The notes under the pieces: model-generated
What the model was told of the DNA's origin: nothing
Database searches by the model: none
Seen by the model: the letters and a program-made list of their open reading frames with translations, nothing else
Program-made: the position numbers and the translations under genes
IMG/VR virus record: IMGVR_UViG_3300023235_001181
Source of the DNA: a virus
Direction: 5' to 3' (one strand)
Length of the DNA stretch: 64,000 bases
Part shown: positions 1 through 64,000 of the stretch, piece after piece
Layout of the letters: each line of letters begins with the position of its first letter
Numbering within the stretch: position 1 is the first letter of the stretch

Positions 1-121
1 CTGATGAGGGCGATGAGCTTCTTGAGCTTCTTGAGATCGCCGTGTACGTCACCGAACACGACACAAGGGTTGTCTGACATATAGGCTCCAGGGCTACTCT
101 CGATAGACACCGGAGTATGGG

Positions 122-712
122 TCAGTAGGCCAAAATCCGCTTGAGATGATCTCGTCTTTTGCCCCAGCGAGTACCGAACTCTTCGATACTGTCCGGTGCG
201 GGGTCTGTCATCAGCTCGAGCCAGTGGTCCTCAACCCCCGCCCCGAAGTTTCGGATGTGTCCGTCCTCGATGAGTTGTCGTGCGAACAGTAGGGTCCGAA
301 GGCTGTGCCACACCTTCTTCCGGGCCTTGTCTGGGTCCGCTTGTATCAGCTTGACACCCTTGGCGAAGTCAGCATCGCTTGACGCCACGACACGGGCCTT
401 GAGCTTGTCGCCGTTCAGGGTCCATGCCCACGCCCGCGTACATACCATCCGGTGCGACTCGGGTGCCCAGAGCGCCTCCAGTGCGTAGAGACTCTGCTCG
501 TTGAGGGCAAGCTGGTATTCCAACGGGTTGTAGAGCGTGACGTTGTAGTCCCTGCCGAACAGAAGGTTCTTGATGACCGGCTCTTCGACCACCGCCACGA
601 AGTCCGTGTCACTCCCTTGCGTGGAGCAGCCGTACACCTGTGAGCCAACCCGCGCCGCAAAGACGATGGTCTTCCCAAAGAGGATCCGCTGTAGGTCAGT
701 CGTCGTCAACAT
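122..712 (-). CDS. nucleotidyltransferase (Pol-beta superfamily, PF10127/RlaP-like)
   Basis: 196 aa; GS-x9-DTD motif (GSQVYGCSTQGSDTDFV) typical of minimal NTases. Confidence 0.6.
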   Translation of the reverse strand: MLTTTDLQRILFGKTIVFAARVGSQVYGCSTQGSDTDFVAVVEEPVIKNLLFGRDYNVTLYNPLEYQLALNEQSLYALEALWAPESHRMVCTRAWAWTLNGDKLKARVVASSDADFAKGVKLIQADPDKARKKVWHSLRTLLFARQLIEDGHIRNFGAGVEDHWLELMTDPAPDSIEEFGTRWGKRRDHLKRILAY

Positions 713-1421
713 CGAACAAAATGTCCCAGATGGTCAGGGGTGGAGGTGGTAGTAGGCTACACGGTGTTCCAGGTCCAAGGCTGATCTCGCCACAAGGGTT
801 TCCACCGGGTCCACTCACGTAGCTGACTCTCGGAGGTCCGCCAAGGACGCCCCAGTTGTTTGTCCTCTGCCGCTCCCTCAGCCTTTGGACAAAGGATGCG
901 CGCTCGTTCTGGTCGGCTGCCTCCTCTGCCCGTGCCTCCTGCGTGATCCTCATCTCTTCGAAGCGCTCGCTGAGGCTTACTTGGTGCGCGGGCATGTCAC
1001 GGTTCATGAGTGGCTGGATGTTCAGAGCCTCTCGTATCCCCTCAAGGGTCAGGGGTTCGTGCTCTTCATTCGACACCGTGTTGTTCCAGGGGGAGTCCTC
1101 CCCCGAAGGGGTGACGGTGTTTTCCCACGAGCTCCCCACATCTACGTCGACGTTGATGAAGGCCTCCGCATACCTCTCCATCTCGTCGTGTAGGGCCGCG
1201 AAGTTTGCTTGCACGTCGATGGTCGCTTCAACCAGCGCCTCCATCCTATTGCGGATCAGTGCCGCGACCTCCTCATCCGCTGAGCGAGGGCTGAGATCAA
1301 CCCAGTAGGCTATCTCGTCATGGACGGTGGAGGCGATTGGGGTGATCTCAACGGTAGCTGGGTCGTAGAACCCATTGAGTCCGTAGCCGTCGTCTACGTC
1401 GTCATCACCCGGCATCGTCAT
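696..1421 (-). CDS. hypothetical acidic protein
   Basis: 241-aa ORF in sense with neighbours, stop/start overlap with flanking genes; D/E-rich; start may be internal. Confidence 0.45.
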   Translation of the reverse strand: MTMPGDDDVDDGYGLNGFYDPATVEITPIASTVHDEIAYWVDLSPRSADEEVAALIRNRMEALVEATIDVQANFAALHDEMERYAEAFINVDVDVGSSWENTVTPSGEDSPWNNTVSNEEHEPLTLEGIREALNIQPLMNRDMPAHQVSLSERFEEMRITQEARAEEAADQNERASFVQRLRERQRTNNWGVLGGPPRVSYVSGPGGNPCGEISLGPGTPCSLLPPPPLTIWDILFDVDDD

Positions 1422-2163
1422 TCATCAGCATTCCCAGGCGCGAGCCGGGCAGTGGGTCGGCGTCGGGGTTCATCACCCGGTGAGCGTAGTTCTCCTTCAT
1501 GCGGCGGATGGATGCTGCTGAGCACTCGTCCGGGTGGCGTCCGGCGAGCAGCTCACCTTCCATGTTGAACACCTCGGTGTTCCAGGCTTCGAGCTCTGCC
1601 TGGCTACGGGTCTCGTGTCCACGGTACTCAGCGGGGACGTAGTCGAGGGCGAGGAAGAGGCGGTTGCGGGTCTTCACGATGGCCTTGTGGAACTCAGCGA
1701 AGCGCATGAGGAAGCGGAAGAGCATGATGTTGCCGATGCCCCAAGCAACCACCATCGCCACAACCCAGCCGTAGCTCTCAGGCTGGGCGGTCGTCATCAG
1801 GTAGGCTTCCGCAACAATGACGCCGATGTCGATCACCTTCTTGACGTAGTAGCCCACGGTGTAGAGCTCGTAGCGGCTACGCCATTGGATGATGTTCTCG
1901 TCGTACACCATGTTGATGCGCCACGGACGTCCACGTTCGGCGAGGAGCGGAAGGATCCACTCCTTCACCATGCTGTTCTTGACTCCGTCGTTGAGGTATC
2001 GCTCGGCGGCGTCCCACTGCTCCCGGTCGAACAGGCTACCCAGATCGTTGGACACCTTCGTTGGATCGATCTTGGTGATGGCGAGGATGAGTGCCAAACA
2101 CGCGATGATCAATACGTGCATGACCACGTAGAACTTAGCGACGGTGATGAAGGTGATGACCAC
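1405..2163 (-). CDS. membrane protein (multiple TM helices)
   Basis: 252 aa; several hydrophobic segments (VITFITVAKFYVVMHVLIIACLALILAI; WVVAMVVAWGIGNIMLF). Confidence 0.5.
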   Translation of the reverse strand: MVITFITVAKFYVVMHVLIIACLALILAITKIDPTKVSNDLGSLFDREQWDAAERYLNDGVKNSMVKEWILPLLAERGRPWRINMVYDENIIQWRSRYELYTVGYYVKKVIDIGVIVAEAYLMTTAQPESYGWVVAMVVAWGIGNIMLFRFLMRFAEFHKAIVKTRNRLFLALDYVPAEYRGHETRSQAELEAWNTEVFNMEGELLAGRHPDECSAASIRRMKENYAHRVMNPDADPLPGSRLGMLMNDDAG

Positions 2164-2298
2164 GATGTACTTCTCCGATTGAGGGCTTGATTACTGGAAC
2201 ACGATGATGAGCCCATTCATGCAGAGGCTTCGACACTTCAGAATCCTTTTATAGTTCTTGATGGTGCCTATCGTGGCGAGCCCAATCAAGGAGAAGGC

Positions 2299-2613
2299 AT
2301 GGCTGAAGACAAGACATCGACAGGGGTAGTGATTCCCAAGTGGCTCTTCGGCATTGTGACCTCCGTGGGTACGGTTGTGTTCCTCGCCCTTGGAGGCTGG
2401 GTAGTAAATACCTGGGACAACCCCGCCAAGATTGAGAGCCTCGAAGCCCGTATCGTTGTGCTGGAGTCTGACCGGACGGAGGCAAAGCTCGAGCGCCAGG
2501 CCTCGTTGGGCAAGCTGAACACCACCATCGCCCTCATGCAGAGTGACGTGAACAGGCTGGCTGAATCCAACGCCGAGCTCCGTCCGCTCATCTTGGAGGC
2601 GATTGCACGATGA
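2299..2613 (+). CDS. membrane-anchored coiled-coil protein (i-spanin-like topology)
   Basis: 104 aa; N-terminal TM (WLFGIVTSVGTVVFLALGGWVV) then heptad-like coiled coil; 4-nt overlap with next ORF; first gene of plus-strand island after divergent gap 2164-2298. Confidence 0.5.
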   Translation: MAEDKTSTGVVIPKWLFGIVTSVGTVVFLALGGWVVNTWDNPAKIESLEARIVVLESDRTEAKLERQASLGKLNTTIALMQSDVNRLAESNAELRPLILEAIAR

Positions 2614-3017
2614 GAAACGTACTACCGCTTGCTCTGTTGGCCCTCATGCTGACCTCCTCAAGCGTGAGAGCACAGGAGGAAACCCCTCCCGCATACGCCG
2701 AGCAACGTGAGCAGGTTGAGGCGGTCGCAGAACAGACCAAGGTGGTCGCAGAACAGACCAGCGCTCTCATCTGCTACCTGAAGGACAAGCGTGCCATCGA
2801 CCTGAAGGAATGCGACATCCCTGACGGATGGGTCCAGCCCGTGCTCGACGTCTACGACGTTGAGGGAGCTACCTGCTCACAGATCCCTGCCCGCAAGGCT
2901 TCAGAGCTGATTGCCCGTGCTGCCATCGAGGCTGACATCGTAGCGGTTCAGGCAGCCTGGACCGTAGAAGAGATCTGGAACAATAAGGGTGGACCGCCGC
3001 CCGTACTGCCCGAATAG
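2610..3017 (+). CDS. secreted protein with cleavable signal peptide
   Basis: 135 aa; MRNVLPLALLALMLTSSSVRA-QEE signal peptide; no lipobox Cys. Confidence 0.5.
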   Translation: MRNVLPLALLALMLTSSSVRAQEETPPAYAEQREQVEAVAEQTKVVAEQTSALICYLKDKRAIDLKECDIPDGWVQPVLDVYDVEGATCSQIPARKASELIARAAIEADIVAVQAAWTVEEIWNNKGGPPPVLPE

Positions 3018-3033
3018 GAAGGACATCATGATC

Positions 3034-3819
3034 TCAAAGGACATCCAGAAGCTCGCTCGCAACGTGACGGGTGGTGGAAGTGGAATCGACGGCTACGTGC
3101 CCATCAGCCGTGCCACATCGGCTGAGAAAGCTCATCGTCTACTGGTAGATGATGACCCCAACCGAGGGAGCTACTCGGGCGGGTGGTCCACGGTGAGCTA
3201 CTACGGCAGGACTCACCGTGAGCCCATGACGCTGGACGCTGCCCGAGACTTCTCCGAGCAGCGAATGGATCGGATGGACAAGGGGGACGCCGAGGGCATC
3301 AAGATCATCGAATCCTCGGTGGTAGATGAGCGCTCAGAGGTTGTCAAGGTGAAGGCTGGGAACGCGGGTGATGCCCGTATGCTGGGCGTTGCCAAGGTGA
3401 AAAAGAGCCTTCGCGCCCGCAAGAACGTGGTAGACACTCTCCACGCGGCTCATAGAGCTACGAAGCTTCGGGACGGCGGACGTACTCCCATGGTGGCAGC
3501 GGATTGGGGCAAGAGCGGATGGATTGTCCTGCACACCACTCACGGCTTCCGGTCCAACACCATCTCCGGACAGTTCCTCGCAGGCGGTGCTGTTTTGTCC
3601 AAGGCGAAAGCCAAGCAAGCAATTCAGGAGCACTACGAGACGGACCACTACGCAGGAAAGACCCAGTACCTGATGGTTGACGTGTATCCCGGTGCCGTAC
3701 TCACGCCTTCAGGCACAGCATCCGCACTACCCACCTGGGAAGTGACGGTGTACATCAAGCGAGTGAAGACGGGCACCAAGCCAATCGGCTGGTACATCTT
3801 CGGCATCGCTTCAACATAG
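3034..3819 (+). CDS. hypothetical protein
   Basis: ORF 2989-3819; likely start MISKD at 3034; 261 aa. Confidence 0.45.
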   Translation, partial: SKDIQKLARNVTGGGSGIDGYVPISRATSAEKAHRLLVDDDPNRGSYSGGWSTVSYYGRTHREPMTLDAARDFSEQRMDRMDKGDAEGIKIIESSVVDERSEVVKVKAGNAGDARMLGVAKVKKSLRARKNVVDTLHAAHRATKLRDGGRTPMVAADWGKSGWIVLHTTHGFRSNTISGQFLAGGAVLSKAKAKQAIQEHYETDHYAGKTQYLMVDVYPGAVLTPSGTASALPTWEVTVYIKRVKTGTKPIGWYIFGIAST

Positions 3820-3829
3820 GAAGACACAC

Positions 3830-4123
3830 ATGCCAATCAAGTACATTGATATCGCTGAGTTCACCCGGCTGGGCTACCTACAAGAGCTGAACCGTCAGTT
3901 CCTACATCCCCTGGGCATGGCCCTCGAGGTTGTGGTTGAGGATGACGGCACTGAGCGCCTGGGTGGTGTTTGGGACTACAGAGACGACCCGGACGGAATG
4001 GCCTACGGTGAAGTAGATTCCGGCAAGGTCGCAATGGTGGAAGCCATCCTCCGCGAGAAGCTCCCGAAGCGGATGGCCCGGATGGGCTTCGTAGTGCAGC
4101 CGCCAAGCGCCGTAGTCGATTAG
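3830..4123 (+). CDS. hypothetical protein
   Basis: 97 aa; convergent with minus-strand gene at 4120. Confidence 0.4.
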   Translation: MPIKYIDIAEFTRLGYLQELNRQFLHPLGMALEVVVEDDGTERLGGVWDYRDDPDGMAYGEVDSGKVAMVEAILREKLPKRMARMGFVVQPPSAVVD

Positions 4124-4386
4124 GCCGAAGGCACCTCAGTCACTACAACACCGTCGGGGTCAATGGCCTCAACGACGGGTAGGTCGATCTCCACGAAGCG
4201 GATGCTCTGGATGGTGTCTTGGTACTTCTCCAAGCCAGCCGCAGCGATGACGGCCTTGCGCATGTGCTGTCCTTGGGTGTCGATGTCGGCCCCGTCCCAG
4301 CCCACAATGGCAAGGCGGATGTCATCGCCGTCGAGGTACTGAAGCACGCAGGTCAGAACGGTTACGGGTGCCATGGGAATCTCCAA
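4120..4386 (-). CDS. hypothetical protein
   Basis: 88-aa ORF; start overlaps stop of next gene. Confidence 0.4.
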   Translation of the reverse strand: MEIPMAPVTVLTCVLQYLDGDDIRLAIVGWDGADIDTQGQHMRKAVIAAAGLEKYQDTIQSIRFVEIDLPVVEAIDPDGVVVTEVPSA

Positions 4387-4394
4387 CTCGTCGA

Positions 4395-4892
4395 TTAGAT
4401 CGTGAGGCCCTTGAGGCCCAAGGAGCGAGCAAAGCGGTTGAGGTCGCGCATGTCGCGGCGAAACGCACGCTCTTCCTTGTCACCGCGCCACACCGCTTCA
4501 GCGTGTGCCGGATCCCGCTTCACAAGCAGGCAACCCTTGGGGTGGAGGCGTACAGCCTCCGTGGGGCTCTTGGTGTCCGAGAGGCACCACATGGCGGCGA
4601 GGATCAGGATGTCCTCTTCGGCGGCGAGCTTCTCTGCGGCTTCCAACTCGCGGCGAGCCTGAGCAGAGGCAAGCTGGCGAGCTTCGATGTCGGCCATGGC
4701 GTTGAGCACACGCACCTGATCCTCACTGAGGTCAGCAGCGTCAACTTCATCGTCCATCTCTTCCCAGGCTTGCCCGTTGGGTACGGTGCGTCCAGTGGGA
4801 AGAATGAGTGCGCCGTCATCCAAGCTAACAGCCATGAGGCCGCGCCGGTTGCGGTAGCCAATGATGCTGTCGATGTCTGCTGTAAGGGTCAT
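4395..4892 (-). CDS. hypothetical protein
   Basis: ATG at 4892 preceded by GGAGAGG SD; promoter-like motif 4917-4945 upstream; ORF track extends to TTG at 4913. Confidence 0.5.
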   Translation of the reverse strand: MTLTADIDSIIGYRNRRGLMAVSLDDGALILPTGRTVPNGQAWEEMDDEVDAADLSEDQVRVLNAMADIEARQLASAQARRELEAAEKLAAEEDILILAAMWCLSDTKSPTEAVRLHPKGCLLVKRDPAHAEAVWRGDKEERAFRRDMRDLNRFARSLGLKGLTI

Positions 4893-4916
4893 GTTCCTCT
4901 CCGTGCTACTCAACCA

Positions 4917-4945
4917 ACGAGTTGAGGGCAGAGAGAGTCAGAGCC
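4917..4945 (-). promoter_or_regulatory. bipartite promoter-like motif (GGCTCTGACT-N16-CGTTG) upstream of 4395-4892
   Basis: minus-sense caaaaGGCTCTGACTctctctgccctcaactCGTTGgttgaGTAGCACGGAGaggaacATG. Confidence 0.5.
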
Positions 4946-4957
4946 TTTTGCAGAAAA

Positions 4958-5350
4958 TCAGTTGGACGTCGTTGCACTCACCGGGTCGGGTGCGGTCGCC
5001 GGGTGTACCGAACGGATCATGTCCGGGTAGAAGTCGTGCGTGGAGCCAGCCGGGTGCAGCTTCTTGGTGCCACGGTCCTCGAGCAGTTCCACCTTGACGC
5101 GCTTCTTGTTCACGGTGAGCACTCGGACACGGGTCTTCTGCCCGTGAGAGGTACCGATCATCAGCTCGTCGCCGGAGTTGATCTCAGCGAGGTTCACCGT
5201 GGGAGTTGCCTCCGCGCCGATGATGCCGGGGTGTCCCAAGGCGCGTAGCTTGCGGTCTGCCTTCTTGCAGATCTTCGCGAGCATGTCTTGGTCTTCGATG
5301 CCGCCGACGGCATACAGGATGCCTTCCAGAACCTTGTCCATTGTCTTCAT
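4958..5350 (-). CDS. hypothetical protein
   Basis: 130-aa ORF, K/R-rich centre. Confidence 0.45.
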   Translation of the reverse strand: MKTMDKVLEGILYAVGGIEDQDMLAKICKKADRKLRALGHPGIIGAEATPTVNLAEINSGDELMIGTSHGQKTRVRVLTVNKKRVKVELLEDRGTKKLHPAGSTHDFYPDMIRSVHPATAPDPVSATTSN

Positions 5351-5439
5351 CCTTTTCGGGGGGTTGAGGCATTGTGCCTCTGGTCATGTCCATCAACACT
5401 CACATGATGGCTGGAGTGTGAGTTCGAGTCTCTCGAAAC

Positions 5440-6987
5440 CTACGGAAGTCTGAGAATGTTGATGCCGTCGTCCGTGTGGCGCACCACCTCGTACCCGTGG
5501 CTGATGTAGTAGTCCTTCACCTTGCACAGGTCATGGGCAGCCACCGTGAGTCGCCTTGCAACAAAGGTCTCGGCTACGTGCTTGCCCACACCCATCCCAC
5601 GGTAACCAGGTAGCAGGTACGCGGAGTTCCAGTCCTCATACTGAGCCACGAGCCCGGCGATTCTGCCCCATGCGATCACGGGCGTCAGCTTGCTCTCGGC
5701 AAGGATCTCTTCCTGTCCTACGTCACGGATGTGCTGAGCCCATTCGAGCTTCACGTCTTCCCATTCCGAGCGCATGAACGCTACGTCACCATCACCGAAC
5801 CCGATGAGCGTGCCGTGGTTCACAAGGTCCAGGGTCCAGCTCTGGGAGAGGCGGTACGGTCCGAGGCAGTGCAAGATCTCCTGCGCCTCTTGCACCGTTC
5901 CGCACGGGTACGGGTAGACGGTCTTGGTGTGCGGTACGACGTAGCCACCGTGGAAGTGCAGCAGCGCCTTGAGTCCCTTCATGTCGTGATAAAGGCGCGC
6001 GTGTACCGAGCAGTCGATGGAAGGCTTGACAGTGCCATGAGCGCGCGTCAAACGATCAGAGATGTCAGCACTCGCAAAGATGAACTCGTCCGGCTTCACG
6101 TCACCCTTCTGCACACCGCGCGGGGTAGCCCAGAAGTGGGTGGGGATGGAGCTGATGAGCTGGGTCACGTTGCCGTCAGAGCTGTCAAGGAGGTTGGCCT
6201 CTTGAGCGAAGGCGAGCAGGGCTTGTGCCTCCTCCAAGGAGTCCACGAAGGTGTCCTTGGGGTCAACACCAGGGTAGAGCACGTCTTCGTCGTACAGCTC
6301 GGTCCTGCTCCACTGCACAGCTTGACGGTTGATGCAGAGGTCGACAATGGCTGCGGAAACATCCGTCTTGGAGCCTTCAAGCGGTATGGCCCCTCCCTCT
6401 GGGGTCACCGCGTAGCACGGATGCAGTCCCTTGTTCTCGGGGAGGCTGAGCTTGCTCCAATCGTTCGCGATGGTCAGGTTGATGCGACAGCTCTTCACCT
6501 GCGCCAGTGCCACGCTGATCAACTCATCGTCAGTCACGTCGCTCAGGAGCTTCCACCCTACGATGAAGGGACGGTTGGGCACCCACTCCCTCAGGTTGGC
6601 GAGGATCTTGGGCGTGCGCTTGAGGACGAGCGTCTGCTCGTCGTTCTTGGAGCGGATCTTCCCTTCCACGGGGACGGGAGCGTAGTCGCTGATGGCAGCG
6701 GGCATCAGGATGAAGTCGAAGTCACCCGTGTTTGCCAGGTCCTTCACTTGGTCGTAGAGCTCTTGGTACGTGCGGAACGTGTAGATGCCGCTCACGCCTC
6801 CGACGGTGTCCCCGTACATGCTCAAGGTGCGTTCAGCGGCGAGAAGCGTCACGTTGACACCCCTCGCCGCGAACAGATTGGCGACGGTACACCCGAACCG
6901 ACCCTTGGAGCGGTTGGTGATGACGCGGACGTCGTCGATGTCGACTTCCGTGCCTCCGGTCACGACAAGGGCTCTCAGTTCAGGCAT
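5440..6987 (-). CDS. multidomain enzyme: N-terminal CoaB/DFP-like (phosphopantothenate-cysteine ligase fold) domain + central unknown domain + C-terminal GNAT-like domain
   Basis: 515 aa; ITNRSKGRFGCTVANLFAARGVNVTLL matches CoaB ISNxSSGKMG...GA-VTL signature; C-terminal LLPGYRGMGVGKHV resembles GNAT motif A. Confidence 0.55.
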   Translation of the reverse strand: MPELRALVVTGGTEVDIDDVRVITNRSKGRFGCTVANLFAARGVNVTLLAAERTLSMYGDTVGGVSGIYTFRTYQELYDQVKDLANTGDFDFILMPAAISDYAPVPVEGKIRSKNDEQTLVLKRTPKILANLREWVPNRPFIVGWKLLSDVTDDELISVALAQVKSCRINLTIANDWSKLSLPENKGLHPCYAVTPEGGAIPLEGSKTDVSAAIVDLCINRQAVQWSRTELYDEDVLYPGVDPKDTFVDSLEEAQALLAFAQEANLLDSSDGNVTQLISSIPTHFWATPRGVQKGDVKPDEFIFASADISDRLTRAHGTVKPSIDCSVHARLYHDMKGLKALLHFHGGYVVPHTKTVYPYPCGTVQEAQEILHCLGPYRLSQSWTLDLVNHGTLIGFGDGDVAFMRSEWEDVKLEWAQHIRDVGQEEILAESKLTPVIAWGRIAGLVAQYEDWNSAYLLPGYRGMGVGKHVAETFVARRLTVAAHDLCKVKDYYISHGYEVVRHTDDGINILRLP

Positions 6988-7001
6988 GTCTCTCTCCGTG
7001 G

Positions 7002-7721
7002 CTACTCGCCGTCCATGATCATGTCGAGCCGTGCGTGTCCGGGCTCAGGCCAGTAGGCATCGACGCTCTCCCAGTCCGGGTAGTTCGTGTCGAGGTACTC
7101 CTTGCACTGCCCCTTCATCCAGTCGTTCGTGGTCTTCTCGCGCTGGTACGCGGGGTCGCCGTAGGTGACGGTCAGGGGGATGTCGGGAGGGCACTCTGCA
7201 CGGTTCACCGTGAGCAGCACCGTGTCACCGTCCACCACCTTGCAGGTGAGGTCGTCGCTGTAGTCGTAGTCGATGCTGTAGCGACGGCAGAGGTTTCCAC
7301 GGGCGTAGCGGTCGTAGGACGCTGCCTTGTAGAAGGTCGTGATGCGGGTGCGCCCGTCCTCGTCGACGATCTTGCCTGCTCGAGAGTCTTCTCCGCGCTC
7401 ACGCTTCCACCCCGGAGGGAGCTGCGCATCCTGGAAGATGGGGTCGCTGCCGGGGGACACCTTGATGCCCCACTTGGCGAGGGTCTTGAGTGCGTCGGCC
7501 CCACCGATGTCCACCGGGAGTTGAGTGGAGTTGAGGAACTCTCGGTTGCCTCGTGCTTCCTGAGCGAGGATGGCGTCCGAGCCCCTCCCGCCGATGAAGG
7601 TGTTGAGCATGGTCTCGCGGGCGAGCCGGGCTACTTCTTCCTTGGAGGTGGTGTCACCTACCTTGCGGTGTCCGGCCATCAGATCAGCCCCGCGTTGTTG
7701 AGCAACTCGTAGACGAGCCAC
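7002..7721 (-). CDS. hypothetical protein
   Basis: 239-aa ORF. Confidence 0.45.
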   Translation of the reverse strand: MARLRVAQQRGADLMAGHRKVGDTTSKEEVARLARETMLNTFIGGRGSDAILAQEARGNREFLNSTQLPVDIGGADALKTLAKWGIKVSPGSDPIFQDAQLPPGWKRERGEDSRAGKIVDEDGRTRITTFYKAASYDRYARGNLCRRYSIDYDYSDDLTCKVVDGDTVLLTVNRAECPPDIPLTVTYGDPAYQREKTTNDWMKGQCKEYLDTNYPDWESVDAYWPEPGHARLDMIMDGE

Positions 7722-7918
7722 AAGAAGCCGATGAAGCCTACGAGGCCTCCAAACGAGCCAACGCCAGCGATCTTGCCGTGACGCTTGAAGGTGGTGTCGA
7801 AGCTGGAAAAGGCGTCACCGCCCTTGGAGAAGCTCGAGGTGACGTTGCTGAAGCCAGCGATGCCTGCCCCGATGGCGATGAAGGCTCCAACAGCCATCAA
7901 GATAAAGGGTCCGATCAT
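7679..7918 (-). CDS. small membrane protein (2 TM, Gly-rich)
   Basis: 79 aa; GxxxG-rich hydrophobic helices. Confidence 0.4.
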   Translation of the reverse strand: MIGPFILMAVGAFIAIGAGIAGFSNVTSSFSKGGDAFSSFDTTFKRHGKIAGVGSFGGLVGFIGFLWLVYELLNNAGLI

Positions 7919-7976
7919 GGTGCTCTCCGTTCTTGGTTCATCACCTCAAACGTGAGATCAGGCCTCGAAGGTAAAC

Positions 7977-8564
7977 CTATTCGAGGTCTTCCGCACAATG
8001 GTCACAAGTCCGCTCACCCTTGATGTCCTTGGAGCAGTTGCCGCACACGGGGTCACCACACCCATAGCAGGTGTAGTCAGCCGCTTCGGTACCGTCGATA
8101 ACTCCACCGCCGCTCATGTAGCCAGCAGGGGCCTCGCAGCCATAGTTCACCACGTTGCACGGGTCGCCCACGGGCTCGAAGTCGCCCTGAGCCTCACGCA
8201 TCTCCCGGAAGGAGTCGTACACGGGAGCGTCCATGTCGAGTTCGGAGGGTTTGTAGAGGCCGAGGCGCTCTGCGATCCGCATCATCTGGTTGGGCGCGTT
8301 GCTCTTCTCGAGAAGGATCATGGCACCGGCACAGTGCTGCGCGTTGGGGCCGTCCACCATGTTCGAGGAGCCGTCTTCGTCATCCTCGCCAGCGACGGTG
8401 GTCTTGTGGCAGGTGAATGAGCGCTGCTGCCCAATGAGCTCGGCCTCCATCTCCTGAACGCGTCCTACACGGAGGTAGGGCGTGACGTCAGTGCGGAAAG
8501 GGCAGTTACTGCACGGCTTCTTCAGGGAATATTCGCTCACGTAGCCTCCGTCATATCGTATCAA
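7977..8564 (-). CDS. Cys-rich hypothetical protein
   Basis: 195 aa; CSNCPF..CHK..HCAGA..CYGCGDPVCGNC..CDHC motifs (probable metal binding); TTG start. Confidence 0.45.
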   Translation of the reverse strand: MIRYDGGYVSEYSLKKPCSNCPFRTDVTPYLRVGRVQEMEAELIGQQRSFTCHKTTVAGEDDEDGSSNMVDGPNAQHCAGAMILLEKSNAPNQMMRIAERLGLYKPSELDMDAPVYDSFREMREAQGDFEPVGDPCNVVNYGCEAPAGYMSGGGVIDGTEAADYTCYGCGDPVCGNCSKDIKGERTCDHCAEDLE

Positions 8565-8591
8565 CGGAGGCTACGGGCAAATAGTCAGAGC

Positions 8592-9020
8592 TCAGTCTTC
8601 CTTGTCCTTGATCGCCTTGATGAGGTCTTTGGCGTCGTACACAGGGATGCCATTCTCTTCGAGCTCTTCCTCTGCAAGAGCCTCCGCAATCATGGCCTCT
8701 TCGTCCACAGGCTCGAAGATCACGTCAAGCTTCACCCGCACTTGGTAGACGCCGGGCATGAGGCTTTCATTGGCGAGGTAGGCAGTCTCTTCGTCGGCAT
8801 CAACCCACAACGCAGTCAGAGCTGTCGCGCCGGACATCATCTGACGGAGAGTGGTACCCTCCATGAACTGTCCCTTGAAGGTGTAGCCGAGCTGTCCACG
8901 CTCGTGACCACCGATCACCTCTTCCTCTTCGTCCTCGTCGAGAATGGACTCTACGGCGGTGCGGAGAACGTACTTGGTCACACGATGGAACTGAGTCTTG
9001 ATTAGATCTCGCAACTTCAT
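8592..9020 (-). CDS. hypothetical acidic protein
   Basis: 142-aa ORF. Confidence 0.45.
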   Translation of the reverse strand: MKLRDLIKTQFHRVTKYVLRTAVESILDEDEEEEVIGGHERGQLGYTFKGQFMEGTTLRQMMSGATALTALWVDADEETAYLANESLMPGVYQVRVKLDVIFEPVDEEAMIAEALAEEELEENGIPVYDAKDLIKAIKDKED

Positions 9021-9128
9021 GAGTACTCCGGGGTTGGTGCTTACACACAGAAGAGTAGCCTCTGATCCTGCAGCCTCCGACCCGGAGATTCAATCAATGC
9101 GGGGTGTCCGCTCCCCGAGCCGTGCAGC

Positions 9129-9422
9129 TCAACCCGTCGCTTCATCAGCGGCAACCTGAGGCTGTGCTGACATGCGAATGGCATAAGCGGGACTGATGAA
9201 GGGGCTGAACCCCGTAAGGTCCGCCAGATTGATGCCCGCTCCGGAGCCGGACGTGAAGATGCGCGGTGGCGGCTTGTTGGGGATGCCGGTCATGCTTGCA
9301 CGCTCGTTGCTCTCCCACTCATCGAGAGCTTCCCACGCAGTCAGGAGGTCCCGTCCCTCGTCGGTATCCATCTCGAAGAACCGTTGTGCGCCCGCTCTGT
9401 AGGTGGCTTGGTAGACTGGCAT
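9129..9422 (-). CDS. hypothetical protein
   Basis: 97-aa ORF. Confidence 0.4.
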   Translation of the reverse strand: MPVYQATYRAGAQRFFEMDTDEGRDLLTAWEALDEWESNERASMTGIPNKPPPRIFTSGSGAGINLADLTGFSPFISPAYAIRMSAQPQVAADEATG

Positions 9423-9523
9423 TAGCTCTCCATCGTTGGTGACTGTGTGTCGACCTACAACACCAGACGCTCATCTTCGCCCGTTTGTGCTGATGGAGTG
9501 ATTTCTAAATGCTCAAGTTTATC

Positions 9524-9718
9524 TCAGCGACGCCAAGGCTGTCGAGCCCCGTCCCGTCGCCCGTCTCGCTTGGCGTTGCCCTCGAGGGTCTGGATGAATC
9601 GCCACATCTCTTGAGCAGCTCCTTCACTCATGTCGTCGACGGCCTTGAGGAGCTCAGGCTTGCGGCCCGCACCTTCCCGCGCGATTTTTGCCTTGAGTGC
9701 TTGCTTGATGCTGCCCAT
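9524..9718 (-). CDS. small hypothetical protein
   Basis: 64 aa; preceded by promoter-like motif and ACGGAG SD. Confidence 0.35.
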   Translation of the reverse strand: MGSIKQALKAKIAREGAGRKPELLKAVDDMSEGAAQEMWRFIQTLEGNAKRDGRRDGARQPWRR

Positions 9719-9739
9719 GTGTGTCTCCGTTGTTCAGGC

Positions 9740-9769
9740 AACGTAACGAACAGCTTGATAGTCAGAGTC
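9740..9769 (-). promoter_or_regulatory. bipartite promoter-like motif (CTCTGACT-N14-TACGTTG)
   Basis: minus-sense ggaCTCTGACTatcaagctgttcgtTACGTTGcctgaacaACGGAGacacacATG. Confidence 0.5.
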
Positions 9770-9830
9770 CGTCTCGGGTTTGACCGTGGCCGGGGCTACT
9801 CTTGTCACCGAACACTCACGGAGGTGCCCA

Positions 9831-10442
9831 ATGTCACGATACAACAAGGAAGCCTGGGATAAGCTGGTTGAGACCATGAAGGCCGACATCCCCGGCTTTG
9901 AAGTAGGCTACAAGGACGAGAGCAAGCTCCAGAAGGTGATCGCCAAGATCTCGTTCTGGAACAAGTACGAGGACTACATCACCACGATGTACCCGAAGGT
10001 CTACTTCCCCAACAGGGAGTACGTTGAGACGCATCTGCCCGTGCCCACTCTTGAGCACGAGTGGGTTCACCTCAAGGACCAGAAGACCTTCTTCGGGTTG
10101 CTGCCCAAGCTGCCCGCATGGCTCAACATGACGCTGTTCAGCTTGCTCTACATCTCGCCGCAGATCTTCGCGCTTGGTGCCGTGCTCGCCGTGTTCAGCC
10201 CTTGGTGGCTACTATGCCTGCTGTTCCTTGCGCCTCTGCCCGCTCCGGGCCGCGCATGGGCCGAGGTCCGTGCCTACCGCCGCAGCCTCGAGCACGGTTC
10301 GGACATCGAGCGTATCGCAGACGCGTACGTCGGTGCTGGCTACTACTTCATGTGGCCCTTCCGCAAGCACGTCCTGAAGTGGCTCGATGCCAAGCCTTCG
10401 CCCTACGTGCTGGAGATGGACACCTACATCGCTAAGGACTGA
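9831..10442 (+). CDS. membrane protein
   Basis: ORF 9780-10442, likely ATG at 9831 (cACGGAGGtgcccaATG); 2-3 TM segments in C-terminal half. Confidence 0.45.
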   Translation: MSRYNKEAWDKLVETMKADIPGFEVGYKDESKLQKVIAKISFWNKYEDYITTMYPKVYFPNREYVETHLPVPTLEHEWVHLKDQKTFFGLLPKLPAWLNMTLFSLLYISPQIFALGAVLAVFSPWWLLCLLFLAPLPAPGRAWAEVRAYRRSLEHGSDIERIADAYVGAGYYFMWPFRKHVLKWLDAKPSPYVLEMDTYIAKD

Positions 10443-10738
10443 GGGTGGCTTTCCACCACGATGGCTCGGACGGAGTCCTCGTGGATGTAGATGTCAGAGC
10501 GTAGAGGGCCTGTACCCTTGCGCCGCCCACACCAGTTCTGACGGATGTACCTGCCCTTGAAGGCGACGATCATGTCAAGACCGTTGCCTTCAAGGTGCCA
10601 GTCTTCTACGGCCTCCAGCTTGAGGCGGTTGCCCTTGAAGGTGACCCATATGTCCTCTTCCCCAGCCTCAAGACGGCGGATAGCGTCTGCCATGTTGGCA
10701 CGCTCTCTACCCTTCAGAGGGTTCGCTTTCTGTCCCAT
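10424..10738 (-). CDS. hypothetical protein
   Basis: 104-aa ORF. Confidence 0.4.
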   Translation of the reverse strand: MGQKANPLKGRERANMADAIRRLEAGEEDIWVTFKGNRLKLEAVEDWHLEGNGLDMIVAFKGRYIRQNWCGRRKGTGPLRSDIYIHEDSVRAIVVESHPQSLAM

Positions 10739-11096
10739 TGGATATCTCTCGGTAAGCGATCCGCTCAGGGTCCTCGAAGGAGGATGTCTCTCCGAGGGTA
10801 TCTATGAAGCAGGTCCGGTGGACGGCTGTCCAATAGGAGCTATCAAGAGCGTGGTGGGGCATGACGGCAATCACATCCCCCGCCCGGAGCGTGGCTTGAC
10901 AGTACAGGCACTCCCAAAACTCCAAGAGCGCGGGGTGCCCGTCTGCAAGCTGAACCGGGTGGAACCAACCGCCAGAGTGGTCCTCCATGATGACGGAGAT
11001 CCACTCTGGCGTCACCAACACTCTCCCAGTTTCAGGTACAAGGAGGATGGGGTGAGGCTCCCTGATGCGCACATCGAGGGTAGCCTTCACTTTCAT
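10707..11096 (-). CDS. hypothetical protein
   Basis: 129 aa; stop overlaps AAA gene start region. Confidence 0.4.
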   Translation of the reverse strand: MKVKATLDVRIREPHPILLVPETGRVLVTPEWISVIMEDHSGGWFHPVQLADGHPALLEFWECLYCQATLRAGDVIAVMPHHALDSSYWTAVHRTCFIDTLGETSSFEDPERIAYREISNGTESEPSEG

Positions 11097-13387
11097 CCCA
11101 CTGCCTGCCCGCGAGTGAACATCTGGTGGCTCTGCGCGTAGGTGGTGCGGCAGACGTTGATCTGCTGCCTGATGGCCGCGTTCCCGAGCGTGCTCGTCAG
11201 AGCCGCTTCCACGAGATCAGGAGTGACGCAAGTCTTCTCCGCAACGTGAGCCATCACGGTAGCCTTGACGCCGTCCTGCAAGTCGAACACGTTCATGCCG
11301 TCGAGCATTGCTACCGCCTCCTTGGCGTGCTCCGTGTGGTCCACGATGTAGTTCCGCATCATGGTGAGCCACACCTCGTCGATCACCTTCCGGATCACGT
11401 CGCCGCACGCACCTTCCAAGAGCTCAGCCCACAGCTCGTAGTGCTGGTCCAGGCCGTCCTCAACGGGGAGGAAGTTCTCGATGTAGTGCCGAAGGGTGTT
11501 GGTCCGGTCCTCGAGCGTCATCTCACCCACGATCTCAACGCGGCTGAAGCGGCGCAACATGGGCGTCGGGATGCGCTGCGGGTGGTTGGTGGCTCCCCAG
11601 ATCGTGATGCCGGGGTACGCAACCACACCGTCCATGAGGTTCTGGAACTCCAGGCTCAGGTCAACGCGGCGGCTCAGGTCACCCTGGTCGCTCAGCACCA
11701 TGTCGATCTCGTCAATCAGGATGTGAACCTGCTTGCCGCTCTGCTTCCGGATCTTGATGGCGTGGTCGAAGAGCCGCTTCGGGTTCTTCTGCGCCTCGCC
11801 CATCCAGCAGGTCAGGAAGTCGGAGCCCACCGCGAAGATCGAGATGCTGTCCTCGTGGGTAGCCATGGCCCGCATCACCTGCGTCTTGCCACAGCCCTGA
11901 GGGCCAACGAGAAGGATGTTGTTCTTGTCCGTGCTGCCGGAGGGCGAGGTGATGAGGAAGAGGTTGCCCCACTCGGTCGCGTCCTTCTGTCCTTCCACGA
12001 AGTCCCGTAGGTCGGCATAGCCGGAGCCCCAGATGTTCTCGAGGCTCACGTTGGGACGCTCGCCGGGGATCACCTCCAGTGCGCCGGGTGCTTCGCCGCC
12101 GAACTGGTTGCCCGTGCCAATCTTGCACACGAAGAAGCCGTTGGTGTCGTACAGGAACTTCCGCTCGTCCATCTTGAGGGTGAGTACCTGCTCCACGATG
12201 GCCTTGAGGTCGTCCCCGGTCCAGAGGCACTCGGCTACGGCGCTGAGGCTCGTCTGGAGGTGCTCCTGGGCAAACAGGTCGGTCCGGCTGAGCATCTTGG
12301 TGCCTGGGCGTACCTGAATCTGGCTGAAGTCGAGCAACTCAAGCTCGTCCGCGAGGGTCCGGTACGACTCTCCGGTGCTCTTGCGGTGGATGCTCAGCCG
12401 GTAGAGGTCGATGCCGATGTTGTCCGCGCAAATCTTCGCCACCTCAGAGAGTGTGTCGAGGGTTTCGTGGAGCTGTCCGTAGAGCTGAAGCAGGGCGGCG
12501 ATAGGCTCGAGCAGCAGGTTCCGGTTGACGGGGTTGCGGATCGCTTCGCAGAGGTCAGCCAGCCGCTGCACGGTGAAGGCGGTCAGGTCCTCGCGGGAGG
12601 AGCCGTGGTCGATCTCACCCATCTTGTCGATGTTGTTCCACACCAGCAGAGCGAGGTCCGTGAGTACGGGGTCAGGGTCACGCCAAGTGGCCGTCACCAT
12701 TGCGTGTCCGTCGGCGTGGCGCTTGCGGAGGAGCTGGAAGTAGTTGCTCACCGCCTGAGCAGTCTGCCGGGTGAGTCCGTCGTAGGCAGCCGGTGCCTGC
12801 AACAGCACGTGAACTCCCGCCACGAAGGAGGAGGTCGCGCCACGGTTGAGCTGCTGCTCAAGGGCGAGCTCTCGTAGAGCGTCACCACGTCCCTCGCCCA
12901 ACTTCTTGAGCAGAGCGGCGGCGGTCTCTTCCTTGAGGCCCGCTTCGGCAACCTCGGTTCCGAGCTGGTCCATGGTGTCGTCGAAGCTGACGACGTTGGC
13001 ACCGTTCATCAAGTCCACGGCGCGGATCACACCGTCGTACATCACTTCCATGCCGGTGTACGCTTGGAGCAGGATGGACACGGGGCCGAAGGAGCTTGCG
13101 CCCGCACCCTTGAACATGTCCTCGGGCTCGCCGAAGGTCATCTGCTGGGTGCGTTGGGCGCTGCGGTTGTAGCTCTCGCTACCGAGCCGCTTGGCAATCG
13201 CCTCAAGGCTTTCCTTGCCGAGGCGGATCTGGTCGACGGTGTTGGGCAGGTTGCCCAGCATGTCACGCAAGCCGCCCGCGATCCCCGACTTGATCACCTG
13301 AACGGTCCGGGCGTACCGGATGGGGTCAGAGATGGAGGCTTCGCGGGCCAGTACAGATGCGATGATGCTATCTACGTCGTTGTTCAA
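11093..13387 (-). CDS. AAA+ ATPase (classical AAA clade) with ~470-aa N-terminal extension
   Basis: 764 aa; Walker A GPQGCGKT, Walker B ILIDEID, second region of homology/arginine fingers (GATNHPQRIPTPMLRRF). Confidence 0.8.
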   Translation of the reverse strand: MNNDVDSIIASVLAREASISDPIRYARTVQVIKSGIAGGLRDMLGNLPNTVDQIRLGKESLEAIAKRLGSESYNRSAQRTQQMTFGEPEDMFKGAGASSFGPVSILLQAYTGMEVMYDGVIRAVDLMNGANVVSFDDTMDQLGTEVAEAGLKEETAAALLKKLGEGRGDALRELALEQQLNRGATSSFVAGVHVLLQAPAAYDGLTRQTAQAVSNYFQLLRKRHADGHAMVTATWRDPDPVLTDLALLVWNNIDKMGEIDHGSSREDLTAFTVQRLADLCEAIRNPVNRNLLLEPIAALLQLYGQLHETLDTLSEVAKICADNIGIDLYRLSIHRKSTGESYRTLADELELLDFSQIQVRPGTKMLSRTDLFAQEHLQTSLSAVAECLWTGDDLKAIVEQVLTLKMDERKFLYDTNGFFVCKIGTGNQFGGEAPGALEVIPGERPNVSLENIWGSGYADLRDFVEGQKDATEWGNLFLITSPSGSTDKNNILLVGPQGCGKTQVMRAMATHEDSISIFAVGSDFLTCWMGEAQKNPKRLFDHAIKIRKQSGKQVHILIDEIDMVLSDQGDLSRRVDLSLEFQNLMDGVVAYPGITIWGATNHPQRIPTPMLRRFSRVEIVGEMTLEDRTNTLRHYIENFLPVEDGLDQHYELWAELLEGACGDVIRKVIDEVWLTMMRNYIVDHTEHAKEAVAMLDGMNVFDLQDGVKATVMAHVAEKTCVTPDLVEAALTSTLGNAAIRQQINVCRTTYAQSHQMFTRGQAVG

Positions 13388-13450
13388 GTGGTGCTCCGCA
13401 CTTCAGGGTGTTGGCTCTATGACGCCAAGCAGTTCCTGATTCACGGTTTT

Positions 13451-13909
13451 CTATCTACGGGGGAGCCCCTGATAGAAGACAGCCAAGGGGCCAGTCAGCA
13501 CGTCTGCTACATCGAACGCAGCCGAGGGTGGAGCAGGGAAGCCGTACATGCGCTCACGTAGGCAGGCATCCAACTCCGGCGACCAACGGCTTGTCACAAT
13601 GTCCGCCATCTCCCTCCGGAGGTCAGCGTCAAGCGTGGGGTCGAGGATGGTGATGACGGAGTATAGAGCATTCTCTTGAAGCGACATGGTCTGCAAGGCA
13701 GCACCTACGTCCTCCAGGGTGTCGTACTCAAGGTCGTCAGTGACGAGCCTGTTGTGGGAGTTTGTCATGCGGATGTGCCGTGAGGCGGTCCGTTGGTCCA
13801 CTCCACGCTCATACTCAACCACGCCGCTGCGGAGCCACACGAAGTCGAAGGTCTCACCTGTATCTACTACAGCGAGGCCACCGATCGCGTTGAAACCTGC
13901 CTTCATCAC
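13451..13909 (-). CDS. hypothetical protein
   Basis: 152-aa ORF. Confidence 0.4.
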   Translation of the reverse strand: MMKAGFNAIGGLAVVDTGETFDFVWLRSGVVEYERGVDQRTASRHIRMTNSHNRLVTDDLEYDTLEDVGAALQTMSLQENALYSVITILDPTLDADLRREMADIVTSRWSPELDACLRERMYGFPAPPSAAFDVADVLTGPLAVFYQGLPRR

Positions 13910-13914
13910 TCACC

Positions 13915-14448
13915 TCAAGAAATGGGTACCAACAGCGTACTCATGGAGTTGCCCTGGAACGAGATCTTGCTCTCCACCTTGGCAACGTCGGCCAGGGCCT
14001 CGATCACCTTCATCATCTGCGCTTGACCCACGTCGCGTCTACGCATCTCACGACGGCGGAAGCGTACTTCGACCTTCACCCGACTGCCCTCGCTGATGAA
14101 CTGTCGGATCTTGCGGACCTTGGTGTCAAAGTCGTGGGTGTCCGTAGTGGGACGGAACTTGATCTCACGCACGGAGTTGGCAGCAGAGTTCCTCCGCTGC
14201 TCCTTCTTGGCCTTCTGGCTCGCGTACCGCATCTTCCCGAAGTCGACAATCTTGCAGACGGGCGGGGTGGCATCGGGGGACACTTCAACAAGGTCAAGCC
14301 CTGCGTCCTGCGCGCGGTTGTACGCGTCACGGGTCATGAAGATGCCAAGTTGGCGTCCCGTCTCGTCAATGAGACGTACGCGGGTTGCTCGGATTTCTCG
14401 ATTGCGGCGAGGCCCATTATCGGGACTCTTATCACGGCGAGGGGGCAC
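13915..14448 (-). CDS. infC: translation initiation factor IF-3
   Basis: 177 aa; IRATRVRLIDETGRQLGI...VEVSPDATPPVCKIVDFGK...EIKFRPTTDTHDFDTKVRKIRQFISEGSRVKVEVRFRRREM aligns along full length with bacterial IF-3 N- and C-domains; GTG start after GGAGTAG SD. Confidence 0.8.
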   Translation of the reverse strand: MPPRRDKSPDNGPRRNREIRATRVRLIDETGRQLGIFMTRDAYNRAQDAGLDLVEVSPDATPPVCKIVDFGKMRYASQKAKKEQRRNSAANSVREIKFRPTTDTHDFDTKVRKIRQFISEGSRVKVEVRFRRREMRRRDVGQAQMMKVIEALADVAKVESKISFQGNSMSTLLVPIS

Positions 14449-14530
14449 GAATTCTACTCCTATGTGTCCATCTCACACCCACAGGTGAATCCTGTCGAGT
14501 GGGGGATGGTTTTGGTGTGGTTGCAGTCTC

Positions 14531-15346
14531 TCACGAACTTGCACCAGAGAACACCTGCTGAGGGTTCTCGATGATGCGGCGTTGCCAGGGAGGGATGTGC
14601 GTAGCGGTTACCCAGTGAAGGGAGATCATGATGAGGATTGCGCCGACGTCGTGTGGGCAAAAGTAGTGGATCCAATGTGGGTCCGGTACAGCATACCCGG
14701 CGAATATCGCACTCAGGCGGATCAGAGTAACGGCTATGAAAGAAAGTACCACGACAAACAGGAAGAAGGTGCGCTGTCCCACTGCGCCCCACACTACCTT
14801 CTGGTCTTTCTGACTGATCGCTCCGTTGTAGTTGGCCTCACCCTCATCCTCGAAGGCGCGGCGGTAGAGGTACCTCAGCTCGTCCTTGAGAATAATGGGC
14901 CAGATGATCATGGTGAAGATGGTCAGGCCCCGGACGTATGGCTCTGCACTGATTGACAGGGGTCCGAACACCCACAACAGCAGTCCAGTCACCAGCGTCC
15001 CGAAGGCAATCACCCACTTCGACAGTGTGGTCACCTTCTGGAGAAACGTCGCCACCTTGTCGAGCTGAACGTTGATCTTCACGTCCAGAGAAAGGACCGG
15101 CACCAACACCTTGAAGATGAAGAAGTAGAACGCCTTCTCGCGGAGAGTGTGCGGTACGAGCTGCTCTGTGCCGTTCTCAAGCAACAGGTACGGCTTCTCG
15201 CACGCCGGACACTCGAGTTTGATCGCGCGCACCTTGCCATCGGGTGCGCTGCCTTTGAAGGCTTCTGGACAGTCGAACTTGATCTGAACTTTGCACCGGG
15301 GGCACTCGGCCCCTACGTGTCCATCCTCGTGGAAGCGGAGCATCAC
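14531..15346 (-). CDS. zinc-ribbon membrane protein
   Basis: 271 aa; two CPxC..CPxC pairs at N-terminus, >=5 TM helices after. Confidence 0.45.
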   Translation of the reverse strand: MMLRFHEDGHVGAECPRCKVQIKFDCPEAFKGSAPDGKVRAIKLECPACEKPYLLLENGTEQLVPHTLREKAFYFFIFKVLVPVLSLDVKINVQLDKVATFLQKVTTLSKWVIAFGTLVTGLLLWVFGPLSISAEPYVRGLTIFTMIIWPIILKDELRYLYRRAFEDEGEANYNGAISQKDQKVVWGAVGQRTFFLFVVVLSFIAVTLIRLSAIFAGYAVPDPHWIHYFCPHDVGAILIMISLHWVTATHIPPWQRRIIENPQQVFSGASS

Positions 15347-16026
15347 TCACCTTCGTAGATGTAGCCCTTGTCCTGCTTGCCTTCGATCAGCCGAATGCCG
15401 CAGTTCTTGGGGTTGGGTTCGGCGTTGAGCCATTCAGGGGAGAGGTGCAGCCACATCATCACGAAACAGCGAAGCGTCGTGCCGTGACACACCACGATGA
15501 TGTTGTCGATTCCGTGCCTGTCGCAGTCACGGTGGAACGTGCCGAAGCTCTGATGCACACGAACTGCCACGTCGAAGCGGCTTTCACCACCCCAGGGGCG
15601 AGCGTAGAGCCTGCCTTCAGATGCGAGGCAGCGGTCGTAGTCGTCTGCGATGTGGGGGAAGTGGTCGCGGGTGCTCTCGGAGGCAATGCCGTTGAGGGCT
15701 CCGAACTGCTGCTCAACCAAGAGCAGGTTCTCACGTCGGTCGATGACGTGCTTGGGGTCAAGGCCGCGAACGATGGTGTCCGCCGTCTGACGGGCACGGG
15801 CGTAGGGGCTGTTCCACACGCGGTAGCGGTTGAGGTTGGGCCGCTCATCAAAGCCCTGGCTCTGAGGGTTCTCAGCAAGCCAGGTGTTCAGAGCAACACG
15901 GGCGCGCATAGCCTGAGCCACCCCTTCCTCACTGAGGTCGATGGCGTTGTCGGCAACTCGTCGATACAGCGTCGGGTCGACGTTGCCCTCTGATTCACCG
16001 TGACGGATCAGCAAAATACGCTTCAT
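15343..16026 (-). CDS. histidine phosphatase (phosphoglycerate-mutase family)
   Basis: LLIRHGESEGN catalytic RHG motif; ORF track extends to 16050. Confidence 0.7.
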   Translation of the reverse strand: MKRILLIRHGESEGNVDPTLYRRVADNAIDLSEEGVAQAMRARVALNTWLAENPQSQGFDERPNLNRYRVWNSPYARARQTADTIVRGLDPKHVIDRRENLLLVEQQFGALNGIASESTRDHFPHIADDYDRCLASEGRLYARPWGGESRFDVAVRVHQSFGTFHRDCDRHGIDNIIVVCHGTTLRCFVMMWLHLSPEWLNAEPNPKNCGIRLIEGKQDKGYIYEGE

Positions 16027-16096
16027 GCAAGTTTCCTCTTGTCGGAGCAACGAGTGGTCGCCGTGTGTACTCAGACACCGAACCCAAGGAGGAAGC

Positions 16097-16321
16097 GTGA
16101 AAAGCTCGAAACGTCTCGCAGTCGTACTTACCGATCTGGTGCCCCAACGGGTGTTCCTCTACAAGCTGGACGCCATCACCCTCGAGGTGAAGCAACAGCT
16201 CCGGGCAGACGTGCGCCTCCGCTTGGCTGAGACAGGACTCATCAGCTCCTTTGTGATCCCTACCAACATCTCCAAGATTTGCGACGACATCATGTACGTG
16301 AAGACCGAGGACATCCTATGA
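16097..16321 (+). CDS. small hypothetical protein
   Basis: GTG start after AAGGAGGAAGC SD; first gene of plus-strand island. Confidence 0.4.
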   Translation: MKSSKRLAVVLTDLVPQRVFLYKLDAITLEVKQQLRADVRLRLAETGLISSFVIPTNISKICDDIMYVKTEDIL

Positions 16322-16641
16322 GAATCCCCCTGTTCGCCTTCCACACTCAGCCCGACTTCCCTCAACAGCAGCGCGATCTCGGCTACCCAGTGTTCGCGGC
16401 GGTTGTCCCCACGGACGTCGGCCTGGTTGTCGGACGTGGCTACCGCATCTACAAGGTGGGTGCGGGCAAGTTCCAGGGCACCTGGCAAGCCGTCAACTTT
16501 GTTGAGGGTGCCTGGCTCGAGGAGGGTGACGAGCTCAGCCTCGGGAAGGCCGTCTGGAACGATGACCGGGACGTGTGGACGTGTGAAGACGAGCCACCCG
16601 ACGTAGACCAACACCGCGCAGCAATGGACGCCTCCGAATGA
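16318..16641 (+). CDS. hypothetical protein
   Basis: ATG MRIPLF overlapping previous stop (ATGA); 107 aa. Confidence 0.4.
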   Translation: MRIPLFAFHTQPDFPQQQRDLGYPVFAAVVPTDVGLVVGRGYRIYKVGAGKFQGTWQAVNFVEGAWLEEGDELSLGKAVWNDDRDVWTCEDEPPDVDQHRAAMDASE

Positions 16642-17276
16642 AGCTCAAGCACATCCAGATTCGTATCGAGCAGTGCCTTGCACTCTCCAAAGCCTCCAAC
16701 TGCCCACGCCGCAAGTTCGGAGCCCTCCTACTCGACCCTGAGCGCAATGTCATCCTGATGGACGGCTACAACGGTGCTGCTCGTGGCGGCGGCAAGCTGT
16801 GTGGGGGAGATTGGTGCCACCGAGACGGACTCAAGCCCGAGGACCTGACAGTACACGGCAACGGCGGGGACGATGACATTGAAGACTGCTACATCAAGCA
16901 GTTCGGTGAGCACATCTGCCTTCCTGACGGCCGTCCGATCTACTGGCGTAAGGACGCCAACGAGCACCGTGCCCATCTGCTCGAGAAGTACGCCCCCATC
17001 CAGTCGGGCACTCACATGGAAGTGGGCTGCCACCATGCAGAGATGAACGTCATCTGCAACTCGGCTGCGAGCGGTACGGCTTCCAACGGTGCCTGGCTCA
17101 TCGTCACCGGGGAGCCCTGCCTGATGTGCAGCAAGCTCATCCACCACGCCGGGATCGCCAAGGTGATCGTCGTCGCGAATGGCTACATGGGAGCCAACGG
17201 GGTAGAGTACCTCAAGCAGCACGGTGTCGAAGTGCAGGCCGTTGAAGGACCGACCGACCCACGCTTGGAAACATGA
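16638..17276 (+). CDS. deoxycytidylate (dCMP) deaminase-like, CDA fold
   Basis: 212 aa; zinc-binding HAEMN...PCLMCSKLI motifs. Confidence 0.7.
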   Translation: MKLKHIQIRIEQCLALSKASNCPRRKFGALLLDPERNVILMDGYNGAARGGGKLCGGDWCHRDGLKPEDLTVHGNGGDDDIEDCYIKQFGEHICLPDGRPIYWRKDANEHRAHLLEKYAPIQSGTHMEVGCHHAEMNVICNSAASGTASNGAWLIVTGEPCLMCSKLIHHAGIAKVIVVANGYMGANGVEYLKQHGVEVQAVEGPTDPRLET

Positions 17277-17277
17277 C

Positions 17278-17685
17278 ATGAATGACGCGACGCTGGATGT
17301 CACCGTTGCCCACGTCTTCGAGACGTGGGGTGACAAGCTCCACTCCAGACACGGGGCGAAGCCCTGCTTCATCTGTAAGACGGATACCGAGTGGATCGAC
17401 ATCAGCTTCGAGTGTCGCTTGTGCTCCCCCGAGTGCGATCGGACCCTGACCCGCCAATGGGCAGAGGACTACAACGCGGCGACGGAGGAGTATGGTCCAC
17501 CCACGATGGAGGACGCCTTCGACGCCCTGTTCGAGCTCACCGTGGAAGTGCTAACGGACGAGTCAACGGACCTCGATGGCGAGGCCGTAGACGTGCTGCC
17601 GTCCAGTCCACCCGTTGATGCCGCCCCGGTTGTTCCCAATCTGGAACTCGGCGTCACCGCCCCGGACACCCTTGATGAGGTGTAG
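17278..17685 (+). CDS. hypothetical protein
   Basis: ORF 17224-17685, likely ATG at 17278; 4 Cys (CFIC...CRLCSPEC). Confidence 0.4.
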   Translation: MNDATLDVTVAHVFETWGDKLHSRHGAKPCFICKTDTEWIDISFECRLCSPECDRTLTRQWAEDYNAATEEYGPPTMEDAFDALFELTVEVLTDESTDLDGEAVDVLPSSPPVDAAPVVPNLELGVTAPDTLDEV

Positions 17686-17877
17686 GTAGACCTTGCCCTT
17701 CACCTTGACGAGGACGATGTCGCCCTTGCTCAGCTCGGTGTCTGCCGTGATGGGGGTCAACTCCACCTCAGCTCCGTCCTTCACCTTCGGGTGCATGGAG
17801 CTACCGCGTGGATGAATGACGGCGTTGGCTCCCGTCCCCAGCTTCTCAATCGCTGCTTGTGCCCAATTCCTGCCCAT
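17563..17877 (-). CDS. S24/S26-family peptidase-like protein (LexA/signal-peptidase fold)
   Basis: 104 aa; GSSMHP (Ser nucleophile motif GxSMxP) and downstream KGD..V motif. Confidence 0.45.
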   Translation of the reverse strand: MGRNWAQAAIEKLGTGANAVIHPRGSSMHPKVKDGAEVELTPITADTELSKGDIVLVKVKGKVYLHLIKGVRGGDAEFQIGNNRGGINGWTGRQHVYGLAIEVR

Positions 17878-18592
17878 CTTCGTCCTCCTCTACACCCAAC
17901 AGCAATGTCATGCGGTCGGGTGGGTCAGCTACGGGACCCTCGGCGCGTAGCACCTCAGCCAGTAGTCTGTTCAGTTCATGCGCCCCATCGTCAACGGGGG
18001 CCGATGTTGCCACTTCGTCAAGCAGTGCCGAGCTGATGTTCCTGAGCAGGTTGTTCGCCTGATCAGATCCAAGGTCGAACCTGTAGGTCTGCCCCTCAAG
18101 GCTCGCCGTGACGCGGTTGCGCTCATTCAGTACCCCATTGAGTCTTAGGATCTCTTCTTGGAAGCGGGTGTTGCGTTGACGTAGTCCTTGGTTCTCACCC
18201 GCATACCGCGCCAGTGCCTCAGCGTTCGGGGTAGCGTTCTCACGCAGCGATCTCACCTCTTCAGCAAGCTCATCACCGCGAGAGGCCTCAGCGTCAGCGC
18301 CGGAGACGTAGCCCCGTACCTCCATGGCGAGTCGTGCATCGGGAACGTTCCCGCCGAGTGCTTCACGCACGGCAGCGAGAGTCCCAATCGCCAACTGGGT
18401 CTCTACTACGGAGTCCTCATACCGGTTCATCGCGGACTGAGCTTCCTCGGTCCACAGACTCAGCTCGCTCTGGTGGCGGGCCAGTGCTTGCGTGTGCCTT
18501 CGGTCTGAGATCCGGTACTTCACGTACCAGAACACCAACGCGCACGTCGCAATCCCGTAGATGATCCAGTAACCGTTAGACACCTCCTCCAT
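17846..18592 (-). CDS. membrane-anchored coiled-coil protein
   Basis: 248 aa; N-terminal TM (YWIIYGIATCALVFWYV) then long coiled coil. Confidence 0.45.
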   Translation of the reverse strand: MEEVSNGYWIIYGIATCALVFWYVKYRISDRRHTQALARHQSELSLWTEEAQSAMNRYEDSVVETQLAIGTLAAVREALGGNVPDARLAMEVRGYVSGADAEASRGDELAEEVRSLRENATPNAEALARYAGENQGLRQRNTRFQEEILRLNGVLNERNRVTASLEGQTYRFDLGSDQANNLLRNISSALLDEVATSAPVDDGAHELNRLLAEVLRAEGPVADPPDRMTLLLGVEEDEDGQELGTSSD

Positions 18593-18620
18593 ATCAGTCC
18601 TCCATATCAGTCCTCCATCA
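18585..18620 (-). repeat. 13-bp tandem duplication (tcctccatatcag x2.8) spanning the RBS/start codon
   Basis: duplicates GGAGGA-N5-ATG; first ATG copy hits TGA after 3 codons, second opens MEEVSNGYW. Confidence 0.6.
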
Positions 18621-18737
18621 AGAGGGCTTCACGGCTCAAGGCCACAGGCTCTCTTGCGGGTTAGTACCCCGCGTCCTGGGTGTGAGGATATCGCACCATT
18701 CGGTAGTAGAGAATCAGGAAGACCGGAACCCAGAGCG

Positions 18738-19370
18738 CTACCGTGCCAGCCGCAACCACAGGCCTCGAAGCGAGCTTCGCGCCTTTGCAAACAACCTTCC
18801 GAAGAGTCCGGACCATGTGTCCTCCATGAGATAGTCGTATACCTCAACCATGCGATCGACATCAGTAAGTGCGTCGTGCGCTCCATCATTGGAAACGCCG
18901 TAGTAGGCGCACACATTCCTCAAGGACACCGACTTCATGCCGTTGGTGGAGTCGAAATACGGTACCCAGGCCAGAGTCACAGTGTCAATCTTGTGGTAGT
19001 CCCCGGTCCACTCTACGCCCTCGTGCCGGTCCCACTCCTTCTCGAGCATTCCCCAGTCGAAGGTGATGTTGTGGGCTACGAAGATTGCACCGGCAGTCAT
19101 CTCGCAGTACTCACGCATCGCCGTCTCGTGGCTGACAACGCCGTGCGCTTCCCAAGCCGCGTGCGTGTACCCATTGATCTCCAGCGCCTTGCTGTCGGCC
19201 TTGTCCGGCCACCGAGGGTGCATGAACCACTCCTTGCGGTGGAGCTGTTCACCGGAGGGTGAGCGGACTACTACGCCGATGCTGATGATCTCATGCTCGA
19301 CCGGATCGAGGCCCGTGGTTTCAGTGTCTGTGAATGCAAGGTTGCGGTCCCGTGCAGCGATGTACGCCAT
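18738..19370 (-). CDS. DnaQ-like 3'-5' exonuclease (DEDDh)
   Basis: 210 aa; Exo I FTDTETTGLDP, Exo II HNITFDW, Exo III HDALTD. Confidence 0.75.
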   Translation of the reverse strand: MAYIAARDRNLAFTDTETTGLDPVEHEIISIGVVVRSPSGEQLHRKEWFMHPRWPDKADSKALEINGYTHAAWEAHGVVSHETAMREYCEMTAGAIFVAHNITFDWGMLEKEWDRHEGVEWTGDYHKIDTVTLAWVPYFDSTNGMKSVSLRNVCAYYGVSNDGAHDALTDVDRMVEVYDYLMEDTWSGLFGRLFAKARSSLRGLWLRLAR

Positions 19371-19431
19371 GTGTGTGTCCTCTTTGTTGTTTGAAAGAGG
19401 AACATGGAGTTTCAGCCGACCGCAGCGATTC

Positions 19432-19872
19432 TTAGATCTCCGCTGCGCGTGGGTGGTTGCACACGAGCCTGTTCCCTGTCAGCTCAGATCGGAAGGGGCA
19501 GGAAGCACAGGTCAAGTCGACGAGTACAAACAAGGGTCGCCCGCTCTCTTCAGCGGTCTTGGGGCAGCGCACGCAGTGGAGGAGGGTCATGTCGGTACCC
19601 TCGCCTACCTCAAGCTGGCTCAGCTCGTCGAGGATCTGCTGCCTACGTTCGGAGCTCTCAGGGAACAGCACCGAGATGTCCACGTTGAGGCGGTCAGCCA
19701 TACGCTGAGGAGCTGCCCGCCAGTTGCCGGTGGAGGTGATGGGGTCCTGCTCGCCAATCATGTAGCGCTCGACAGTGCCGTGCCCCGGTCGGGAGAACTT
19801 GCGGACGTAGTCCCGTGCGTTGAAAATGCCTTGCTTTTCCATCTCAAGAACCAGCGTGTTCTTATCCATCAT
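19432..19872 (-). CDS. hypothetical Cys-containing protein
   Basis: likely start MMDKNT; CVRCP...CASCP motifs. Confidence 0.4.
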   Translation of the reverse strand: MMDKNTLVLEMEKQGIFNARDYVRKFSRPGHGTVERYMIGEQDPITSTGNWRAAPQRMADRLNVDISVLFPESSERRQQILDELSQLEVGEGTDMTLLHCVRCPKTAEESGRPLFVLVDLTCASCPFRSELTGNRLVCNHPRAAEI

Positions 19873-20098
19873 GCAGCCGCCTTTTCGTTGGTGCCAAAGC
19901 ACCGGGGTTTCCTCCTAAAACGCTGTCCGGCCCAGGTTCAGGTCCCAGAAATGGAGGAAAAGGCAGCGGGTGGAAAGTCAGACCCACAGCGACGAAACCT
20001 CACCGGAAAACCCATGAGGTTTGTACATCACATGCCGAAGCACACGCTTTCCGGCACCTATACAGATGTATGAATATGGAACGGCCTGCGAGCGGATG

Positions 20099-20127
20099 TG
20101 ACCTCTGATTAGTCATTCCAGAGGTCA
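20099..20127. promoter_or_regulatory. perfect 9-bp inverted repeat TGACCTCTG-N11-CAGAGGTCA (candidate operator)
   Basis: lies in 350-bp non-coding gap; half-sites contain the CTCTGA core on both strands. Confidence 0.45.
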
Positions 20128-20180
20128 TGTGCCGCGCCGATTGTAGCCGGTTCGTCGGGGAAGGACGGACCACGAACGCA

Positions 20181-20244
20181 GAAGCCGCTCCGTCCACCAG
20201 TGCAGGTGGGTTTCGGAGCGGCTTCTTGGGTATTTTGGGTTTTC
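20181..20244 (+). terminator. intrinsic terminator-like hairpin
   Basis: 12-bp perfect stem GAAGCCGCTCCG/CGGAGCGGCTTC with 21-nt loop, followed by TTGGGTATTTTGGGTTTT. Confidence 0.55.
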
Positions 20245-20249
20245 CCGGT

Positions 20250-20438
20250 CTACATCTGGATGGTGTAGTCAACTTCGGTGACGGCAGGCTTCTTGATGCG
20301 CTGCGTCTCTTCGTAGTCGTGGCGGCGGTCTTCCTGATCGATCCACCACTGAGGGGCGAGTGGGATCTGAATCTGAACAGGCGCTCTGCGGCTCTGCTCT
20401 TGCTTACGGCGCTGCTCGATGATGTAGGCGTCCAACAT
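20250..20438 (-). CDS. small hypothetical protein
   Basis: 62-aa ORF, R/Q/E-rich. Confidence 0.3.
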   Translation of the reverse strand: MLDAYIIEQRRKQEQSRRAPVQIQIPLAPQWWIDQEDRRHDYEETQRIKKPAVTEVDYTIQM

Positions 20439-20541
20439 GCTGTGCTCCCGTTCTAATGGGTCAACGTAGCCACGCGCTTCTATCTCAGATGGTATGTGTA
20501 GATGCCTGCCCTCCCTTTCAGTATAGGGAGGTGATCTGTTG

Positions 20542-20868
20542 CTACGCCAGGATGAGAGCTGCTTTCTCTACCAGGCCCATCACCGGCAGAATCTCTTCTG
20601 GTACGACAATCACGTGGGAGAAGGGGTCGACGTCCACATAGGCGTGCTTCACCTTGCGCACCTGAATGTTCATGGCCTCACCGACAGGCACCTTGAAGTA
20701 GATCTTGTCGAAGTTGTTCTGGCAGATGACACGCACGGTGAGCGCGTGGTCTTTCACTTCGACCACGCGCCCGAACCGTTGGCGTCCGTACTTCTTGCCT
20801 GATCCCGCCTTGGAGTAGAAGAGGATCCAAGCCCCAACACTCAAGGTGATGTCGTTGAAGCTCTTCAT
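20542..20868 (-). CDS. hypothetical protein
   Basis: 108-aa ORF; stop overlaps start of phosphatase gene. Confidence 0.45.
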   Translation of the reverse strand: MKSFNDITLSVGAWILFYSKAGSGKKYGRQRFGRVVEVKDHALTVRVICQNNFDKIYFKVPVGEAMNIQVRKVKHAYVDVDPFSHVIVVPEEILPVMGLVEKAALILA

Positions 20869-21641
20869 CGGTTCTCTTCCGTTCGCAGGGTGTACTTGGA
20901 GTTGTAGGTGTCCTCAGCCTTCACCGTGATGCAGTCCACCTCCGCGCCCGTCTCATCAACGATCACGGCGCAGAGCCACCCACCAAATGCACACGCCAGG
21001 TCGATGCCCGTTGCGTACACGTCGCGGATAGGCTCAGGCTGCTTGTACGGCTGGTGGCCGTAGTACACATGTCCGAGGTAGCCGTCGTAGTTGATGGCCC
21101 AGAACTCCAGGCCCGGCTTCATGCTGAACGTGCTGCCCACCATCTTGCCCGTTTCCGAGTCGATGTAGCGCACAAACCAGAGCTGGTTGTACTTGCCCTG
21201 ACGCTTGCGGGAGTAGCCGTCGATGTCCCCTTGCGGAGGCAGGAAGGTCACGTCACGCGGCAGTCCGGCATGAACAACGAGCACGTTGCCCGGCAGCTTG
21301 ATGTAGTGCGGGAAGGCAGCCATCCAGTCCTGGTCCTCTGTGGAGAGGGCAGCGGAGATGGTCGTGATCTCTTGGGAGTTGTGCTCGGGTGCCGGGCGTC
21401 CGTGCGCCACTTCCTGACGTCCTCGCCGAACGTGCCGAACATGCTTGTGGTCGTGGTTGCCCATGACGCACTCAGCTCCAAGGGAGCGGGCCAGCTTCAC
21501 AACAGCGGGGCTGTCGGGGCCACGGTCTACGAGGTCACCTGCGAACACGATCCGGCAGCCCTTGGGCAGCAGAGTGAGCAGAGTCTCGAGTTCGGCGATA
21601 CATCCGTGGACGTCGCCAATGATTGCAGTGAGTTGTCCCAT
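20865..21641 (-). CDS. Ser/Thr protein phosphatase / ApaH-like metallophosphoesterase
   Basis: 258 aa; GDVHGC, GDLVDRGP, GNHD calcineurin-like motifs. Confidence 0.75.
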   Translation of the reverse strand: MGQLTAIIGDVHGCIAELETLLTLLPKGCRIVFAGDLVDRGPDSPAVVKLARSLGAECVMGNHDHKHVRHVRRGRQEVAHGRPAPEHNSQEITTISAALSTEDQDWMAAFPHYIKLPGNVLVVHAGLPRDVTFLPPQGDIDGYSRKRQGKYNQLWFVRYIDSETGKMVGSTFSMKPGLEFWAINYDGYLGHVYYGHQPYKQPEPIRDVYATGIDLACAFGGWLCAVIVDETGAEVDCITVKAEDTYNSKYTLRTEENR

Positions 21642-21649
21642 GTGTCTCT

Positions 21650-21679
21650 AACGCTCCGAGCTGGTCGGAAGTTAGAGAG
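21650..21679 (-). promoter_or_regulatory. bipartite promoter-like motif variant (CTCTAACT-N16-CGTTAG) just upstream of phosphatase ATG
   Basis: minus-sense CTCTCTAACTtccgaccagctcggagCGTTagagacacATG. Confidence 0.4.
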
Positions 21680-21682
21680 GTT

Positions 21683-21985
21683 CTACAACTCTTCTTCCGT
21701 CGGCTCTCTAAAGAAATCGTCGTGGTACCCGTACAGCACACGACCGTCCTTGAGGGCAATGATGTAGTGCCCCTTCATATTCTTGATCTCCCCCAGCACA
21801 AGAACCGTGTCCCCCGCCTTGAAGGGGTACTTGTCCTCGTACCCCTTGGGGAGGGTGTCCACGATCATGAGCACCCGTTCAAGGGGCGGCGAGGTGCCTA
21901 CGTGGCTCATCAGGTCCCTACAACCACAACAGCGTCGACGGAGGTGTCGATGTCGACATGCTTGTCGGTGGATGTTACGCGCCAT
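21683..21985 (-). CDS. hypothetical protein
   Basis: 100-aa ORF. Confidence 0.4.
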   Translation of the reverse strand: MARNIHRQACRHRHLRRRCCGCRDLMSHVGTSPPLERVLMIVDTLPKGYEDKYPFKAGDTVLVLGEIKNMKGHYIIALKDGRVLYGYHDDFFREPTEEEL

Positions 21986-22653
21986 CCATCCGTGGTCTCA
22001 GTGAGTCGGAGGGTCGCCCATCCAGTTCCAACCAGGATGCCGTCACCGTCTGCTACCACGCGGCTCGCGGTGCTGAACATGTGTCGTACAGCGCTCTGAG
22101 TGCATCCGAACTGACGCTTGACGCCCTTGCTTGCAGCGAACAGCTCGTACTGGCTTTGAACGGCAACAGCACGCGCCCAGGTCGCCGCAGGATCAAGCGG
22201 TGGGGCCTCGGGTGCCTCAGCGTGGCGGTAACGAGTTACGGTGGCCGGAGGGGCGTACTTCAGGTACTGGTTGAAGGCCCACTGCTCCATGTTGGTGGTC
22301 GGAGGCCAGTGCTTCCAAGCGAAGTCCTCTTGCTCCCCACCGAACCGGAGGTAGGTGATCACAACTGCAACCATCTCGCCTGTCTCGTTGTGTGGCGAGT
22401 GAACGCACACAAACTCACCACGTCGGTCACGGGCAAGGCGGAAGTAGCTGGTACCTTGGTCCTGTCGTGTGGTCCAGAACCTGCCACACATGGCGCGGCC
22501 AATGTCCTCCCCAACGGGAACGGCGTCGATGAATGCCATGCGGCACCCACGATAGCCTGCGTTGGGCTGATGGATTCGGAACTGGTCTCGTGCGTGAGCC
22601 GTGATGATCACCGACATCTCGTGCTCTTCTACGCTTCTTCCATCGTTGGACAT
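21910..22653 (-). CDS. hypothetical protein
   Basis: ORF to 22713; likely start MSNDGRS. Confidence 0.45.
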   Translation of the reverse strand: MSNDGRSVEEHEMSVIITAHARDQFRIHQPNAGYRGCRMAFIDAVPVGEDIGRAMCGRFWTTRQDQGTSYFRLARDRRGEFVCVHSPHNETGEMVAVVITYLRFGGEQEDFAWKHWPPTTNMEQWAFNQYLKYAPPATVTRYRHAEAPEAPPLDPAATWARAVAVQSQYELFAASKGVKRQFGCTQSAVRHMFSTASRVVADGDGILVGTGWATLRLTETTDGWRVTSTDKHVDIDTSVDAVVVVGT

Positions 22654-22688
22654 TGACTTAGCCTCCCGTACCTCGAATTGTACCAGCC

Positions 22689-23900
22689 CTATGCGGCTGG
22701 AGCGACTGCCCATCCGATTTGCGGGGTCAGGTAGCGTCCCACAAACTCACTTCCCAGTACACCGGAGATCAGCTTCATGTTGCGTTCTGGAATTCCGGAA
22801 GGTCCGTCGGCATCGATGATGAACTCAACCTGGCTCACGTTGGCCGGGTAGCTGTTGGCGACGTAGCGGAGATCTACTCCCTCTTGGACGTCGGGTACCG
22901 CGCGGTCGTACTGCTCGGCGTAGGCTTGAACCGCAGCCTCGTCGAAGGTCTGACGCATCTCGGAGGGGTACTGGGCCACGCCGGGGATCTGCCAGGGCTC
23001 GTCGGGGTTGTCGTAGCTGTAGTTGGGGTTCCGAACCATGGCGGTGCCGGGGCGCGGGGAGTGAGCGAAGAAGGCGTTGATCCATCCGGAGATGTACGGG
23101 CCACCCGATCCTCCGTGCTCCTTGAAGAAGGAGCGCCAGAAGGTCAGATCCTCTTCGCCGTTGGCCGCAGCCTTGAGCTTGGCAGTCACACCACCGAGGG
23201 TCTCTACCCACCGCGCGAGGCCGGGGAACTTGGTCCCGATGGTCTTGACGCCGTCGTGGATCTTGTCCCAATCCTCGGGAGTTCCGCCAAGGTTGAAGGC
23301 CGGGATGCCGCACATGGTCCCGCCACGGTACTCGAAGTAGTCGCTGGCGACGTCCATGAAGGTGATGAGCAGAGCGGTCCGGCTCTCGTCGGTGTCGGTG
23401 CTGAAGGAGGGGAGCAGGTCATCGCTGAACCCGCCCGGCACCTTCTCACGGAGGAGGTCACGGAACACGGGGATGGTCGCGGCCCAATCGGGCGTCAGGG
23501 TGCCGAAACTGTCGTCGAGCACCTTCAGAACCTGCTTCTCGCCGGGCTTGGTGGTGAAGAGGTGTGCGCAGGCCTCCGTGTTGAGGTGGACGTGGATTGC
23601 CACCTCGTGAAGGATCATGTACCACACAACCTCGGGGTCGATGCCGAAGGGGATGTGTTGGTCGAAGGCGTGATGCGCGGCCTGCACGAACACGGAGGTC
23701 TTGGGGGCACCACGGTAGTGCTCACGGGCCTCGATGAAGGTCTGGTTCGGGCGGCTCACAAACACGGGCGTCAGGCCGGTGATGCCGTTGATGAAGTCTG
23801 CCGTCGACTCGGTCGCGGGCTTCCAGCTCTTCTCGTCTTCCCACAGAAGGGTCAGACGGGAGTCGGACTCAACGGATGGATCGGTGATCACTACGGACAT
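22689..23900 (-). CDS. hypothetical protein (403 aa, conserved-looking globular)
   Basis: long ORF, no recognisable motif. Confidence 0.5.
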   Translation of the reverse strand: MSVVITDPSVESDSRLTLLWEDEKSWKPATESTADFINGITGLTPVFVSRPNQTFIEAREHYRGAPKTSVFVQAAHHAFDQHIPFGIDPEVVWYMILHEVAIHVHLNTEACAHLFTTKPGEKQVLKVLDDSFGTLTPDWAATIPVFRDLLREKVPGGFSDDLLPSFSTDTDESRTALLITFMDVASDYFEYRGGTMCGIPAFNLGGTPEDWDKIHDGVKTIGTKFPGLARWVETLGGVTAKLKAAANGEEDLTFWRSFFKEHGGSGGPYISGWINAFFAHSPRPGTAMVRNPNYSYDNPDEPWQIPGVAQYPSEMRQTFDEAAVQAYAEQYDRAVPDVQEGVDLRYVANSYPANVSQVEFIIDADGPSGIPERNMKLISGVLGSEFVGRYLTPQIGWAVAPAA

Positions 23901-23975
23901 TAGCGCGCCTCGGTAAGTTGGGGTCTACATCCCTCCAACCACTATGAGCCCTAAGTCGTGCGGTTCGGAACCGAA

Positions 23976-24473
23976 TCAACCGTAGTCGAGCCAGTAGAGC
24001 TCAAGGGAGTCATCAGGGCAGAAGATCACCCGCGCCGCTTCCATCTGAGCCACGTTCGAGCACCAGTGGTCGAAGTGGTAGTGGTACTGACACCGGAAGG
24101 TGTGGCGTGGCTGGTCGGGCTTGCACCACTCGTTCCAGATGCGCGCTGCGTCCTCTACGGTCCCGTCTCCGTAGGCCACCTGACGGCTACGGTCACATCC
24201 ACCATTGGTGAGGAGTCCTTTGGAATGGCCGTAGGGACAGACGTTGACGTACATCTTGCCGTCCACGATCTCGATGCCGATCCAGTAGGTGTGGGTCTCC
24301 CAATCCCACCACGCCATGAGGCAGCGCGGCCCACTGCCGGGGTCCTGGTCAGGCTTGTCCCACCGCTCCTGTAGATCCGCTCCCGTCATCAACGGGCGAG
24401 GCTTGATCTGTACCTTGTCGAACATCCACTGCGGGGGTGCTCTGTAGGTCTCAGGCTCGGAGGTTTCTGCCAT
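23976..24473 (-). CDS. hypothetical Cys/Trp-rich protein
   Basis: ORF to 24548; likely internal start MAETSEP. Confidence 0.4.
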   Translation of the reverse strand: MAETSEPETYRAPPQWMFDKVQIKPRPLMTGADLQERWDKPDQDPGSGPRCLMAWWDWETHTYWIGIEIVDGKMYVNVCPYGHSKGLLTNGGCDRSRQVAYGDGTVEDAARIWNEWCKPDQPRHTFRCQYHYHFDHWCSNVAQMEAARVIFCPDDSLELYWLDYG

Positions 24474-24869
24474 CAGGACACAAGTTCCCGTACTCGCTGG
24501 TTGTACTGAGCGAAGGGGCCACGGGCCAACACGTCCCAGCCAACCCAATCCACCTTCCCCTCGGAGGGGTCGGTGGGAATCCAGGTGGCACGCTTCAGGT
24601 CCAGGTACTCCACCCGGAAGGTGACGCAGTCGTAGTCCTGATCTCCCTCACACACCGCGCGGTACACCTCGGTCAGCTCGGTGTCGATGGGGAGTTGGTA
24701 GCCGGTCTCCTCAGCGGCTTCACGGAGTGCTGCCTGCTCGGGGGTCTCTCCGGGGTCCACCTTCCCACCAGGCAGTCCGAAGGCGGTGTGGTCGTTGCGT
24801 CGGCTACAGGCCAGCACCTCACCCTCGGGGTTGACAACGATGATGCAAACGGCAATCGGTAGGCTCATG
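24473..24869 (-). CDS. Nudix hydrolase
   Basis: Nudix box [26 protein letters not shown]; start MSLPIAV (ORF to 24964). Confidence 0.7.
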
Positions 24870-25206
24870 GGGCGTCCTTCTTCTTCGGTGGGATCAAGCC
24901 CACCAGGTCCCAGTACACTGAATGTGTTCGGTTGTGGTTGATTTCCAGCCACACGCGGAAGCACTCAGTGTCCAGAGCGAATCGCCCTCCTCTGAGTACT
25001 TTCCCGTCGCGGGTGATCTCCATGGTACGTCCACCCTTGAGCTTCCTACCCCGGCTCGCTGCCACACGACGCACGAACATGATGTCGCGCTCGGCCTTGA
25101 GTACCGTCTCGGTTCCCTTGGGTCCGTGGATGTAGAGGCAGTAGGAGTAGTTCTTGGGCACGCTCACCCCATAGGCTGTGGGTTGATGGTCGGAGGGCGG
25201 TCCCAC
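24865..25206 (-). CDS. hypothetical basic protein
   Basis: 113-aa ORF. Confidence 0.4.
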
Positions 25207-25535
25207 TCGTCAGGCACGGTGCCCAACTGTTCCGTCCAATCAACGCCTCGAGCTATGCAGACGTCAGAGTAGTTCTTGAGGTAGTAGGGAGCCATCAGGG
25301 GGCTGATCCACGGAAGGTTGTCGGCCACGTCTTTCGCGTCCTTCATGCCCATCCCCAGGTCCCGCATGGTCCGGATGACTTCCATCCGGTCACCGCCTGT
25401 GATGGTGACCGTTCCACGGTCGTCAGGGACCATCTTCTGAACCCAGCCACGCTGGAGCACCTCGTTGCAGAGGTCGGTCATCTCCTCGAAATCGAGGGTG
25501 GCAAGGTAGTCTGCTACTTCTTCACGGGTCGGCAT
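25164..25535 (-). CDS. ribosomal protein L7/L12 C-terminal-domain-like protein (paralog 2)
   Basis: MPTREEVADYL...RMEVIRTMRDLGMGMKDAKDVADNLP resembles bL12 CTD ([24 protein letters not shown]); paralog of upstream gene. Confidence 0.5.
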   Translation of the reverse strand: MPTREEVADYLATLDFEEMTDLCNEVLQRGWVQKMVPDDRGTVTITGGDRMEVIRTMRDLGMGMKDAKDVADNLPWISPLMAPYYLKNYSDVCIARGVDWTEQLGTVPDEWDRPPTINPQPMG

Positions 25536-25538
25536 GGT

Positions 25539-25976
25539 TCAGCCCTCGTCGAATAGAAGAGTGGTTCGGTTCAGCGGTCCGGGCTCAACGTACTCAGCCT
25601 CGGCCTCGGGGATTTGTCCCTGTTCACCACCCGGCGTCAGGTCGTAGCGCGCACCGATCCTGTCGAGGATCCCAACAATCTCCGGCTCACGGTCTACGCC
25701 GTCTCGGTCCGTAGGGATCGGGAAAGTCCAGGGGTTGCGGGCAAGGTCCTCGGAGCGTACCTTGGATTCCTTGAGGCCCTCTCCAGTCACGGATCGGATC
25801 AGCTTGATGAGCTGGATCTTGTTGTCACCGAAGGTGTGTACCGTGAGGGTGGTCGGACCGAACTTCTTCACCTTGATCTGCTGCCACCCCGCGCGGATAG
25901 CCTCGTTGCAGATGTCCTCGATGTCGAGGATCTCACACTGAGCGAGGTAGCTGACCACTTCTTCACGGGTTGTCAT
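25539..25976 (-). CDS. ribosomal protein L7/L12 C-terminal-domain-like protein (paralog 1)
   Basis: MTTREEVVSYL...NKIQLIKLIRSVTGEGLKESKVRSEDLARNP matches bL12 CTD helix-turn pattern. Confidence 0.55.
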   Translation of the reverse strand: MTTREEVVSYLAQCEILDIEDICNEAIRAGWQQIKVKKFGPTTLTVHTFGDNKIQLIKLIRSVTGEGLKESKVRSEDLARNPWTFPIPTDRDGVDREPEIVGILDRIGARYDLTPGGEQGQIPEAEAEYVEPGPLNRTTLLFDEG

Positions 25977-26225
25977 CTACATAGTCCAGAGGAAGAAGGA
26001 GCCGGACGCCAGGATGGTGAACACCAGACGCCAGCCCCAACCCAACGTGACGAGGGCCTGCGTGCGCTGGTAGAAGGTCACGTTGCGGAAGGATGCGGGC
26101 TGGTTGGAGTGCAGCCATGCGTAGGCGAAGAAGCTGAACAGGTAGGAGGCGAGGATCACCGCGAAGATTTGAGCATCCGAGGCTCCAGCAGTGATTTGGG
26201 TGGCGGTGTCTAAGTCCATGTCCAT
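25977..26225 (-). CDS. small membrane protein
   Basis: likely start MDMDLD (ORF extends to 26372 through implausible R/G-rich N-term); 2 TM. Confidence 0.4.
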   Translation of the reverse strand: MDMDLDTATQITAGASDAQIFAVILASYLFSFFAYAWLHSNQPASFRNVTFYQRTQALVTLGWGWRLVFTILASGSFFLWTM

Positions 26226-26227
26226 GT

Positions 26228-26473
26228 CTACCTCATCAGAGCTGATGCGCTCATTCGGGTGCGGATGCGGCCCCAACGGGCCTTCTGGAATTTGTAGGAG
26301 GCAGCGATGTAGTCGGTACAGAGCTCGCGCACCACGTCGTATCCGAGGTCGAACGCCGCTGCCCCCTGCCATGCCTCGTCGGCCTTGCGCATTGCTGCGT
26401 GGAGATCGAGGAGGGTCTGGTCGCCACCGAAGTAGGCGAGGTCTCGAGGTGCGATGGCGGTGTACTTATACAA
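26228..26473 (-). CDS. hypothetical protein
   Basis: 81 aa; TTG start preceded by GTAGCACGGAGCACGAA and promoter-like motif. Confidence 0.4.
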   Translation of the reverse strand: MYKYTAIAPRDLAYFGGDQTLLDLHAAMRKADEAWQGAAAFDLGYDVVRELCTDYIAASYKFQKARWGRIRTRMSASALMR

Positions 26474-26495
26474 TTCGTGCTCCGTGCTACTCCTT

Positions 26496-26526
26496 CAACG
26501 CCTTTCGTAGCGTGAAAGTCAGAGCC
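26496..26526 (-). promoter_or_regulatory. bipartite promoter-like motif (GGCTCTGACT-N16-GCGTTG); TGA of upstream gene lies inside CTCTGA
   Basis: minus-sense cgaaaGGCTCTGACTttcacgctacgaaaggCGTTGaaggaGTAGCACGGAGcacgaaTTG. Confidence 0.5.
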
Positions 26527-27025
26527 TTTCGGAATAGATTGCGACACTGGCTCGAACAGCGTCTTCTTCGTCCGCCCGTCGGAGGGTGAGCAGTAGGCGG
26601 ACGTGACCATCTACATGCCCTTTGAATCCACTTGCCTGATCGGCTTCTTTCCGGGCACTGATGAGCGCGTTAGCCATCCCACGGGAGGTCTCGCCACGCA
26701 AGGAGCGTATAGAGATCATGAGGACTGAGTGGGCTCCACGCACCCGTTCGAACTTACCGATACTGAATCCCTTCAGGTTACTTGAGTCCCACCCGTCGAT
26801 GAGTAGCTCCCTTCGGTCCACGGATATCAGGGAGATAGCCCATGAGGTGTGAGTGTACGCTTCGAGCTTCGCCCACACCTCAACCTGACGCAGCAACCCG
26901 CTGAGCTTCAGGGCAGTCAAGGGCGGCGTGAACACAAGGTCTGGGAACTCTGGAGGCGGGACGGGCTCGCCGTCTTCCCCCATCAGCTCTTCGAGCCTCG
27001 CATGTTGCTCTGATTCTTCAGGCAT
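26519..27025 (-). CDS. hypothetical protein (paralog of 27033-27512)
   Basis: MPEESEQHARLEELMG.. vs MEETEQHSRLDELMG.. shared N-termini. Confidence 0.5.
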   Translation of the reverse strand: MPEESEQHARLEELMGEDGEPVPPPEFPDLVFTPPLTALKLSGLLRQVEVWAKLEAYTHTSWAISLISVDRRELLIDGWDSSNLKGFSIGKFERVRGAHSVLMISIRSLRGETSRGMANALISARKEADQASGFKGHVDGHVRLLLTLRRADEEDAVRASVAIYSERL

Positions 27026-27032
27026 GTGGTCC

Positions 27033-27512
27033 TCAATAGAGTGGCTTGGATCCGAAGCCCACGAAAGCGGGGCGCACTTCTTCCTCGTCCCTTGCCACGT
27101 AGAGCAGGAGTCGGGGGTGTGGATACTTCTCAAGGTCTGGGGGCTTGTCTCTCTTGGACTTAGCCGTCAGGGCTCGCACGGCGGCTTTCGCCTTGGGGTC
27201 CTTGTAGAGGCTGGTGCGAACGGCAAGATAGAACCGGTTGGCTGCCGATGACCATGCCAGCTCACCAAGGCCGGGGAGGGTCAGTAGGCGTTCCTCATCC
27301 CATCCCGCCACTACCAACTCACGGCGAATCGCGTTGGGCATTCCCACCTTGAAGTTCAAGCTACGTCCAGTCCAGAGCTCCACCTCGTAAAGGATCGCAA
27401 GGAGCTGCTCGATGGTCATGGGAGACGTGTAGCGAAGATCGGGGAACGGATGGGGATCCGGGGTGTCGCCCATCAACTCGTCGAGTCGACTATGCTGTTC
27501 GGTCTCTTCCAT
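27033..27512 (-). CDS. hypothetical protein (paralog of 26519-27025)
   Basis: 159 aa. Confidence 0.5.
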   Translation of the reverse strand: MEETEQHSRLDELMGDTPDPHPFPDLRYTSPMTIEQLLAILYEVELWTGRSLNFKVGMPNAIRRELVVAGWDEERLLTLPGLGELAWSSAANRFYLAVRTSLYKDPKAKAAVRALTAKSKRDKPPDLEKYPHPRLLLYVARDEEEVRPAFVGFGSKPLY

Positions 27513-27542
27513 GTGAGCTCAACGTGCCTACTTGCACGGAAC

Positions 27543-27968
27543 TCAGGCAGCCATTTCATCTCTTGCTTCGGCGTAGTGGAGCGGGCACTCAACCACGCCA
27601 TACACGGGGTCGCACCGGACGTAGCCCATGTCGGAGGTCGGGTTGATGGTCAGCGACACGCCGAACAGGGTGCTTGCCGCCGCGTCCGTGAACTCTACGA
27701 ACCGGTTCTCGTCAGAGTTGACGAGATCGCGATACATGCGGGAGCTGAGCTCCACGGAGTCCACACGGAGGTCCCACCGCTCAATCTGAGCGAATGCGGT
27801 AGCCATCACCTCAACGGTCAGAACATCAAAGACCATCGGGTCAGGACGGCGCTCCAACTCCCGAATCAGGGCGCGGCGGGTGTCGCTCATTGGAGGCTGG
27901 TTCAGGTATACGGCAGGGGAAGGGACCGTCTGCCGTACTTGAACATCTATGCTGACTACAGAGTACAT
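27543..27968 (-). CDS. hypothetical protein
   Basis: 141-aa ORF. Confidence 0.45.
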   Translation of the reverse strand: MYSVVSIDVQVRQTVPSPAVYLNQPPMSDTRRALIRELERRPDPMVFDVLTVEVMATAFAQIERWDLRVDSVELSSRMYRDLVNSDENRFVEFTDAAASTLFGVSLTINPTSDMGYVRCDPVYGVVECPLHYAEARDEMAA

Positions 27969-28007
27969 GAGCCCTCGAACAGCCCATGCACCCCGCAGCC
28001 CGCAAAT

Positions 28008-29195
28008 CTACACGGAGAGTTCTGGGCGCTCACCCTCGGGGATCGCCCTCCAGTGCCTCTTGATGGTAGCTACCAGCGCCGAGTCGTCGAAGTTGGTGTA
28101 CTTCTCAGGGTAGTCGGCGGCGAGCTTGTGGAGCCTACCGAGGTACTCAACGGTCTGGTCGTAGAGCTTCCGCGCGGGCGGGCGCTCCCACAGCACGGAG
28201 ATCTTGCGACGCTCTGCCTCAGAGGTGTCACCCTCGTCCACCATATCCTCGAGCCGGTCGTACTCCTCGTCGGTGATGATGCGGTTGCCGTCCGCGTCCT
28301 CAAGGTCGTGGTCGTAGGCCGTCTCGACATCCACCTCATCGCTCAGGCGGATGAGGCGTGTGGCACCCACAAGGAAGGATGCGTCGTCCTCCTGCCACCC
28401 GTGACACTCCTCGTGCTCACCGCTGTTGCCGATGGGCATGGGTGGCATGGTCATGTCGGTCCAGTCGTAGAACTGCACGAAGTAGGGTCCGCCCCAATGG
28501 CATCCTTCAGCCGCAATCATGGTGCCGTCCTTGTTGGGCGTAGCGTTCACCCAGCAGAAGCCGCCACCGAAGTAGGCTTCGGAAGGGCTGAAGCTGTACT
28601 TCTCGTGCGTTGCGAGGTTGATGGACGTCTGTCCCATGTAGCTCTCGCCGCTGAGCAGCCAGTTCCCATCCTCGCGGTACACCCACTCATGCCACAGGCT
28701 CGAGTAGTTCCGGCGCACCTCGTTGACGTAGAGCCACGTCCCGAGTGCCATCTTGAACACGGTGCCCTTGGTGTAGGCCCAGCATCCGGGCGTGGTCTTG
28801 TGGCTGGTGATGACAATCTTGTAGGCACCGTCCGGGCTCAGTACCTCCTTGGGGTCATCCGAGGCGTTGGCATCGCTGAAGTAGAAGTCGTTCCACGCGG
28901 CGTCGTACTTCTCCTTCTCGTCCTTGCTGACGATCAGGGTCCAGAGCTCCTTCAGGCTGTCACGCCAAGGGCTTCCGCTACGTGCGGCAGATGCAGCCTC
29001 GTACTCCACCCGGCGAGGGTCGTCCTCGGGGAGGCTGCTGCTGTTGGTGATGCCATTGTCGAAGATGGCAGAGCGAGCGGTGTTGAAGCGCTCGTACTTG
29101 GCTTGCGCGTCTGCTCGGCTCTCGAGCTTGTGCTTGTGGTACTGAGCCAGTGGAAGGCTCATCTTGAAGTCAAAGTGCGGGGTCAGGTTGTCCAT
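28008..29195 (-). CDS. hypothetical protein (395 aa, W/Y-rich, acidic C-terminus)
   Basis: long ORF. Confidence 0.5.
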   Translation of the reverse strand: MDNLTPHFDFKMSLPLAQYHKHKLESRADAQAKYERFNTARSAIFDNGITNSSSLPEDDPRRVEYEAASAARSGSPWRDSLKELWTLIVSKDEKEKYDAAWNDFYFSDANASDDPKEVLSPDGAYKIVITSHKTTPGCWAYTKGTVFKMALGTWLYVNEVRRNYSSLWHEWVYREDGNWLLSGESYMGQTSINLATHEKYSFSPSEAYFGGGFCWVNATPNKDGTMIAAEGCHWGGPYFVQFYDWTDMTMPPMPIGNSGEHEECHGWQEDDASFLVGATRLIRLSDEVDVETAYDHDLEDADGNRIITDEEYDRLEDMVDEGDTSEAERRKISVLWERPPARKLYDQTVEYLGRLHKLAADYPEKYTNFDDSALVATIKRHWRAIPEGERPELSV

Positions 29196-29278
29196 TAGGA
29201 TCTCCGTAGTTGGTTGAGTGTTCTCAGCGTTTTTCGGGTGGAGATCCTCGGGAGGGTCTCGAGCTTAGGTGTGGGGCA

Positions 29279-29575
29279 TCAGTCATCCTCAAACAGCACG
29301 AAGGGCTGCCAGTCAGCGGCGTGGAACTTGGAGTGAAGGGTCTGTTCGTAGCAGGGAGGGCTACAGCGCCCACACCTGCCGCTCGTCACCCACACCTTGT
29401 AGACACCAGGCTTGGTGAACTCAAAGTCGGTGAAGTCTGCGTAGTGGTCAATGCTGCGGAAATCAGCCTTGGAGCTGAAGCGGTAGAGCCGGTGCTCGCC
29501 TGTCTGCAAGCTGTCGTTCTCCCAATCTTCCTCGTCTTCGTTGGTTTCCCACGAGCTGTCGTACAAGGGCTTCAC
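29279..29575 (-). CDS. hypothetical protein
   Basis: 98-aa ORF. Confidence 0.4.
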   Translation of the reverse strand: MKPLYDSSWETNEDEEDWENDSLQTGEHRLYRFSSKADFRSIDHYADFTDFEFTKPGVYKVWVTSGRCGRCSPPCYEQTLHSKFHAADWQPFVLFEDD

Positions 29576-29931
29576 GATGTGCTCCCGTACTTGCGCTGAA
29601 GGGTGGCGAGCTGGCTACGCTCACGGCGCTCCTCGGCTTTCTTCTGGTCAGCCGCACGCTGCTCCCTCTCCTCTTGTGCCTTGCGCTCACGGGCCTCTCT
29701 CGCGACGTGAGCACGCTGCATGTCGTGGTCGAGCAGGTCAGCGATGCTGATGTACTCGGTACGGGTCTCGGGTCCACAACAGGAGCACTGGTACTCCTGA
29801 GTGGTCAGCGTGGCTCCACCCTCGTCAATCTCGTCGATGTCCCAATAGGCAGGGAACTCACTGTCGACGTCGTGGCGTGTGCGGGTGTAGCTCTGGATGA
29901 GAGTGTCGAGATCGGAGGCGGCTTGGAACAT
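29572..29931 (-). CDS. hypothetical protein with CxxC pair and coiled-coil tail
   Basis: likely ATG MFQAAS at 29931 (ORF track extends to 30096 through R/P-rich junk); CTCTGAGT motif 29956-29965 upstream. Confidence 0.4.
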   Translation of the reverse strand: MFQAASDLDTLIQSYTRTRHDVDSEFPAYWDIDEIDEGGATLTTQEYQCSCCGPETRTEYISIADLLDHDMQRAHVAREARERKAQEEREQRAADQKKAEERRERSQLATLQRKYGSTS

Positions 29932-29960
29932 CGCCTCGAGCTGGGCTTCGGTGTGGATGC

Positions 29961-30599
29961 TCACTTCGCACCTCCACTCAGAGCCTGCCGAATGGCCTGG
30001 CTGTCGAGATCCTCTTCGAGGAGCATCTCGAGGCGCTGCATGTTGCCGGGGTTGCCGAGGATCGCGTTGGCGGCTGCTGCCGCTCCAGTACCACAAGCCT
30101 CGTTCAACCGGCCACGGAGGGCGTACTCATCGTCGCACCCGTCGAGCAACTCCTCGAGCTTGGCGCTCTTCATGGAGGCACGGGCAAGCTGAGCTGCGGT
30201 ACGTCCGAAGGCTTGGCGCACTTGCTCACGGATGAGCTCGCGCATCTCGGTCTTGATCCACTGTTCGTTCGCGATCGTGCTCAAGGAACCCCACCGGCTA
30301 CCGATCTCTCGGGTCAGCTTGTCCTTGGCAGCCTTTTCGGCATCCTTCGTGGCTTGGGAGATCGCGTCGGTGGTGGCGGTGTTGATCCGCTTGGTGGCTT
30401 CGGCAACGGCCTCCGTGCGGAGGGTGCGAAGCTCGGAGCGCGCCTCGGAGCTCTCAGCGAGGGTTTCGTTGCGGTAGTCCGCACCGATGTCCTTCTTGAG
30501 TTCGTCCCAGAACTGGCGGCTCTTACAGAGGTTGGCAGAGATGTCGGCGGCAGCGAGAGTTTCGATCTTGTCGCTGTCGAGGGTGAAGTTGGCGTCCAT
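29961..30599 (-). CDS. hypothetical coiled-coil protein
   Basis: 212 aa, A/E/R-rich. Confidence 0.45.
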   Translation of the reverse strand: MDANFTLDSDKIETLAAADISANLCKSRQFWDELKKDIGADYRNETLAESSEARSELRTLRTEAVAEATKRINTATTDAISQATKDAEKAAKDKLTREIGSRWGSLSTIANEQWIKTEMRELIREQVRQAFGRTAAQLARASMKSAKLEELLDGCDDEYALRGRLNEACGTGAAAAANAILGNPGNMQRLEMLLEEDLDSQAIRQALSGGAK

Positions 30600-30730
30600 T
30601 TTGAAGTATCCGTAGTAGTGAGTGAAGGTGTAGCTTGTGAAAACTGCACGATCCTCTACGGAGGCTTCTTGTGGGGTCCTTACGTCTCTGCGATCCGGGT
30701 CATTGGTCTGCCTCTTGTTGTGTCCCCTCT

Positions 30731-30770
30731 AACGGGGAGCGGCACTCAGAAGTTAGAGGCCGTTCACGAA
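30731..30770 (-). promoter_or_regulatory. bipartite promoter-like motif variant (CCTCTAACT-N15-CCGTTAG) with long 5' leader
   Basis: in 180-bp intergenic gap upstream of 29961-30599; overlaps small hairpin CCCCtctaacGGGG. Confidence 0.4.
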
Positions 30771-30782
30771 GTTCGAACTCTT

Positions 30783-31037
30783 TCAGGGTAGCGCGGCGAT
30801 CTCTTCATCGTTCAGGAAGAGGCTGCACCCGTCAGAGTCCCACCCGAGCTTCCGAAGCGCCTCTTCGGTCTCAAGGTGGATGGTCACACGGTCCTCAAGA
30901 GAGCCACCCGCTATGAAGGCGTGGATCCTGTCGGAGTGTTGGCCCGCGTCGGAAGGGTCGTCGGGGTCGCGCTGAACGCACTCCGCTCCAATGCCTTCCT
31001 TGCACCGTGGGCAAGCAATGTGGTCTGAAATCGGCAT
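30783..31037 (-). CDS. hypothetical protein
   Basis: 84 aa; CPRC...C. Confidence 0.4.
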   Translation of the reverse strand: MPISDHIACPRCKEGIGAECVQRDPDDPSDAGQHSDRIHAFIAGGSLEDRVTIHLETEEALRKLGWDSDGCSLFLNDEEIAALP

Positions 31038-31259
31038 CTATCCCTCAGCCACCGCGCCACTGATGAGCACGATGGGACACAGGTTGCACTGCTTGATGTT
31101 CACTATGTCACCTTCAGGCCCGAAGTTGATCTCCCAGCGAGTGCCCGTGGGCTCCGCTACGACACGACGTTGGCTGATGGCGCTGAAGTGGTGTACGCCG
31201 GTCCGCTTGAGTTCTTCGGCGGTCCAGTGATGGCCGCATCCTTGGCATGTAGTGGTCAT
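31038..31259 (-). CDS. hypothetical protein
   Basis: 73 aa; CQGCGHHW...C zinc-ribbon-like. Confidence 0.4.
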   Translation of the reverse strand: MTTTCQGCGHHWTAEELKRTGVHHFSAISQRRVVAEPTGTRWEINFGPEGDIVNIKQCNLCPIVLISGAVAEG

Positions 31260-31277
31260 GGTCTCTCAAACAAGCTG

Positions 31278-31550
31278 TCAGGCTGAAGGTTGCGTGCCGC
31301 CCGGCTTTTCTTGCTCCACCAGCTTGTAGTGCTTCATGTTCGTCATGAAGTTGTTGTAGAGAGCCCAGTTGTCCTGCTTGGACTTGATAAGGGTTCGCTC
31401 TTTCATCCGCTTGATCAAACCGGCAATCTCGGGCCTTGTGAGTGGCCGGTCGAAGTGCGTCTGCGCCGCCATGACGTTTCCGAAGATGATGGCGTTGATT
31501 GAGCGTGCTGATTTGAACGGCGACGGGCCGCTGATCCAGAAGGTTTTCAT
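31278..31550 (-). CDS. hypothetical protein
   Basis: 90-aa ORF. Confidence 0.4.
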   Translation of the reverse strand: MKTFWISGPSPFKSARSINAIIFGNVMAAQTHFDRPLTRPEIAGLIKRMKERTLIKSKQDNWALYNNFMTNMKHYKLVEQEKPGGTQPSA

Positions 31551-31628
31551 CGTTTTCTACTCCCTGTTGGTCGTAGAACGTGTGAACCTCCATGAGATCG
31601 GCGAACCCGGTTCGCGGTCATACTGGTT

Positions 31629-33380
31629 TCAGGCTGCAGCCGCCGCCACACACTGCTCGGGGTACCACTTGCGGAGCGTGTTGAGGAACTGGTAGCTGAG
31701 TTGGTCAGCGGGGCGTCGGCTCTTCGCCATGCCGGAGGCAACCACCGCAGCGGCAATCCGCTCCACGTCGGCTTCCGTCCACGCGCCTTGGGTCACGAGG
31801 GTCACCCAGATGCTGTGGTTGATGCCGCGCCTGTAGGGGTTCTCACCCTTCAGGAGGTAGGAGGCAGAGGCCGGGTCAACAGCCGCAACGGGCGGGGCAG
31901 CAACCGGCTTGTCGCCGTCCACTTCCTTGTAGAGGCCCGCGTAGTCCTTGAGGTTGTTGTAGAACTGGTACCCGATCTGGTCAGCGGGTCGCCGGGTCTT
32001 GATCGTGCCCGCGTCAATCAACTGCTGAGTCACCGCGTCCACGTCGTCCCGTGTCCACGTACCCAGCGCAACCAACGCAGCCCAGATGCTGAAGTTGATG
32101 CCCCGTCGGTACGGGCTCGCTCCACAGAAGGCGTAGCGCACGGGCGTCGGCACGTTCACCGCGAGGCCTGTGATCACGGTCGCACGGGTCACCGCTGCTG
32201 CAACCACGTCACCCGGCATCACCGGGTTCTCTTCGGCACGCTCGATGGCCTTGTAGCCACGGGCGGTCTCGATGAACCCCCAGGCAATGCCGTCAGCCGG
32301 GCGTCGGGATTTGATCGCGCCGCTGTCGAGCAGTGCGTCCACCGTGGTCAGGAGGTCGTTGAAGTCGAAGGTGCCACGGGTCACGAGGGCGTCGTAGATG
32401 GGGTGGCTACCTGCCCAATGCTTGTACGGGTTCGGGATGCCTACGAAGCGGTAGCGTGTGCGCGCAGCGTGCTGAACTGCGCGGCCCCCTCGGGTATTAC
32501 CGTTGGGGGCCGCTGTCTCTCCGATTGCTTCCTTCTCAAGTGCCACTGCCACGAAGGTTCCAGCTACCTCTTCGGGGCTGCGGCGGGAGGCGAACTTGCC
32601 TTGATCCATCAGTCGCCCGGTGATCACCACAATCTCCCGCATCGTCACTGGGTTCCCGATGGCGTTCAGGGTGTCCCACAACACGTAGCACGAGCCTCGC
32701 TGGAAGGGGTTGTCGCCCTTCACGAGGTACACCGGGCCGACGGAGGTGCTTGTGCGCTTCCGCTTGCTCGGCTTGGCTCCGTCCCTGGTCACCGCGAGGT
32801 ACTCGGTGATGAGGGCGTGGAGGCTCTTCACGCGGTAGTGGATGGTCTCCTTGCGCTTGCCGATGATCCGGCTGATGTCTGCCGGGCGGTAGCCCATGGT
32901 CCGCAGGATGAAGGTGGGGAGGAACGCGGGCTTGCGCTCCGCGATGTACCGAATGAGATCCGATTCCACCACCTCTGCCGGAATGCTGAGCTCCGAGAGG
33001 TTGCTGGTCTGCTGCAACCGGTCGAGGTCCACCGTGCCGCGAGCGGGCTCGGAGTCGTCCGAGGGCACCGAGAGGCTCATGGCGTTGGTGTTGGCGTCCC
33101 GGTTGTCCTTCTTCCAGCCGTTCACGAGGCAGTTCCGGATGGTCGTACCGAGGTACGAACGGAACTGACGCGGAGTCATCAGCCCCGCATCTACCTTCTC
33201 CTTCACACGGGGGAAGAAGTTGGACGCCATGCAGTGAATGATGATGTCCTGGAACTTGTCGTCGATGTCCTCTTCGGGAACCTTCTGTCCACGCAGTCCA
33301 CCGATGATGTACTTGCGGAATGCCATGAGCTGGTTGACGTCCGTCGGGACGAAGTCCGTCTCGGTGTGTGTGCGTGCCAT
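31629..33380 (-). CDS. ECF-sigma-factor-like N-terminal domain (sigma2/sigma4) fused to four ~65-aa tandem repeats
   Basis: 583 aa; aa 70-95 FRSYLGTTIRNCLVNGWKK resembles ECF region 2.2-2.4; aa 150-195 LPTFILRTMGYRPADISRIIGKRKETIHYRVKSLHALITEYL resembles region 4 HTH; repeats NPFQRGSCYVLW.., NPYKHWAGSHPIY.., SPYRRGINFSIW.., NPYRRGINHSIW.. each ending in SRRPAD/TRRPAD. Confidence 0.55.
   Translation of the reverse strand: MARTHTETDFVPTDVNQLMAFRKYIIGGLRGQKVPEEDIDDKFQDIIIHCMASNFFPRVKEKVDAGLMTPRQFRSYLGTTIRNCLVNGWKKDNRDANTNAMSLSVPSDDSEPARGTVDLDRLQQTSNLSELSIPAEVVESDLIRYIAERKPAFLPTFILRTMGYRPADISRIIGKRKETIHYRVKSLHALITEYLAVTRDGAKPSKRKRTSTSVGPVYLVKGDNPFQRGSCYVLWDTLNAIGNPVTMREIVVITGRLMDQGKFASRRSPEEVAGTFVAVALEKEAIGETAAPNGNTRGGRAVQHAARTRYRFVGIPNPYKHWAGSHPIYDALVTRGTFDFNDLLTTVDALLDSGAIKSRRPADGIAWGFIETARGYKAIERAEENPVMPGDVVAAAVTRATVITGLAVNVPTPVRYAFCGASPYRRGINFSIWAALVALGTWTRDDVDAVTQQLIDAGTIKTRRPADQIGYQFYNNLKDYAGLYKEVDGDKPVAAPPVAAVDPASASYLLKGENPYRRGINHSIWVTLVTQGAWTEADVERIAAAVVASGMAKSRRPADQLSYQFLNTLRKWYPEQCVAAAAA
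31632..32735 (-). repeat. four in-frame ~195-bp tandem repeats within the sigma-like gene
   Basis: protein-level repeats (consensus NPYRRGxxxSIW..L...G.W...D.....L...G..K.RRPAD...YQF). Confidence 0.55.
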
Positions 33381-33416
33381 TGAATCTGTACCCCTTTTTC
33401 GGTCTTGTCACAGCGT

Positions 33417-33447
33417 AACGAACTGAGCCTACGAGAAACTCAGAGCC
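33417..33447 (-). promoter_or_regulatory. bipartite promoter-like motif (GGCTCTGAGT-N16-TCGTTA) upstream of sigma-like gene
   Basis: minus-sense aataaaGGCTCTGAGTttctcgtaggctcagtTCGTTAcgctg...ATG. Confidence 0.45.
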
Positions 33448-33543
33448 TTTATTGCCCAACCACAGGCATCGTCACACAGGTTTGTCGGGTGGCGCAGTAT
33501 TGTAACGGCATGACCCGTTTCACAAAAGCGCATTCTATGAAGT

Positions 33544-33783
33544 CTACTGAAGTTTCACCCCTTGTGCAACCCAAAAACCGGCACGCCAGTTCTCGATGGA
33601 CAGGGCCTTGATCTCTCTGCCTGTCTCGAGTGGGAAGTCCAAGCCGTCCGCAAGCAATGTGGGCACGAATACCCGGTAGAGCTTGGTGAAGGATTGAAGG
33701 TTCAGGAACACACCATCGTCGGCGGAATCTACCTTGACGATGTTGCCCTTGATTTCGATCGGGTTCGAGTGCTTGGTTGGCAT
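33544..33783 (-). CDS. hypothetical protein
   Basis: 79-aa ORF. Confidence 0.4.
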   Translation of the reverse strand: MPTKHSNPIEIKGNIVKVDSADDGVFLNLQSFTKLYRVFVPTLLADGLDFPLETGREIKALSIENWRAGFWVAQGVKLQ

Positions 33784-34665
33784 TCAGTCGTTCTCCACTA
33801 CGTTGAGCCTGCCCAGCGCAGCCTTCTTCTTACCCTCTTCGAGGATCCGCGCCTTTTCGATGTTGGCGGGAGCTGCGTAGCAGTAGGTGCAGGCGTGTGG
33901 GCAGGCAAGTGATGTCTGGGTAGCTACCTCAATGGCGGCTGAGCAACGGCAGTCGTCAACCTTGGGGTGCATCAGCCCCAGGTTGTCTATACCATAGATC
34001 TGGTCGATCCAGTAGGCGTTGACACACGTAGCCGGTCCAAAGTTGTCCGCAACTCCCCTGAAGGAGTCGTCGTCCCAGCACCCGAGGAGCATCATGTCGT
34101 GCTTGTCGAGGATGGCGCACATCTGCCGCAAGATCTCCCGGCGCTCGTTTTCGTCACGGGTCTCGGGGATCGCGGTCTCGCTGTGGAGGAAGCTGAAGTA
34201 GCACTCCCGCACGCCCAGGTCGGCCATGAATTGAGCCACCCGCTCGAACTCGCTCCAGTCAGCAGGCACGGGGGAGTAGCGCCACTGCATCTTCTCGACG
34301 CCGTACTCTGCCACCATGTCAGCGAAGCACTGGAGCTGAATGTCCAGCGCAGGCACCTTGAGCTCGGTGGAGGGGTCGCCGCAGATGGTCATCGCAAAGA
34401 ACTGTCGGTAGTTCGCGTCCAGCTCGGCGCGTCGTGGGTTCTTGAGGAAGCGTCGGTAGTCCTTGGAGTACCAGAACAGGGAGTGCATGTCCTCGGGAGC
34501 GAGGCTCCACCGTGCGGGCATCCCAGTCTGAGGGTGTGGCGCGTCGATGTACCCACGGTCCAACCACCGGAAGAATCGCTTCATCCAGAAGGCGGGGATG
34601 TCGGTGTTGCGGCTCAAAGTGATGGGGAATCCCCACTCGAGCGGCTTCAGGATTTCGGTTGACAT
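33784..34665 (-). CDS. DUF1848-like protein with C-terminal radical-SAM-type CxxxCxxC cluster
   Basis: 293 aa; C-terminal ACPHACTYCYA (C-x3-C-x2-C); overall W/Y/C-rich. Confidence 0.5.
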   Translation of the reverse strand: MSTEILKPLEWGFPITLSRNTDIPAFWMKRFFRWLDRGYIDAPHPQTGMPARWSLAPEDMHSLFWYSKDYRRFLKNPRRAELDANYRQFFAMTICGDPSTELKVPALDIQLQCFADMVAEYGVEKMQWRYSPVPADWSEFERVAQFMADLGVRECYFSFLHSETAIPETRDENERREILRQMCAILDKHDMMLLGCWDDDSFRGVADNFGPATCVNAYWIDQIYGIDNLGLMHPKVDDCRCSAAIEVATQTSLACPHACTYCYAAPANIEKARILEEGKKKAALGRLNVVEND

Positions 34666-34687
34666 GGCACCTCCGTTACCTCATGAT

Positions 34688-34717
34688 AACGTACCCAAGG
34701 GGGAGGTACTCAGAGGC
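34688..34717 (-). promoter_or_regulatory. bipartite promoter-like motif (GCCTCTGAGT-N14-TACGTTA)
   Basis: minus-sense gtgaaaaGCCTCTGAGTacctcccccttgggTACGTTatcatgaggtaACGGAGGtgccATG; stop TGA of 34710-34925 inside CTCTGA. Confidence 0.5.
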
Positions 34718-34925
34718 TTTTCACGATTTCAAGTAGAAGAAGCACGGTGGCTCCTACACCTATTACCACGAACACGGCGGCGAACAGGAACCTGCCCCGT
34801 TTCTCCTTGGCGATCTCCTCATGGAACATCGCGTCGGTGATGTAGCCGTTGGCGGTGTTACCGAGCTCATCGAGCTGTCGCTTAACGGCCCGGTCCCAGC
34901 ACCCTTGGTAGCCTCGGGCTTCCAT
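34710..34925 (-). CDS. small membrane protein (C-terminal TM)
   Basis: 71 aa; FLFAAVFVVIGVGATVLLLL. Confidence 0.4.
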   Translation of the reverse strand: MEARGYQGCWDRAVKRQLDELGNTANGYITDAMFHEEIAKEKRGRFLFAAVFVVIGVGATVLLLLEIVKSL

Positions 34926-35503
34926 TATACCGTCATCATCGCGAGGATTGCCATGCCGTCACGCACGATGTCCCCGTGGTCGAAGCCGAAGATGATCTTG
35001 CCGGAGCGGATGTCCTCCTCATGGATCCAGGCGGTCCAGAAGGCGTCGTCGTCTCCCCGAGCCTTGCGGGCCTCAGCGGGCGTCACACGGCAGCAGTAGG
35101 CGAGGCTGACAACGTGGCGGCGGGGGTCACGGTCGGTGGCTCCGTACACGTCGATGAGCGTCATGAAGTCCCGCTCGAGGCCGGTCTCTTCCTTGAGCTC
35201 GCGCGGGGCACAGTCCTTGGGGTCCTCGCCGTAGTCCACGAACCCGCCCGGAGTGCAGACGAAGCCGTCGGTGTGGCAGTAGGGAGGGTTCGCACGCCCG
35301 ATGAGCAGGAAGTGTCGTCCCGCGCGGGTGGGAGCGGGGCCACGACGGTCCACCATCGTGTCGCCCAGCAGAGCGCGTCCCTCTTCCTGCCAGCCCTCCC
35401 AGTTGGGCAGGTCGTCCTCGGGGATGTCGGTAGCGACGAGGATGTCGGTGCAGAGGCTGGAGGTGCGGTAGGTCGGAGCTTCGAGCTGTTCAACGGTTGG
35501 CAT
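34925..35503 (-). CDS. Nudix hydrolase
   Basis: 192 aa; Nudix box GG.VDYGEDPKDCAPRELKEETG. Confidence 0.65.
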   Translation of the reverse strand: MPTVEQLEAPTYRTSSLCTDILVATDIPEDDLPNWEGWQEEGRALLGDTMVDRRGPAPTRAGRHFLLIGRANPPYCHTDGFVCTPGGFVDYGEDPKDCAPRELKEETGLERDFMTLIDVYGATDRDPRRHVVSLAYCCRVTPAEARKARGDDDAFWTAWIHEEDIRSGKIIFGFDHGDIVRDGMAILAMMTV

Positions 35504-36044
35504 TGTAGTCCTTGATGTTCAGGTTCTTCTGGTCGAAGATGTGTGCGTAGGGGCTGTCAGGCGGTAGGGCTTGAGCCTTGATTGATGCTGCCTTGAAGGC
35601 TCTCTCCATGTGGGAGCTCTCGTCGAGCGCATCGGAGCAGAGTACAAGGATGAAGCGGTCCGTCAGGGGGATACCAGGGCGTGCGGGGATCGCGGCCCAC
35701 ATCTGGAGGAAGGTGCGAGCACTGAGCGTCCGGAAGAGGGTCTCCTGATGGTAGTACCCCATGTCCATTTCCATGTAGTCGCTCTTGCGGAGGCTCGGGG
35801 CCGCATCAATACCCTTGGTCTTGAAGTCCTTCAGGGTGAAGTCGGCCGTCGGAATGTAGTGGGCTTGAGTCCGGTACTGATGCCAACTACGAGAGCTTGA
35901 AACCTCCATGCTCTCGGTGTCGAGGCTGTGCGAGGTGGTTGTCCACCGCATTTCACCCCACACCATCTCTTCACGGCTGATCCAGATGTTGAGCCACCGT
36001 CCGTCAAGGGACGCACTCCTACCTCGATACACACTCGAACCCAT
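35490..36044 (-). CDS. hypothetical protein
   Basis: 184-aa ORF. Confidence 0.45.
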   Translation of the reverse strand: MGSSVYRGRSASLDGRWLNIWISREEMVWGEMRWTTTSHSLDTESMEVSSSRSWHQYRTQAHYIPTADFTLKDFKTKGIDAAPSLRKSDYMEMDMGYYHQETLFRTLSARTFLQMWAAIPARPGIPLTDRFILVLCSDALDESSHMERAFKAASIKAQALPPDSPYAHIFDQKNLNIKDYNANR

Positions 36045-36056
36045 GTTCCTGGCCTC

Positions 36057-36995
36057 CTATGACCCACTAACGAGGCTGATGCCGAATTCCTCAACTGCAA
36101 TCTCAGAGTTTGCCGGGGTGCCAGGTCCGCCACCGCCGATGCGGAACACTGCCTGCCCCATCACACGGGAGCCGAGCATCACCCTGACGCCCCAGTTGCC
36201 GGGCTCCGAGGATGGGAAGTGGTCTTCCACCATCACCTTGTAGCCAGCAAGGCGAGCAAGCGGTCCGGTCTCGGTGTAGTAGATCCCGCCCGAACCGGGT
36301 CGGTGAATCTCCATTGAGAACTCGATGCCGTCCGTGTCGAAGTCATCAGGGATGTCAGGCCACAGCACCGCAATGCAGAAGTCCTCCACATCGGGGCCGT
36401 ACATCGGCTCCTCATTCGGAGGTCCGGGCTGGATGGCGATGCACCCCAGCCGGTCCAGCACTCCATCAGCTTCTGCAAACCGGATGTCCACCCGTCCGAG
36501 GGATTCGGCCAACCACTCCACGCTGAGCTCAAGCTCGAAGTCGGAGGTGTGGAGCAGGCTCATGTCCGTGGCGTCCAACAGCGTCGCCGTCCACGTCCCG
36601 TGCTTCTGAGTGATGTCGGTCACCGGAATGACCACGTTCCGCTCGGCCACCTTCGCGCCATACACACCATCACTGTCGGAGTGGGTGAGGAACACGATGT
36701 AGGTGGTGTCCGTGTTGTTGAGGATCTCCACATGCACGCCATCGGGCGTGGGAGTGGTAGTCACGCGCAAGGACTCGTGCCGTGTCTGCGCTGGCTTGGG
36801 AGCCGGGGCCGGTGTCCGCCCGTCAGCAACAGGGGCGACAGGCGCGGGTTCTGGGGCCGCTGTGGGCACGTCCACGTCAAGGTCAATCTCTACCTTGACC
36901 TTGCGGGGGCGGACTGCGCCAGGGCGGACGGGAGTGCGGGAATTCCACTTGGGCATTGTTGGTCCTCTTTCAGTCAAAAGACAAAGCTGGACCAA
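36057..36995 (-). CDS. hypothetical protein with Pro/Ala-rich linker
   Basis: 312 aa; PAPVAPVADGRTPAPAPKPAQ linker then beta-rich domain. Confidence 0.45.
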   Translation of the reverse strand: MVQLCLLTERGPTMPKWNSRTPVRPGAVRPRKVKVEIDLDVDVPTAAPEPAPVAPVADGRTPAPAPKPAQTRHESLRVTTTPTPDGVHVEILNNTDTTYIVFLTHSDSDGVYGAKVAERNVVIPVTDITQKHGTWTATLLDATDMSLLHTSDFELELSVEWLAESLGRVDIRFAEADGVLDRLGCIAIQPGPPNEEPMYGPDVEDFCIAVLWPDIPDDFDTDGIEFSMEIHRPGSGGIYYTETGPLARLAGYKVMVEDHFPSSEPGNWGVRVMLGSRVMGQAVFRIGGGGPGTPANSEIAVEEFGISLVSGS

Positions 36996-37023
36996 GAAAG
37001 GGCGAGGAGTTCGAAACCCTCAC

Positions 37024-37419
37024 CTACGCTTCAAGAAGCAGCTCGATCCGGTCCACGTCAGTTTCGTTCCACGGGTTGATGTCCACGTCTTGAATCAGAC
37101 GCCACCTACGCGGAGGCCAGTTGGTGGCGACACGTCCATAGTCGCAGCCACCTTCATCGTTGCGCTCAAACGTGTAGATGTTCCGGGCGGTTACGCACGC
37201 TCCAGTCCGATAGGACCCAGAGGGAGCCACGTGAGTCACAATGCCGTAGCCTTCACCGTATCCGGTCCCCATGAACCACATCTGTCCGGGGCGGGGTAGG
37301 TCGGTGAACTCAGGAGCGCGGGAGCAGAGCTCGAACCTCTCTTGAGGCATGGCGTCCCGGTGCTTGTTGCAGAACACACAGGTCCAATCTGTCGATCGGA
37401 TGTGGTGGGGTCCTCTCAT
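37024..37419 (-). CDS. hypothetical protein
   Basis: 131 aa. Confidence 0.4.
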   Translation of the reverse strand: MRGPHHIRSTDWTCVFCNKHRDAMPQERFELCSRAPEFTDLPRPGQMWFMGTGYGEGYGIVTHVAPSGSYRTGACVTARNIYTFERNDEGGCDYGRVATNWPPRRWRLIQDVDINPWNETDVDRIELLLEA

Positions 37420-37739
37420 TCAGGGTCCTCCGAGCGTTTCGGCCACTTGAGCCAGTAGATGACTTGAACAAAGGCAACGACAAGCAGCGGTAGGCTGAAC
37501 ACCATCCGATTCTCTTCCATGATGGTCGCTCGGTCGTTCCCGCGCAAGTCGTCCAGACGCAGCATCACCACCAAATAGAACACCGTCAGAAGGGCTATGG
37601 GCACTGCGAGTCCCGCTACTACCTGCCAGGGCAAAAGCTCTACGACATACACGAAGCCGAAGAGAGACAGGACGAGCATCCCGATGCACCAAACGGTCCG
37701 GCACGCGATGATCAGCGTTTTGGCCAGGAACTCGGTCAT
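37416..37739 (-). CDS. membrane protein (3 TM)
   Basis: 107 aa hydrophobic. Confidence 0.45.
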   Translation of the reverse strand: MTEFLAKTLIIACRTVWCIGMLVLSLFGFVYVVELLPWQVVAGLAVPIALLTVFYLVVMLRLDDLRGNDRATIMEENRMVFSLPLLVVAFVQVIYWLKWPKRSEDPE

Positions 37740-38215
37740 GCCGAGGCTTCTCCGTAGGCAGTGCAGAAGTGCTGGATGAGGCTGGTGATCGCAACCTGCT
37801 GGATGTCGGGGCAGCTACCCCACACGGGACACCACTGGTGACACGGGTGTCCGACCTTGCCGTAGTCGGGGGCGTAGAAGGAGGCGATCTTCACGAGTGC
37901 CTCTGCCACGTCAGCGACGGTGTTCACGTCCGATACCTGACGCCTGAACCTCCGGATGTTGAACTTGCGCCCGACACCCTTCTGCTGGCCGTCAACCACC
38001 CGGATGGAAGTCACCTCGACGCCTTGAAGGTCGGGCTCGTAGTCGGTCACCATTCCGAGCAGCGTGGCGCGTACCACGTCACGGGTCATGGGAGCCGCAA
38101 CCTCAAACTCCTCGGGGAGGTCCAGGTTCTGTTCACGTCCCGCGAGTAGCCGGTCAATCTCCTTGGGGAGCTCACCGTGCCAAAATGCGGGTCCTGTCAT
38201 GCCGTTGATGCGCAT
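37736..38215 (-). CDS. hypothetical protein
   Basis: 159 aa. Confidence 0.45.
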   Translation of the reverse strand: MRINGMTGPAFWHGELPKEIDRLLAGREQNLDLPEEFEVAAPMTRDVVRATLLGMVTDYEPDLQGVEVTSIRVVDGQQKGVGRKFNIRRFRRQVSDVNTVADVAEALVKIASFYAPDYGKVGHPCHQWCPVWGSCPDIQQVAITSLIQHFCTAYGEASA

Positions 38216-38218
38216 AGC

Positions 38219-38728
38219 TCATCCTTCCATCAGTAGTGTCATCCTATCAGGATGAGACGCTTCTTGAGCGCGGTTCGCGGCTACGAGATAGTGAGCGTAG
38301 TCGCCGCCAGCCCTCTCGATGATTCCAACCCAATCGCCGTGATAGATCACAGCCGCCCTTCGGTACGCCTCATCCTTCTTCATGAGCCGGGTGACTGTAC
38401 CGGGAACGGTGCGCCACTCGCAGCTCTCGGGTCCGGTGTCCCACCTACACTCAATCCGAAGGTTGAGCAGGTCCTCGTGACCCATGTGAGCGTAGCGGTT
38501 GCGGATGATCACCCGGACGATGTTGTTCGCCCCCCGGATGTGCCAACGCTTCTCGGTGATGTCAGGATTCTCAGGTAAGTCCAAGGGCATCAACTCTCTC
38601 CTGTTCGGCTTCGTCATCCCAGTGCATGTGCAGAAGGCGGCGGGAAGGGCTTGACTCATCGAGCCCTTTGGCGTCCATCTCCTCCACCATTGCCCAGGTG
38701 AAGCTGCATGTGCCGTGTCCTTCTGCAT
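38219..38728 (-). CDS. hypothetical protein
   Basis: 169 aa. Confidence 0.45.
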   Translation of the reverse strand: MQKDTAHAASPGQWWRRWTPKGSMSQALPAAFCTCTGMTKPNRRELMPLDLPENPDITEKRWHIRGANNIVRVIIRNRYAHMGHEDLLNLRIECRWDTGPESCEWRTVPGTVTRLMKKDEAYRRAAVIYHGDWVGIIERAGGDYAHYLVAANRAQEASHPDRMTLLMEG

Positions 38729-38819
38729 ACACGGTCACACCCTCGGGAATCTCCTCGATGATCTCTGCCATCACGAAGTCGTTGATGGGGTTCCAGAACA
38801 CCCGTACCATTCGTGCCAC

Positions 38820-39050
38820 TCAAACCTCCATCAACAGTTCAAGACGGTCGACGGGGTCAGCCCACCCTATGAACTCCCAGCCGTGCTCATAGTTCCCCAT
38901 GGGCAGGTCACCTACGCACCAGTAGTCACCGTTCGCATCCCTAATCCGAGCACCGAAGTTCTCGGGATAGGTCAACACGACTGTTCCGGTAAGGTCGTGC
39001 CATGGTCCCACGAAGTGAATGATCATGCCCACCTCAGGTCCACGCTCCAT
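38820..39050 (-). CDS. hypothetical protein
   Basis: 76 aa. Confidence 0.35.
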   Translation of the reverse strand: MERGPEVGMIIHFVGPWHDLTGTVVLTYPENFGARIRDANGDYWCVGDLPMGNYEHGWEFIGWADPVDRLELLMEV

Positions 39051-39488
39051 TCAGTCCTCCTCGTCGTCAGCGAACAGCATCTTCAGCCTGAAGGCGTTGC
39101 CGTCCCGACATGCGGTACAGAGGCCTTCACCATCGTCCATGAAGGTCGTGCCGCACTTGCACTCGTTGATCTCGAGTCTTGTGGATCGGGCAGCACGTAG
39201 ACGTGGCTCGAAGGGGTGCTTGTTGTACGGGCCTGGCTTCCACTCAGAGTCTCCGCACTCGTGCTTGTCAGAGTTGAAGATGGTCTCGTTGCAGAGCTCA
39301 CACTCCCTGACGTTGATGCCTACCGCCGTGCGGATCTGATAGAACTTCTGGCACTTGCCGCAGTACCCGTTCTCCACGTCGCCGGGTGACCATGAAGTCA
39401 TCTTGCAGACGCCACAAAGGATAGCCTGCCCATCCTCAACGATTGTCATCCAATCGTCGTAGGGCTGCCGTCCCAGAGATTGCACCAT
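39051..39488 (-). CDS. Cys-rich zinc-finger-like protein
   Basis: likely start MVQSLG; CGVC..CGKC, CELC, C..C, CKCG..CTAC pairs; ORF track N-term (to 39752) is A/S/T/R-rich junk overlapping 39529-39822. Confidence 0.4.
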   Translation of the reverse strand: MVQSLGRQPYDDWMTIVEDGQAILCGVCKMTSWSPGDVENGYCGKCQKFYQIRTAVGINVRECELCNETIFNSDKHECGDSEWKPGPYNKHPFEPRLRAARSTRLEINECKCGTTFMDDGEGLCTACRDGNAFRLKMLFADDEED

Positions 39489-39528
39489 GAAGGGTCTTCG
39501 CCTTCGGTGTGGTGGGTCGTTGGGCATC

Positions 39529-39822
39529 TCAGAACTCGTTCCCGAATCGGCTCCGTCGGTTGCGTTGAGCCTCTTCGTGGTCACGGGCGCGCTCTGCCTT
39601 CTCTTCAGCGGCTTCGGCTGCAGCCGCTTCGACGGCCTCAAGGCCGGGCCAGTTGAGGATCTGCCCGGTAGCAGCGTTGATCTCCAGCTCGAGGTAGTCA
39701 CCGCCACCGATGCCAATGCCAGAGGGCACGTAGCCGTCATGGTCACTGCCATCGGGCCAGGTGATGCCGCACATGTCGCTCACCTTGCCGTTCACATGAA
39801 TGGTCTTGATCTCGTCGCTCAT
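39529..39822 (-). CDS. hypothetical protein
   Basis: 97 aa; start overlaps stop of upstream gene. Confidence 0.4.
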   Translation of the reverse strand: MSDEIKTIHVNGKVSDMCGITWPDGSDHDGYVPSGIGIGGGDYLELEINAATGQILNWPGLEAVEAAAAEAAEEKAERARDHEEAQRNRRSRFGNEF

Positions 39823-40550
39823 CCTCTCACCTCAGCGGGCAGTCCTGCGGGGATGCCCAGAAGGTCGCAGAGCTCACTCTCGGAGCTCACGACGTTGACG
39901 CCCCATGCTGGAAACACGTTGCGAAGGAAGTTGTTGTGGTGGATGCGCTTGAAGTCACCCACCAGGAAGCTGGGCACCACAACCTGATAGCCCATGGCGG
40001 TCGCCCGCTGCACGATGGAGCTCACCACGATGTGCGTCACGAAGCCGCCCACAACCACGCACACCTGGAGCGGGTGAAGGCCTTCATGCAAGCCCTCGAG
40101 CTGCTCCTTCAGGTCGGTCTCGAAGAAGCTGTCGAAGGTGGTCTTGGCGATTCGGTAGTCGATGTAGGGCGCAACGGCGTCCACCACTTCGGCCTCGAAG
40201 GAGTTCTCGTCAGCGTGCTCGCCGTACACGGCAAGCTCCTTCATCTGGAGCGGGTCGTTCCAGTTGTGGCTGTCGATGGTGGCGAGCTGGGGAATGTCCG
40301 CACGCTTCAACGTCTGCGCCCACACCCCGAGGTGGTCACCCATCAGAGCGAGGTTGCGCTCACCGATGTGGAGCGCCGGGTAGCCGTCACCGCGCATCTT
40401 GCTCTTCTCAGAGTCAGGGATCTCAGCAGCGGTGCAAGCGAACGCCTTGGTGGCATCTGCCCAAACCATGATGGTCATCTGCGGGCTCACCGGCCCACCC
40501 ATGGAGGGGATGTTGAGGTCGGGGAAGTACTCAGCGTTGGGCGTGGGCAT
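39819..40550 (-). CDS. isochorismatase/cysteine-hydrolase-family protein (nicotinamidase-like, tentative)
   Basis: 243 aa; VCVVVGGFVTHIVVSSIVQRATAMGYQVVV resembles isochorismatase core (GxxTHxCV). Confidence 0.4.
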   Translation of the reverse strand: MPTPNAEYFPDLNIPSMGGPVSPQMTIMVWADATKAFACTAAEIPDSEKSKMRGDGYPALHIGERNLALMGDHLGVWAQTLKRADIPQLATIDSHNWNDPLQMKELAVYGEHADENSFEAEVVDAVAPYIDYRIAKTTFDSFFETDLKEQLEGLHEGLHPLQVCVVVGGFVTHIVVSSIVQRATAMGYQVVVPSFLVGDFKRIHHNNFLRNVFPAWGVNVVSSESELCDLLGIPAGLPAEVRG

Positions 40551-40558
40551 TGTTGCTC

Positions 40559-40816
40559 CTACAGCAGTTCGGTGAGGAACCGTGGATCTTCGTTGTCGGT
40601 TTTGGGTGAAGGGAACTCCACCTCTACATCCAGGGACACCTGGATGATGGAGATTCGGGAGGGGTCAACCTCTTCGAAAGCTTCAGAATCGAAGTGACGC
40701 CCGTTCTGCTCCTCGAGGTAGTGCTCCAAAGGAGTGCGAGTGCCATGCACCACACGCCCCTTCACACGGATGAGGTCTCGGGTCTTCAGGTCGATGAGTG
40801 CGTAGCCGTCAGTCAT
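40559..40816 (-). CDS. hypothetical protein
   Basis: 85 aa. Confidence 0.4.
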   Translation of the reverse strand: MTDGYALIDLKTRDLIRVKGRVVHGTRTPLEHYLEEQNGRHFDSEAFEEVDPSRISIIQVSLDVEVEFPSPKTDNEDPRFLTELL

Positions 40817-41100
40817 TCGAATTCCACCTCGTTGTCGGCATTCTCAGCCCACAACTCTGCAATCTCAGCACGGTCTTCAGCAGACAGGCCGAGGGTTTCC
40901 CACAAAGACTCCGGTACAGAGTCCAGCTCTTCGCCCTCACCGCTGTCGTAGATGTTGTCAAGCAACGACCACTCCGAAACTTGTAGGTGATTGGGGTCTT
41001 CATCAACACACCACCCCTGACGGAGGTAAGCCCTTCCGGCATCTGATAGTGCATCCAGCCCGAATACGAGCTTCTTGCTACGTGACATGCTTCCCTCAGT
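40813..41100 (-). CDS. hypothetical acidic protein
   Basis: ORF to 41196, upstream part overlaps VWA gene so start probably internal. Confidence 0.35.
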   Translation of the reverse strand, partial: TEGSMSRSKKLVFGLDALSDAGRAYLRQGWCVDEDPNHLQVSEWSLLDNIYDSGEGEELDSVPESLWETLGLSAEDRAEIAELWAENADNEVEFE

Positions 41101-41842
41101 CGTGGCAGGTTGCTCCGAGATCAACGAGGATCTCTTCCATCTCAGCATCCGCGCCGCCCTCGCGGAGCTCATCAGCGTACTCGTCCAGTCCGCCACCGGC
41201 AGCCTTGGCTACGGCGATCATCGTGGTCGCGAGGTTGTTGATGTTGCGGATGTCGATCATCACGCCACCGGAGTCGGTAGCCATCGTGGTCCACGTCGCC
41301 CGAGCCGCTGGGTCAGGACCACACAGCGCCATGTAGAAGGTCGCATCGTCCTTGACGGCGGCGAGCTCTGTCTGCCAGTTGAGGCCGTGGGGGTTGTTCC
41401 CGTAGGGTCCATTGCTCAGCGCGTGCGGAGGTGCGTCGCCTACCCACATGACGATCAGCTCGTCGCCCGCAGCCTTGGCGTGGGGCACATGGTAGGAGCG
41501 GAGGTAGCGGAGCACGTACTCCACGCACTCAGGGTGGTCACCGCCGCTGGTCGAGCGGTTGGCGGCGAGCCAGCGCTCGATGGAGCTCGAGTCGTAGAAG
41601 AAGCTCAGGTCTGCGGTCTCTGCCTCGCCCGGTACCTGTCCCGTGTAGGAGAAGGATGGGTTGGTGGAGTCCTGGATCATGTTGGTCCGGTCGCAGTAGT
41701 CACCGTAGGCCAGGAAGCCTACCTCTGCATCTTCATCCTCGTCGAGGACACGGCCAGCGATCAGTGCGACGTTGTTGCGCACCTCTCGGATCCAGGAGTT
41801 CATGGAACCCGTGGTGTCGAACACAAACAGAAAGCGTCTCAT
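41096..41842 (-). CDS. von Willebrand factor A (VWA) domain protein
   Basis: 248 aa; MIDAS motif VFDTTGSM (DxSxS-type) at N-terminus. Confidence 0.6.
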   Translation of the reverse strand: MRRFLFVFDTTGSMNSWIREVRNNVALIAGRVLDEDEDAEVGFLAYGDYCDRTNMIQDSTNPSFSYTGQVPGEAETADLSFFYDSSSIERWLAANRSTSGGDHPECVEYVLRYLRSYHVPHAKAAGDELIVMWVGDAPPHALSNGPYGNNPHGLNWQTELAAVKDDATFYMALCGPDPAARATWTTMATDSGGVMIDIRNINNLATTMIAVAKAAGGGLDEYADELREGGADAEMEEILVDLGATCHD

Positions 41843-42165
41843 GAAACTACCTCGTCGCGGGTCGCCAGCACATGGGTAGCCGCCTTGATCTTGAACAGGG
41901 AGATGTCACGCAGCTCATCGGGGAGCTGCTCGGCCTTGGTGCAGAAGTAAGCCGACACGGTGTCAAGGTCCTTGCCCGTGATCGCGCGGCTGTTCTCCAG
42001 CAGTGTGAGCTCGTCGCGGAGTGCGTCCACCACAATCTCACCAAAGGTCTTCTGAGGGTCGCCAATGGAAGGCTTCCCTTCCAGGCTACCGGTCACTTGT
42101 CCGAAGATCAGGCTGTGATAGCAGTTGGCGGGCGTCATTTCCCGCACGGTCTTGTAGTCGAGCAC
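41839..42165 (-). CDS. hypothetical protein
   Basis: 108 aa. Confidence 0.4.
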   Translation of the reverse strand: MLDYKTVREMTPANCYHSLIFGQVTGSLEGKPSIGDPQKTFGEIVVDALRDELTLLENSRAITGKDLDTVSAYFCTKAEQLPDELRDISLFKIKAATHVLATRDEVVS

Positions 42166-42205
42166 ATGGCCTCCATTTGGTCACAGGACGTGCCTGACTT
42201 GCGTT

Positions 42206-42892
42206 TCAGGCCTCGAATTCTGCGTTGTGATCGTACTCGGGGCTACCCGGAGGGTGGCTGGCCTCGATGATCTGCTGCAAAGCGTTCGGCTCGATCTCAT
42301 AGACGGGGTCGTGGATGATCACGGTCACCACACGCCGTCCACCGAACCAGCGCGCCTTCTTCTGAGTGGGCTCACCGTCCTTGCGGCTCCAATGCGAGCC
42401 CCACAACCCTGAGATCGTCACCGGGAGCACTGGGGCCACGTATCCGCCGTCGTGCATGGTGGGTCTCATGTAGTTGTAGCCCTGTCGCATCTGCTGGATG
42501 CCCGTAGCCTCCTCTCGGAGCCCGCCTTCGGGGAACACCACGATGCACTCACCGTCCATCAGGCGCTCTTGGGCAGTCTGGATGGTCTGGTTGCAGAGGA
42601 ACCGGTCCACGCTTCGGGGCACAGCGGGTAGACAGCCAGCCAAGGAGAACAGCCACTTGGCTCGGTCGTAGTGGACGTGCCACAAGAGCGAGGTGACGGG
42701 TACCTTGAAAGCTGCCATCACGAACAAGAAGTCCGCGTAGGTGACGTGGTTCGGCGCAATGACGAACGGACGCCCCTTGGGAACCTTGTCCCGCCCCTTG
42801 ACGTCCACCTTGTAGAAGGGGATCATGAGCAGTCGAAGTACGGGCCACACCATCCAGAAGAAGGCGAGACGTGCAAAGCGGCGTCGGTCCAT
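42206..42892 (-). CDS. lysophospholipid (1-acyl-glycerol-3-phosphate) acyltransferase, PlsC-like
   Basis: 228 aa; N-terminal TM, HX4D motif APNHVTYADF, FPEGG motif. Confidence 0.65.
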   Translation of the reverse strand: MDRRRFARLAFFWMVWPVLRLLMIPFYKVDVKGRDKVPKGRPFVIAPNHVTYADFLFVMAAFKVPVTSLLWHVHYDRAKWLFSLAGCLPAVPRSVDRFLCNQTIQTAQERLMDGECIVVFPEGGLREEATGIQQMRQGYNYMRPTMHDGGYVAPVLPVTISGLWGSHWSRKDGEPTQKKARWFGGRRVVTVIIHDPVYEIEPNALQQIIEASHPPGSPEYDHNAEFEA

Positions 42893-43079
42893 GATCTCTC
42901 AGTCTCCTTGAACAATCAACAGCAGAGCAGCAAGCGAAGAGAAGGGGATGTGGCCCTCCTCACAGTCCTTGACTGAGTTCCGTATGAGGAGGGCAACGCC
43001 ACCCCCATGAACCACAGCCCGCTTCTCAAGGAGCGACAAGATGGCCTCGTTGGATACCACCACAAGTTCGGTGCCGGTC

Positions 43080-44051
43080 TCAATCACCGAAGAAGTCCTT
43101 CGCCCACTCGAACTGGAAGCCCGCCCGTGCCGCAAAGGTCTGGTCGCTCTTCATGTCGCCCACGTAGATGCAGGCGTCCGGGTTGAGCTTGTACTTCTCG
43201 ATGAACACGACGCCCATGCCTGCCATCGGCTTGCGCCAGTAGGAGCTCGGGGGTCCACCACGGTCAGGGGCGAACAGGTACTCGATGTCATGTCCGAGCT
43301 GCCGGTTGGTCTCATCGAAGCAGTCGCGGCAGGTGACGTCGCTGACGTACTTGGGGCTGTCCGAGGCTTGGCTCACACCGCTCTGGTTGCTGATGCCCAG
43401 GATCCGGTAGCCCTTGTCGATGTACTCCTGGATGATGGCGGTACGTCCCTCCAGAGCGCGCACGTCCCCGATCTCCTTGGGGTAGTGGTCACCACTGTTG
43501 GTCAGGCGCAACGTGCCGTCGTAGTCGAGCAGCAGAGCCTTCCCCGTGTACTCGGAGCCGAAGTCGGTCACCACGTCCACTTCTTCGATGCTGTCGAAGC
43601 CCTCGGCCATGGTCGGGTCTTCGAACTGCTTCCAGTACGCAAACTGAGCCATGGGCGGGAACATGTTCGGGTTCTTGCGGTGCTTCTTGTACTCGGCCTT
43701 GCCGAAGAGCACACCGAACTTCTGGATCTGACGCCGGGCCGCAAAGAGCTGAGCCTGCTCACGGGTGGTCTGTAGCCACAGCACGCGGACAGGTAGGTTG
43801 AGCTGCCTTGCGTTCACCATCAGGCCCCGGCGTGCGGCGACGTTCCGGTAGGTGTTGTCAAGCACGAAGCGGCGCTTCCCGCGCTTGTACTGCTCCTGCA
43901 TCACCTTGTAGATCTTGCTGTCGGGACTGTTCAGCTTCCCGCCGATCTCGTCACGGTTGATGCGGGTGTAGCCCTGCTTCACGAGGGATTGGACGTGCGT
44001 GGTCTTCCCGCCGCCCGGAGGTCCCATGACAATGACGATTTCGTGTTCCAT
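43080..44051 (-). CDS. pnk: polynucleotide 5'-kinase/3'-phosphatase (T4 Pnk-like)
   Basis: 323 aa; P-loop GPPGGGKTT kinase N-domain; HAD phosphatase C-domain with LLDYDGTL (DxDGT) and GDMKSD motifs. Confidence 0.75.
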   Translation of the reverse strand: MEHEIVIVMGPPGGGKTTHVQSLVKQGYTRINRDEIGGKLNSPDSKIYKVMQEQYKRGKRRFVLDNTYRNVAARRGLMVNARQLNLPVRVLWLQTTREQAQLFAARRQIQKFGVLFGKAEYKKHRKNPNMFPPMAQFAYWKQFEDPTMAEGFDSIEEVDVVTDFGSEYTGKALLLDYDGTLRLTNSGDHYPKEIGDVRALEGRTAIIQEYIDKGYRILGISNQSGVSQASDSPKYVSDVTCRDCFDETNRQLGHDIEYLFAPDRGGPPSSYWRKPMAGMGVVFIEKYKLNPDACIYVGDMKSDQTFAARAGFQFEWAKDFFGD

Positions 44052-44309
44052 TCAATCCTCGAGTAGTAGCGCGAGCCTGTCCACTTCTTGTACAGGTGGT
44101 TCAACAACCTCAGGAGCCAGTTCGCGCGGTTCGTAATAGCCCGTCGTCCCGTCGTCATGACGGACGGTGAACACCGCGCCGTGCCCGTTCTTCAATCGGG
44201 TGATAATTCCGTACACGCCCCACTTCCTCGAGAGGAGTGCTTCGGGCATCCAGTCATTCGATATGGACTCAGGGCGCACGGTGAGCACGCGGTCGTTCAC
44301 GGCAATCAT
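44052..44309 (-). CDS. hypothetical protein
   Basis: 85 aa. Confidence 0.4.
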   Translation of the reverse strand: MIAVNDRVLTVRPESISNDWMPEALLSRKWGVYGIITRLKNGHGAVFTVRHDDGTTGYYEPRELAPEVVEPPVQEVDRLALLLED

Positions 44310-44720
44310 ACTCCAATCTCCAGGTATGGGTTCTGAGGATCATTCGTGTTGGTGATGGCGATGATGCCGTCCAAATCTCTGAAAATGGTAGCCATCACTT
44401 CGTCGTAGGTGTTCCGGTTGATGATCTGGTCCCTGTGCTTGAGGCACTGACCCTCCGCGAGGAGGATGTCAGGGGTGTACCGCTCCATGGTGGAGGGCCT
44501 CCTGTCCAAGACGAGGAGCAGCCTCTTGTCCTCGTTGTTCGCCAGTTCGCGCCACCGAAGCAGGTACGCTGACCGGACCTGGTACATGGACAGCAACGAG
44601 GTCATTTCGACGTTGAGGTCTGCCCTTGCAGCCTCGGTAGCTGCAAGGGTTTGCATGGCTCCTTCTGACACCCCCTCTTCCGGAGGGGGGTCAATCTCAA
44701 GTAGGAGGTGAAGCCTATCG
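44306..44720 (-). CDS. hypothetical protein
   Basis: ORF to 44821 overlaps Prs gene; true start likely internal. Confidence 0.4.
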
Positions 44721-45701
44721 AGAGCCACCCCAGCCTCGCGGGAGGTGGTGAAGCACGGAGTCCACCAACACCGGAGCGCATCGCATGATGCGGAAGATGC
44801 CGGAGGTGCCTGGCTTGTCAAGGGTGTTCACCATCTTCACGGCGCGCGGGTGGCTGTCAAAGGAGTACACCGCGTCGAGTACGCCGTCGAACATGGCGTG
44901 CGTGTCGGCGGGGCTCTTGGTGTAGACGCCGTGGCTCAGGATCGCGCTGACGCCAATGGCACCCGCGTCCATGTAGCTCTTCGCTCCACCCACGAGGCTG
45001 CTACCGCTCCGGGTCATGTCGTCCACGAGGATCACGTACTTGCCCTTGACGTCGGCGCTGACGTTGGTCACCTCGGTGGTCCCGCCGTCGATGCGTCGCT
45101 TGCCGATGAAGGCAGGGAGCCAGCCACCCATCTCGGAGGCGATGTACTCCACACGCTTCGCACCACCGGCATCAGCGGAGCCAATCACGGCATCAGCGAC
45201 GCCCTGCTCAGCCACGATCTCGCGGATCGCGTCGAGGATGATCGGCTGTCCACGAGAGTGGATCTGGTGGGCTCGGTCTCCGAAGTAGTGGGGGATGCCC
45301 TCTGCATGGAGATCGAGGAACACGATCCGGTTGCCGTTGTAGGCCTCGGGGATGGCGCTGAGCAGCCGGGCGCGCGTCTTGGCAGTCACCACCTCACGCG
45401 TCTTGGGCTTGGCGCGCTCCATGGTGCTGTACCCGAAGTAGGGGATCACGATGGTCAGAGAGCGAGCTCCGTAGGCCACAATCGCGCAGCAAGCGTCGAA
45501 CATCTCCATCGTGTCGTTGTCGTTGATGGTGCCGCCGAGGTACACCACGTCACGGTCACGCACTGAGGTTTCGATGCGCTGGTACCGCTCCCCGTCAGGG
45601 AAGGTCTTGATCAGCACCTCGCCCCGGTCGAAGCAGGGGTCTACGTCAACAAACGTAGGGGCGAGGTACTCGTAGCTTCGGGTAGCAAAGAGAAGAGGCA
45701 C
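44715..45701 (-). CDS. ribose-phosphate pyrophosphokinase (PRPP synthetase) family protein; could be an ADPR-PP-synthetase-type Prs homolog
   Basis: 328 aa; N-domain GEVLIKTFPDGE...RDVVYLGG, DLHAEGI, PRPP loop VILVDDMTRSGSS. Confidence 0.75.
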   Translation of the reverse strand: MPLLFATRSYEYLAPTFVDVDPCFDRGEVLIKTFPDGERYQRIETSVRDRDVVYLGGTINDNDTMEMFDACCAIVAYGARSLTIVIPYFGYSTMERAKPKTREVVTAKTRARLLSAIPEAYNGNRIVFLDLHAEGIPHYFGDRAHQIHSRGQPIILDAIREIVAEQGVADAVIGSADAGGAKRVEYIASEMGGWLPAFIGKRRIDGGTTEVTNVSADVKGKYVILVDDMTRSGSSLVGGAKSYMDAGAIGVSAILSHGVYTKSPADTHAMFDGVLDAVYSFDSHPRAVKMVNTLDKPGTSGIFRIMRCAPVLVDSVLHHLPRGWGGSR

Positions 45702-45714
45702 GTTGGTTCTCCTT

Positions 45715-46902
45715 TTAGAGGACGCTCTCTACGATACGAACGTAGAGGTCATCCAGCTTGTCCATGTCGGGGCTGTAAGGTAGCACGGGAGTGAGCTCGG
45801 GAAGGGGCTCGAGGCCCTTCTTCACCCGCGCAGTCACACGCTGCTTCTCGGTACCGTAGTACGATGTGTAGATGTCACCGAGAGCGGCGTTCTCGCGATC
45901 AGCCCAGTCCACCAACTCGTCGTAGGTCCAGGCACCCTTGCGGATAGCGAGGAGCTCTTCACGGTCGATCCCGCCGCGCCACACATGCACCTTGCCCGTC
46001 GTCAAGATCTCCCGTCCCATGCGGAGCAGGCGAACGAGGTGGGCACCGTGCTTGGTGTCGTAGCCGGAGGCAGCTTCCAGCGCAGCCCGCTTGGGGTTCC
46101 GCTGACGCTTCCAGGTCTCGAAGCTCTTCCAGTTCTTTTGGGCGTCCTTGTACCGCTTCTCACCCTTGAGGGCCTCGAGCAGTCCTTCGTCGATCCCGAT
46201 GGAGCGTGCGGCAGCAATCCACAGTTCATCGTCGGTGGTCACGCCGATGGTGGCGAGGGTCTCAGCGATGTTGTCCTTGGCGCGGATCTTCTCGCTGTCG
46301 GCCATTTCGCCGAAGTCCCACTTCCACTCGTCAAGCTGCTTGTCGATGGCGGCGAGGAGCACGTTGCGCTGATGCTGCGTCACCACTTCCTCACCGAGGC
46401 CAAACTCCTCGCGGGTCGGCTTGTGGGTCGGAGGGTTGAGCAACCAGGCCCGGTGTCCCTTGATGCGCTTGAGCTGCTGGAAGGCGTAGCCGGTGAAGCG
46501 GTGCTTGGCGGCTCCACTCAGGAAGAGGTCCCGGTGTTCGCGGAGCAACTGCCCGGCCCAGTTGTGCATGAGCAGCTCTTCGTCGCGGCAGAAGAGCACG
46601 TCGAGCATTCCGGGGTTGCAGTCGGCGGTCAGCTTCATGAACTTGCCGAGGCCGTACACGACGCCCTCGAGCTTCTCGCGTTCGGCGGCGTCCATCTGCT
46701 CGGCGTCGAGGTACTTGCGGAAGGGTTCCATCTGCCCAGGCTTGTCGCACTGGTCGAAACGCTTGCGGAAGGTCAAGTGGTACGGACGTGGAGGTAGGCA
46801 GACGCCCTTGAGGTCTACGTCCGAAGTGTCGGTGTGGAGCCCGTAAGCTCGGGAACCAGCCACTCCAACGAGGATCGCAGAGTCATGTAGGTCGAAATCC
46901 AT
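45715..46902 (-). CDS. nucleotidyltransferase (Pol-beta superfamily) with C-terminal extension
   Basis: 395 aa; GSRAYGLHTDTSDVDLKGV; second copy of the family in the window. Confidence 0.6.
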   Translation of the reverse strand: MDFDLHDSAILVGVAGSRAYGLHTDTSDVDLKGVCLPPRPYHLTFRKRFDQCDKPGQMEPFRKYLDAEQMDAAEREKLEGVVYGLGKFMKLTADCNPGMLDVLFCRDEELLMHNWAGQLLREHRDLFLSGAAKHRFTGYAFQQLKRIKGHRAWLLNPPTHKPTREEFGLGEEVVTQHQRNVLLAAIDKQLDEWKWDFGEMADSEKIRAKDNIAETLATIGVTTDDELWIAAARSIGIDEGLLEALKGEKRYKDAQKNWKSFETWKRQRNPKRAALEAASGYDTKHGAHLVRLLRMGREILTTGKVHVWRGGIDREELLAIRKGAWTYDELVDWADRENAALGDIYTSYYGTEKQRVTARVKKGLEPLPELTPVLPYSPDMDKLDDLYVRIVESVL

Positions 46903-46926
46903 TGTGGCCTCCTTGCACAGCTATAC

Positions 46927-46956
46927 AACGCCACGAAGGCCCTGAAAGTCAGATAC
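46927..46956 (-). promoter_or_regulatory. bipartite promoter-like motif variant (TATCTGACT-N16-CGTTG)
   Basis: minus-sense gtATCTGACTttcagggccttcgtggCGTTGtatagctgtgcaAGGAGGccacaATG. Confidence 0.4.
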
Positions 46957-46966
46957 GTTCTTCTAT

Positions 46967-47476
46967 TCAGATGTGTCGCATGGTGTCAGTGTTGCGGCGC
47001 TTGGCTTCCGCCTCGTTGAAATCCCGGTTGCGCCAACTGAACTCGTAGATGCTGAGGCGGCGCTTCTTCTCGTTCTGTCCATCAGGCTGGATGGTCACCG
47101 TCTTGTTGGTGATGCCCGTGATGGTGCCGATGTAGCTGAGGTTGTAGCTGTGGTACTCGGCTCGGTCACCCACATGGAAGGTGCGGCGGTACTCAGCGGC
47201 CCCGTCTACGCGGTTGGAGTTGATGCCGTGTAGGCGGATGAAGGTGTACTCGTCCACGTAGGCGTGATGGCCTTCAGCCACTTCACCCACGATCATCACC
47301 CCACCGCTGCGCCGATTCTTGGCCCGCACGTTGTAGATCTGGTACAGGCCGAGCTTGCGGCTGACGGTCAACATGCGGTGAGCGGGGTCGGCGCACTCTG
47401 CTGCTTCGGTGCGTCCGGCAACCTCGTTGTCGCGGTCGTCGTCATCATCCATCAGCAGTGCAAGTCGGTCGATCAT
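46967..47476 (-). CDS. hypothetical protein
   Basis: 169 aa. Confidence 0.45.
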   Translation of the reverse strand: MIDRLALLMDDDDDRDNEVAGRTEAAECADPAHRMLTVSRKLGLYQIYNVRAKNRRSGGVMIVGEVAEGHHAYVDEYTFIRLHGINSNRVDGAAEYRRTFHVGDRAEYHSYNLSYIGTITGITNKTVTIQPDGQNEKKRRLSIYEFSWRNRDFNEAEAKRRNTDTMRHI

Positions 47477-47650
47477 TGAGCGCTCCTATACTCGGACAAC
47501 GTAGCGACAGGGGGAGATCTCAGAGAGGAACTCGCCCATTTTCACGCCTTGTCGCGGGTCACCTTCTTGTAGATGAGGCGGGCCATGGCTCCTCCGACAC
47601 CTACGTCCTTGATTGGAGGGGCCTTGAGCGGCTTGGTGTTGGCGGGGATC

Positions 47651-48094
47651 TTAGCTGGCATCTGGGCTCCAAACTGGAAGGAAGCGTGCTTCCTCAAAGG
47701 TGTAGTCCCCTTCGACGGGGATGTTGTAGTTGTGGCTGAAGTGCATGACGTTGATACGTCCACGCTCATCAGCACGTCGGTCGATGTTGGCCTGAGCAGC
47801 CTCAGGGTCGTTGGCGAAGTACACCCACTCCCACTGGAAGCTCGTCCCTCGCGGGAGCCACTTCATGATGGAGCCGAGTGCCCGGCCACGGTGGAGCGGT
47901 CCGATGAGATGTGGGTCGGTGATCACCACTCCGACACCTTCAGCGTAGGCGGTCAGAACCTCGGCGCGGACAACTGAGATGGTGCGGGGGTCGTCAATGA
48001 GGGTGTAGCCCTGCGTGACGTACTCGCGCCTTGCCAGTTCTGTCTTGCCGGAGCCCGGTAGGCCCACGATGAAGGTGACGTTCACTCGATCCAC
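47651..48094 (-). CDS. P-loop NTPase/kinase-like protein
   Basis: 147 aa; Walker A GLPGSGKT at residue 11. Confidence 0.5.
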   Translation of the reverse strand: MDRVNVTFIVGLPGSGKTELARREYVTQGYTLIDDPRTISVVRAEVLTAYAEGVGVVITDPHLIGPLHRGRALGSIMKWLPRGTSFQWEWVYFANDPEAAQANIDRRADERGRINVMHFSHNYNIPVEGDYTFEEARFLPVWSPDAS

Positions 48095-48735
48095 CCCTTG
48101 TTCCGGAAGTAGGAGAACAGGTCCTCCACCTTGCAGAGCTTGTAGGCGTAGTTGGTGCAGTTGCCGTAGTACTCGTTCTCTTCACGCGTCCCCGTCTTCA
48201 CTACGGAGTGGAGCAGGCTCTTGTACTGCAAGAAGCTGAGATCAGGCTTGATCTCCTCAAGCACCTTGTCCAGAGCTACCAACTCTTCGGGCTGGTTGCC
48301 GGTGGAGTAGCCGGTCGATTCTGCATCATCCCAGCACGAGCCCCCACTCATGCCTCCGGTCTCCCATTCACAGAACAGGTACGCATCCTTCGTGGTCTTG
48401 GTCGCCTTGCGTCCATAGCCGTAGGATGCCCGGAAGGTGGGGTCCTGCTCACGGAAGCCGTTGCCCCAGTTGCCGACACTGATGTCAGCCTCCTCGCAGA
48501 TCCGCTTCACACGGGTCACGAACACAGCGAGTGGGGACATGCTCCGGGTACTGACGTCCAGCCAGCCTTCGGAGACGCAGTAGTCCCTACCCTGTTCGGT
48601 CAGGACGCCGTCGTCGGTGATGAGGCACTTGCGAACGAGCGCGTCCTTGGTCGCCTTGGGAGCGTCGAAAACGTCTCCCTCACACAACCGTCGCAGGATG
48701 CGGTCTTGTGCGTCTGTGGTCTTGATTCGCGGCAT
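48082..48735 (-). CDS. hypothetical protein
   Basis: 217 aa; promoter-like variant motif 48747-48775 upstream. Confidence 0.45.
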   Translation of the reverse strand: MPRIKTTDAQDRILRRLCEGDVFDAPKATKDALVRKCLITDDGVLTEQGRDYCVSEGWLDVSTRSMSPLAVFVTRVKRICEEADISVGNWGNGFREQDPTFRASYGYGRKATKTTKDAYLFCEWETGGMSGGSCWDDAESTGYSTGNQPEELVALDKVLEEIKPDLSFLQYKSLLHSVVKTGTREENEYYGNCTNYAYKLCKVEDLFSYFRNKGWIE

Positions 48736-48792
48736 AGTGTCCTCCAGAGTCCTTCCAACACTTTTCGTCCTTGGAAGTTAGAGGGCTTCCAA

Positions 48793-49170
48793 TCAGATGA
48801 GTCCGGCCTTCACGGTCGCTACGGGAAACTTGTACTTGCCGCCGCGCGGCCCAGTAGCACTCACCGGGTACTTGTAGCGGGTGAGCTTGAAGCCGGTCAC
48901 CGTGTAGGTGGTCGGCCCCGATTTGAACGTCCGGCCCATGAGGTCCTCGGGGAGGCCAAAGCCACGGCACGCGCTCAGGAAGGCTGCGCTAACGGCGGGC
49001 TTCCCATCATCACCGTTCACGGCGATGGTTTCGATGCGGAACTTGGCAGTGAGGCTGTCGAGGCCCAAGCTGCCACCGTCCGAAGTGATCGTCACCCCAT
49101 GCTTGCGAGCAACCTCGGCGCAGGCGGCTTCCATATCTGCGGTGATCATGCGGGCGATTGCTCTGTTCAT
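48793..49170 (-). CDS. hypothetical protein
   Basis: 125 aa; ACGGAGCACCAC-ATG context. Confidence 0.45.
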   Translation of the reverse strand: MNRAIARMITADMEAACAEVARKHGVTITSDGGSLGLDSLTAKFRIETIAVNGDDGKPAVSAAFLSACRGFGLPEDLMGRTFKSGPTTYTVTGFKLTRYKYPVSATGPRGGKYKFPVATVKAGLI

Positions 49171-49205
49171 GTGGTGCTCCGTGCGTGGTTGCTTGCTACA
49201 TACCT

Positions 49206-49235
49206 AACGCCCGCTGCCCCCACGAACTCAGAGAG
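49206..49235 (-). promoter_or_regulatory. bipartite promoter-like motif (CTCTGAGT-N16-GCGTTA)
   Basis: minus-sense cctCTCTGAGTtcgtgggggcagcggGCGTTAggtatg...ACGGAGcaccacATG. Confidence 0.45.
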
Positions 49236-49239
49236 GACT

Positions 49240-49452
49240 CTAAGCCGAGCCGTACTTGTACGACTTGAACATCTGGTACTCGGTGTCCTCAATGAAGCCA
49301 AGCGCCCCGAGGGCCTTCTTGTCCTCGTCACTCACCGAGTCGTACTCCACGCCCACCTGCATCACGTCGTGTTCACAGTGAGTGGGCCACTTCGTGTCGG
49401 TGTACTTCCCAAAGATGGTGAAGGCAGCGATCAGTTCTTCGCATCCGGTCAT
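49240..49452 (-). CDS. small hypothetical protein
   Basis: 70 aa. Confidence 0.35.
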   Translation of the reverse strand: MTGCEELIAAFTIFGKYTDTKWPTHCEHDVMQVGVEYDSVSDEDKKALGALGFIEDTEYQMFKSYKYGSA

Positions 49453-50270
49453 GGCGAGATCTCCTCAGTCACTCGGTTCACCTCTGCTACGAGCAGGTCA
49501 GTGTCACAGGCGTAGAGGCCTGCGGAGCTGAAGCTGCCCACTTCGAGGATGTGGTAGTTGCCCGCCTTGGTCTGACACATGTCGAGCACCCAAACGTGGT
49601 CAGGCTCGTACTTCTGCTCCAAGCAGTAGTCCACGAACTCCTGGCCACGTCGTAGGGCGTCAGCCGTGGCAAGCTCGCGGGGGTGGTTGTACCCGCGTCG
49701 ATACAGAGAGCCGGTGACAACGCGCCCCTGGGCCACGAAGAAACGCCACTCCACCTCTACGTTGATGGGTCGAGCGACAACCACCATCGTTTCGGGCTTC
49801 ACCACGTCGTCGTAGAAGCCCATCAGCTCGATGTCCCTGTCCCACGTCTCCCTCTTCAACAACTGTCCGCTGAAGAGCTTCCGGTTGCTGTCAGGGCGCA
49901 CGAACAGGCACCCGTCCTCGCCCAACGCGGCGAAGAGCATCTCCTTGTGTGCAGTCAGGAGGCCGAACGGCATGAAGATGTGGTCGCGGTTGAGCAGACG
50001 GTCCCTGATGCGCGGGTAGTAGAAGGAGCACATGAGCTGGTCGGCGTTCTCGTAGACCGTCCATCCTTGCTCCCGCGCCATTTCCACTGCCTGAAGAGAG
50101 CCGTGGAACACCATCGGGTAGACGCCGTTCGTGGCGGCGAGCATCTCGAACCCTCCGTCCATCGGCATGAACTTGGGAGCGTAAACACTCCACCCCAATG
50201 CCTCAGCGGAGGCAGCGAGCTTGCTCTCGTACTCAGGCTCGATGCCCGTTTCGATCACCCAACCGGGCAT
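49449..50270 (-). CDS. hypothetical protein, possibly ATP-grasp-fold
   Basis: 273 aa; alternating beta-like segments (LFVRPDS, VVVARPINVEVEWRFFV, WVLDMCQTKAGNYHILEV) weakly resemble ATP-grasp central/C domains. Confidence 0.3.
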   Translation of the reverse strand: MPGWVIETGIEPEYESKLAASAEALGWSVYAPKFMPMDGGFEMLAATNGVYPMVFHGSLQAVEMAREQGWTVYENADQLMCSFYYPRIRDRLLNRDHIFMPFGLLTAHKEMLFAALGEDGCLFVRPDSNRKLFSGQLLKRETWDRDIELMGFYDDVVKPETMVVVARPINVEVEWRFFVAQGRVVTGSLYRRGYNHPRELATADALRRGQEFVDYCLEQKYEPDHVWVLDMCQTKAGNYHILEVGSFSSAGLYACDTDLLVAEVNRVTEEISP

Positions 50271-50327
50271 GTAAGACTCCGTAGTAGTTTCTCGCCCTCA
50301 AACGGCGGCAGAGGGCGAGAAGTGCAA

Positions 50328-52541
50328 TCAGCTCTTGAACATGTCGTAGCTCATGTTCTTATCTACATCGCTCAGGAAGTGAGTGATGGCCGTCTCCACG
50401 GAGTCCCACTCAAGCGCTGCACCTTGACGCCCTTCGAGGTTCGCCTGAATGTACTCAGCCGCCTCCTTGAAGGAGCTCGCCTCGATGAGGGCCAGTGCCT
50501 CCCTGAAGGCGCTCACTGTGATGAACTCCAGCCGTCCGGCTTGCATCAGGATGTCGCTGATGCCGATGTGGCGGTACTCCTGACCCCGCTTCTTGGAGTA
50601 CTCGGGGAGCAGGTTCGGGTCGGCGAAGTACCACTCAAAAGAGCCTGGGTTCTCGTACAGCAGCACCTCGTCGGGTCGGGAGGGGTCGTCGAGCTGGTAG
50701 TTCAGCACCCAAGTCATCCAGCACCCGCCGTTCATCCACCGGTCGAAGGCCACGTCCATCACGGGGACGTCAGGGTTGCGCTCGCGGAGCCTCAGGTACG
50801 TCACGGCTGCCAGGAACATCCGCTTGCGCACGGGAGCTACCCAGCGTGCCGTGGGCTTGACACCCTCGTCGTTCTTGTCCCACTCGTAGCCCTCGCTCTC
50901 ACGGGGGGTGACGCCGTAGCTCAGAATCGATTGGAGCACGTTGTAGCTGAGGCGGATCCAGTCCGGGTGGAGCTTGTCGCCCGCTGTGCCGAACCTCATC
51001 GAAGTCCTGAGTCCGGCAGCGATTGTGGGCATACAGAAGCCCGCACTGTCGCAGGTGCTCCAATGGCTCTGCTGGAAGAGGAACTGAGGGATCTCGTACT
51101 CGGGGAGGTCGAACTCGGGTGCTTCGTACCGAGGCTGTCCGGTCTCGTGCCAATCGTCCTCGCGGGAGTTGAGGATGCGGTCCGCCGAGTAGGCAAGGCT
51201 CTGAGCCTTGGCGTCGTCGTCCATGGCATTCCACTTCGCCAGGATCTCCTCGCGGGGCTTGTCGCGGAAGCTGTACCCGTTGAAGAACGCGGCCACAAGC
51301 ACCTTCTCGGGCGGTGCCTCGAGTCCTGCTTCGCGGGTCACATAGTCGGTCAACTCGTCCGGGGCACGCACCCACTCGAAGGTCGCGTACTCGGTGGTGT
51401 CGTCGTCACGGGCGTTGTTGTGAACGAACTTGTAGACGCCTGGCTTCACGTCCACGACGCTCACGGTCCACCCGTCGAGCTCTTCCTTCACACGCCTCGC
51501 TGAATCCTCGCCAAACACGAACGCGCTGCGCCGGATGTACTCGTCGTAGTCCACGATGCTGTACCACCACAGGTCCGTACAGATGGAAGCCACATCCTCG
51601 CCCATGGCCTCTACGGCAGCTTCGTACTCGCCTTCAGCCCACTCCACGTTCTCGTACTTGTACTCGTCACCTTCTTTGCCGAGGTACGTGCTGCTCTTGT
51701 ACTCCTCGGGCACGCCTCCGGAGATGGTGTAGTGCTCTGCGTCCCTGCGGTACACGCTGGGGCAGGAGTTGCCGACGCTTGCGTGGCTCATGCCTACACG
51801 GCTGTAGGCCAGGGCGGTCTCGTGCTGTCCGAGGATCATGTTCACGGAGCTGACGGACTCGCTCATGGGGAACACGTCCCGCAGGTCGTTGGCGACAACG
51901 AGCTTGCCGCTTGGGACGTTGAGTTCCCAGGTGGTCGTGGGCAGTCCCTCGGGGTACTTGCAGGGAGCGCCCACTACCTTCCAGGTGCCGTCGAAGGACA
52001 CCTTGTAGCCTTTGCCGCAGTAGGTGCATTCGCTCGACATGCCGATGCGGATGATCTCAGGCTCGAGGGTCCACTCTCCGGTGTCGATGAAGTGCTGGTA
52101 GGCTACTGCCTGCTCCTTGGTGATCACCCGGAACCGGAAGTCCTCCTTGAGGCCACGGTCCAGCCAGAACTCCTTGCTGTAGGAGGAGATTGGCAGAGCC
52201 GTTCCGGAACCCCAGTGACCATTCCAGTCCTTGCACTCCAGCAGGGATGGCATCTTCTCCATCAGTGCTGCGCTCAGCGTCAAAGCCTCCGCGAAGTCGA
52301 GGAGCGGGCTGTCACCGCGCGCCTCCTTCTCCGCTTCACGCTTGGCTGCTCGAGCGATGCCGTCAGGGCTTTCCTTCTCTTTCTCAAGCCACGAACGTCG
52401 GTCGGTGGCAAGGGCGGGACGCACGAAACGGTCGTGGGGGAAACTCTCCCCATTGACTACAATCATGCCATCGACCACCGCCTCAACGAGCACGTCGCAC
52501 TTGAGGAGTAGGTCGTAGGCGGTTTCACCGGATCTAAGCAA
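50328..52541 (-). CDS. large hypothetical protein (737 aa)
   Basis: long uninterrupted ORF. Confidence 0.55.
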   Translation of the reverse strand: MLRSGETAYDLLLKCDVLVEAVVDGMIVVNGESFPHDRFVRPALATDRRSWLEKEKESPDGIARAAKREAEKEARGDSPLLDFAEALTLSAALMEKMPSLLECKDWNGHWGSGTALPISSYSKEFWLDRGLKEDFRFRVITKEQAVAYQHFIDTGEWTLEPEIIRIGMSSECTYCGKGYKVSFDGTWKVVGAPCKYPEGLPTTTWELNVPSGKLVVANDLRDVFPMSESVSSVNMILGQHETALAYSRVGMSHASVGNSCPSVYRRDAEHYTISGGVPEEYKSSTYLGKEGDEYKYENVEWAEGEYEAAVEAMGEDVASICTDLWWYSIVDYDEYIRRSAFVFGEDSARRVKEELDGWTVSVVDVKPGVYKFVHNNARDDDTTEYATFEWVRAPDELTDYVTREAGLEAPPEKVLVAAFFNGYSFRDKPREEILAKWNAMDDDAKAQSLAYSADRILNSREDDWHETGQPRYEAPEFDLPEYEIPQFLFQQSHWSTCDSAGFCMPTIAAGLRTSMRFGTAGDKLHPDWIRLSYNVLQSILSYGVTPRESEGYEWDKNDEGVKPTARWVAPVRKRMFLAAVTYLRLRERNPDVPVMDVAFDRWMNGGCWMTWVLNYQLDDPSRPDEVLLYENPGSFEWYFADPNLLPEYSKKRGQEYRHIGISDILMQAGRLEFITVSAFREALALIEASSFKEAAEYIQANLEGRQGAALEWDSVETAITHFLSDVDKNMSYDMFKS

Positions 52542-52544
52542 TGG

Positions 52545-54038
52545 TCACCTCATTGTCGGGAACAGAATCACGTCCCGAATTGATTGTGTGTCTGTCAACA
52601 GCATCACGAGCCGGTCGATGCCAATCCCCTCACCGGAGGTGGGAGGCATACCGAAGCTCAACGCGTCGATGTAGTCCTGGTCGAAGTACATGGCTTCATC
52701 GTCCCCGCGTGCCTTGGCAGCAGCCTGGGCCTGGAAACGAGCAGCCTGCTCAACGGGGTCGTTCAGCTCTTGGAAGCCGTTGGCGATTTCCATACCGGCG
52801 ATGTAGAGCTCGAAGCGGTCTGCTACCTCTGGGTCATCAGCAGATGCTCGAGAGAGTGGGCTGATGTCCAAGGGGAATCCGGTCACGAAGGTCGGCTGGA
52901 TCAGCTTGTCCTCAACGTACTCGTCGAAGTAGAGCTGGAACCACCGCCCGATGGTCCGGGGGAGCTTGGTAGCGTCCGGGTGGTCCTGTACCCACCTCGA
53001 GCGCATCTCGGGCATGGAGAAGGGGTCGTTGATGCCCGCGTGCTCCATGATCAGGTCGGCCATGCTCACGCGCCTGAAGGTGGTCAGGTCAAGCTCGTGC
53101 CCGTCGTAGGTGCAGACGTCCATCGGAAGGAACTCGCCAACCCGGCAGGCTTCCTCGTAGATGACGCGGTTGTTGGCACCACGGATGATGGCTTCGGTGG
53201 TGTCCATCAGGTCAGCCGGTGTGGCGTGGGCCTGATAGAACTCCAGCATGGTGAACTCGGGGTTGTGCGTCCCGTCCACTCCCTCGTTCCGGAAGTTGCG
53301 GTTCAGCTCGAACACTCGCTCGTAGCCACCCACGATGAGCCTCTTGAGGTAGAGCTCAGGGGCGATGCGTAGGTAGAGGTCCTTGTCGAGAGCGTTGTGG
53401 TGCGTCACGAATGGTCGTGCGTTCGCACCGCCTGGGAGCGTCTGCATCATCGGCGTCTCCACCTCCATGAACCGATGGTCTTCAAAGTACCTCCGGATGT
53501 AGGATACGATGGTGCTGCGCGCACGGAACCGGTCGCGAGTGTCTTGGCTCACGATGAGGTCGAGGTACCGCTGACGGCGCTGCTGCTCCACGTCGGTGAA
53601 CCCCGCGTGCTTGTCCGGCAGGCTCTTGATGCACTTGGAGTAGAGCGCAAGGCTGTCCACCTTGAGGCTCAGGTCACCGCGTCGGGTACGGATGAGCTGC
53701 GCTTCTGCGTACACCCAGTCGCCGATGTCCAACTTCTTCCACACGTCGGCGTACATGACGGGGCCGATGCCCGCACGGCGCACGAACAACTGCATCCGGC
53801 TTTCGCCATCCTCGATGAAGGCGAAGCCAATCTTGCCCATCTCGTTCTTCTGGACGATGCGTCCGGCCACACGGTAGACGGTGGTCTGCGCCTCCAACTC
53901 CTCCGCGCTCAGATCAGCACCGATGCGCAAGATCTCGAGCAGCCGGTGGCTGAGGTCCTTGGAGACGGGATAGGGATCTACGCCTTCAGCGCGTAGTGCG
54001 TCCAACTTTTCCAGCCGTGCTGGTTCAAATTCGCTCAC
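52545..54038 (-). CDS. lysS: lysyl-tRNA synthetase, class II
   Basis: 497 aa; motif 2 FRNEG..HNPEFTMLEFY, motif 3 GEGIGIDRLVMLLTDTQSIRDVILFPTMR, N-terminal OB anticodon-binding domain. Confidence 0.85.
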   Translation of the reverse strand: MSEFEPARLEKLDALRAEGVDPYPVSKDLSHRLLEILRIGADLSAEELEAQTTVYRVAGRIVQKNEMGKIGFAFIEDGESRMQLFVRRAGIGPVMYADVWKKLDIGDWVYAEAQLIRTRRGDLSLKVDSLALYSKCIKSLPDKHAGFTDVEQQRRQRYLDLIVSQDTRDRFRARSTIVSYIRRYFEDHRFMEVETPMMQTLPGGANARPFVTHHNALDKDLYLRIAPELYLKRLIVGGYERVFELNRNFRNEGVDGTHNPEFTMLEFYQAHATPADLMDTTEAIIRGANNRVIYEEACRVGEFLPMDVCTYDGHELDLTTFRRVSMADLIMEHAGINDPFSMPEMRSRWVQDHPDATKLPRTIGRWFQLYFDEYVEDKLIQPTFVTGFPLDISPLSRASADDPEVADRFELYIAGMEIANGFQELNDPVEQAARFQAQAAAKARGDDEAMYFDQDYIDALSFGMPPTSGEGIGIDRLVMLLTDTQSIRDVILFPTMR

Positions 54039-54164
54039 GGAGCCCTCCGTAGGTCTGCATTACCCCTGGGACGGGGACAGAGTGTTATTCGTGCGAACCC
54101 TATCTCAGTCGAGCAGTAGACTGATCACAGTAGTCTCTTCGCCATTCGAGTGTGATGTGTGGCA

Positions 54165-55736
54165 TTAGGCTGCCGCAGCCACCGCTTCCGCGCGGGCTCG
54201 GGTACACGTCTCGATCAAGCTCAGGGTGATGCCGTCCACGGCGGGTCGGTGTTCGAAGCCGTCACGTCGCGCCGAGTCACCGGGTCCGTACACACGCCAG
54301 CCCTTCGGGAGGTTGCCGTACTGACACACCATCGTAGCGGGTCCGTGTGAGGGGTGAGCAGCGTTCTCGCGCACGGCGAGTACCGGGATGCCGGGGAGGC
54401 TCTGCTTCCCGCTCCAACCCTCTTCCAGCTCATCGCCGAACTTCATGGTCGGTCCGTACTTGGACGTCCAGGCGAGCTTGTAAACCATGCTCACCAAGCC
54501 ACGTCGGTAGCCGGTGGGCTCCGGGCGGTCGATGAAGTAGCCGCCCGCGCCAAACAGCGTCACCTCTTCGGGGTAGTCAACCTCGATGCGGAGCGCCTCG
54601 TACCGTGCAACGTCCTTGTCGTCGATGCCGTCTTCAAATACCCACGGGCGGGGTCGGATGCCGCGTGCCTTGATCTCGCTCACGATGTAGCGGAACTGCT
54701 CCTCAAGGGAGCCGCTGTCGGGTCGCATCCCGTCGTTCCGGTCCGGAAACTCTTCCATGAGCTTCAGGGCGGTCGGGATGCCCACCTTCATCGTGTCGTT
54801 GGTGTCGAGCAGCATGATCACGAGGGGCATTGCGGCGATGTGTGCGCGGAAGGCGCGTTCGTCGTTGCCACCGTGGCGCATGATGCCCTCATGGCCCAGC
54901 GTGCCAACTGCCTTGATGTCCAGCACGTAGGCACCGTAGGCGTTGGAGGTCAGCGTGAAGCCGAGGTCCTTCAGAGCCTTGAGCGCGATGAGGTGCTGCT
55001 CCATGCAGGTTGCGGCGCGGAGGCCAACCTCGAAGATGCGGTTCGGGCTCACGCCGGAGGCCAGCATCTTGATGCCCTGCAACTGCACCGCGTTGTAGTA
55101 GCTGAGCTCGTCCACGGTGATGCCGTTTTCGATGTCCCGCAGCTCCTGTCGGAAGTCGGCATCGCCGAAGTCCCTGCCCTTGTGGGCACCGAGGATCGCC
55201 TCCATGGTGAGCTCCTTCTGGCGCTCACAGGTCACGGTGCGGATGGTCTCGAGGAAGGCGGGCATCGTGTCGCCCTCGCGGGCCTTGATGTAGGCGGTCG
55301 CTACCTGCATCTGGTAGCTGAAGCGTCCCGAAACCAACGGCTCGAGCCAGCTTGCGATGGCCTGAGGAGCTCGCACGGTAGCCACGGGCTCACGGGGAGC
55401 AGCGTACTCGCCAAAGGGTGTCGCGTAGAGCACCTCAAGGCTGGAGCCGTCCACGGAGTCCCACAGCATCTTCTCGGTCACGTTGAAGCCGAAGTGCTGC
55501 AGTAGCGCGCACTCTTCCTTCACGGTCGCTGAGGTGGGGTTGGGGATCATCTCGCGGATCGCCGTCTCGGGATCCACAGGCATGAACATGAGCCCGCCGC
55601 GTCGGAAGCTCAGATAGAACACTTCCTTCTCTTCGGGGCGTCCGCCAGCCATCATGGGCCACTTGTAGCCGTCCGATCCGAGGGTGCTTTCGCGCCAGGA
55701 TCGCTTGCCTGCAAGTAGTTGTCGTAGAATGCTCAT
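54165..55736 (-). CDS. nadV: nicotinamide phosphoribosyltransferase family protein (NadV/Nampt-like; alternatively a Namat-type transferase)
   Basis: 523 aa; GSDGYKWPM (cf. TDSYKVTH), GIRPDSGSLEE (cf. RPDSGNP), FGAGGYF (cf. FGSGGGL). Confidence 0.75.
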   Translation of the reverse strand: MSILRQLLAGKRSWRESTLGSDGYKWPMMAGGRPEEKEVFYLSFRRGGLMFMPVDPETAIREMIPNPTSATVKEECALLQHFGFNVTEKMLWDSVDGSSLEVLYATPFGEYAAPREPVATVRAPQAIASWLEPLVSGRFSYQMQVATAYIKAREGDTMPAFLETIRTVTCERQKELTMEAILGAHKGRDFGDADFRQELRDIENGITVDELSYYNAVQLQGIKMLASGVSPNRIFEVGLRAATCMEQHLIALKALKDLGFTLTSNAYGAYVLDIKAVGTLGHEGIMRHGGNDERAFRAHIAAMPLVIMLLDTNDTMKVGIPTALKLMEEFPDRNDGMRPDSGSLEEQFRYIVSEIKARGIRPRPWVFEDGIDDKDVARYEALRIEVDYPEEVTLFGAGGYFIDRPEPTGYRRGLVSMVYKLAWTSKYGPTMKFGDELEEGWSGKQSLPGIPVLAVRENAAHPSHGPATMVCQYGNLPKGWRVYGPGDSARRDGFEHRPAVDGITLSLIETCTRARAEAVAAAA

Positions 55737-55764
55737 AATTCCTCGGGTGTCCAGTTACTCCATC

Positions 55765-55794
55765 AACGACGGATACCCCGAGGAAGTTAGAGAG
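55765..55794 (-). promoter_or_regulatory. bipartite promoter-like motif variant (CTCTCTAACT-N16-CGTTGA) upstream of nadV-like gene
   Basis: minus-sense gttCTCTCTAACTtcctcggggtatccgtCGTTGAtggag...gaggaattATG. Confidence 0.4.
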
Positions 55795-55812
55795 AACTTG
55801 TAGGTTTCGAAC

Positions 55813-56733
55813 TCAGCGGCGGGTACCAGTACGCACCATCAGGTTGAGGGTCTTCCCGCTCACTTTGAAGGTGGCTGTCTGTCCCCATGCGAACTCCAGC
55901 CGGTCAGATTCGATGCCGTCCCCGAAGATGACTCCACCTTCCTGCATACGCGACGTCACCTTGAGAGGAGCATCCGGCTCCACATACCCTTGCTGGATTG
56001 AAACGCCTGAGAAGGGGCTGTCCCAAGCCTCTCTCACCTGAAAGATCAGCACTCCCTCTTCGGGATCTGGGAAGGGCAGAGGGTTCCGGCGCTGTGATGC
56101 GACGGAGCTTGCCCAACCCGTACAACCCGTACCGGAGCTGATGATCATACCAGAGGAGCTCTGGTACTCGGTGTGCTGCTCGTAGGCGATGTCGTACTTG
56201 GCGCTCTGATGGGAGTGGTGTCCGCAGAACAGCTCGTTGAGGGCGATGATCTTCCGTCCCTCCTCTTGCGTTTCGTCGTCCTTGATCTCCACCTCCACCA
56301 TTGAGCGGCGCTGAAGCTTGGCGGTGTTGTTCTTGAGGTAGCCGTAGAGCAAGGGGATCTCCCGCTCACGCCACACCATCATCTTCGCCTTGTAGGAGGT
56401 GTCGGGGTTGATCCCGGCGACAGTCTGCCCGTCCAGGTACTTGGCTACGTTCGGGACCAAGCCGTCCTGCCCCACAGCAACGATGATGTCACCGGGCTGA
56501 AAGACAAACCTGTCCAGATCGCTCCGGAGGCAGCTCGTCTTTCGCCAGGTGTGTGGTACATCGCGGAGGGCACGGGCAGCAACTTTCAAGGTGACGGCGT
56601 GCATCCGTTCCACCTTGTCCATCGACTGCCCCATCAGCTCAAGCCTGAACCTCGCCATCTGAACGGTCCCGTGCTCTACGAGCAGAGATTCGTACTCGGT
56701 GGTTCTGCGAACCACTACTACTCGAGGTTCCAC
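55813..56733 (-). CDS. NAD kinase-like protein
   Basis: 306 aa; GDIIVAVGQDGLV (GGDG-type), IALNELF (NE/D motif), SGMIISSGTGCTGWASS (cf. [20 protein letters not shown]). Confidence 0.55.
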   Translation of the reverse strand: MEPRVVVVRRTTEYESLLVEHGTVQMARFRLELMGQSMDKVERMHAVTLKVAARALRDVPHTWRKTSCLRSDLDRFVFQPGDIIVAVGQDGLVPNVAKYLDGQTVAGINPDTSYKAKMMVWREREIPLLYGYLKNNTAKLQRRSMVEVEIKDDETQEEGRKIIALNELFCGHHSHQSAKYDIAYEQHTEYQSSSGMIISSGTGCTGWASSVASQRRNPLPFPDPEEGVLIFQVREAWDSPFSGVSIQQGYVEPDAPLKVTSRMQEGGVIFGDGIESDRLEFAWGQTATFKVSGKTLNLMVRTGTRR

Positions 56734-56742
56734 GGCTGCCTC

Positions 56743-57861
56743 CTACTTGCTGAGCTGCTGCACAGCTTCCAGCAGTCCGCCACCAATGGTCACGGAGCTG
56801 AGGTTGCTGAGGCCTGCGGGGATGCCCTGGATGGCCAGTGCGAGTGCGGCTTCACCCTTCTCCTCGAAGGCTGCGAGCTGAGCCTCAACCTCGGCCACGC
56901 GGGCTTCACCGAGCGCCTCTTCCTGAGCGACGGTCTGAGCGTCCACGGAGATCCGAATGGCGAGTGCCTGCTCGTCGGAAGCAGCCTTGTTCTCGAGGCG
57001 CTGGGCCTCGGCGTTGGCGGCGTCCTCGAGCTGACGTGCGGAGGTGAGCTCCTGAGCCCTGAGGTTGGCCTCAGTCTTCTTGCGCCCCTGCTCCAACTCG
57101 GCGTCCGTGCGGATGCTCACAACAGCAGCGGAGCTGGCTTCCGAGGCCTCACTGTTCACGCGGTCCTGAGCGATCAGGGCCTCGCGCTGCTTGGCGAGCA
57201 GAAGCTTGTTGTTCAGTGCCGCTTCCTCGATGGCACGCTCCTTCTCAGTAGCGTTGGCACGCCGGTCGAAGGTGGCCTCGTCAGCTTCCTGCTTGAGGCG
57301 CTCGTTGGTCTTGGTCTGGAGGGCCTGAGCAACGTCCCGGTTGGGCTTGATGCTGGTCACGCTTGCGGCGAACACCTCGATGCCGATGTCCAGCGCCTGG
57401 AGGGCGGCAAGCACAACGTCGGAGATGGCCTTGGGGTCATCCACAAGCAGCGGCTCGAGCTCCTGCTGGGAGATGTAGCTCCACGCCGCCTGCTGCGCCG
57501 TGTTGGTCAGCACCGTGGCGATGTCCGTGGAAGGGTCGCCCAGCGGAGTGCCGGTGTCGGTGTCCACAGCGAAGTTGAAGCGGGAGGCGATGTTGAGCGC
57601 CGCTTCAACTCCTACGCGCCACTGGCCCGTCGCGCTGACGGTGACGTCCTGGAAGTCCTTGGTGCGGCAGTTGAAGGTCAGCGGGACGGTCTGGTCCACG
57701 ACGGGTACCTCAGAGAGGCTCGTGCCCTTGGTCCAGAACCACAGCCAGAAGCTGAGGCCGGTGCCGCTCTTGGTGACCTTGCCACCTGCAGATGCGATCA
57801 GAAAAGTGTGAGCCTCGCCACGCACGTTGCGTAGAGGCCCGAAGGTTGAGATGGTTGCCAT
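56743..57861 (-). CDS. SPFH/band-7 (flotillin-like) protein
   Basis: 372 aa; N-terminal SPFH-like region then ~200-aa A/E/Q-rich coiled coil with EA repeats. Confidence 0.65.
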   Translation of the reverse strand: MATISTFGPLRNVRGEAHTFLIASAGGKVTKSGTGLSFWLWFWTKGTSLSEVPVVDQTVPLTFNCRTKDFQDVTVSATGQWRVGVEAALNIASRFNFAVDTDTGTPLGDPSTDIATVLTNTAQQAAWSYISQQELEPLLVDDPKAISDVVLAALQALDIGIEVFAASVTSIKPNRDVAQALQTKTNERLKQEADEATFDRRANATEKERAIEEAALNNKLLLAKQREALIAQDRVNSEASEASSAAVVSIRTDAELEQGRKKTEANLRAQELTSARQLEDAANAEAQRLENKAASDEQALAIRISVDAQTVAQEEALGEARVAEVEAQLAAFEEKGEAALALAIQGIPAGLSNLSSVTIGGGLLEAVQQLSK

Positions 57862-57958
57862 CTTGTGTCTCCGTGATTGGGCTTGTCGCCCTTGGGTTCA
57901 TACCCTCCTACTGTTCACGGTTGAAGGCGGGATAGGTTCCCGCCGACGCACATACTTT

Positions 57959-58177
57959 TCAAACGCCCTTGATGTCCCGTAGTCGCTTGAGCTCAAACGG
58001 GCTCGCGTGTTCGGTCCAATGGGTCCACGGGTCCACACCCAGTTCCTTGCCGACGTACTCGATGTTCTCGAGCTCCTTGCCCAGATCCGTTTCCCCGACG
58101 CCATGTGGGTCGTCGGAGAAGAGGTCGAGGTAGAGCTCGAACAGCTCGGCAACGAATTCCTGGGTGCGTGGTGTCAC
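57959..58177 (-). CDS. small hypothetical protein
   Basis: 72 aa. Confidence 0.35.
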   Translation of the reverse strand: MTPRTQEFVAELFELYLDLFSDDPHGVGETDLGKELENIEYVGKELGVDPWTHWTEHASPFELKRLRDIKGV

Positions 58178-58818
58178 TCGGCAGTCTCCCGCGCGGCGAG
58201 CATTCCCTTGCCGTTCCAGAAGGTCACGGCAGCACGCAGGGCAGCTTCAAACTGCACGGCGTCCATGTTGGTGCTCGAGCCGCCGTCGAGGCCGAAGTGG
58301 TTCGCCATGAGCGTACCCGGCGTCATCGGCTGGTCGCCTTCGGTCAGCTTGCCGAGAAGTGTCACCACCTCCCACTCGCTGCCGTTCAGCTCGTCCAGAC
58401 GCTCCGTGTCCTCTTCGAGAACCGAGCGGTTGTAGAGCACCACATCCACCCACATCGCCGCAGAAGGGATGCGCGGGCTTCCCAGCTTGTTGATGCGAGC
58501 CACCTTGGAGCTCTTGCGGGGCTTCTCACCCTCGCGCCGAGCCTTGTACTCCACCACGAAGCGGTCGTCCGGGGTGATGTCCACCACGGGGCAGGTGAAG
58601 AAGGTCTCGTCGAACAGCGCGAACACGTTCAGCGGTACGATGATCACACCGTCCCGGTAGCCCTCACGCTGAGCCGCCCATTCGAGCTGCACTGCCTCCA
58701 CAAGGATGTCCCACCGCTGGGTGCCCGCGTCGTCCAAGCACAGGAACTCCGTGAAAGAGGTTCCGGTGCGGTGGTGGTTCTTGCAGAAGCCACTGACGGT
58801 GATATCTTGTTTCGGCAT
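58174..58818 (-). CDS. hypothetical protein
   Basis: likely ATG MPKQDIT (ORF to 58860). Confidence 0.45.
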   Translation of the reverse strand: MPKQDITVSGFCKNHHRTGTSFTEFLCLDDAGTQRWDILVEAVQLEWAAQREGYRDGVIIVPLNVFALFDETFFTCPVVDITPDDRFVVEYKARREGEKPRKSSKVARINKLGSPRIPSAAMWVDVVLYNRSVLEEDTERLDELNGSEWEVVTLLGKLTEGDQPMTPGTLMANHFGLDGGSSTNMDAVQFEAALRAAVTFWNGKGMLAARETAE

Positions 58819-58858
58819 TTGGGTCCGTTCCTTGGGTCGTTGTCCGTAGTGCTCCCCC

Positions 58859-58887
58859 AACGCATCACGCGGGGGAGCACTCAGAGG
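58859..58887 (-). promoter_or_regulatory. bipartite promoter-like motif (CCTCTGAGT-N14-TGCGTTG) overlapping a 10-bp-stem hairpin GTGCTCCCCC/GGGGGAGCAC
   Basis: minus-sense gagaaaaCCTCTGAGTgctcccccgcgtgaTGCGTTGggggagcac; lies between clpP stop and next gene. Confidence 0.45.
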
Positions 58888-58893
58888 TTTTCT

Positions 58894-59583
58894 CTACTCG
58901 TCGGCCTCGGCTGCAGCGGCAGCAGCTTCCCGCGCGGTCTTGTTGGCGCGGTCGCAGCCTTCGATCTTGTCGATGAGCCCGTACTCCAGAGCCTCCTCGG
59001 CGGTCATCCAGTTGTCGAGCTGCATGTCGGCTTCGAGCTTCTCGAAGCTCTGGCCGCAGTTCTCGGCCAGCAGCCGGGTCAGCTTCTGGTGGAGGCGGTC
59101 TGTGTGCGCCATCGCCGCCTTCATGTCCTTGTACTTGCCCTGGTTGCCCGAGCTCAGCTCGTGGATCATGATCTCGCTGTTGGGGAGCGCCGAGCGGTTG
59201 CCCGCCGAGCCCGCACTGAGCAGGAAGCTACCCATGGAAGCCGCCATACCCACGACGGTCGTGTGGACGGGGCTGTCGATGAGCTGCATGGTGTCGTAGA
59301 GCGCGAGGCCGTCGATCACCGAGCCACCGGGGCTGTTGATGTACATCATGATGGGCTTGCCGGGAGCGTCCGCCTCGAGGAAGAGGAGCTGCCCAATGGC
59401 GATGCGCATCGAAACGCTGTCCACCTGGGTGCCGACGTAGATGATGCGGTCCCGCATGAGCCGGGAGAACAGGTCGAAACTCCGCTCCATTCGGCCATCG
59501 GATTCCACCACGACGGGGATGTTGTAGTTGGCAGGCAGTCCGCCGAGGGAGGCGAGTACTTCGAGCTGTTCACGAGTGGGCAT
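58894..59583 (-). CDS. clpP: ATP-dependent Clp protease proteolytic subunit ClpP (S14)
   Basis: YINSPGGSV, GMAASMGSFLL (Ser), MIHEL (His) catalytic motifs; likely ATG MPTREQL preceded by ACGGAGCACCAA; ORF track extends to TTG at 59631. Confidence 0.8.
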   Translation of the reverse strand: MPTREQLEVLASLGGLPANYNIPVVVESDGRMERSFDLFSRLMRDRIIYVGTQVDSVSMRIAIGQLLFLEADAPGKPIMMYINSPGGSVIDGLALYDTMQLIDSPVHTTVVGMAASMGSFLLSAGSAGNRSALPNSEIMIHELSSGNQGKYKDMKAAMAHTDRLHQKLTRLLAENCGQSFEKLEADMQLDNWMTAEEALEYGLIDKIEGCDRANKTAREAAAAAAEADE

Positions 59584-59637
59584 TTGGTGCTCCGTTGAGG
59601 TCATTTTCACAGGACGGTGATCGGGTTTCAATAGTGC

Positions 59638-59668
59638 AACGAGTTCAACCGGCGTCGAACTCAGAGCG
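59638..59668 (-). promoter_or_regulatory. bipartite promoter-like motif (CGCTCTGAGT-N16-TCGTTG) with GAGTTC/GAACTC inverted repeat
   Basis: minus-sense agaaacgCTCTGAGTtcgacgccggttgaacTCGTTGcac...ACGGAGcaccaaATG. Confidence 0.45.
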
Positions 59669-59676
59669 TTTCTGGA

Positions 59677-60402
59677 TCAGCCCGTCGCCCGAGCCTTGTC
59701 GCCCAACACGCTGTCGGCCGTCACGAAGGTTGCGCCCGCATCACCGAGGGTGCGGAGGCTGAAGTTCATGCCACCCTCGTCACCGCTCACGGGAGGCACA
59801 TCGAGCGCCACACAGGCGTCGGTCACCACTTCCACGGTGTAGCCACGCTCGAGCAGTCCGGTCACGAAGCCGTCAACGCAGAAGCCGCCGAGGCAGTAGC
59901 CAAACACGCGGAAGATCACGTTGTCCTTGCCGCCCATCTCTTCCACGAGGTGTGCGATGTACGCCTCAGCGATGGGGTTGCTGAAGGCGCTGTACACCTC
60001 CTTCTCGAAGTAGAGGCCGACGCCCGCAAGAGCCTCGGTCGTGAACTCCGTGGAGCCGTACACGCGGGGGCCGTTCCCAGCCTTGTCCTCGCCGATGCAG
60101 CCGTCGCCACCCCAGCTCATGGGGAGGAAGCGGAAGCGGGGAGGCAGCGTGCCGTCGAGCTTCAGCCAGTCCCAGGTGCCCTTGACGGCGTGGGTGGGGA
60201 AGATGCCACCGTTGTCGATGAACTCCCAAGCGTCGTAGCTGTGGCTGTCCACGCAGCCAATGAGGGGCTCGTTGGTGGCAAGGGCGCGAGCCACAAGGCC
60301 ACGAATGCGGTCGTTGACGGTGTCGTCAGCGACGGAGAGGTTGCCGTCCTTGTGTGCGAAGGCGTTGGCGGTGTCGACGTCGACGTTGATGTAGCGGGCC
60401 AT
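59677..60402 (-). CDS. nicotinamidase/isochorismatase-family hydrolase (PncA-like)
   Basis: 241 aa; N-terminal INVDVDTANAF, KEVYSAFSN, VFGYCLGGFCVDGFVTGLLERGYTVEVVTDACVA (catalytic Cys region). Confidence 0.6.
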   Translation of the reverse strand: MARYINVDVDTANAFAHKDGNLSVADDTVNDRIRGLVARALATNEPLIGCVDSHSYDAWEFIDNGGIFPTHAVKGTWDWLKLDGTLPPRFRFLPMSWGGDGCIGEDKAGNGPRVYGSTEFTTEALAGVGLYFEKEVYSAFSNPIAEAYIAHLVEEMGGKDNVIFRVFGYCLGGFCVDGFVTGLLERGYTVEVVTDACVALDVPPVSGDEGGMNFSLRTLGDAGATFVTADSVLGDKARATG

Positions 60403-60404
60403 GA

Positions 60405-61064
60405 TCAGGTCTCCTTGGAGAAGCGGTAGGTTGTTCGTCGGCCTTTGCTCTGCTCAGTCACCGGTTCGATGACGCCCAGCGCAGTAGCCTTCTTTCTCAA
60501 GTTCGAGCTGTCTTCCGCCTTGCCCGTGATGTGTCCCATCAGGTCGCGGTAGTCGCTCATGTTGAAGTTCATGTAGAGGAAGCCCGCAACCACGTCCGGG
60601 TCGTAGCGGTGCTTCTTGAGGAATTCCTGAGCGAACTCAAGGATGCCCCGATGGTCGAATGCAAGGTCCATGTTCAGCGCAGCGGCGAGTGGCGTCCACC
60701 CGTCGTGTCCCCTGAATACGTGGGAGATCGGGCAGATGTGCGCCACGCTGAGCACCTTGTCGCGGGTGTCCCGGTCGAAGCCGTCAAAGACGTGCATCTG
60801 TACCGGTTGAACCTGCGCGTGTGCCTCGGGCACGTAGCGTCGTAGGGAGCGGCGTACCGCATCAAAGAGGAGTTCGTTGGGCTTCACAAACGCGCCGGGG
60901 AGCGCCAACTGGCCCATCGCCGGAGGGTTGCGCCGCCTGATGAGCTTCACGCGGAGCTCAGGGTCTACCACTACAACGTCCACCGCCAGAGGCGGGTTCT
61001 TGTACTGCGAACGGTCGTAGTCCGCAAAGTACTCTTCGTCGGTGATGTGGGTTTCGTCGGGCAC
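60405..61064 (-). CDS. NrtR-like protein: degenerate Nudix domain + C-terminal winged-HTH
   Basis: 219 aa; Nudix-like GQLALPGAFVKPNELLFDAVRRSLRRYV with degenerate REx2EE; C-terminal NLRKKATALGVIEPV...GRRTTYRF matches NrtR wHTH pattern; 3-nt gap to PncA-like gene. Confidence 0.5.
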   Translation of the reverse strand: MPDETHITDEEYFADYDRSQYKNPPLAVDVVVVDPELRVKLIRRRNPPAMGQLALPGAFVKPNELLFDAVRRSLRRYVPEAHAQVQPVQMHVFDGFDRDTRDKVLSVAHICPISHVFRGHDGWTPLAAALNMDLAFDHRGILEFAQEFLKKHRYDPDVVAGFLYMNFNMSDYRDLMGHITGKAEDSSNLRKKATALGVIEPVTEQSKGRRTTYRFSKET

Positions 61065-61154
61065 GCTGGTTATTCCTACTTGTTACTTGGTACGTTTTAC
61101 CTTGTTGTCAGTATAACGCCAGCGATGTGCAGAAAGTTAGACTTTCATTTCGAA

Positions 61155-61490
61155 CTATTCGCCATCCAATTCGCTCTTGAGGTAGGAGATGGTGCGGTCG
61201 ATGTCCGGGTCGGCCAGGTAGAACCGAGCCGTGTGGTAGGGAGTGGCGTCATGGTGGCGATACATCACCACGAACCAGCCTTGTGCCTCGAAATACGTCC
61301 GGAAGCCCTCATGGTCAGGGGGCCGCAGCGACACGTCTCGGTCGCTGTACCCTCGCTCTCGGAGTCGGGCCACCCAACTGGGGTAGCGAGAGAATCCCTG
61401 GATAGTGCTCTGCGCGGCTTGGTGAGCCTCTACGGTCAGTCCCACGATCTCCGGAATGAACGGGATCGGTACCTCACAGGTGTCAAGCAT
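61155..61490 (-). CDS. hypothetical protein
   Basis: likely ATG MLDTCEV at 61490 (ORF track extends into upstream gene). Confidence 0.4.
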   Translation of the reverse strand: MLDTCEVPIPFIPEIVGLTVEAHQAAQSTIQGFSRYPSWVARLRERGYSDRDVSLRPPDHEGFRTYFEAQGWFVVMYRHHDATPYHTARFYLADPDIDRTISYLKSELDGE

Positions 61491-61511
61491 GTACTCCCCT
61501 TCTAAGCACTC

Positions 61512-61541
61512 AACGTGGTCAGGTACGGAATACTCAGAGGT
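61512..61541 (-). promoter_or_regulatory. bipartite promoter-like motif (CCTCTGAGT-N14-CACGTTGA); stop of upstream gene inside CTCTGA
   Basis: minus-sense gaaataCCTCTGAGTattccgtacctgacCACGTTGAgtgcttagaaggggagtacATG. Confidence 0.45.
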
Positions 61542-61848
61542 ATTTCGGGTCCTGCCACCAGTCCTGGCTTTCCAAATCAAGCATCTCGTAGAGGCGGTCT
61601 GGAAGTTCCGACAGCCCTTCCTCCCTGAACCACTCCCCACGCCACCGAATGCGGTAGCTGCGAAGTCGCCCATGGATGTAGAACTCGGTGGGTCCCTCTT
61701 TGGGGACGAGCAGGATGACCTTCAGCGTGTAGGGGTTCCCGGTCTGAAGCTCGTTGAGGCGGCGCTCAATGTCCTTGGTGCGTCCGATCTTCACCACCCC
61801 GGTCACCGCCGCTTGGATGATGTACAGGTCCTCCCCAAACGATTTCAC
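61534..61848 (-). CDS. T5orf172/GIY-YIG-like domain protein
   Basis: 104 aa; LYIIQAAVTGVVKIGRTKDIERRLNELQTGNP matches T5orf172 (MUG113) signature. Confidence 0.5.
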   Translation of the reverse strand: MKSFGEDLYIIQAAVTGVVKIGRTKDIERRLNELQTGNPYTLKVILLVPKEGPTEFYIHGRLRSYRIRWRGEWFREEGLSELPDRLYEMLDLESQDWWQDPKYL

Positions 61849-62801
61849 AGGAAGAACGGGCTCTCCTCTACTACCGGCTGAGCAGGCAGGAGGAAAGAGA
61901 CGTAGCGGGGTGAGGGGTCGAACGGATTGAACTTGCGCTTGTAGGTCGCGTTGAAGCCATGCTTGCCACCTTCACCGATGGCTACTCCATCAGCTACGTG
62001 GGTCACACCCTGTCGCGCCATGTCGGCAAAGCAGTCGTGTTGAGCCCATGCACTCAGGTTCGGTATGCCTCTGTCACATGCCATGCCTGTCGTGTGGCCC
62101 CAGCACGTTTCTGTCATGGGTTGGTTGAGGTGGATCACGAGCGGCTCTCCGTCAATGCGGTAGAGCCGGTTGATGCCGTCCTCGTAGTGCCGGTCGAGAA
62201 TGTACTCGTATTTCCGGTAGTTGATGTTCATGCCGCCGCGCTCCTTGGACTCCTTGACCCAACGCTTCATCACCGCGCGGGCCTCCTCCAGGTTTCCGGA
62301 GTCGATGGGCTCAGCCGTGTAGCCGGTGGTGGTCCGCTTGAAGGCGTTGATGTCAGCTCGGAGGCGACGCCACTTCTTTCCAGAGAGTGTGTCGATCCCT
62401 GCAATGTCGTAGGTGTACTCGCCGTACTCACTGAATTTCCCAGGAGTGAGCTTGACGCCCTCTGCCATGAAGGCCGCAGCGATATCAGCGGCCCAGGAGG
62501 CTGGGACGTTCTCAATCTTGAGGTTCTTGTCCGTGCTTCCCTTGTACGCCTGCCACCACGCAACCAACTCGGGAATGACTGCGTCCTTGTCACCGTAGGC
62601 TCGGTAGACACGGTAGTATTTCCCGTACTTCACACTGAAGAGGAGAAGCGTGTCCTCGCTGACGACCTTGTTGCCCTTGAACACTCCGTGGTTGATGAAC
62701 CCGTAAGTGTAGGGGAGGCAGTCGGTCATTGTAGCTACACCGTCCATACGTGAACGGATGAAGGGGATGTCTGCCGTGGTCAGCGGGGTAGTTTCACTCA
62801 T
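61845..62801 (-). CDS. hypothetical protein (318 aa), paralog of 63519-63923
   Basis: shared C-terminal module ETCWGHTTGMACDRG...QGVTHVADGVAIGEGGKHGFNATYKRKFNPF vs DTCWAHTLGIALGTE...RGVTHIADGQRVANFKNKDKFRPI. Confidence 0.5.
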   Translation of the reverse strand: MSETTPLTTADIPFIRSRMDGVATMTDCLPYTYGFINHGVFKGNKVVSEDTLLLFSVKYGKYYRVYRAYGDKDAVIPELVAWWQAYKGSTDKNLKIENVPASWAADIAAAFMAEGVKLTPGKFSEYGEYTYDIAGIDTLSGKKWRRLRADINAFKRTTTGYTAEPIDSGNLEEARAVMKRWVKESKERGGMNINYRKYEYILDRHYEDGINRLYRIDGEPLVIHLNQPMTETCWGHTTGMACDRGIPNLSAWAQHDCFADMARQGVTHVADGVAIGEGGKHGFNATYKRKFNPFDPSPRYVSFLLPAQPVVEESPFFL

Positions 62802-63537
62802 CGAAGAGGCTCATGTATTCGTGGTCATCACCACCCAAGATGTCCGGGTGGATCAGGCGCTCGGGAACGTCGGGAGCTTCTGCGCCGCCTGAGGTCTCCC
62901 GGTGAAGGTAGAAGGGCCGGTTGTACTTGAGAACCGTCGTAGGGAGGAAGTCCCTCGGGCCTGTGTAGTAGAAACCGTCCACGCCGGTAGATGCAGCGAT
63001 GGCTGCTTCCATGCGCGGGTCAAGAGTGGCAACCGGAATGCCCTGGCTCTTGAACTTGAGCGTGATGACTGCGTAGCCCTTCTCGGCCTTGGCGTTCAAG
63101 AGGTCGAACAGCATCCCAACGTCTTCGGGTCCGGTGGTGGTGAACAGCACGCCGCAAGAGAGGACGAAGTCCCACGTCGGGGCCTTGTTCAGCTCTTCCC
63201 AGTAGTTCCCGATGCGGAAGTCGTACTCCGGCACTCGGGTTCGGGCGTCCAGCACGTTGGCAGGGACGATGTCGAACCCTTGGTACTTCAGCTCGGGCCT
63301 CTGGTCGCGTAGCATCTCAGCCAGCGTGCCCGTGCCGCACCCACACTCGAGAATGGAGGTGGCGTTGGCTGGGATCAGGTCGATGAGGCCCTGCCAATGA
63401 GCAACCATGTCCTCGGGAGAGTACTTGTACCACTTGAAGCGGGTGGTGTCGTCAGGGTCCTCGTACTTCCCGGCTGACCGAGTGTAGGAGTCCCGCCAAC
63501 GGAGGATCGTTTCATCTGCTACTGGAATGGAAGACAT
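62794..63537 (-). CDS. class I SAM-dependent methyltransferase
   Basis: 247 aa; motif I ILECGCGTGTL, motif post-I QGFDIVP. Confidence 0.7.
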   Translation of the reverse strand: MSSIPVADETILRWRDSYTRSAGKYEDPDDTTRFKWYKYSPEDMVAHWQGLIDLIPANATSILECGCGTGTLAEMLRDQRPELKYQGFDIVPANVLDARTRVPEYDFRIGNYWEELNKAPTWDFVLSCGVLFTTTGPEDVGMLFDLLNAKAEKGYAVITLKFKSQGIPVATLDPRMEAAIAASTGVDGFYYTGPRDFLPTTVLKYNRPFYLHRETSGGAEAPDVPERLIHPDILGGDDHEYMSLFDE

Positions 63538-63923
63538 TCATCATCCTCATACTTGCCGTCAATGGCCAGCCTGACACCGGACACGGCACCCTCGATAGGG
63601 CGGAATTTGTCCTTGTTCTTGAAGTTGGCGACACGCTGTCCATCTGCGATGTGCGTGACGCCGCGTTGCTGAAGAAGGCAGAACGCCTCCCAGCTTGACC
63701 ACTCCCACAGGCCTCGGGGCCTGAACAGCGTGCCGTCTTCCTGCTCGGTGCCCAAAGCAATCCCAAGAGTGTGAGCCCAGCACGTGTCGGTGATCTTGTG
63801 CATGATCTGAAGGGCTACGGGCTCTCCCGCCACCTTGTAGAGCAGATGCATACAATCGTCGGTCCTGAAGTTGTCGAAGGCGTAGGTGTACTGCTTGAAG
63901 TTGAGGTTGAAGACGTTCCTCAC
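63519..63923 (-). CDS. hypothetical protein, shorter paralog of 61845-62801
   Basis: 134 aa; conserved TCWxHT..G and GVTHxADG motifs. Confidence 0.45.
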   Translation of the reverse strand: MRNVFNLNFKQYTYAFDNFRTDDCMHLLYKVAGEPVALQIMHKITDTCWAHTLGIALGTEQEDGTLFRPRGLWEWSSWEAFCLLQQRGVTHIADGQRVANFKNKDKFRPIEGAVSGVRLAIDGKYEDDECLPFQ

Positions 63924-64000
63924 CTTCCTTGCCTGACGTGCCCACTCCTTGATGACGTACCATGCCTCCGTGTGCGTGACGTCCTCTACAACCTGGATCA

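What the first reader, a model, noticed from the sequence alone, without database searches (positions are those of the whole stretch)
54165..56733. NadV/Nampt-family phosphoribosyltransferase plus NAD-kinase-like gene: NAD+ salvage or reconstitution module
A 523-aa Nampt-family enzyme is followed directly by a 306-aa protein with NAD-kinase-type GGDG/NE/D and C-terminal Gly-rich motifs. Phage NadV-type enzymes have been implicated in rebuilding NAD+ after depletion by Thoeris, DSR, SIR2 or SEFIR-type defences. An adjacent NAD kinase would extend this to NADP. Sequence alone cannot decide whether the Nampt homolog uses PRPP (NadV) or ADPR-pyrophosphate (a Namat-type reaction).
Basis: partly seen in the sequence, partly recalled or inferred. 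Interest (0 to 1): 0.7.

Follow-up and report, generated by a model that had tools for sequence, protein, structure and literature searches.

The report
Phage nicotinate salvage gene beside SPFH–NAD-kinase cassette
Two neighbouring genes in a probable jumbo phage are real but belong to two separate units: a nicotinate-type (not nicotinamide-type) NAD salvage enzyme of a kind already reported in jumbo phages, and an NAD-kinase-like gene whose conserved partner is an upstream SPFH scaffold gene, a widespread bacterial pair I found described nowhere.

Summary
Both ORFs exist at the stated coordinates (minus strand, 523 aa and 306 aa). The interpretation needs correcting in two ways.

1. The 523-aa protein is not NadV/Nampt or Namat. 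Its family profile scores 90-102 bits against nicotinate PRTases and 27-34 bits against mammalian Nampt. It keeps the NAPRT phospho-histidine and lacks the Namat clamp motif. In 19 of 24 related phage loci NadE lies next to it (directly after it in 15). Isochorismatase-family genes and, in six loci, a NadD-like gene lie nearby. This is the nicotinate (Preiss-Handler) route already reported for 'NAD-jumbo phages'.

2. The 306-aa protein has an NAD-kinase fold closest to mitochondrial NADK2. Its conserved partner is the SPFH/Band-7 gene 9 nt upstream, not the PRTase:
- The SPFH gene lies directly upstream in 73 of 74 informative bacterial loci from several phyla (median gap 4 nt).
- Two fused proteins exist.
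- An NrtR-like gene with a palindromic operator often precedes the pair.
- A PRTase lies nearby in 1 of 80 loci.

The cassette matched none of 50,697 deposited phages and no IMG/VR contig. It sits beside the PRTase only in this sub-lineage. I found no paper on an SPFH–kinase pairing. All activities are inferred.

The parts
54165..55736 (-). Nicotinate-phosphoribosyltransferase-like (PncB/NAPRT-type) type II PRTase, 523 aa. It belongs to a divergent clade shared by huge phages and Myxococcota.
   Evidence: - NCBIfam NAPRTase TIGR01513: E=1e-24, 87 bits, below the 297-bit cut-off.
- Pfam NAPRTase: 20.3 bits against a cut-off of 20.8.
- Family profile against the PDB: NAPRT 2f7f 102 bits, human NAPRT 90 bits, Xanthomonas-type Nampt 50 bits, mammalian Nampt 27-34 bits.
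- H282, in GTLGHE, aligns with human NAPRT His213 and is invariant in the family.
- No Namat GSx6TRD motif.
55737..55812 (-). Intergenic region with a promoter-like motif, CTCTAACTT at 55784-55792, and a GAGGA ribosome-binding site before the PRTase ATG.
   Evidence: - The motif CTCTRASTT has 8 exact hits in the window, all on the coding strand.
- 1.76 are expected by chance, and 0 of 100 shuffles reached 8.
- The sequence was read.
55813..56733 (-). NADK2/NADK3-like NAD(H)-kinase-fold protein, 306 aa, GTG start.
   Evidence: - AF2 model with pLDDT 93.5.
- Best Foldseek PDB match is human NADK2 7r4j (E=1e-19, TM 0.74), followed by bacterial NAD kinases.
- Family profile against NADK2: E=5e-15.
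- Motifs GQDG, ALNELF, SSSG...TGTGxTGW and FGDGIESD are present.
- No Pfam hit, and only 22 bits against NCBIfam NAD kinase models.
56743..57861 (-). SPFH/Band-7 protein, 372 aa, with no transmembrane helix and a long coiled coil. It is the conserved operon partner of the kinase-like gene, with its stop 9 nt before the kinase start.
   Evidence: - Pfam Band_7 E=3e-15.
- AF2 model with pLDDT 83.7.
- Foldseek matches flotillin, erlin, HflK/C, stomatin, prohibitin, QmcA and the vault protein.
- Directly upstream on the same strand in 73 of 74 bacterial loci.
- Median gap to the kinase-like gene is 4 nt.
- SPFH-kinase fusion proteins P0296 and P0340 exist.
58174..58860 (-). DUF3228 protein, 228 aa. 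It travels with the SPFH-kinase pair in the closest relative but not in bacterial cassettes.
   Evidence: - Pfam DUF3228 E=1.5e-11.
- L087 has ClpP-DUF3228-p72-Band7-NADKL.
- Absent from all 80 bacterial loci.
59677..60402 (-). Isochorismatase-family protein, 241 aa, with nicotinamidase-like motifs. It is the likely PncA and is paired with the NrtR-like gene.
   Evidence: - Pfam Isochorismatase E=5e-8.
- NCBIfam nicotinamidase PRK11609: E=6.5e-4, 19.5 bits, far below the 174-bit cut-off.
- The only PDB match, at E=0.07, is a nicotinamidase. It aligns the segment VDSH...PTHAVKGTW with the nicotinamidase's KDWH...PEHCVKNTW.
- The pair is conserved with the NrtR-like gene in L003 and L091.
60405..61064 (-). 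NrtR-like Nudix plus winged-helix protein, 219 aa, with a degenerate Nudix box. It is probably an ADPR-sensing regulator.
   Evidence: - PDB 3gz5 (a MutT/nudix protein that I recall as Shewanella oneidensis NrtR): E=3e-15.
- Pfam NUDIX E=2.9e-5 and NrtR_WHD E=9e-4.
- No canonical Nudix box.
44715..45701 (-). Prs-like ribose-phosphate pyrophosphokinase, 328 aa. It is the likely PRPP supplier for the PRTase.
   Evidence: - PDB PRPS2: E=2e-26.
- Pfam Pribosyltran_N.
- phrog_619.
- PRPS-type motifs DLH, DAGGAKR, KRR and DDMTRSGSS are present.
- Conserved in relative L090.
39819..40550 (-). Second isochorismatase-family gene, 243 aa, part of the conserved island.
   Evidence: - Pfam Isochorismatase E=4e-15.
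- 60% identical to the L003 homologue.
34925..35503 (-). Nudix hydrolase, 192 aa, with an intact catalytic box. It is part of the conserved island.
   Evidence: - Pfam NUDIX E=1.5e-16.
- The box reads GFVDYGEDPKDCAPRELKEETG.
- Syntenic in L003, L090 and L091.

Best explanation
The window comes from a probable jumbo phage with an NAD-metabolism island. Two separate units happen to lie side by side.

Unit A, the 523-aa gene:
- It is a PncB/NAPRT-type nicotinate phosphoribosyltransferase.
- A phage nicotinamidase-like enzyme (59677-60402) would convert nicotinamide to nicotinate.
- The PRTase would join nicotinate to PRPP, made by the phage Prs-like enzyme, to give NaMN.
- NaMN would be taken to NAD+ by NadD and NadE. 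Related phages encode these. This window does not, so here they must come from the host or from elsewhere in the genome.
- This is the Preiss-Handler branch of phage NAD+ replenishment. It could support phage metabolism or offset NAD+-depleting defences, which release nicotinamide.

Unit B, the 306-aa gene:
- It is an NADK2/NADK3-type NAD(H) kinase homologue.
- It is co-translated with an SPFH scaffold protein that probably forms a flotillin/HflK-like ring or cage and binds or localises the kinase.
- In bacteria this pair is a self-contained operon, often preceded by an NrtR-like regulator gene with a palindromic operator upstream, so it may respond to NAD/ADP-ribose status.
- One phage sub-lineage captured the pair and inserted it, with a DUF3228 gene, between clpP and the PRTase gene, without the bacterial operator.
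- There it most likely converts part of the NAD(H) pool into NADP(H).

Shown here: gene identities at family or fold level, gene-neighbourhood conservation, coupling, fusions, and the operator motif.
Inferred: every enzymatic activity, the SPFH-kinase physical interaction, ADPR-responsive regulation, and any role against defence systems.
For: PRTase is of the nicotinate type:
- NAPRT models match and NadV models do not.
- PDB hits are NAPRTs only by single sequence.
- By profile, NAPRT scores 90-102 bits, mammalian Nampt 27-34 bits, and 9ke8 (labelled Nampt) 16 bits.
- H282 aligns with human NAPRT His213.
- The Namat motif is absent.

PRTase context:
- NadE lies next to the PRTase in 4 of 4 closer relatives.
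- NadE directly follows it in 15 of 20 IMG/VR huge-phage loci.
- A recurring 295-aa gene with a weak isochorismatase match is present in 15 of 20 loci, and a NadD-like gene in 6 of 20.
- Jumbo-phage pncB-nadD-nadE clusters are already reported (PMC11662467).

Kinase-like gene:
- NAD-kinase fold and motifs.
- The S...T-G-W signature matches the NADK2/NADK3 type described in PMC3535332.

SPFH coupling:
- 73 of 74 loci.
- Median gap of 4 nt, and 57 of 78 gaps are 15 nt or less or overlap.
- Fusion proteins P0296 and P0340.
- No other conserved neighbour.

NrtR link:
- An NrtR-like gene lies upstream in 35 of 80 loci.
- The CATATATG-type palindrome lies upstream of it in 20 of 31 loci, against a background of 0.005 per 210 nt.

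Insertion history:
- L087/L088 share ClpP-DUF3228-p72-SPFH-kinase-...-PRTase.
- L090 has ClpP directly followed by the PRTase.

Phage origin:
- An identical protein sits on a 257-kb contig.
- PHROG hits.
- The best matches of the R2K ATP-grasp and RlaP genes are huge and jumbo phages.
Against: - No activity was measured.
- The PRTase scores far below the curated NAPRT cut-offs (87 versus 297 bits), so its substrate could differ.
- The window has no NadE or NadD, so the route is incomplete as seen here.
- The kinase-like protein has GQDG instead of GGDG and fails all curated NAD kinase thresholds. Its substrate could be something other than NAD(H).
- No structural phage gene lies in the window, so 'phage' rests on gene content and relatives.
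- The SPFH-kinase interaction is inferred from gene arrangement only, and the two fusions could be indel artefacts.
- The link to defence systems is untested. PADLOC gave no hit for any of these proteins.
Confidence: 0.6

Rival explanations
1. The 523-aa protein is a NadV/Nampt (or Namat) enzyme that rebuilds NAD+ from nicotinamide, and the adjacent NAD kinase forms a dedicated two-gene NAD+/NADP+ reconstitution module.
For: - The two genes are adjacent and on the same strand.
- There is a weak phrog_448 'nicotinamide phosphoribosyl transferase' hit, E=9e-5.
- A Prs-like gene that could in principle be an Adps lies in the window.
- The NAD theme of the neighbourhood is real.
Against: - The profile clearly favours NAPRT over Nampt or Namat.
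- The Namat motif is absent.
- There is no NMN adenylyltransferase. Relatives carry NadE, which only the deamidated route needs.
- The kinase-like gene pairs with SPFH, not with a PRTase.
- The Prs-like gene is 8.5 kb away and keeps PRPS-type loops.
Confidence: 0.07
2. The SPFH-kinase pair is a host-derived passenger with a membrane or stress function unrelated to the phage's NAD salvage. Its position beside the PRTase is an accident of insertion.
For: - The cassette is self-contained and cellular in origin.
- It is absent from 50,697 phage genomes and from IMG/VR.
- Most relatives of this phage group lack it.
- It has lost the bacterial operator.
Against: - It is retained with all family-invariant residues in two phage relatives that are only 77% identical.
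- It was inserted exactly within an NAD island.
- A second phage-like 211-kb contig also carries the pair.
- In bacteria it is linked to an NrtR-like regulator gene. So a function related to NAD is the simpler reading.
Confidence: 0.18
3. The 306-aa protein has an NAD-kinase fold but phosphorylates another substrate at an SPFH microdomain, for example a lipid, ADP-ribose, NaAD or a signalling nucleotide.
For: - The GGDG motif is altered to GxDG.
- Curated NAD kinase thresholds are not met.
- Genera that carry the cassette, such as Sphingomonas and Mesorhizobium, are expected to have a canonical NadK already. That is my own knowledge and was not tested here.
- SPFH partners are usually associated with membranes.
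Against: - All top structural matches are NAD kinases, and none is a lipid kinase.
- NADK2, the closest relative, is a proven NAD kinase with the same substituted residues.
- The link to an NrtR-like gene points to pyridine-nucleotide metabolism.
Confidence: 0.12
4. A deamidated analogue of NARP1. The Prs-like enzyme makes ADPR-PP and the NAPRT-like enzyme joins it to nicotinate to give NaAD directly. NadE then amidates NaAD, so NadD is bypassed.
For: - The closer relatives encode PncA-like, PRTase, NadE and Prs-like genes, but no NadD was seen within 10 kb.
- The Prs-like protein has a divergent substrate loop and a conserved C-terminal extension, HHLPRGWG.
Against: - Six of 20 huge-phage relatives do carry a NadD-like gene near the PRTase.
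- There is no adenine-clamp motif.
- The Prs-like protein does not show the C-terminal truncation described as the Adps signature, since it is 328 aa long. The Prs-like gene is not adjacent to the PRTase.
- Host NadD is expected to be universal. That is my own knowledge.
Confidence: 0.03

Closest known systems
Jumbo-phage Preiss-Handler NAD+ clusters (pncB-nadD-nadE; 'NAD-jumbo phages', Microbiome 2024, PMC11662467)
   Same: - A phage-encoded NAPRT-type PRTase sits in an NAD island with nicotinamidase-like, Prs-like and Nudix genes.
- Relatives have NadE directly downstream, and some have a NadD-like gene.
   Different: - This window lacks NadE and NadD.
- The PRTase clade is very divergent, scoring below the curated NAPRT cut-offs.
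- An NrtR-like regulator is part of the island.
- The cited paper does not mention NAD kinase.
NARP1 (Adps + Namat), NARP2 (NadV + NMNAT) and NARP3 (PnuC + NadR) phage NAD+ reconstitution pathways
   Same: Same general logic: a phage encodes enzymes that rebuild NAD+ from breakdown products or precursors.
   Different: - Different enzymes and a different route. This one uses nicotinate rather than nicotinamide, NMN or nicotinamide riboside.
- No Namat motif, no NMNAT, and no PnuC or NadR were found.
- No counter-defence activity has been shown for this route.
Mitochondrial NAD kinase 2 (NADK2/C5orf33) and plant NADK3
   Same: - Best sequence and structure match.
- The family has Ser and Trp where canonical NAD kinases have Asp and Tyr, as NADK2 does. 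The Thr is kept, as in NADK3.
   Different: - It is a bacterial or phage protein of about 300 aa without the NADK2 insert.
- It has GxDG instead of GGDG.
- It is always encoded after an SPFH gene.
SPFH-partner operons (HflK/C-FtsH, QmcA-YbbJ/NfeD, flotillin)
   Same: - An SPFH domain is followed by a long coiled coil.
- It is tightly coupled in an operon to a client protein.
- Its fold matches the cage-forming SPFH proteins.
   Different: - The client is a soluble NAD-kinase-fold enzyme rather than a protease or an NfeD protein.
- The SPFH protein has no transmembrane anchor.
- The operon is often headed by an NrtR-like regulator gene.
NrtR regulons of bacterial NAD metabolism (my recollection of Rodionov et al. 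2008; structures 3gz5, 3gz6 and 3gz8)
   Same: - A Nudix domain with a degenerate catalytic box plus a winged-helix domain.
- The gene is placed at the head of NAD-related genes.
- A palindromic operator overlaps a promoter-like box.
   Different: - As far as I know, and in the searches, the SPFH plus NADK2-like pair is not a listed NrtR regulon member.
- The CATATATG-type operator is inferred here, and DNA binding has not been demonstrated.
- The phage NrtR-like gene is paired with the isochorismatase-family gene rather than with the SPFH-kinase pair.

Membership tests
NadV / Nampt (nicotinamide PRTase) | Sequence membership: a significant full-length match to Nampt catalytic-domain models or structures | tested here: not met
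   - Mammalian Nampt chains score 27-34 bits, with the best stretch in the N-terminal domain only. NAPRTs score 90-102 bits.
- No Nampt hit by single sequence at E<=1.
- Only a weak phrog_448 hit, E=9e-5.
NadV / Nampt (nicotinamide PRTase) | Genomic partnership with an NMN adenylyltransferase (NadM, NadR or NatV) | tested here: not met
   - No adenylyltransferase was found in the window, either by tblastn with the phage NadD-like genes or among the ORFs scanned against Pfam.
- Relatives carry NadE, and some carry a NadD-like gene.
Namat (nicotinamide ADPR-transferase, NARP1) | Selectivity-clamp helix motif GSXΦXΦXΦTRD on a Nampt-like core that is about 36% identical to Nampt | tested here: not met
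   - The regex GS.{6}TRD is absent. The equivalent segment reads GAGGYFIDRPEPTGYRRG.
- The motif definition comes from PMC12774641.
- There is no Nampt-level identity.
Namat (nicotinamide ADPR-transferase, NARP1) | An adjacent Adps gene (PRPS-like, lacking the C-terminal alpha11-alpha12 module) | tested here: not met
   - The Prs-like gene is 8.5 kb away (44715-45701).
- It is 328 aa long and keeps PRPS-type loops.
- Whether its C-terminal region matches alpha11-alpha12 was not resolved.
NAPRT / PncB (nicotinate PRTase) | Sequence membership at the curated threshold | tested here: inconclusive
   - It is the best-matching family in every library, but the scores fall below the cut-offs: TIGR01513 87 bits against 297, and Pfam PF04095 20.3 against 20.8.
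- The profile matches 2f7f at E=3e-28.
- Myxococcota homologues are named NAPRT by NCBI and JGI.
NAPRT / PncB (nicotinate PRTase) | The conserved autophosphorylated histidine in the GT-x-A/G-H motif | tested here: met
   - H282 in GTLGHE aligns with His213 of human NAPRT (GTLAHS) in the alignment.
- It is invariant in the 32-member alignment.
- The role of His213 is my own knowledge.
NAPRT / PncB (nicotinate PRTase) | Pathway context: nicotinamidase upstream, NadD and NadE downstream | tested here: met
   - Met in relatives: NadE lies next to the PRTase in 19 of 24 loci, an isochorismatase-family gene is present in most, and a NadD-like gene in 6.
- In the window itself only the isochorismatase-family genes and the Prs-like gene are present. 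NadE and NadD are absent.
NAPRT / PncB (nicotinate PRTase) | Catalysis of nicotinate + PRPP -> NaMN | not testable with these tools
   Needs an enzyme assay.
NAD kinase (NadK / NADK2) | Two-domain NAD-kinase fold | tested here: met
   - AF2 model with pLDDT 93.5.
- All 50 top Foldseek PDB hits are NAD or NADH kinases, with NADK2 best at TM 0.74.
NAD kinase (NadK / NADK2) | GGDG motif | tested here: inconclusive
   - The window has GQDG.
- Across the family the motif reads G-x-D-G, with G88 and G91 invariant, D90 in at least 90% of members and the second position variable.
- The catalytic Asp is kept, but the diglycine is not.
NAD kinase (NadK / NADK2) | NE/D motif, and the Gly-rich NAD-binding motif | tested here: met
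   - N166 and E167 are invariant.
- SSSG and TGTGxTGW are invariant, with the NADK2/NADK3-type Ser and Trp substitutions.
NAD kinase (NadK / NADK2) | Sequence membership at the curated threshold | tested here: not met
   - No Pfam NAD_kinase hit.
- NCBIfam NAD kinase models give at most 22 bits against cut-offs of 211-316.
NAD kinase (NadK / NADK2) | Phosphorylation of NAD+ or NADH | not testable with these tools
   Needs an enzyme assay.
SPFH / Band 7 | SPFH domain above the Pfam threshold, followed by a coiled coil, with the fold of ring or cage formers | tested here: met
   - Pfam Band_7: 57 bits against a cut-off of 23.6.
- Model and Foldseek matches to flotillin, HflK/C, stomatin, prohibitin and erlin.
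- Oligomerisation was not tested.
NrtR (Nudix-related transcriptional regulator) | A Nudix-fold domain with a degenerate catalytic box, plus a C-terminal winged helix | tested here: met
   - 3gz5: E=3e-15 over residues 5-193.
- No Nudix box.
- The WHD match is weak: PF21906, E=9e-4, below its cut-off.
- DNA and ADPR binding were not tested.

The most novel reading that the evidence does not exclude
The SPFH plus NADK2-like pair is an unrecognised, widespread bacterial system. It is often headed by an NrtR-like gene with a CATATATG-type operator. A flotillin/HflK-like cage would scaffold or gate an NAD(H) kinase in response to NAD/ADP-ribose status. Jumbo phages would have captured it as an 'NADP arm' of pyridine-nucleotide reconstitution. 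Its role there would be to rebuild NADP(H), or to shelter the pool as NADP, during infection of hosts that deplete NAD+. If so, this would be a virus-encoded NAD kinase of a type I found in no phage database or paper, and a new kind of SPFH client.
Probability: 0.25. Interest if true: 0.75.

Novelty: new variant of a known kind. Interest (0 to 1): 0.55.

Why it matters
**The PRTase half is ordinary.** It adds a divergent member to the Preiss-Handler gene sets already reported in jumbo phages. It also corrects an easy mis-annotation of NAPRT as NadV or Namat.

**The kinase half is more interesting.**
- It exposes a tightly coupled SPFH–NAD-kinase-like operon present in at least 562 species-level genomes across several phyla.
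- I found no description of it in the searchable literature.
- It links the poorly understood bacterial SPFH scaffolds to a defined soluble enzyme and to an NrtR-like regulator, which gives SPFH biology a tractable client.

**Its presence in phage.** The pair also occurs in a phage NAD island. This suggests that phages may manage the NADP(H) pool as well as NAD+. That is relevant to the current work on NAD+-depleting immunity and phage counter-measures.

Tried and rejected
- **Megablast of 9 kb against deposited phages:** no match.
- **tblastn of the kinase-like protein against phages:** no match.
- **Single-sequence scans of IMG/VR for both proteins:** nothing.
- **IMG/VR scan with the kinase family alignment:** nothing.
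- **PADLOC defence models for nine island proteins:** no meaningful hit. A known defence system is therefore not supported.
- **NARP3 (PnuC + NadR):** read and rejected as irrelevant.
- **NadE and NadD in the window:** searched with phage homologues, and none found.
- **Literature on SPFH plus NAD kinase, or on a phage NAD kinase:** nothing relevant.
- **The bacterial CATATATG-type operator in the window:** absent.
- **Sigma-70 promoter and terminator scan of 53.9-61.3 kb:** uninformative, at about chance level.
- **L113 as a second phage lineage:** tested against PHROGs, and only the Ro60 gene matched. L113 remains 'phage-like, unproven'.
- **My own crude ORF caller:** it mis-assigned a few high-GC genes to the wrong strand. 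Examples are 39936-40697(+) in place of 39819-40550(-), and the antisense 'cluster 1'. I corrected these using synteny and the ORF listing.

Full report
**Observation**

- The two ORFs are real: 54165-55736 (minus strand, 523 aa, ATG) and 55813-56733 (minus strand, 306 aa, GTG).
- Nearly every gene in the 64-kb window is on the minus strand. GC3 is about 0.8 and GC2 about 0.4, the pattern expected of real genes in 60% GC DNA.
- In transcription order the 306-aa gene comes first, and the 523-aa gene follows after 76 nt.
- An identical copy of the 523-aa protein's sequence occurs on metagenomic contigs of up to 257 kb. A 113-kb ENA contig is 99.99% identical to the window over 19.8 kb.

**What kind of genome this is**

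- No close relative exists among 50,697 deposited phage genomes at the DNA level.
- Gene content is phage-like:
  - an R2K ATP-grasp protein (phrog_7313, E=2e-40);
  - an RlaP-type nucleotidyltransferase (phrog_388, E=7e-51);
  - a polynucleotide kinase, ClpP, LysRS, a T5orf172 gene and many ORFans.
- The best phage matches of the ATP-grasp and RlaP proteins are uncultured huge phages of 462-485 kb and Caulobacter jumbo phages.
- No tRNA gene and no virion gene lie in the window, so 'jumbo phage' is a strong inference but not proven.

**The 523-aa protein is a nicotinate-type PRTase**

- Pfam gives only NAPRTase, just below threshold.
- NCBIfam gives ten NAPRTase models, the best at E=1e-24, and no NadV model.
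- Against PDB sequences, the single protein hits only nicotinate PRTases.
- A profile of 32 family members separates the families clearly:

| PDB target | Bits |
|---|---|
| Enterococcus NAPRT 2f7f | 102 |
| Human NAPRT 4yub | 90 |
| 'Pre-B cell enhancing factor related protein' 8igz/7yqo (probably the Xanthomonas Nampt) | 50 |
| Mammalian Nampt (best stretch N-terminal) | 27-34 |
| 9ke8 (labelled Nampt) | 16 |

- His282, in GTLGHE, aligns with His213 of human NAPRT, which I recall as the autophosphorylated residue. It is invariant in the family.
- The Namat signature helix GSXΦXΦXΦTRD, defined in PMC12774641, is absent.
- The scores fall far below the curated NAPRT cut-offs, so this is a divergent clade. 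Its members are metagenomic phage-like contigs (40-60% identical), Myxococcota chromosomal genes (37-39%, named NAPRT by NCBI and JGI) and 20 IMG/VR contigs, many of 370-620 kb.

**Context confirms the nicotinate route**

- In four closer relatives, an NAD synthase (NadE) gene follows the PRTase, either next or after one small ORF. The same loci carry isochorismatase-family genes, an NrtR-like gene, a Nudix gene and, in one of them, a Prs-like gene.
- In 15 of 20 IMG/VR loci NadE directly follows the PRTase (Pfam NAD_synthase E=6e-13). A recurring 295-aa gene with a weak isochorismatase match (E=4e-5) is present in 15. A NadD-type adenylyltransferase (CTP_transf_like, E=3e-9) is present in 6.
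- NadE is needed only for the deamidated route.
- Jumbo-phage pncB-nadD-nadE clusters have already been described bioinformatically (PMC11662467).
- The window keeps these parts of the island:

| Gene | Coordinates | Evidence |
|---|---|---|
| NrtR-like | 60405-61064 | 3gz5 E=3e-15; no Nudix box |
| Isochorismatase-family, with nicotinamidase-like metal-binding, Lys and Cys motifs | 59677-60402 | |
| Prs-like with PRPS-type loops | 44715-45701 | |
| Second isochorismatase-family gene | 39819-40550 | |
| Nudix hydrolase with an intact box | 34925-35503 | |

- The window has no NadE or NadD. Where relatives have NadE, it carries LysRS and other genes.

**The 306-aa protein is an NADK2-like kinase homologue**

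- It has no Pfam hit and only weak NCBIfam NAD kinase hits.
- It nevertheless matches human mitochondrial NADK2 by sequence: E=1e-5 alone and 5e-15 as a profile.
- A high-confidence AlphaFold model (pLDDT 93.5) matches NADK2 best (TM 0.74). All top hits are NAD or NADH kinases.
- Family-invariant motifs are G-x-D-G (GQDG here), ALNELF, SSSG...TGTGxTGW and FGDGIE.D.
- The Ser and Trp that replace the canonical Asp and Tyr are the NADK2-type substitutions described in PMC3535332.
- The family has 379 clusters at 50% identity with E<=1e-30. It occurs in at least 562 species-level genomes. These come from Myxococcota, Acidobacteriota, Planctomycetota, Alphaproteobacteria, Actinomycetota and other phyla.

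**Its true partner is the SPFH gene**

- In Sandaracinus the gene order is NrtR-like, Band_7, kinase-like.
- Across 80 genomic loci, a Band_7/SPFH gene lies directly upstream on the same strand in 73 of the 74 loci that have enough upstream sequence.
- An NrtR-like gene precedes the SPFH gene in 35 of 80 loci.
- A PRTase-like match occurs in 1 of 80 loci.
- No other neighbour recurs.
- The gap between the SPFH stop and the kinase start has a median of 4 nt. In 57 of 78 pairs the gap is 15 nt or less, or the genes overlap.
- Two proteins are SPFH-kinase fusions, though indel artefacts cannot be excluded.
- Upstream of the NrtR-like gene, a (G)CATATATG(C) palindrome occurs in 20 of 31 loci. It is often duplicated and overlaps a TTGACA box. 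The background rate is 0.005 per 210 nt.
- The window has the same SPFH-then-kinase pair with a 9-nt gap.
- The SPFH protein (Pfam E=3e-15) has no transmembrane helix. It is modelled as an SPFH domain followed by long helices, and it matches flotillin, erlin, HflK/C, stomatin, prohibitin, QmcA and the vault protein.

**How the two units came together**

- The closest relative (kinase 77%, PRTase 72% identical) has ClpP-DUF3228-p72-SPFH-kinase, then two small ORFs, then the PRTase.
- A more distant relative has ClpP directly followed by the PRTase.
- None of the 20 IMG/VR loci, nor the three other closer relatives, has the pair.
- The DUF3228-SPFH-kinase block is therefore an insertion into an older NAD island in one high-GC sub-lineage.
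- Its nearest cellular relatives (52-58% identical) include MAGs labelled Myxococcota, Bradymonadia and Nannocystaceae.
- The phage copy lacks the bacterial operator.
- The PRTase has its own copy of a motif, CTCTRASTT, that recurs upstream of eight genes in the window (8 hits against 1.8 expected).
- A second phage-like 211-kb contig also carries the pair, next to a Ro60 gene and an NAD-dependent ligase. Its viral nature is unproven.

**Mechanism (inferred)**

Unit A:
- Nicotinamidase would convert nicotinamide to nicotinate.
- The NAPRT-type enzyme would join nicotinate to PRPP from the phage Prs-like enzyme, giving NaMN.
- Host or otherwise encoded NadD and NadE would complete NAD+.

Unit B:
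- An SPFH ring or cage would bind or localise an NAD(H) kinase, which converts NAD(H) to NADP(H).
- In bacteria, the NrtR-like gene and its operator suggest control by NAD/ADPR status.
- In the phage, the pair would top up NADP(H) during infection.

No activity, interaction or defence phenotype has been tested.

**Comparison and novelty**

- The PRTase half is a new member of a known kind.
- NARP1, NARP2 and NARP3 use other enzymes.
- For the SPFH–NADK2-like operon and its presence in a phage:
  - I found no description in the literature;
  - the PADLOC defence models give no match;
  - deposited phage genomes and IMG/VR contain no copy.
- Overall this is a new variant of known kinds, of moderate interest.

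Noticed in passing
window 21669, 26516, 30750, 33437, 48775, 49225, 55784, 59658 (all minus strand): A promoter-like motif, CTCT(G/A)A(C/G)TT, recurs upstream of genes and is usually followed about 20 nt later by a TATA-like element. There are 8 exact hits, all on the coding strand, against 1.76 expected. It is probably a phage-specific promoter class.
   Followed up: partly
window 52545-54038 (LysRS); 61845-62801 and about 63519-63923 (LPG_synthase_C-like); 62794-63537 (methyltransferase): The element encodes a full lysyl-tRNA synthetase and, about 8 kb away, two MprF-type C-terminal (lysyl-phosphatidylglycerol synthase-like) domain proteins flanking a methyltransferase. The same block occurs in relatives L001 and L091. 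This could be an aminoacyl-tRNA-dependent modification system.
   Followed up: no
bacterial loci L009, L022, L023, L033, L041, L070, L074 and others, within 200 nt upstream of the NrtR-like gene: A (G)CATATATG(C) palindrome lies upstream of the nrtR-SPFH-kinase operon in bacteria from different phyla. It is often duplicated and overlaps a TTGACA box. It occurs in 20 of 31 loci against a background of 0.005 per 210 nt, and is a candidate NrtR operator.
   Followed up: partly
P0296 (574 aa) and P0340 (654 aa), from the representatives search: These single polypeptides have an N-terminal Band_7/SPFH domain and a C-terminal NADK2-like domain. They are either natural fusions or frameshift artefacts of the overlapping gene pair.
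   Followed up: partly
L113 (211-kb contig), 5004-8897: A Ro60/TROVE RNA-binding protein gene sits directly upstream of another SPFH-kinase pair in an ORFan-rich contig that also encodes an NAD-dependent DNA ligase. This may be a second jumbo-phage lineage carrying the cassette.
   Followed up: partly
window 49449-50270 and 50328-52541: An R2K-clade ATP-grasp protein (phrog_7313) lies next to a 737-aa protein of unknown function (phrog_33592, E=1e-11). The pair sits between LysRS and the RlaP/Prs genes, at the place where relatives have NadE.
   Followed up: no
window 5440-6987: A 515-aa protein fuses a CoaB-like DFP domain (phosphopantothenate-cysteine ligase type) to a class II aldolase/adducin domain. 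A similar 420-aa gene recurs near the PRTase in several IMG/VR huge-phage loci (cluster 18). It may have a role in coenzyme A metabolism.
   Followed up: no
window 44715-45701 and L090 6012-7016: The Prs-like proteins of this phage group share a non-canonical substrate loop, DDM(T/I)RSGSS, and a conserved C-terminal extension ending in HHLPRGWG. Both differ from textbook PRPS and from the Adps residues described in the literature.
   Followed up: partly
IMG/VR loci L093-L112, 3-9 kb downstream of the PRTase: After PRTase-NadE-isochorismatase, many huge-phage loci carry a conserved run of three genes: a VWA-like protein of about 250 aa, a PP2C-like protein of about 300 aa and an unannotated protein of about 580 aa. 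The window's 41096-41842 gene (weak VWA_4 match) occupies the same syntenic position but did not cluster with that family.
   Followed up: no
window 57926-57944 (minus strand): A GC-rich hairpin, GGCGGGAACCTATCCCGCC, lies in the 97-nt gap upstream of the SPFH gene. It has no clear T-tract, and no CTCTRASTT motif lies in this gap. How the SPFH-kinase pair is transcribed is unresolved.
   Followed up: no

Follow-up and report, generated by a model that had tools for sequence, protein, structure and literature searches.

A candidate autoregulated NrtR-nicotinamidase operon within the NAD-salvage module of a giant phage-like genome

Depleting NAD is one of the main ways in which bacteria fight phages, and a viral genome that carries an NrtR-like regulator beside a nicotinamidase-like gene raises the question of what such a regulator senses and which genes it controls. 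This pair is found at positions 59677–61064 of a 64-kb stretch of the IMG/VR record IMGVR_UViG_3300023235_001181 (the window), where an earlier note had described a Nudix/winged-helix protein of the NrtR type next to an isochorismatase-family protein. Results from Pfam, PDB, NCBIfam and fold comparisons bear this description out. Both ORFs are on the minus strand: the nrtR-like gene (60405–61064, 219 aa, GTG start) encodes an inactive Nudix domain followed by a C-terminal winged helix-turn-helix (wHTH), and the pncA-like gene (59677–60402, 241 aa) encodes a predicted divergent nicotinamidase. The two genes are separated by 2 nt (TGA-TC-ATG), not by the 3 nt given previously, and an AAGGAG Shine-Dalgarno sequence for the pncA-like gene sits within the final codons of the nrtR-like gene; the second gene is probably translationally coupled to the first. 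Directly 3' of the pncA-like stop is a hairpin lacking a U-tract, GAGTTCGAC-GCCG-GTTGAACTC (59641–59662, minus strand), which possibly marks the end of a bicistronic unit; a consensus terminator scan called neither this hairpin nor any other minus-strand terminator-like site across 54–62 kb. Neither the pair nor its neighbours matched the PADLOC defence models. The analysis described below extends the earlier reading, as the pair has its own candidate operator and promoter-like element and belongs to a conserved NAD-salvage module.

The family of the 219-aa protein was examined at the level of sequence and predicted structure. The protein matches Pfam NUDIX above the gathering score (2.9e-5, 24.5 bits; GA 21.1), and its single-sequence match to NrtR_WHD (PF21906) is sub-threshold at 19.8 bits (GA 27); seven of the nine clade members have a recorded PF21906 domain. 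The top PDB sequence match is the Shewanella oneidensis NrtR (SoNrtR) structure 3gz5 (2.9e-15), and a profile of the clade aligns with residues 3–220 of the 240 in that chain (E=1.2e-27). Among NCBIfam models, that of the ADPR-responsive repressor NtrR scores best (1.9e-17), and all NCBIfam matches of the protein fall far short of the equivalog cut-offs. The AF2 model of the protein (pLDDT 89.3, pTM 0.86) gives full-length Foldseek matches to AraR (5bs6) and SoNrtR (3gz5/3gz6) over ~212 columns with a TM of ~0.70 (0.69 for the DNA complex 3gz6), and also matches Nudix domains, including 3gz8. Its C-terminal domain is made up of helices 169–180 and 186–195 and a beta wing, so that the wHTH previously read from sequence pattern is recovered by structure prediction. 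The alignment shows conservation of the LAFDH linker, of the S-N-L-R-K-K recognition helix and of the wing. The bacterial NrtR of S. oneidensis (3GZ5/3GZ6/3GZ8; Rodionov et al. 2008) shares the two-domain architecture, the impaired Nudix signature, the LAFDH linker, the N-x-R-K-K recognition helix and most ADP-ribose contacts with the window protein. In contrast, identity to characterised or neighbouring bacterial NrtRs is 24–30%, and none of the three catalytic Glu residues remains. The Nudix fold and the NrtR/AraR-type wHTH, together with a computationally detected palindromic operator and an association with NAD-metabolism genes, support the assignment of 60405–61064(-) to the NrtR family of Nudix+wHTH regulators.

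The Nudix box of the regulator is degenerate and reads A58-x5-E64-x7-R72-S-L-R-R-Y-V-P; Ser73, Arg76 and Tyr77 therefore occupy the positions of the three catalytic Glu residues (REUxEE expected), and they do so in all clade members. The replacement of REUxEExG by R72-S-L-R-R-Y-V-P corresponds to the impaired Nudix signature of the NrtR family, in which this domain is a non-catalytic sensor. Such a signature is typical of NrtR and not obligatory, because some true NrtRs keep the box. The residues through which SoNrtR contacts ADP-ribose (ADPR) were taken from the AraR paper and are Y10, F15, R41, N43, R98 and K76 (PMC4666351). Five of these six contacts are kept in the nrtR-like protein, where Y10, F15, R41, N43 and R98 align with Y16, Y21, R44, N46 and R101; only K76 is altered (Tyr77, with Arg76 adjacent). 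ADP-ribose sensing by this protein is plausible because of the conservation of these five contacts. Effectors differ within the NrtR family, as AraR responds to arabinose and NdnR to NAD (PMC4666351). A regulator that senses another nucleotide (NAD, NaAD, cyclic ADPR signals or ADPR-PP), or that acts as a ligand-independent temporal autorepressor, must be weighed. The Nudix box is more degenerate here than in most NrtRs, K76 is not conserved, and N46 is present in just 4 of 7 clade members, all of which would suit such a regulator. However, the adenine-binding Tyr and the aromatic residue of the N-terminal arm are kept, as are the three phosphate/ribose-binding Arg residues, and the same positions are replaced in the arabinose sensor AraR (alignment; PMC4666351). 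A different ligand, or none, is accordingly considered unlikely.

A candidate operator for the regulator is located upstream of its own gene. The promoter-like element TAACTTTC with a 16-nt spacer and TATACT (61110–61139, minus strand) precedes the nrtR-like gene. The AACTTTC-N14-18-TANNNT pattern has a single occurrence in the window (0.04 expected), TAACTT(C/T)C occurs four times, in each case on the minus strand and in an intergenic region, and the CAACTTTC block is kept upstream of the nrtR-like genes of the relatives L010, L014, L015 and L022; a sigma-70 consensus scan called no promoter at the regulator gene. The candidate operator itself (61085–61105) is a 21-bp imperfect palindrome, ACAAGGTA-AAACG-TACCAAGT on the minus strand, with a GT-N7-AC core; the operator-bearing sequence as a duplex is ACAAGGTAAAACGTACCAAGT. 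It begins 4 nt past the -10-like hexamer, and 20 nt separate its end from the GTG start codon. This architecture agrees with that of published NrtR boxes, which are palindromes of ~21 bp built around a GT-N7-AC core and lying upstream of the NAD genes under control, and NrtR repressor sites have been reported in the same position, between the -10 element and the start codon (PMC2330246). The 21-bp operator of bacterial NrtR, likewise placed between promoter and start codon, thus has the same layout as the site found here.

The site matches the perfect palindrome of L015 at 14 of 16 positions and is the only site scoring at least 13 in 64 kb, while 100 Markov shuffles gave no site at 14 or above and 0.04 per shuffle at 13 or above. 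The GGTA-N5-TACC core occurs three times in the window (0.29 expected); the other two occurrences, at 2400 and 14685, were rejected as operators, being inside ORFs and without the outer arms. The same palindrome is present at the same position in several relatives (16/16 in L015 and L022, 12/16 in L016, and with a 6-nt spacer in L023), and the sites of L010 and L014 are degenerate or different, that of L010 being a degenerate copy. Across these relatives the arms are conserved and the spacer is not; this conservation is partly shared ancestry and does not constitute independent evidence. Based on its position, architecture and conservation, 61085–61105 is the predicted operator of the nrtR-like protein, to which the regulator would bind.

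The earlier note had further proposed that the phage protein could titrate host NrtR operators or act on host genes, and the operator analysis lends this no support. The sole operator-like site in 64 kb precedes the regulator's own gene. The palindrome upstream of the homologous bacterial operon has different arms, TTAGGGT versus ACTTGGT here (ACTTGGTA/TACCAAGT in the window operator), and the recognition-helix region of the phage-clade regulator has an indel relative to bacterial NrtRs. TAGGGT-N7-ACCCTA, the host-type palindrome, has no copy in the window, and action on host boxes was therefore dropped. No second operator was detected at the pncB-like gene, at the Prs gene or elsewhere in the 64-kb window, and the pncB-like gene, Prs and the rest thus appear to be outside the regulon. 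The regulation of pncA alone would be an odd way of controlling a pathway, which counts against the explanation favoured below.

The function of the neighbouring protein was likewise probed by homology and fold. The 241-aa protein matches Pfam Isochorismatase in its C-terminal half only (4.9e-8) and has >120 homologues, many of which are named nicotinamidase/pyrazinamidase by JGI. None of the residues of the Asp10/Lys134/Cys175 triad or of the Asp52/His54/His71 metal site varies across 56 homologues. The best fold matches of its AF2 model (pLDDT 95) are the nicotinamidases 3o91, 6a8l, 1ilw (TMt 0.84) and 2wt9. The nicotinamidase-like identity proposed previously is thus upheld by fold, triad and metal site. 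The solved PncA enzymes (P. horikoshii 1ILW, S. pneumoniae 3O91, B. subtilis 6A8L) have this fold, triad and Asp/His/His site in common with the window protein; they differ in that identity is 15–18%, in that the window protein contains a ~60-residue insertion between His71 and Lys134, and in that it carries HAV where PncA has HCV, after the third metal ligand. The protein scores 19.5 bits against the PncA equivalog model NF008623 (cut-off 174) and represents a divergent subfamily, and for this reason it is called nicotinamidase-like and not an equivalog. The low score, the insertion and the presence of other superfamily amidases among the fold matches would be expected if the protein were another cysteine amidohydrolase, acting on a modified base, carbamoylsarcosine or maleamate. 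This is quite improbable, as the metal site is of the type typical of nicotinamidases and is invariant, the 16 best fold matches are all nicotinamidases, and the gene always adjoins NrtR near pncB-like and NadE genes, in bacteria and in phage-like contigs. The fold model, triad and metal site support a divergent nicotinamidase-like enzyme.

Further genes of NAD metabolism surround the pair, with pncB-like, NadK-like and Prs-like genes within 16 kb. The pncB-like gene (54165–55736, minus strand) encodes a divergent nicotinate phosphoribosyltransferase (TIGR01513 1e-24, under cut-off) that matches nicotinate PRTases only (PDB NAPRTases 2f7f, 1.3e-9, and 4yub), is 49–53% identical to its relatives and 34–35% identical to a ~500-aa gene product preceding pncA-nrtR in bacterial operons, and has its own TAACTTCC promoter-like element at 55782–55789. 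A weak NAD-kinase-like gene (55813–56733, minus strand, 306 aa) matches NCBIfam NAD kinase models (9e-5) and PDB NADK2 (1.3e-5) and possesses GQDG and GTGCTGW motifs. The Prs-like ribose-phosphate diphosphokinase (44715–45701, minus strand; TIGR01251 147 bits, above the cut-off of 113; PDB Prs 1.8e-26) is encoded directly after NadE in L010; judged by its sequence it may supply PRPP to PncB, and an Adps-type activity is also possible. The second isochorismatase-family gene listed earlier (39819–40550, minus strand) is real (Pfam 4.4e-15) and a conserved module member, but its nucleophilic Cys is replaced by Val. Both catalytic-looking Nudix genes are likewise genuine, with intact boxes: 24473–24964 (minus strand; Pfam 1e-20, REAAEETG) and 34925–35503 (minus strand; Pfam 1.5e-16, RELKEETG and an FDH motif), the latter a stand-alone domain of the NrtR/NadM type and a probable ADP-ribose pyrophosphatase. 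A tblastn search with the NadE of relatives gave no match in the window, the flanks past both its ends likewise showed no NadE, and the scanned ORFs, about two thirds of those called in the window, include no NadD. The window comes from a genome that measures 257 kb or more, and a complete Preiss-Handler set (PncA, PncB, NadD, NadE) was not found within the window.

Phage NAD+ reconstitution has been described for NARP1 (Adps and Namat), NARP2 (NampT and Nmnat) and NARP3 (PnuC and NadR), and jumbo-phage NAD-synthesis clusters with pncB, nadD and nadE, those of the 'NAD-jumbo phages', have already been reported (PMC11662467). The window resembles these systems in that virus-encoded enzymes would rebuild NAD from breakdown products. 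In contrast to the NARPs, which proceed via NMN or ADPR-PP, the route here would consist of nicotinamidase and nicotinate PRTase (deamidated Preiss-Handler). An assignment of the Prs-like and PRTase genes to NARP1 was rejected: the PRTase matches nicotinate PRTases only, the genes are 8.5 kb apart, and Prs is above its subfamily cut-off. Scans with Pfam, PHROGs or NCBIfam, which covered about two thirds of the ORFs called in the window, gave no NARP2 or NARP3 genes.

Relatives of the module bear on the nature of the genome. An identical PncA-like protein is carried by a 257.5-kb contig. A word-indexed homologue search for the regulator gave 3 matches only, and exhaustive representative and clade-profile searches found its relatives. 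The order nrtR-like, pncA-like, pncB-like, NadE, second isochorismatase is found in L010, L014, L015 and one further contig; the L016 locus, which ends ~4 kb past the pair, contains nrtR-like, pncA-like and a ClpP-like gene. These relatives are on phage-like contigs of 92–478 kb with like gene content, and an alignment-based IMG/VR scan with the PncA-like protein gave 4 loci, with relatives on viral genomes of 119–497 kb. The nrtR-like proteins form a separate clade that has so far been found only on giant phage-like contigs. It could be argued that the window is bacterial chromosome or megaplasmid with an ordinary NrtR-PncA operon, since capsid, portal and terminase genes were not found in the window and the ~17 kb of flanks showed no structural gene, an INPHARED near-identity search of the region gave no match, and single-protein IMG/VR scans with both proteins were empty. 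A tblastn search of the PncA-like protein against phages also gave no match, and no tRNA genes were found. The best phage matches, to 'Acinetobacter phage MD-2021a', were discarded, as this entry is a bacterial chromosome (fepC, AraC, prs-nadV-nrtR). Against a bacterial origin, the window genes form near-unidirectional, tightly packed arrays of mostly ORFans, with phage-typical content (T5orf172, NinI-like phosphatase, DNMK, RNA-repair genes, aminoacyl-tRNA synthetase and ClpP-like protease), a 737-aa protein of the region matches the jumbo phages XacN1 and D479 only, and the same module and PncA-like relatives occur on the large contigs and viral genomes given above. A non-viral window is thus very unlikely, and gene content and relatives, rather than structural genes in the window, make it likely that the genome is that of a phage.

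Taken together, these results point to a phage nrtR-pncA operon that would form a self-contained unit in a giant phage-like genome, held down by a repressor that controls its own gene and is relieved by ADPR; this reading is favoured and is considered reasonably probable. The unit would comprise four parts: a promoter, a 21-bp operator placed at the start of transcription or shortly past it, the gene for an NrtR-family repressor whose Nudix domain has lost catalysis and kept an ADP-ribose pocket, and a translationally coupled nicotinamidase gene. First, a repressor dimer would occupy the operator and keep transcription of nrtR-pncA at a low level. Next, ADP-ribose produced when NAD is cleaved, by NADase immune effectors for instance, would dislodge the repressor. 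Finally, nicotinamidase would rise and nicotinamide would enter a virus-encoded Preiss-Handler route through PncA, then PncB-like enzyme with Prs-made PRPP, then host NadD, and then NadE, which is encoded in relatives and not in the window. There is precedent for the '#nrtR-pncA' gene order in Roseiflexus and Clostridium acetobutylicum (PMC2330246).

A captured bacterial pncB-nadE-pncA-nrtR operon, maintained as a passenger for NAD homeostasis during long jumbo-phage infection and unconnected to anti-phage NADases, is a less probable yet serious alternative. Bacterial Nannocystaceae/Myxococcota contigs carry pncB-like-(nadE)-pncA-like-nrtR, the phage PncA-like protein is 57% identical to a bacterial one, and the jumbo-phage clusters noted above are known. 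However, the regulator is ~30% identical to those bacterial NrtRs, compared with 50–57% for its neighbour, the genes stand in another order, with that of the regulator leading, and the arms of the operator are not the same; the unit therefore appears to be an evolved viral one and not a recent passive copy. This alternative and the favoured autoregulated operon differ in the source of the signal only. A stronger form of the favoured reading, in which the inactivated-Nudix NrtR is a giant-phage immune sensor that detects ADP-ribose released by TIR, SIR2 or similar NADases and derepresses a nicotinamidase that feeds nicotinamide, the second product of this cleavage, into Preiss-Handler, as an inducible fourth NAD+ reconstitution, is tentative and rather doubtful.

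Two further phages, Bacillus phage G and LR756504.1, carry unrecognised NrtR genes, as identified by sequence, beside NAD genes. The gp273 protein of phage G, annotated 'MutT/NUDIX hydrolase', matches NUDIX (61 bits) and NrtR_WHD (37 bits) above cut-off, and downstream of it lie isochorismatase gp275, NAPRTase gp277, NadD gp281 and NadE gp283. In the huge phage LR756504.1 (636 kb), an NrtR-like gene lies close to those of NadM-Nudix and NadV. These NrtRs have an intact Nudix box and are 25–32% identical to the window protein, whose clade is more derived; they were probably acquired independently, from hosts of the Firmicutes type or others. No report of a phage NrtR was found in the literature searched, and the phage NAD+ reconstitution literature searched describes no phage-encoded transcriptional regulator of these genes. 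On the immune-sensor reading, the occurrence of NrtR beside NAD-synthesis genes in three or more unrelated lineages of jumbo phages (this clade, phage G and LR756504.1) would indicate that such a sensor arose more than once. The three phage NAD-rebuilding pathways described in 2024–2026 were described as enzymes; with an ADP-ribose-responsive repressor of their own, phages would have this counter-measure under regulation and may sense host immune NADase activity directly. A defined 21-bp operator, a 219-aa protein and the cultured Bacillus phage G, with its unannotated NrtR beside a full pncA-pncB-nadD-nadE cluster, offer an experimental handle. If the unit is homeostatic only, it would still be a clean case of a virus capturing a metabolic operon together with its regulator and re-evolving the operator.

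The interval 59677-61064 is occupied by two open reading frames, both on the minus strand: an nrtR-like gene (60405-61064; 219 aa, GTG start), whose product has the MPD... N-terminus common to its homologues in the family alignment, and a pncA-like gene (59677-60402; 241 aa). The pair of genes reported in the earlier note is real and the family assignments of both members hold; their separation, put there at 3 nt, is 2 nt (AAG GAG ACC TGA TC ATG). Since the gap is this short and the Shine-Dalgarno sequence of the pncA-like gene is located inside the final codons of the nrtR-like gene, the two appear to be laid out as a translationally coupled pair.

As a single sequence, the regulator matches Pfam NUDIX (2.9e-5) and NrtR_WHD (19.8 bits, under the gathering score of 27), and its top NCBIfam model is 'ADPR responsive transcriptional repressor NtrR' (1.9e-17, far under the equivalog cut-off). 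The top PDB matches by sequence are Shewanella oneidensis NrtR (SoNrtR; 3gz5, 2.9e-15) and Bacteroides AraR (5bs6). Searching 1.8 billion representatives exhaustively returned only 4 close relatives, beyond which thousands of proteins of 210-250 aa align end to end. When the 7 closest relatives are combined into a profile, SoNrtR is matched at 1.2e-27 across chain residues 3-220 (of 240), a stretch that takes in the DNA-binding domain. The AF2 model (pLDDT 89.3, pTM 0.86, built on 16 sequences) has a three-helix bundle and beta wing at the C-terminus, and its top Foldseek ranks are AraR, SoNrtR (apo and DNA-bound) and 2fml (TM about 0.70, about 212 columns). The profile, the model and the fold matches hold up the earlier reading of a degenerate Nudix domain with a C-terminal winged-HTH of NrtR type; given the Foldseek matches to AraR and SoNrtR, structure prediction does return the wHTH whose absence had been named as grounds for abandoning that reading. 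The Nudix box reads A58-x5-E64-x7-R72-S-L-R-R-Y-V-P in the family alignment, with all three catalytic Glu positions substituted in every clade member, unlike the NrtRs adjoining pncA in Nannocystaceae contigs, which retain RELxEETG.

In SoNrtR with ADP-ribose bound, Tyr10 and Phe15 are in contact with the adenine, Arg41, Asn43 and Lys76 with the phosphates, and Arg98 with both ribose and phosphate, as described in the AraR structure paper (PMC4666351). The PDB chain numbering of SoNrtR is the native numbering plus 3. Tyr10, Phe15, Arg41, Asn43 and Arg98 align with Tyr16, Tyr21, Arg44, Asn46 and Arg101 of the regulator, and Lys76 aligns with Tyr77, next to Arg76, in the box register of the family alignment. 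Within the clade, Tyr16, Arg44, Arg98, Arg101 and His138 of the regulator do not vary, position 21 is aromatic in all members, and Asn46 is retained in 4 of 7. In the arabinose sensor AraR, the ADP-ribose-contact positions are occupied by different residues (PMC4666351). The retention of most of the contact residues in this clade and their replacement in AraR favor a nucleotide of ADP-ribose type as the ligand of the regulator.

Single-sequence evidence for the pncA-like protein as a nicotinamidase is weak, with 33.7 bits to Pfam Isochorismatase (C-terminal half only), E=0.07 to a PDB nicotinamidase and 19.5 bits to NCBIfam PncA (cut-off 174). The protein has more than 120 homologues (36-73% identity), many of them named nicotinamidase/pyrazinamidase by JGI, and both the triad (Asp10, Lys134, Cys175) and the metal site (Asp52, His54, His71) are invariant in the family alignment (n=56). 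An insertion of ~60 residues lies between His71 and Lys134. All 16 of the top PDB fold matches to the AF2 model (pLDDT 95, pTM 0.92) are nicotinamidases (S. pneumoniae, B. subtilis, S. mutans, Leishmania, P. horikoshii), with a TMt of 0.84 and an rmsd of 2.8 Å to 1ilw; A. baumannii 2wt9 stands at rank 20. The PncA/isochorismatase-family protein originally proposed for this locus is borne out by the family alignment, the triad and metal site, and the fold matches, and is called here a divergent nicotinamidase-like enzyme on the basis of sequence and model.

The 90-nt spacer 5' of the nrtR-like gene is AT-rich. In L015, a related phage-like locus, a perfect palindrome (ACTTGGTA-ACAAA-TACCAAGT; 16/16) is located 18 nt ahead of the start codon. 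When this palindrome was used as the consensus to scan the window, a single site reached 14/16 (61085-61105) and all others scored at most 12; 100 Markov shuffles gave 0 sites of at least 14 and 0.04 per shuffle of at least 13. The core GGTA-N5-TACC occurs 3 times in the window against 0.29 expected, the two further copies sitting within ORFs without the outer arms. The operator-like palindrome has the same position in relatives as in the window: it is also perfect in L022 (16/16; regulator 60% identical), reaches 12/16 in L016, has identical arms with a 6-nt spacer in L023 and is a degenerate copy in L010, and the L014 region failed to align. Across relatives the arms are kept and the 5-nt spacer is variable, the footprint expected for a dimeric binding site, here a candidate one. 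The site at 61085-61105 fits the description of published NrtR boxes, which span 21 bp, are palindromic with a GT-N7-AC core and are placed over or just past the promoter (PMC2330246).

Located 5' of the candidate operator is TAACTTTC, followed by 16 nt and then TATACT. This first block is conserved among relatives, and the CAACTTTC block is kept in L010, L014, L015 and L022. The motif (c)TCTAACTT(C/T)C, with TT(A/G)nAn ~15 nt later, has four window copies on the minus strand (21667-21674, 48773-48780, 55782-55789 and 61132-61139), all intergenic and 5' of minus-strand genes, the copy at 55782-55789 standing ahead of the pncB-like gene. This recurring motif probably marks a class of promoters in this genome, and a factor encoded by the virus may recognize it. 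Hairpins lie immediately 3' of the pncA-like stop (59641-59662, 9-bp stem) and of the clpP-like stop (58848-58881, perfect 11-bp stem); both have CTCTGAGT ahead of them and no U-tract, and could serve as unusual terminators or unusual sites of RNA processing. With a promoter-like block and an operator-like site upstream and a hairpin after the pncA-like stop, the simplest transcription unit would be promoter, operator, nrtR-like, pncA-like. Elsewhere in the window, 31629-33380 gives a weak sigma-factor PHROG match.

The NAD module of the window, all on the minus strand, further contains a divergent nicotinate phosphoribosyltransferase (pncB-like, 54165-55736), a weak NAD-kinase-like gene (55813-56733), Prs (44715-45701), a second isochorismatase (39819-40550) and a stand-alone Nudix domain of NrtR type (34925-35503); NadE was not found in the window by tblastn. 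The second isochorismatase is present as the earlier note had it, but without the Cys nucleophile, with Val at the catalytic position (THIVV vs TNCCV). No other gene of the module is as well conserved (59-74% identity to relatives), and its product may be a genuine Cys-less enzyme of isochorismatase type or may act in binding. The Nudix protein, previously described as catalytic-looking, has an intact RELKEETG box, carries the FGFDH motif of NrtR/NadM-type ADP-ribose pyrophosphatases and shares 37-41% identity with bacterial NrtR Nudix domains, nearer than the NrtR-like protein of the window. The Prs-like protein may make PRPP, or it may be a NARP1-type ADPR-pyrophosphate synthetase (Adps), for which the published discriminators are loss of the C-terminal alpha11-alpha12 region and a remodelled PP loop. 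The interval between the pncA-like and pncB-like genes (55813-59631, minus strand) encodes a ClpP-like protease, DUF3228, a 72-aa ORF, an SPFH/Band-7 protein and the NAD-kinase-like protein; in relatives it holds nothing but small ORFs. A Band_7 gene also comes directly after the NrtR homologue of L007, a bacterial locus.

A full-length lysyl-tRNA synthetase (614 bits) is found in the same genome as two lysyl-phosphatidylglycerol synthase C-terminal-domain paralogues, in a block that also holds a PALP enzyme and a methyltransferase (52545-54038, 61845-62801 and 63519-63923, minus strand, plus L001 5734-9220). The block is kept in L010 and L016 and hints at virus-directed aminoacylation of lipid or another acceptor. 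Further metabolic and repair genes at 5440-6987, 43080-44051 and 45715-46902 (all minus strand) include a DFP (phosphopantothenate-cysteine ligase-like) and class II aldolase fusion, a polynucleotide kinase/phosphatase and an RlaP RNA-repair nucleotidyltransferase.

The gene arrays of the window are dense, near-unidirectional and for the most part ORFans, and include T5orf172, a NinI-like phosphatase, RNA-repair genes, LysRS and the ClpP-like protease; DNMK and a PG_binding protein are encoded in the flank. For one large ORF the sole matches are the jumbo phages XacN1 and D479, identical proteins are present on metagenomic contigs of up to 257 kb, and IMG/VR genomes between 119 and 497 kb in size carry PncA-like relatives, one such genome having pncB-like and NrtR genes as well. 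Because capsid, portal and terminase genes were not seen in the window or flanks, viral origin of the contig is likely rather than proven.

In related contigs (92 kb, 478 kb and shorter), the gene order is nrtR-like, pncA-like, a few small ORFs, pncB-like, NadE, (Prs) and the second isochorismatase; in L016, nrtR-like, pncA-like and ClpP-like genes are followed by the locus end. Bacterial contigs, one a Nannocystaceae MAG, have the order pncB-like-(nadE)-pncA-like-nrtR. The phage PncA-like protein is 50-57% identical to its bacterial-operon counterparts, whereas the regulator is about 30% identical to the NrtRs of the same operons. The palindrome of the bacterial operon L008 also differs (TTTAGGGT-TACAGTG-ACCCTTAA, again with a GT-N7-AC core) and is absent from the window. 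Given these identities and the different palindrome, the viral unit looks as if it either derives from a bacterial salvage operon through rearrangement and re-tuning or came from a separate regulator capture.

Bacterial NrtR-pncA operons are classical (PMC2330246), and phage NAD rebuilding is known from NARP1, NARP2, NARP3 and the 'NAD-jumbo phages' with pncB-nadD-nadE clusters (PMC11662467). The literature searched on phage NAD rebuilding makes no mention of a phage-encoded NrtR. In Bacillus phage G (NC_023719.1, 200123-207372), gp273 is annotated 'MutT/NUDIX hydrolase' and scores 37 bits to NrtR_WHD, above the Pfam cut-off. It leads a cluster of isochorismatase gp275, NAPRTase gp277, NadD gp281 and NadE gp283, the pncA-pncB-nadD-nadE order being that of the Clostridium acetobutylicum nrtR regulon. 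On that score gp273 is an NrtR-family regulator, apparently overlooked in the annotation of a cultured phage. The 636-kb huge phage LR756504.1 (6659-13632) encodes a ClpP-like protein, an NrtR-like protein whose Nudix box is intact, a NadM-Nudix fusion and a NadV-like protein within 7 kb, placing the NrtR-like gene next to a NARP2-type pathway. Both phage proteins are 25-32% identical to that of the window and, unlike it, have intact Nudix boxes, suggesting that NrtR has been captured by phages repeatedly. NrtR genes are already present in public phage genomes.

Most likely, the nrtR-like gene encodes an autoregulated NrtR-type repressor that would control a phage nicotinamidase, with ADP-ribose the probable inducer of the unit; the regulon appears to be confined to one operon. 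A more novel and less likely reading is that the regulator serves as a sensor of immune NADase activity. Paired with a catalytically inactive ADPR sensor, an active ADPR hydrolase, the predicted role of the stand-alone Nudix protein, would determine the level of the signal.
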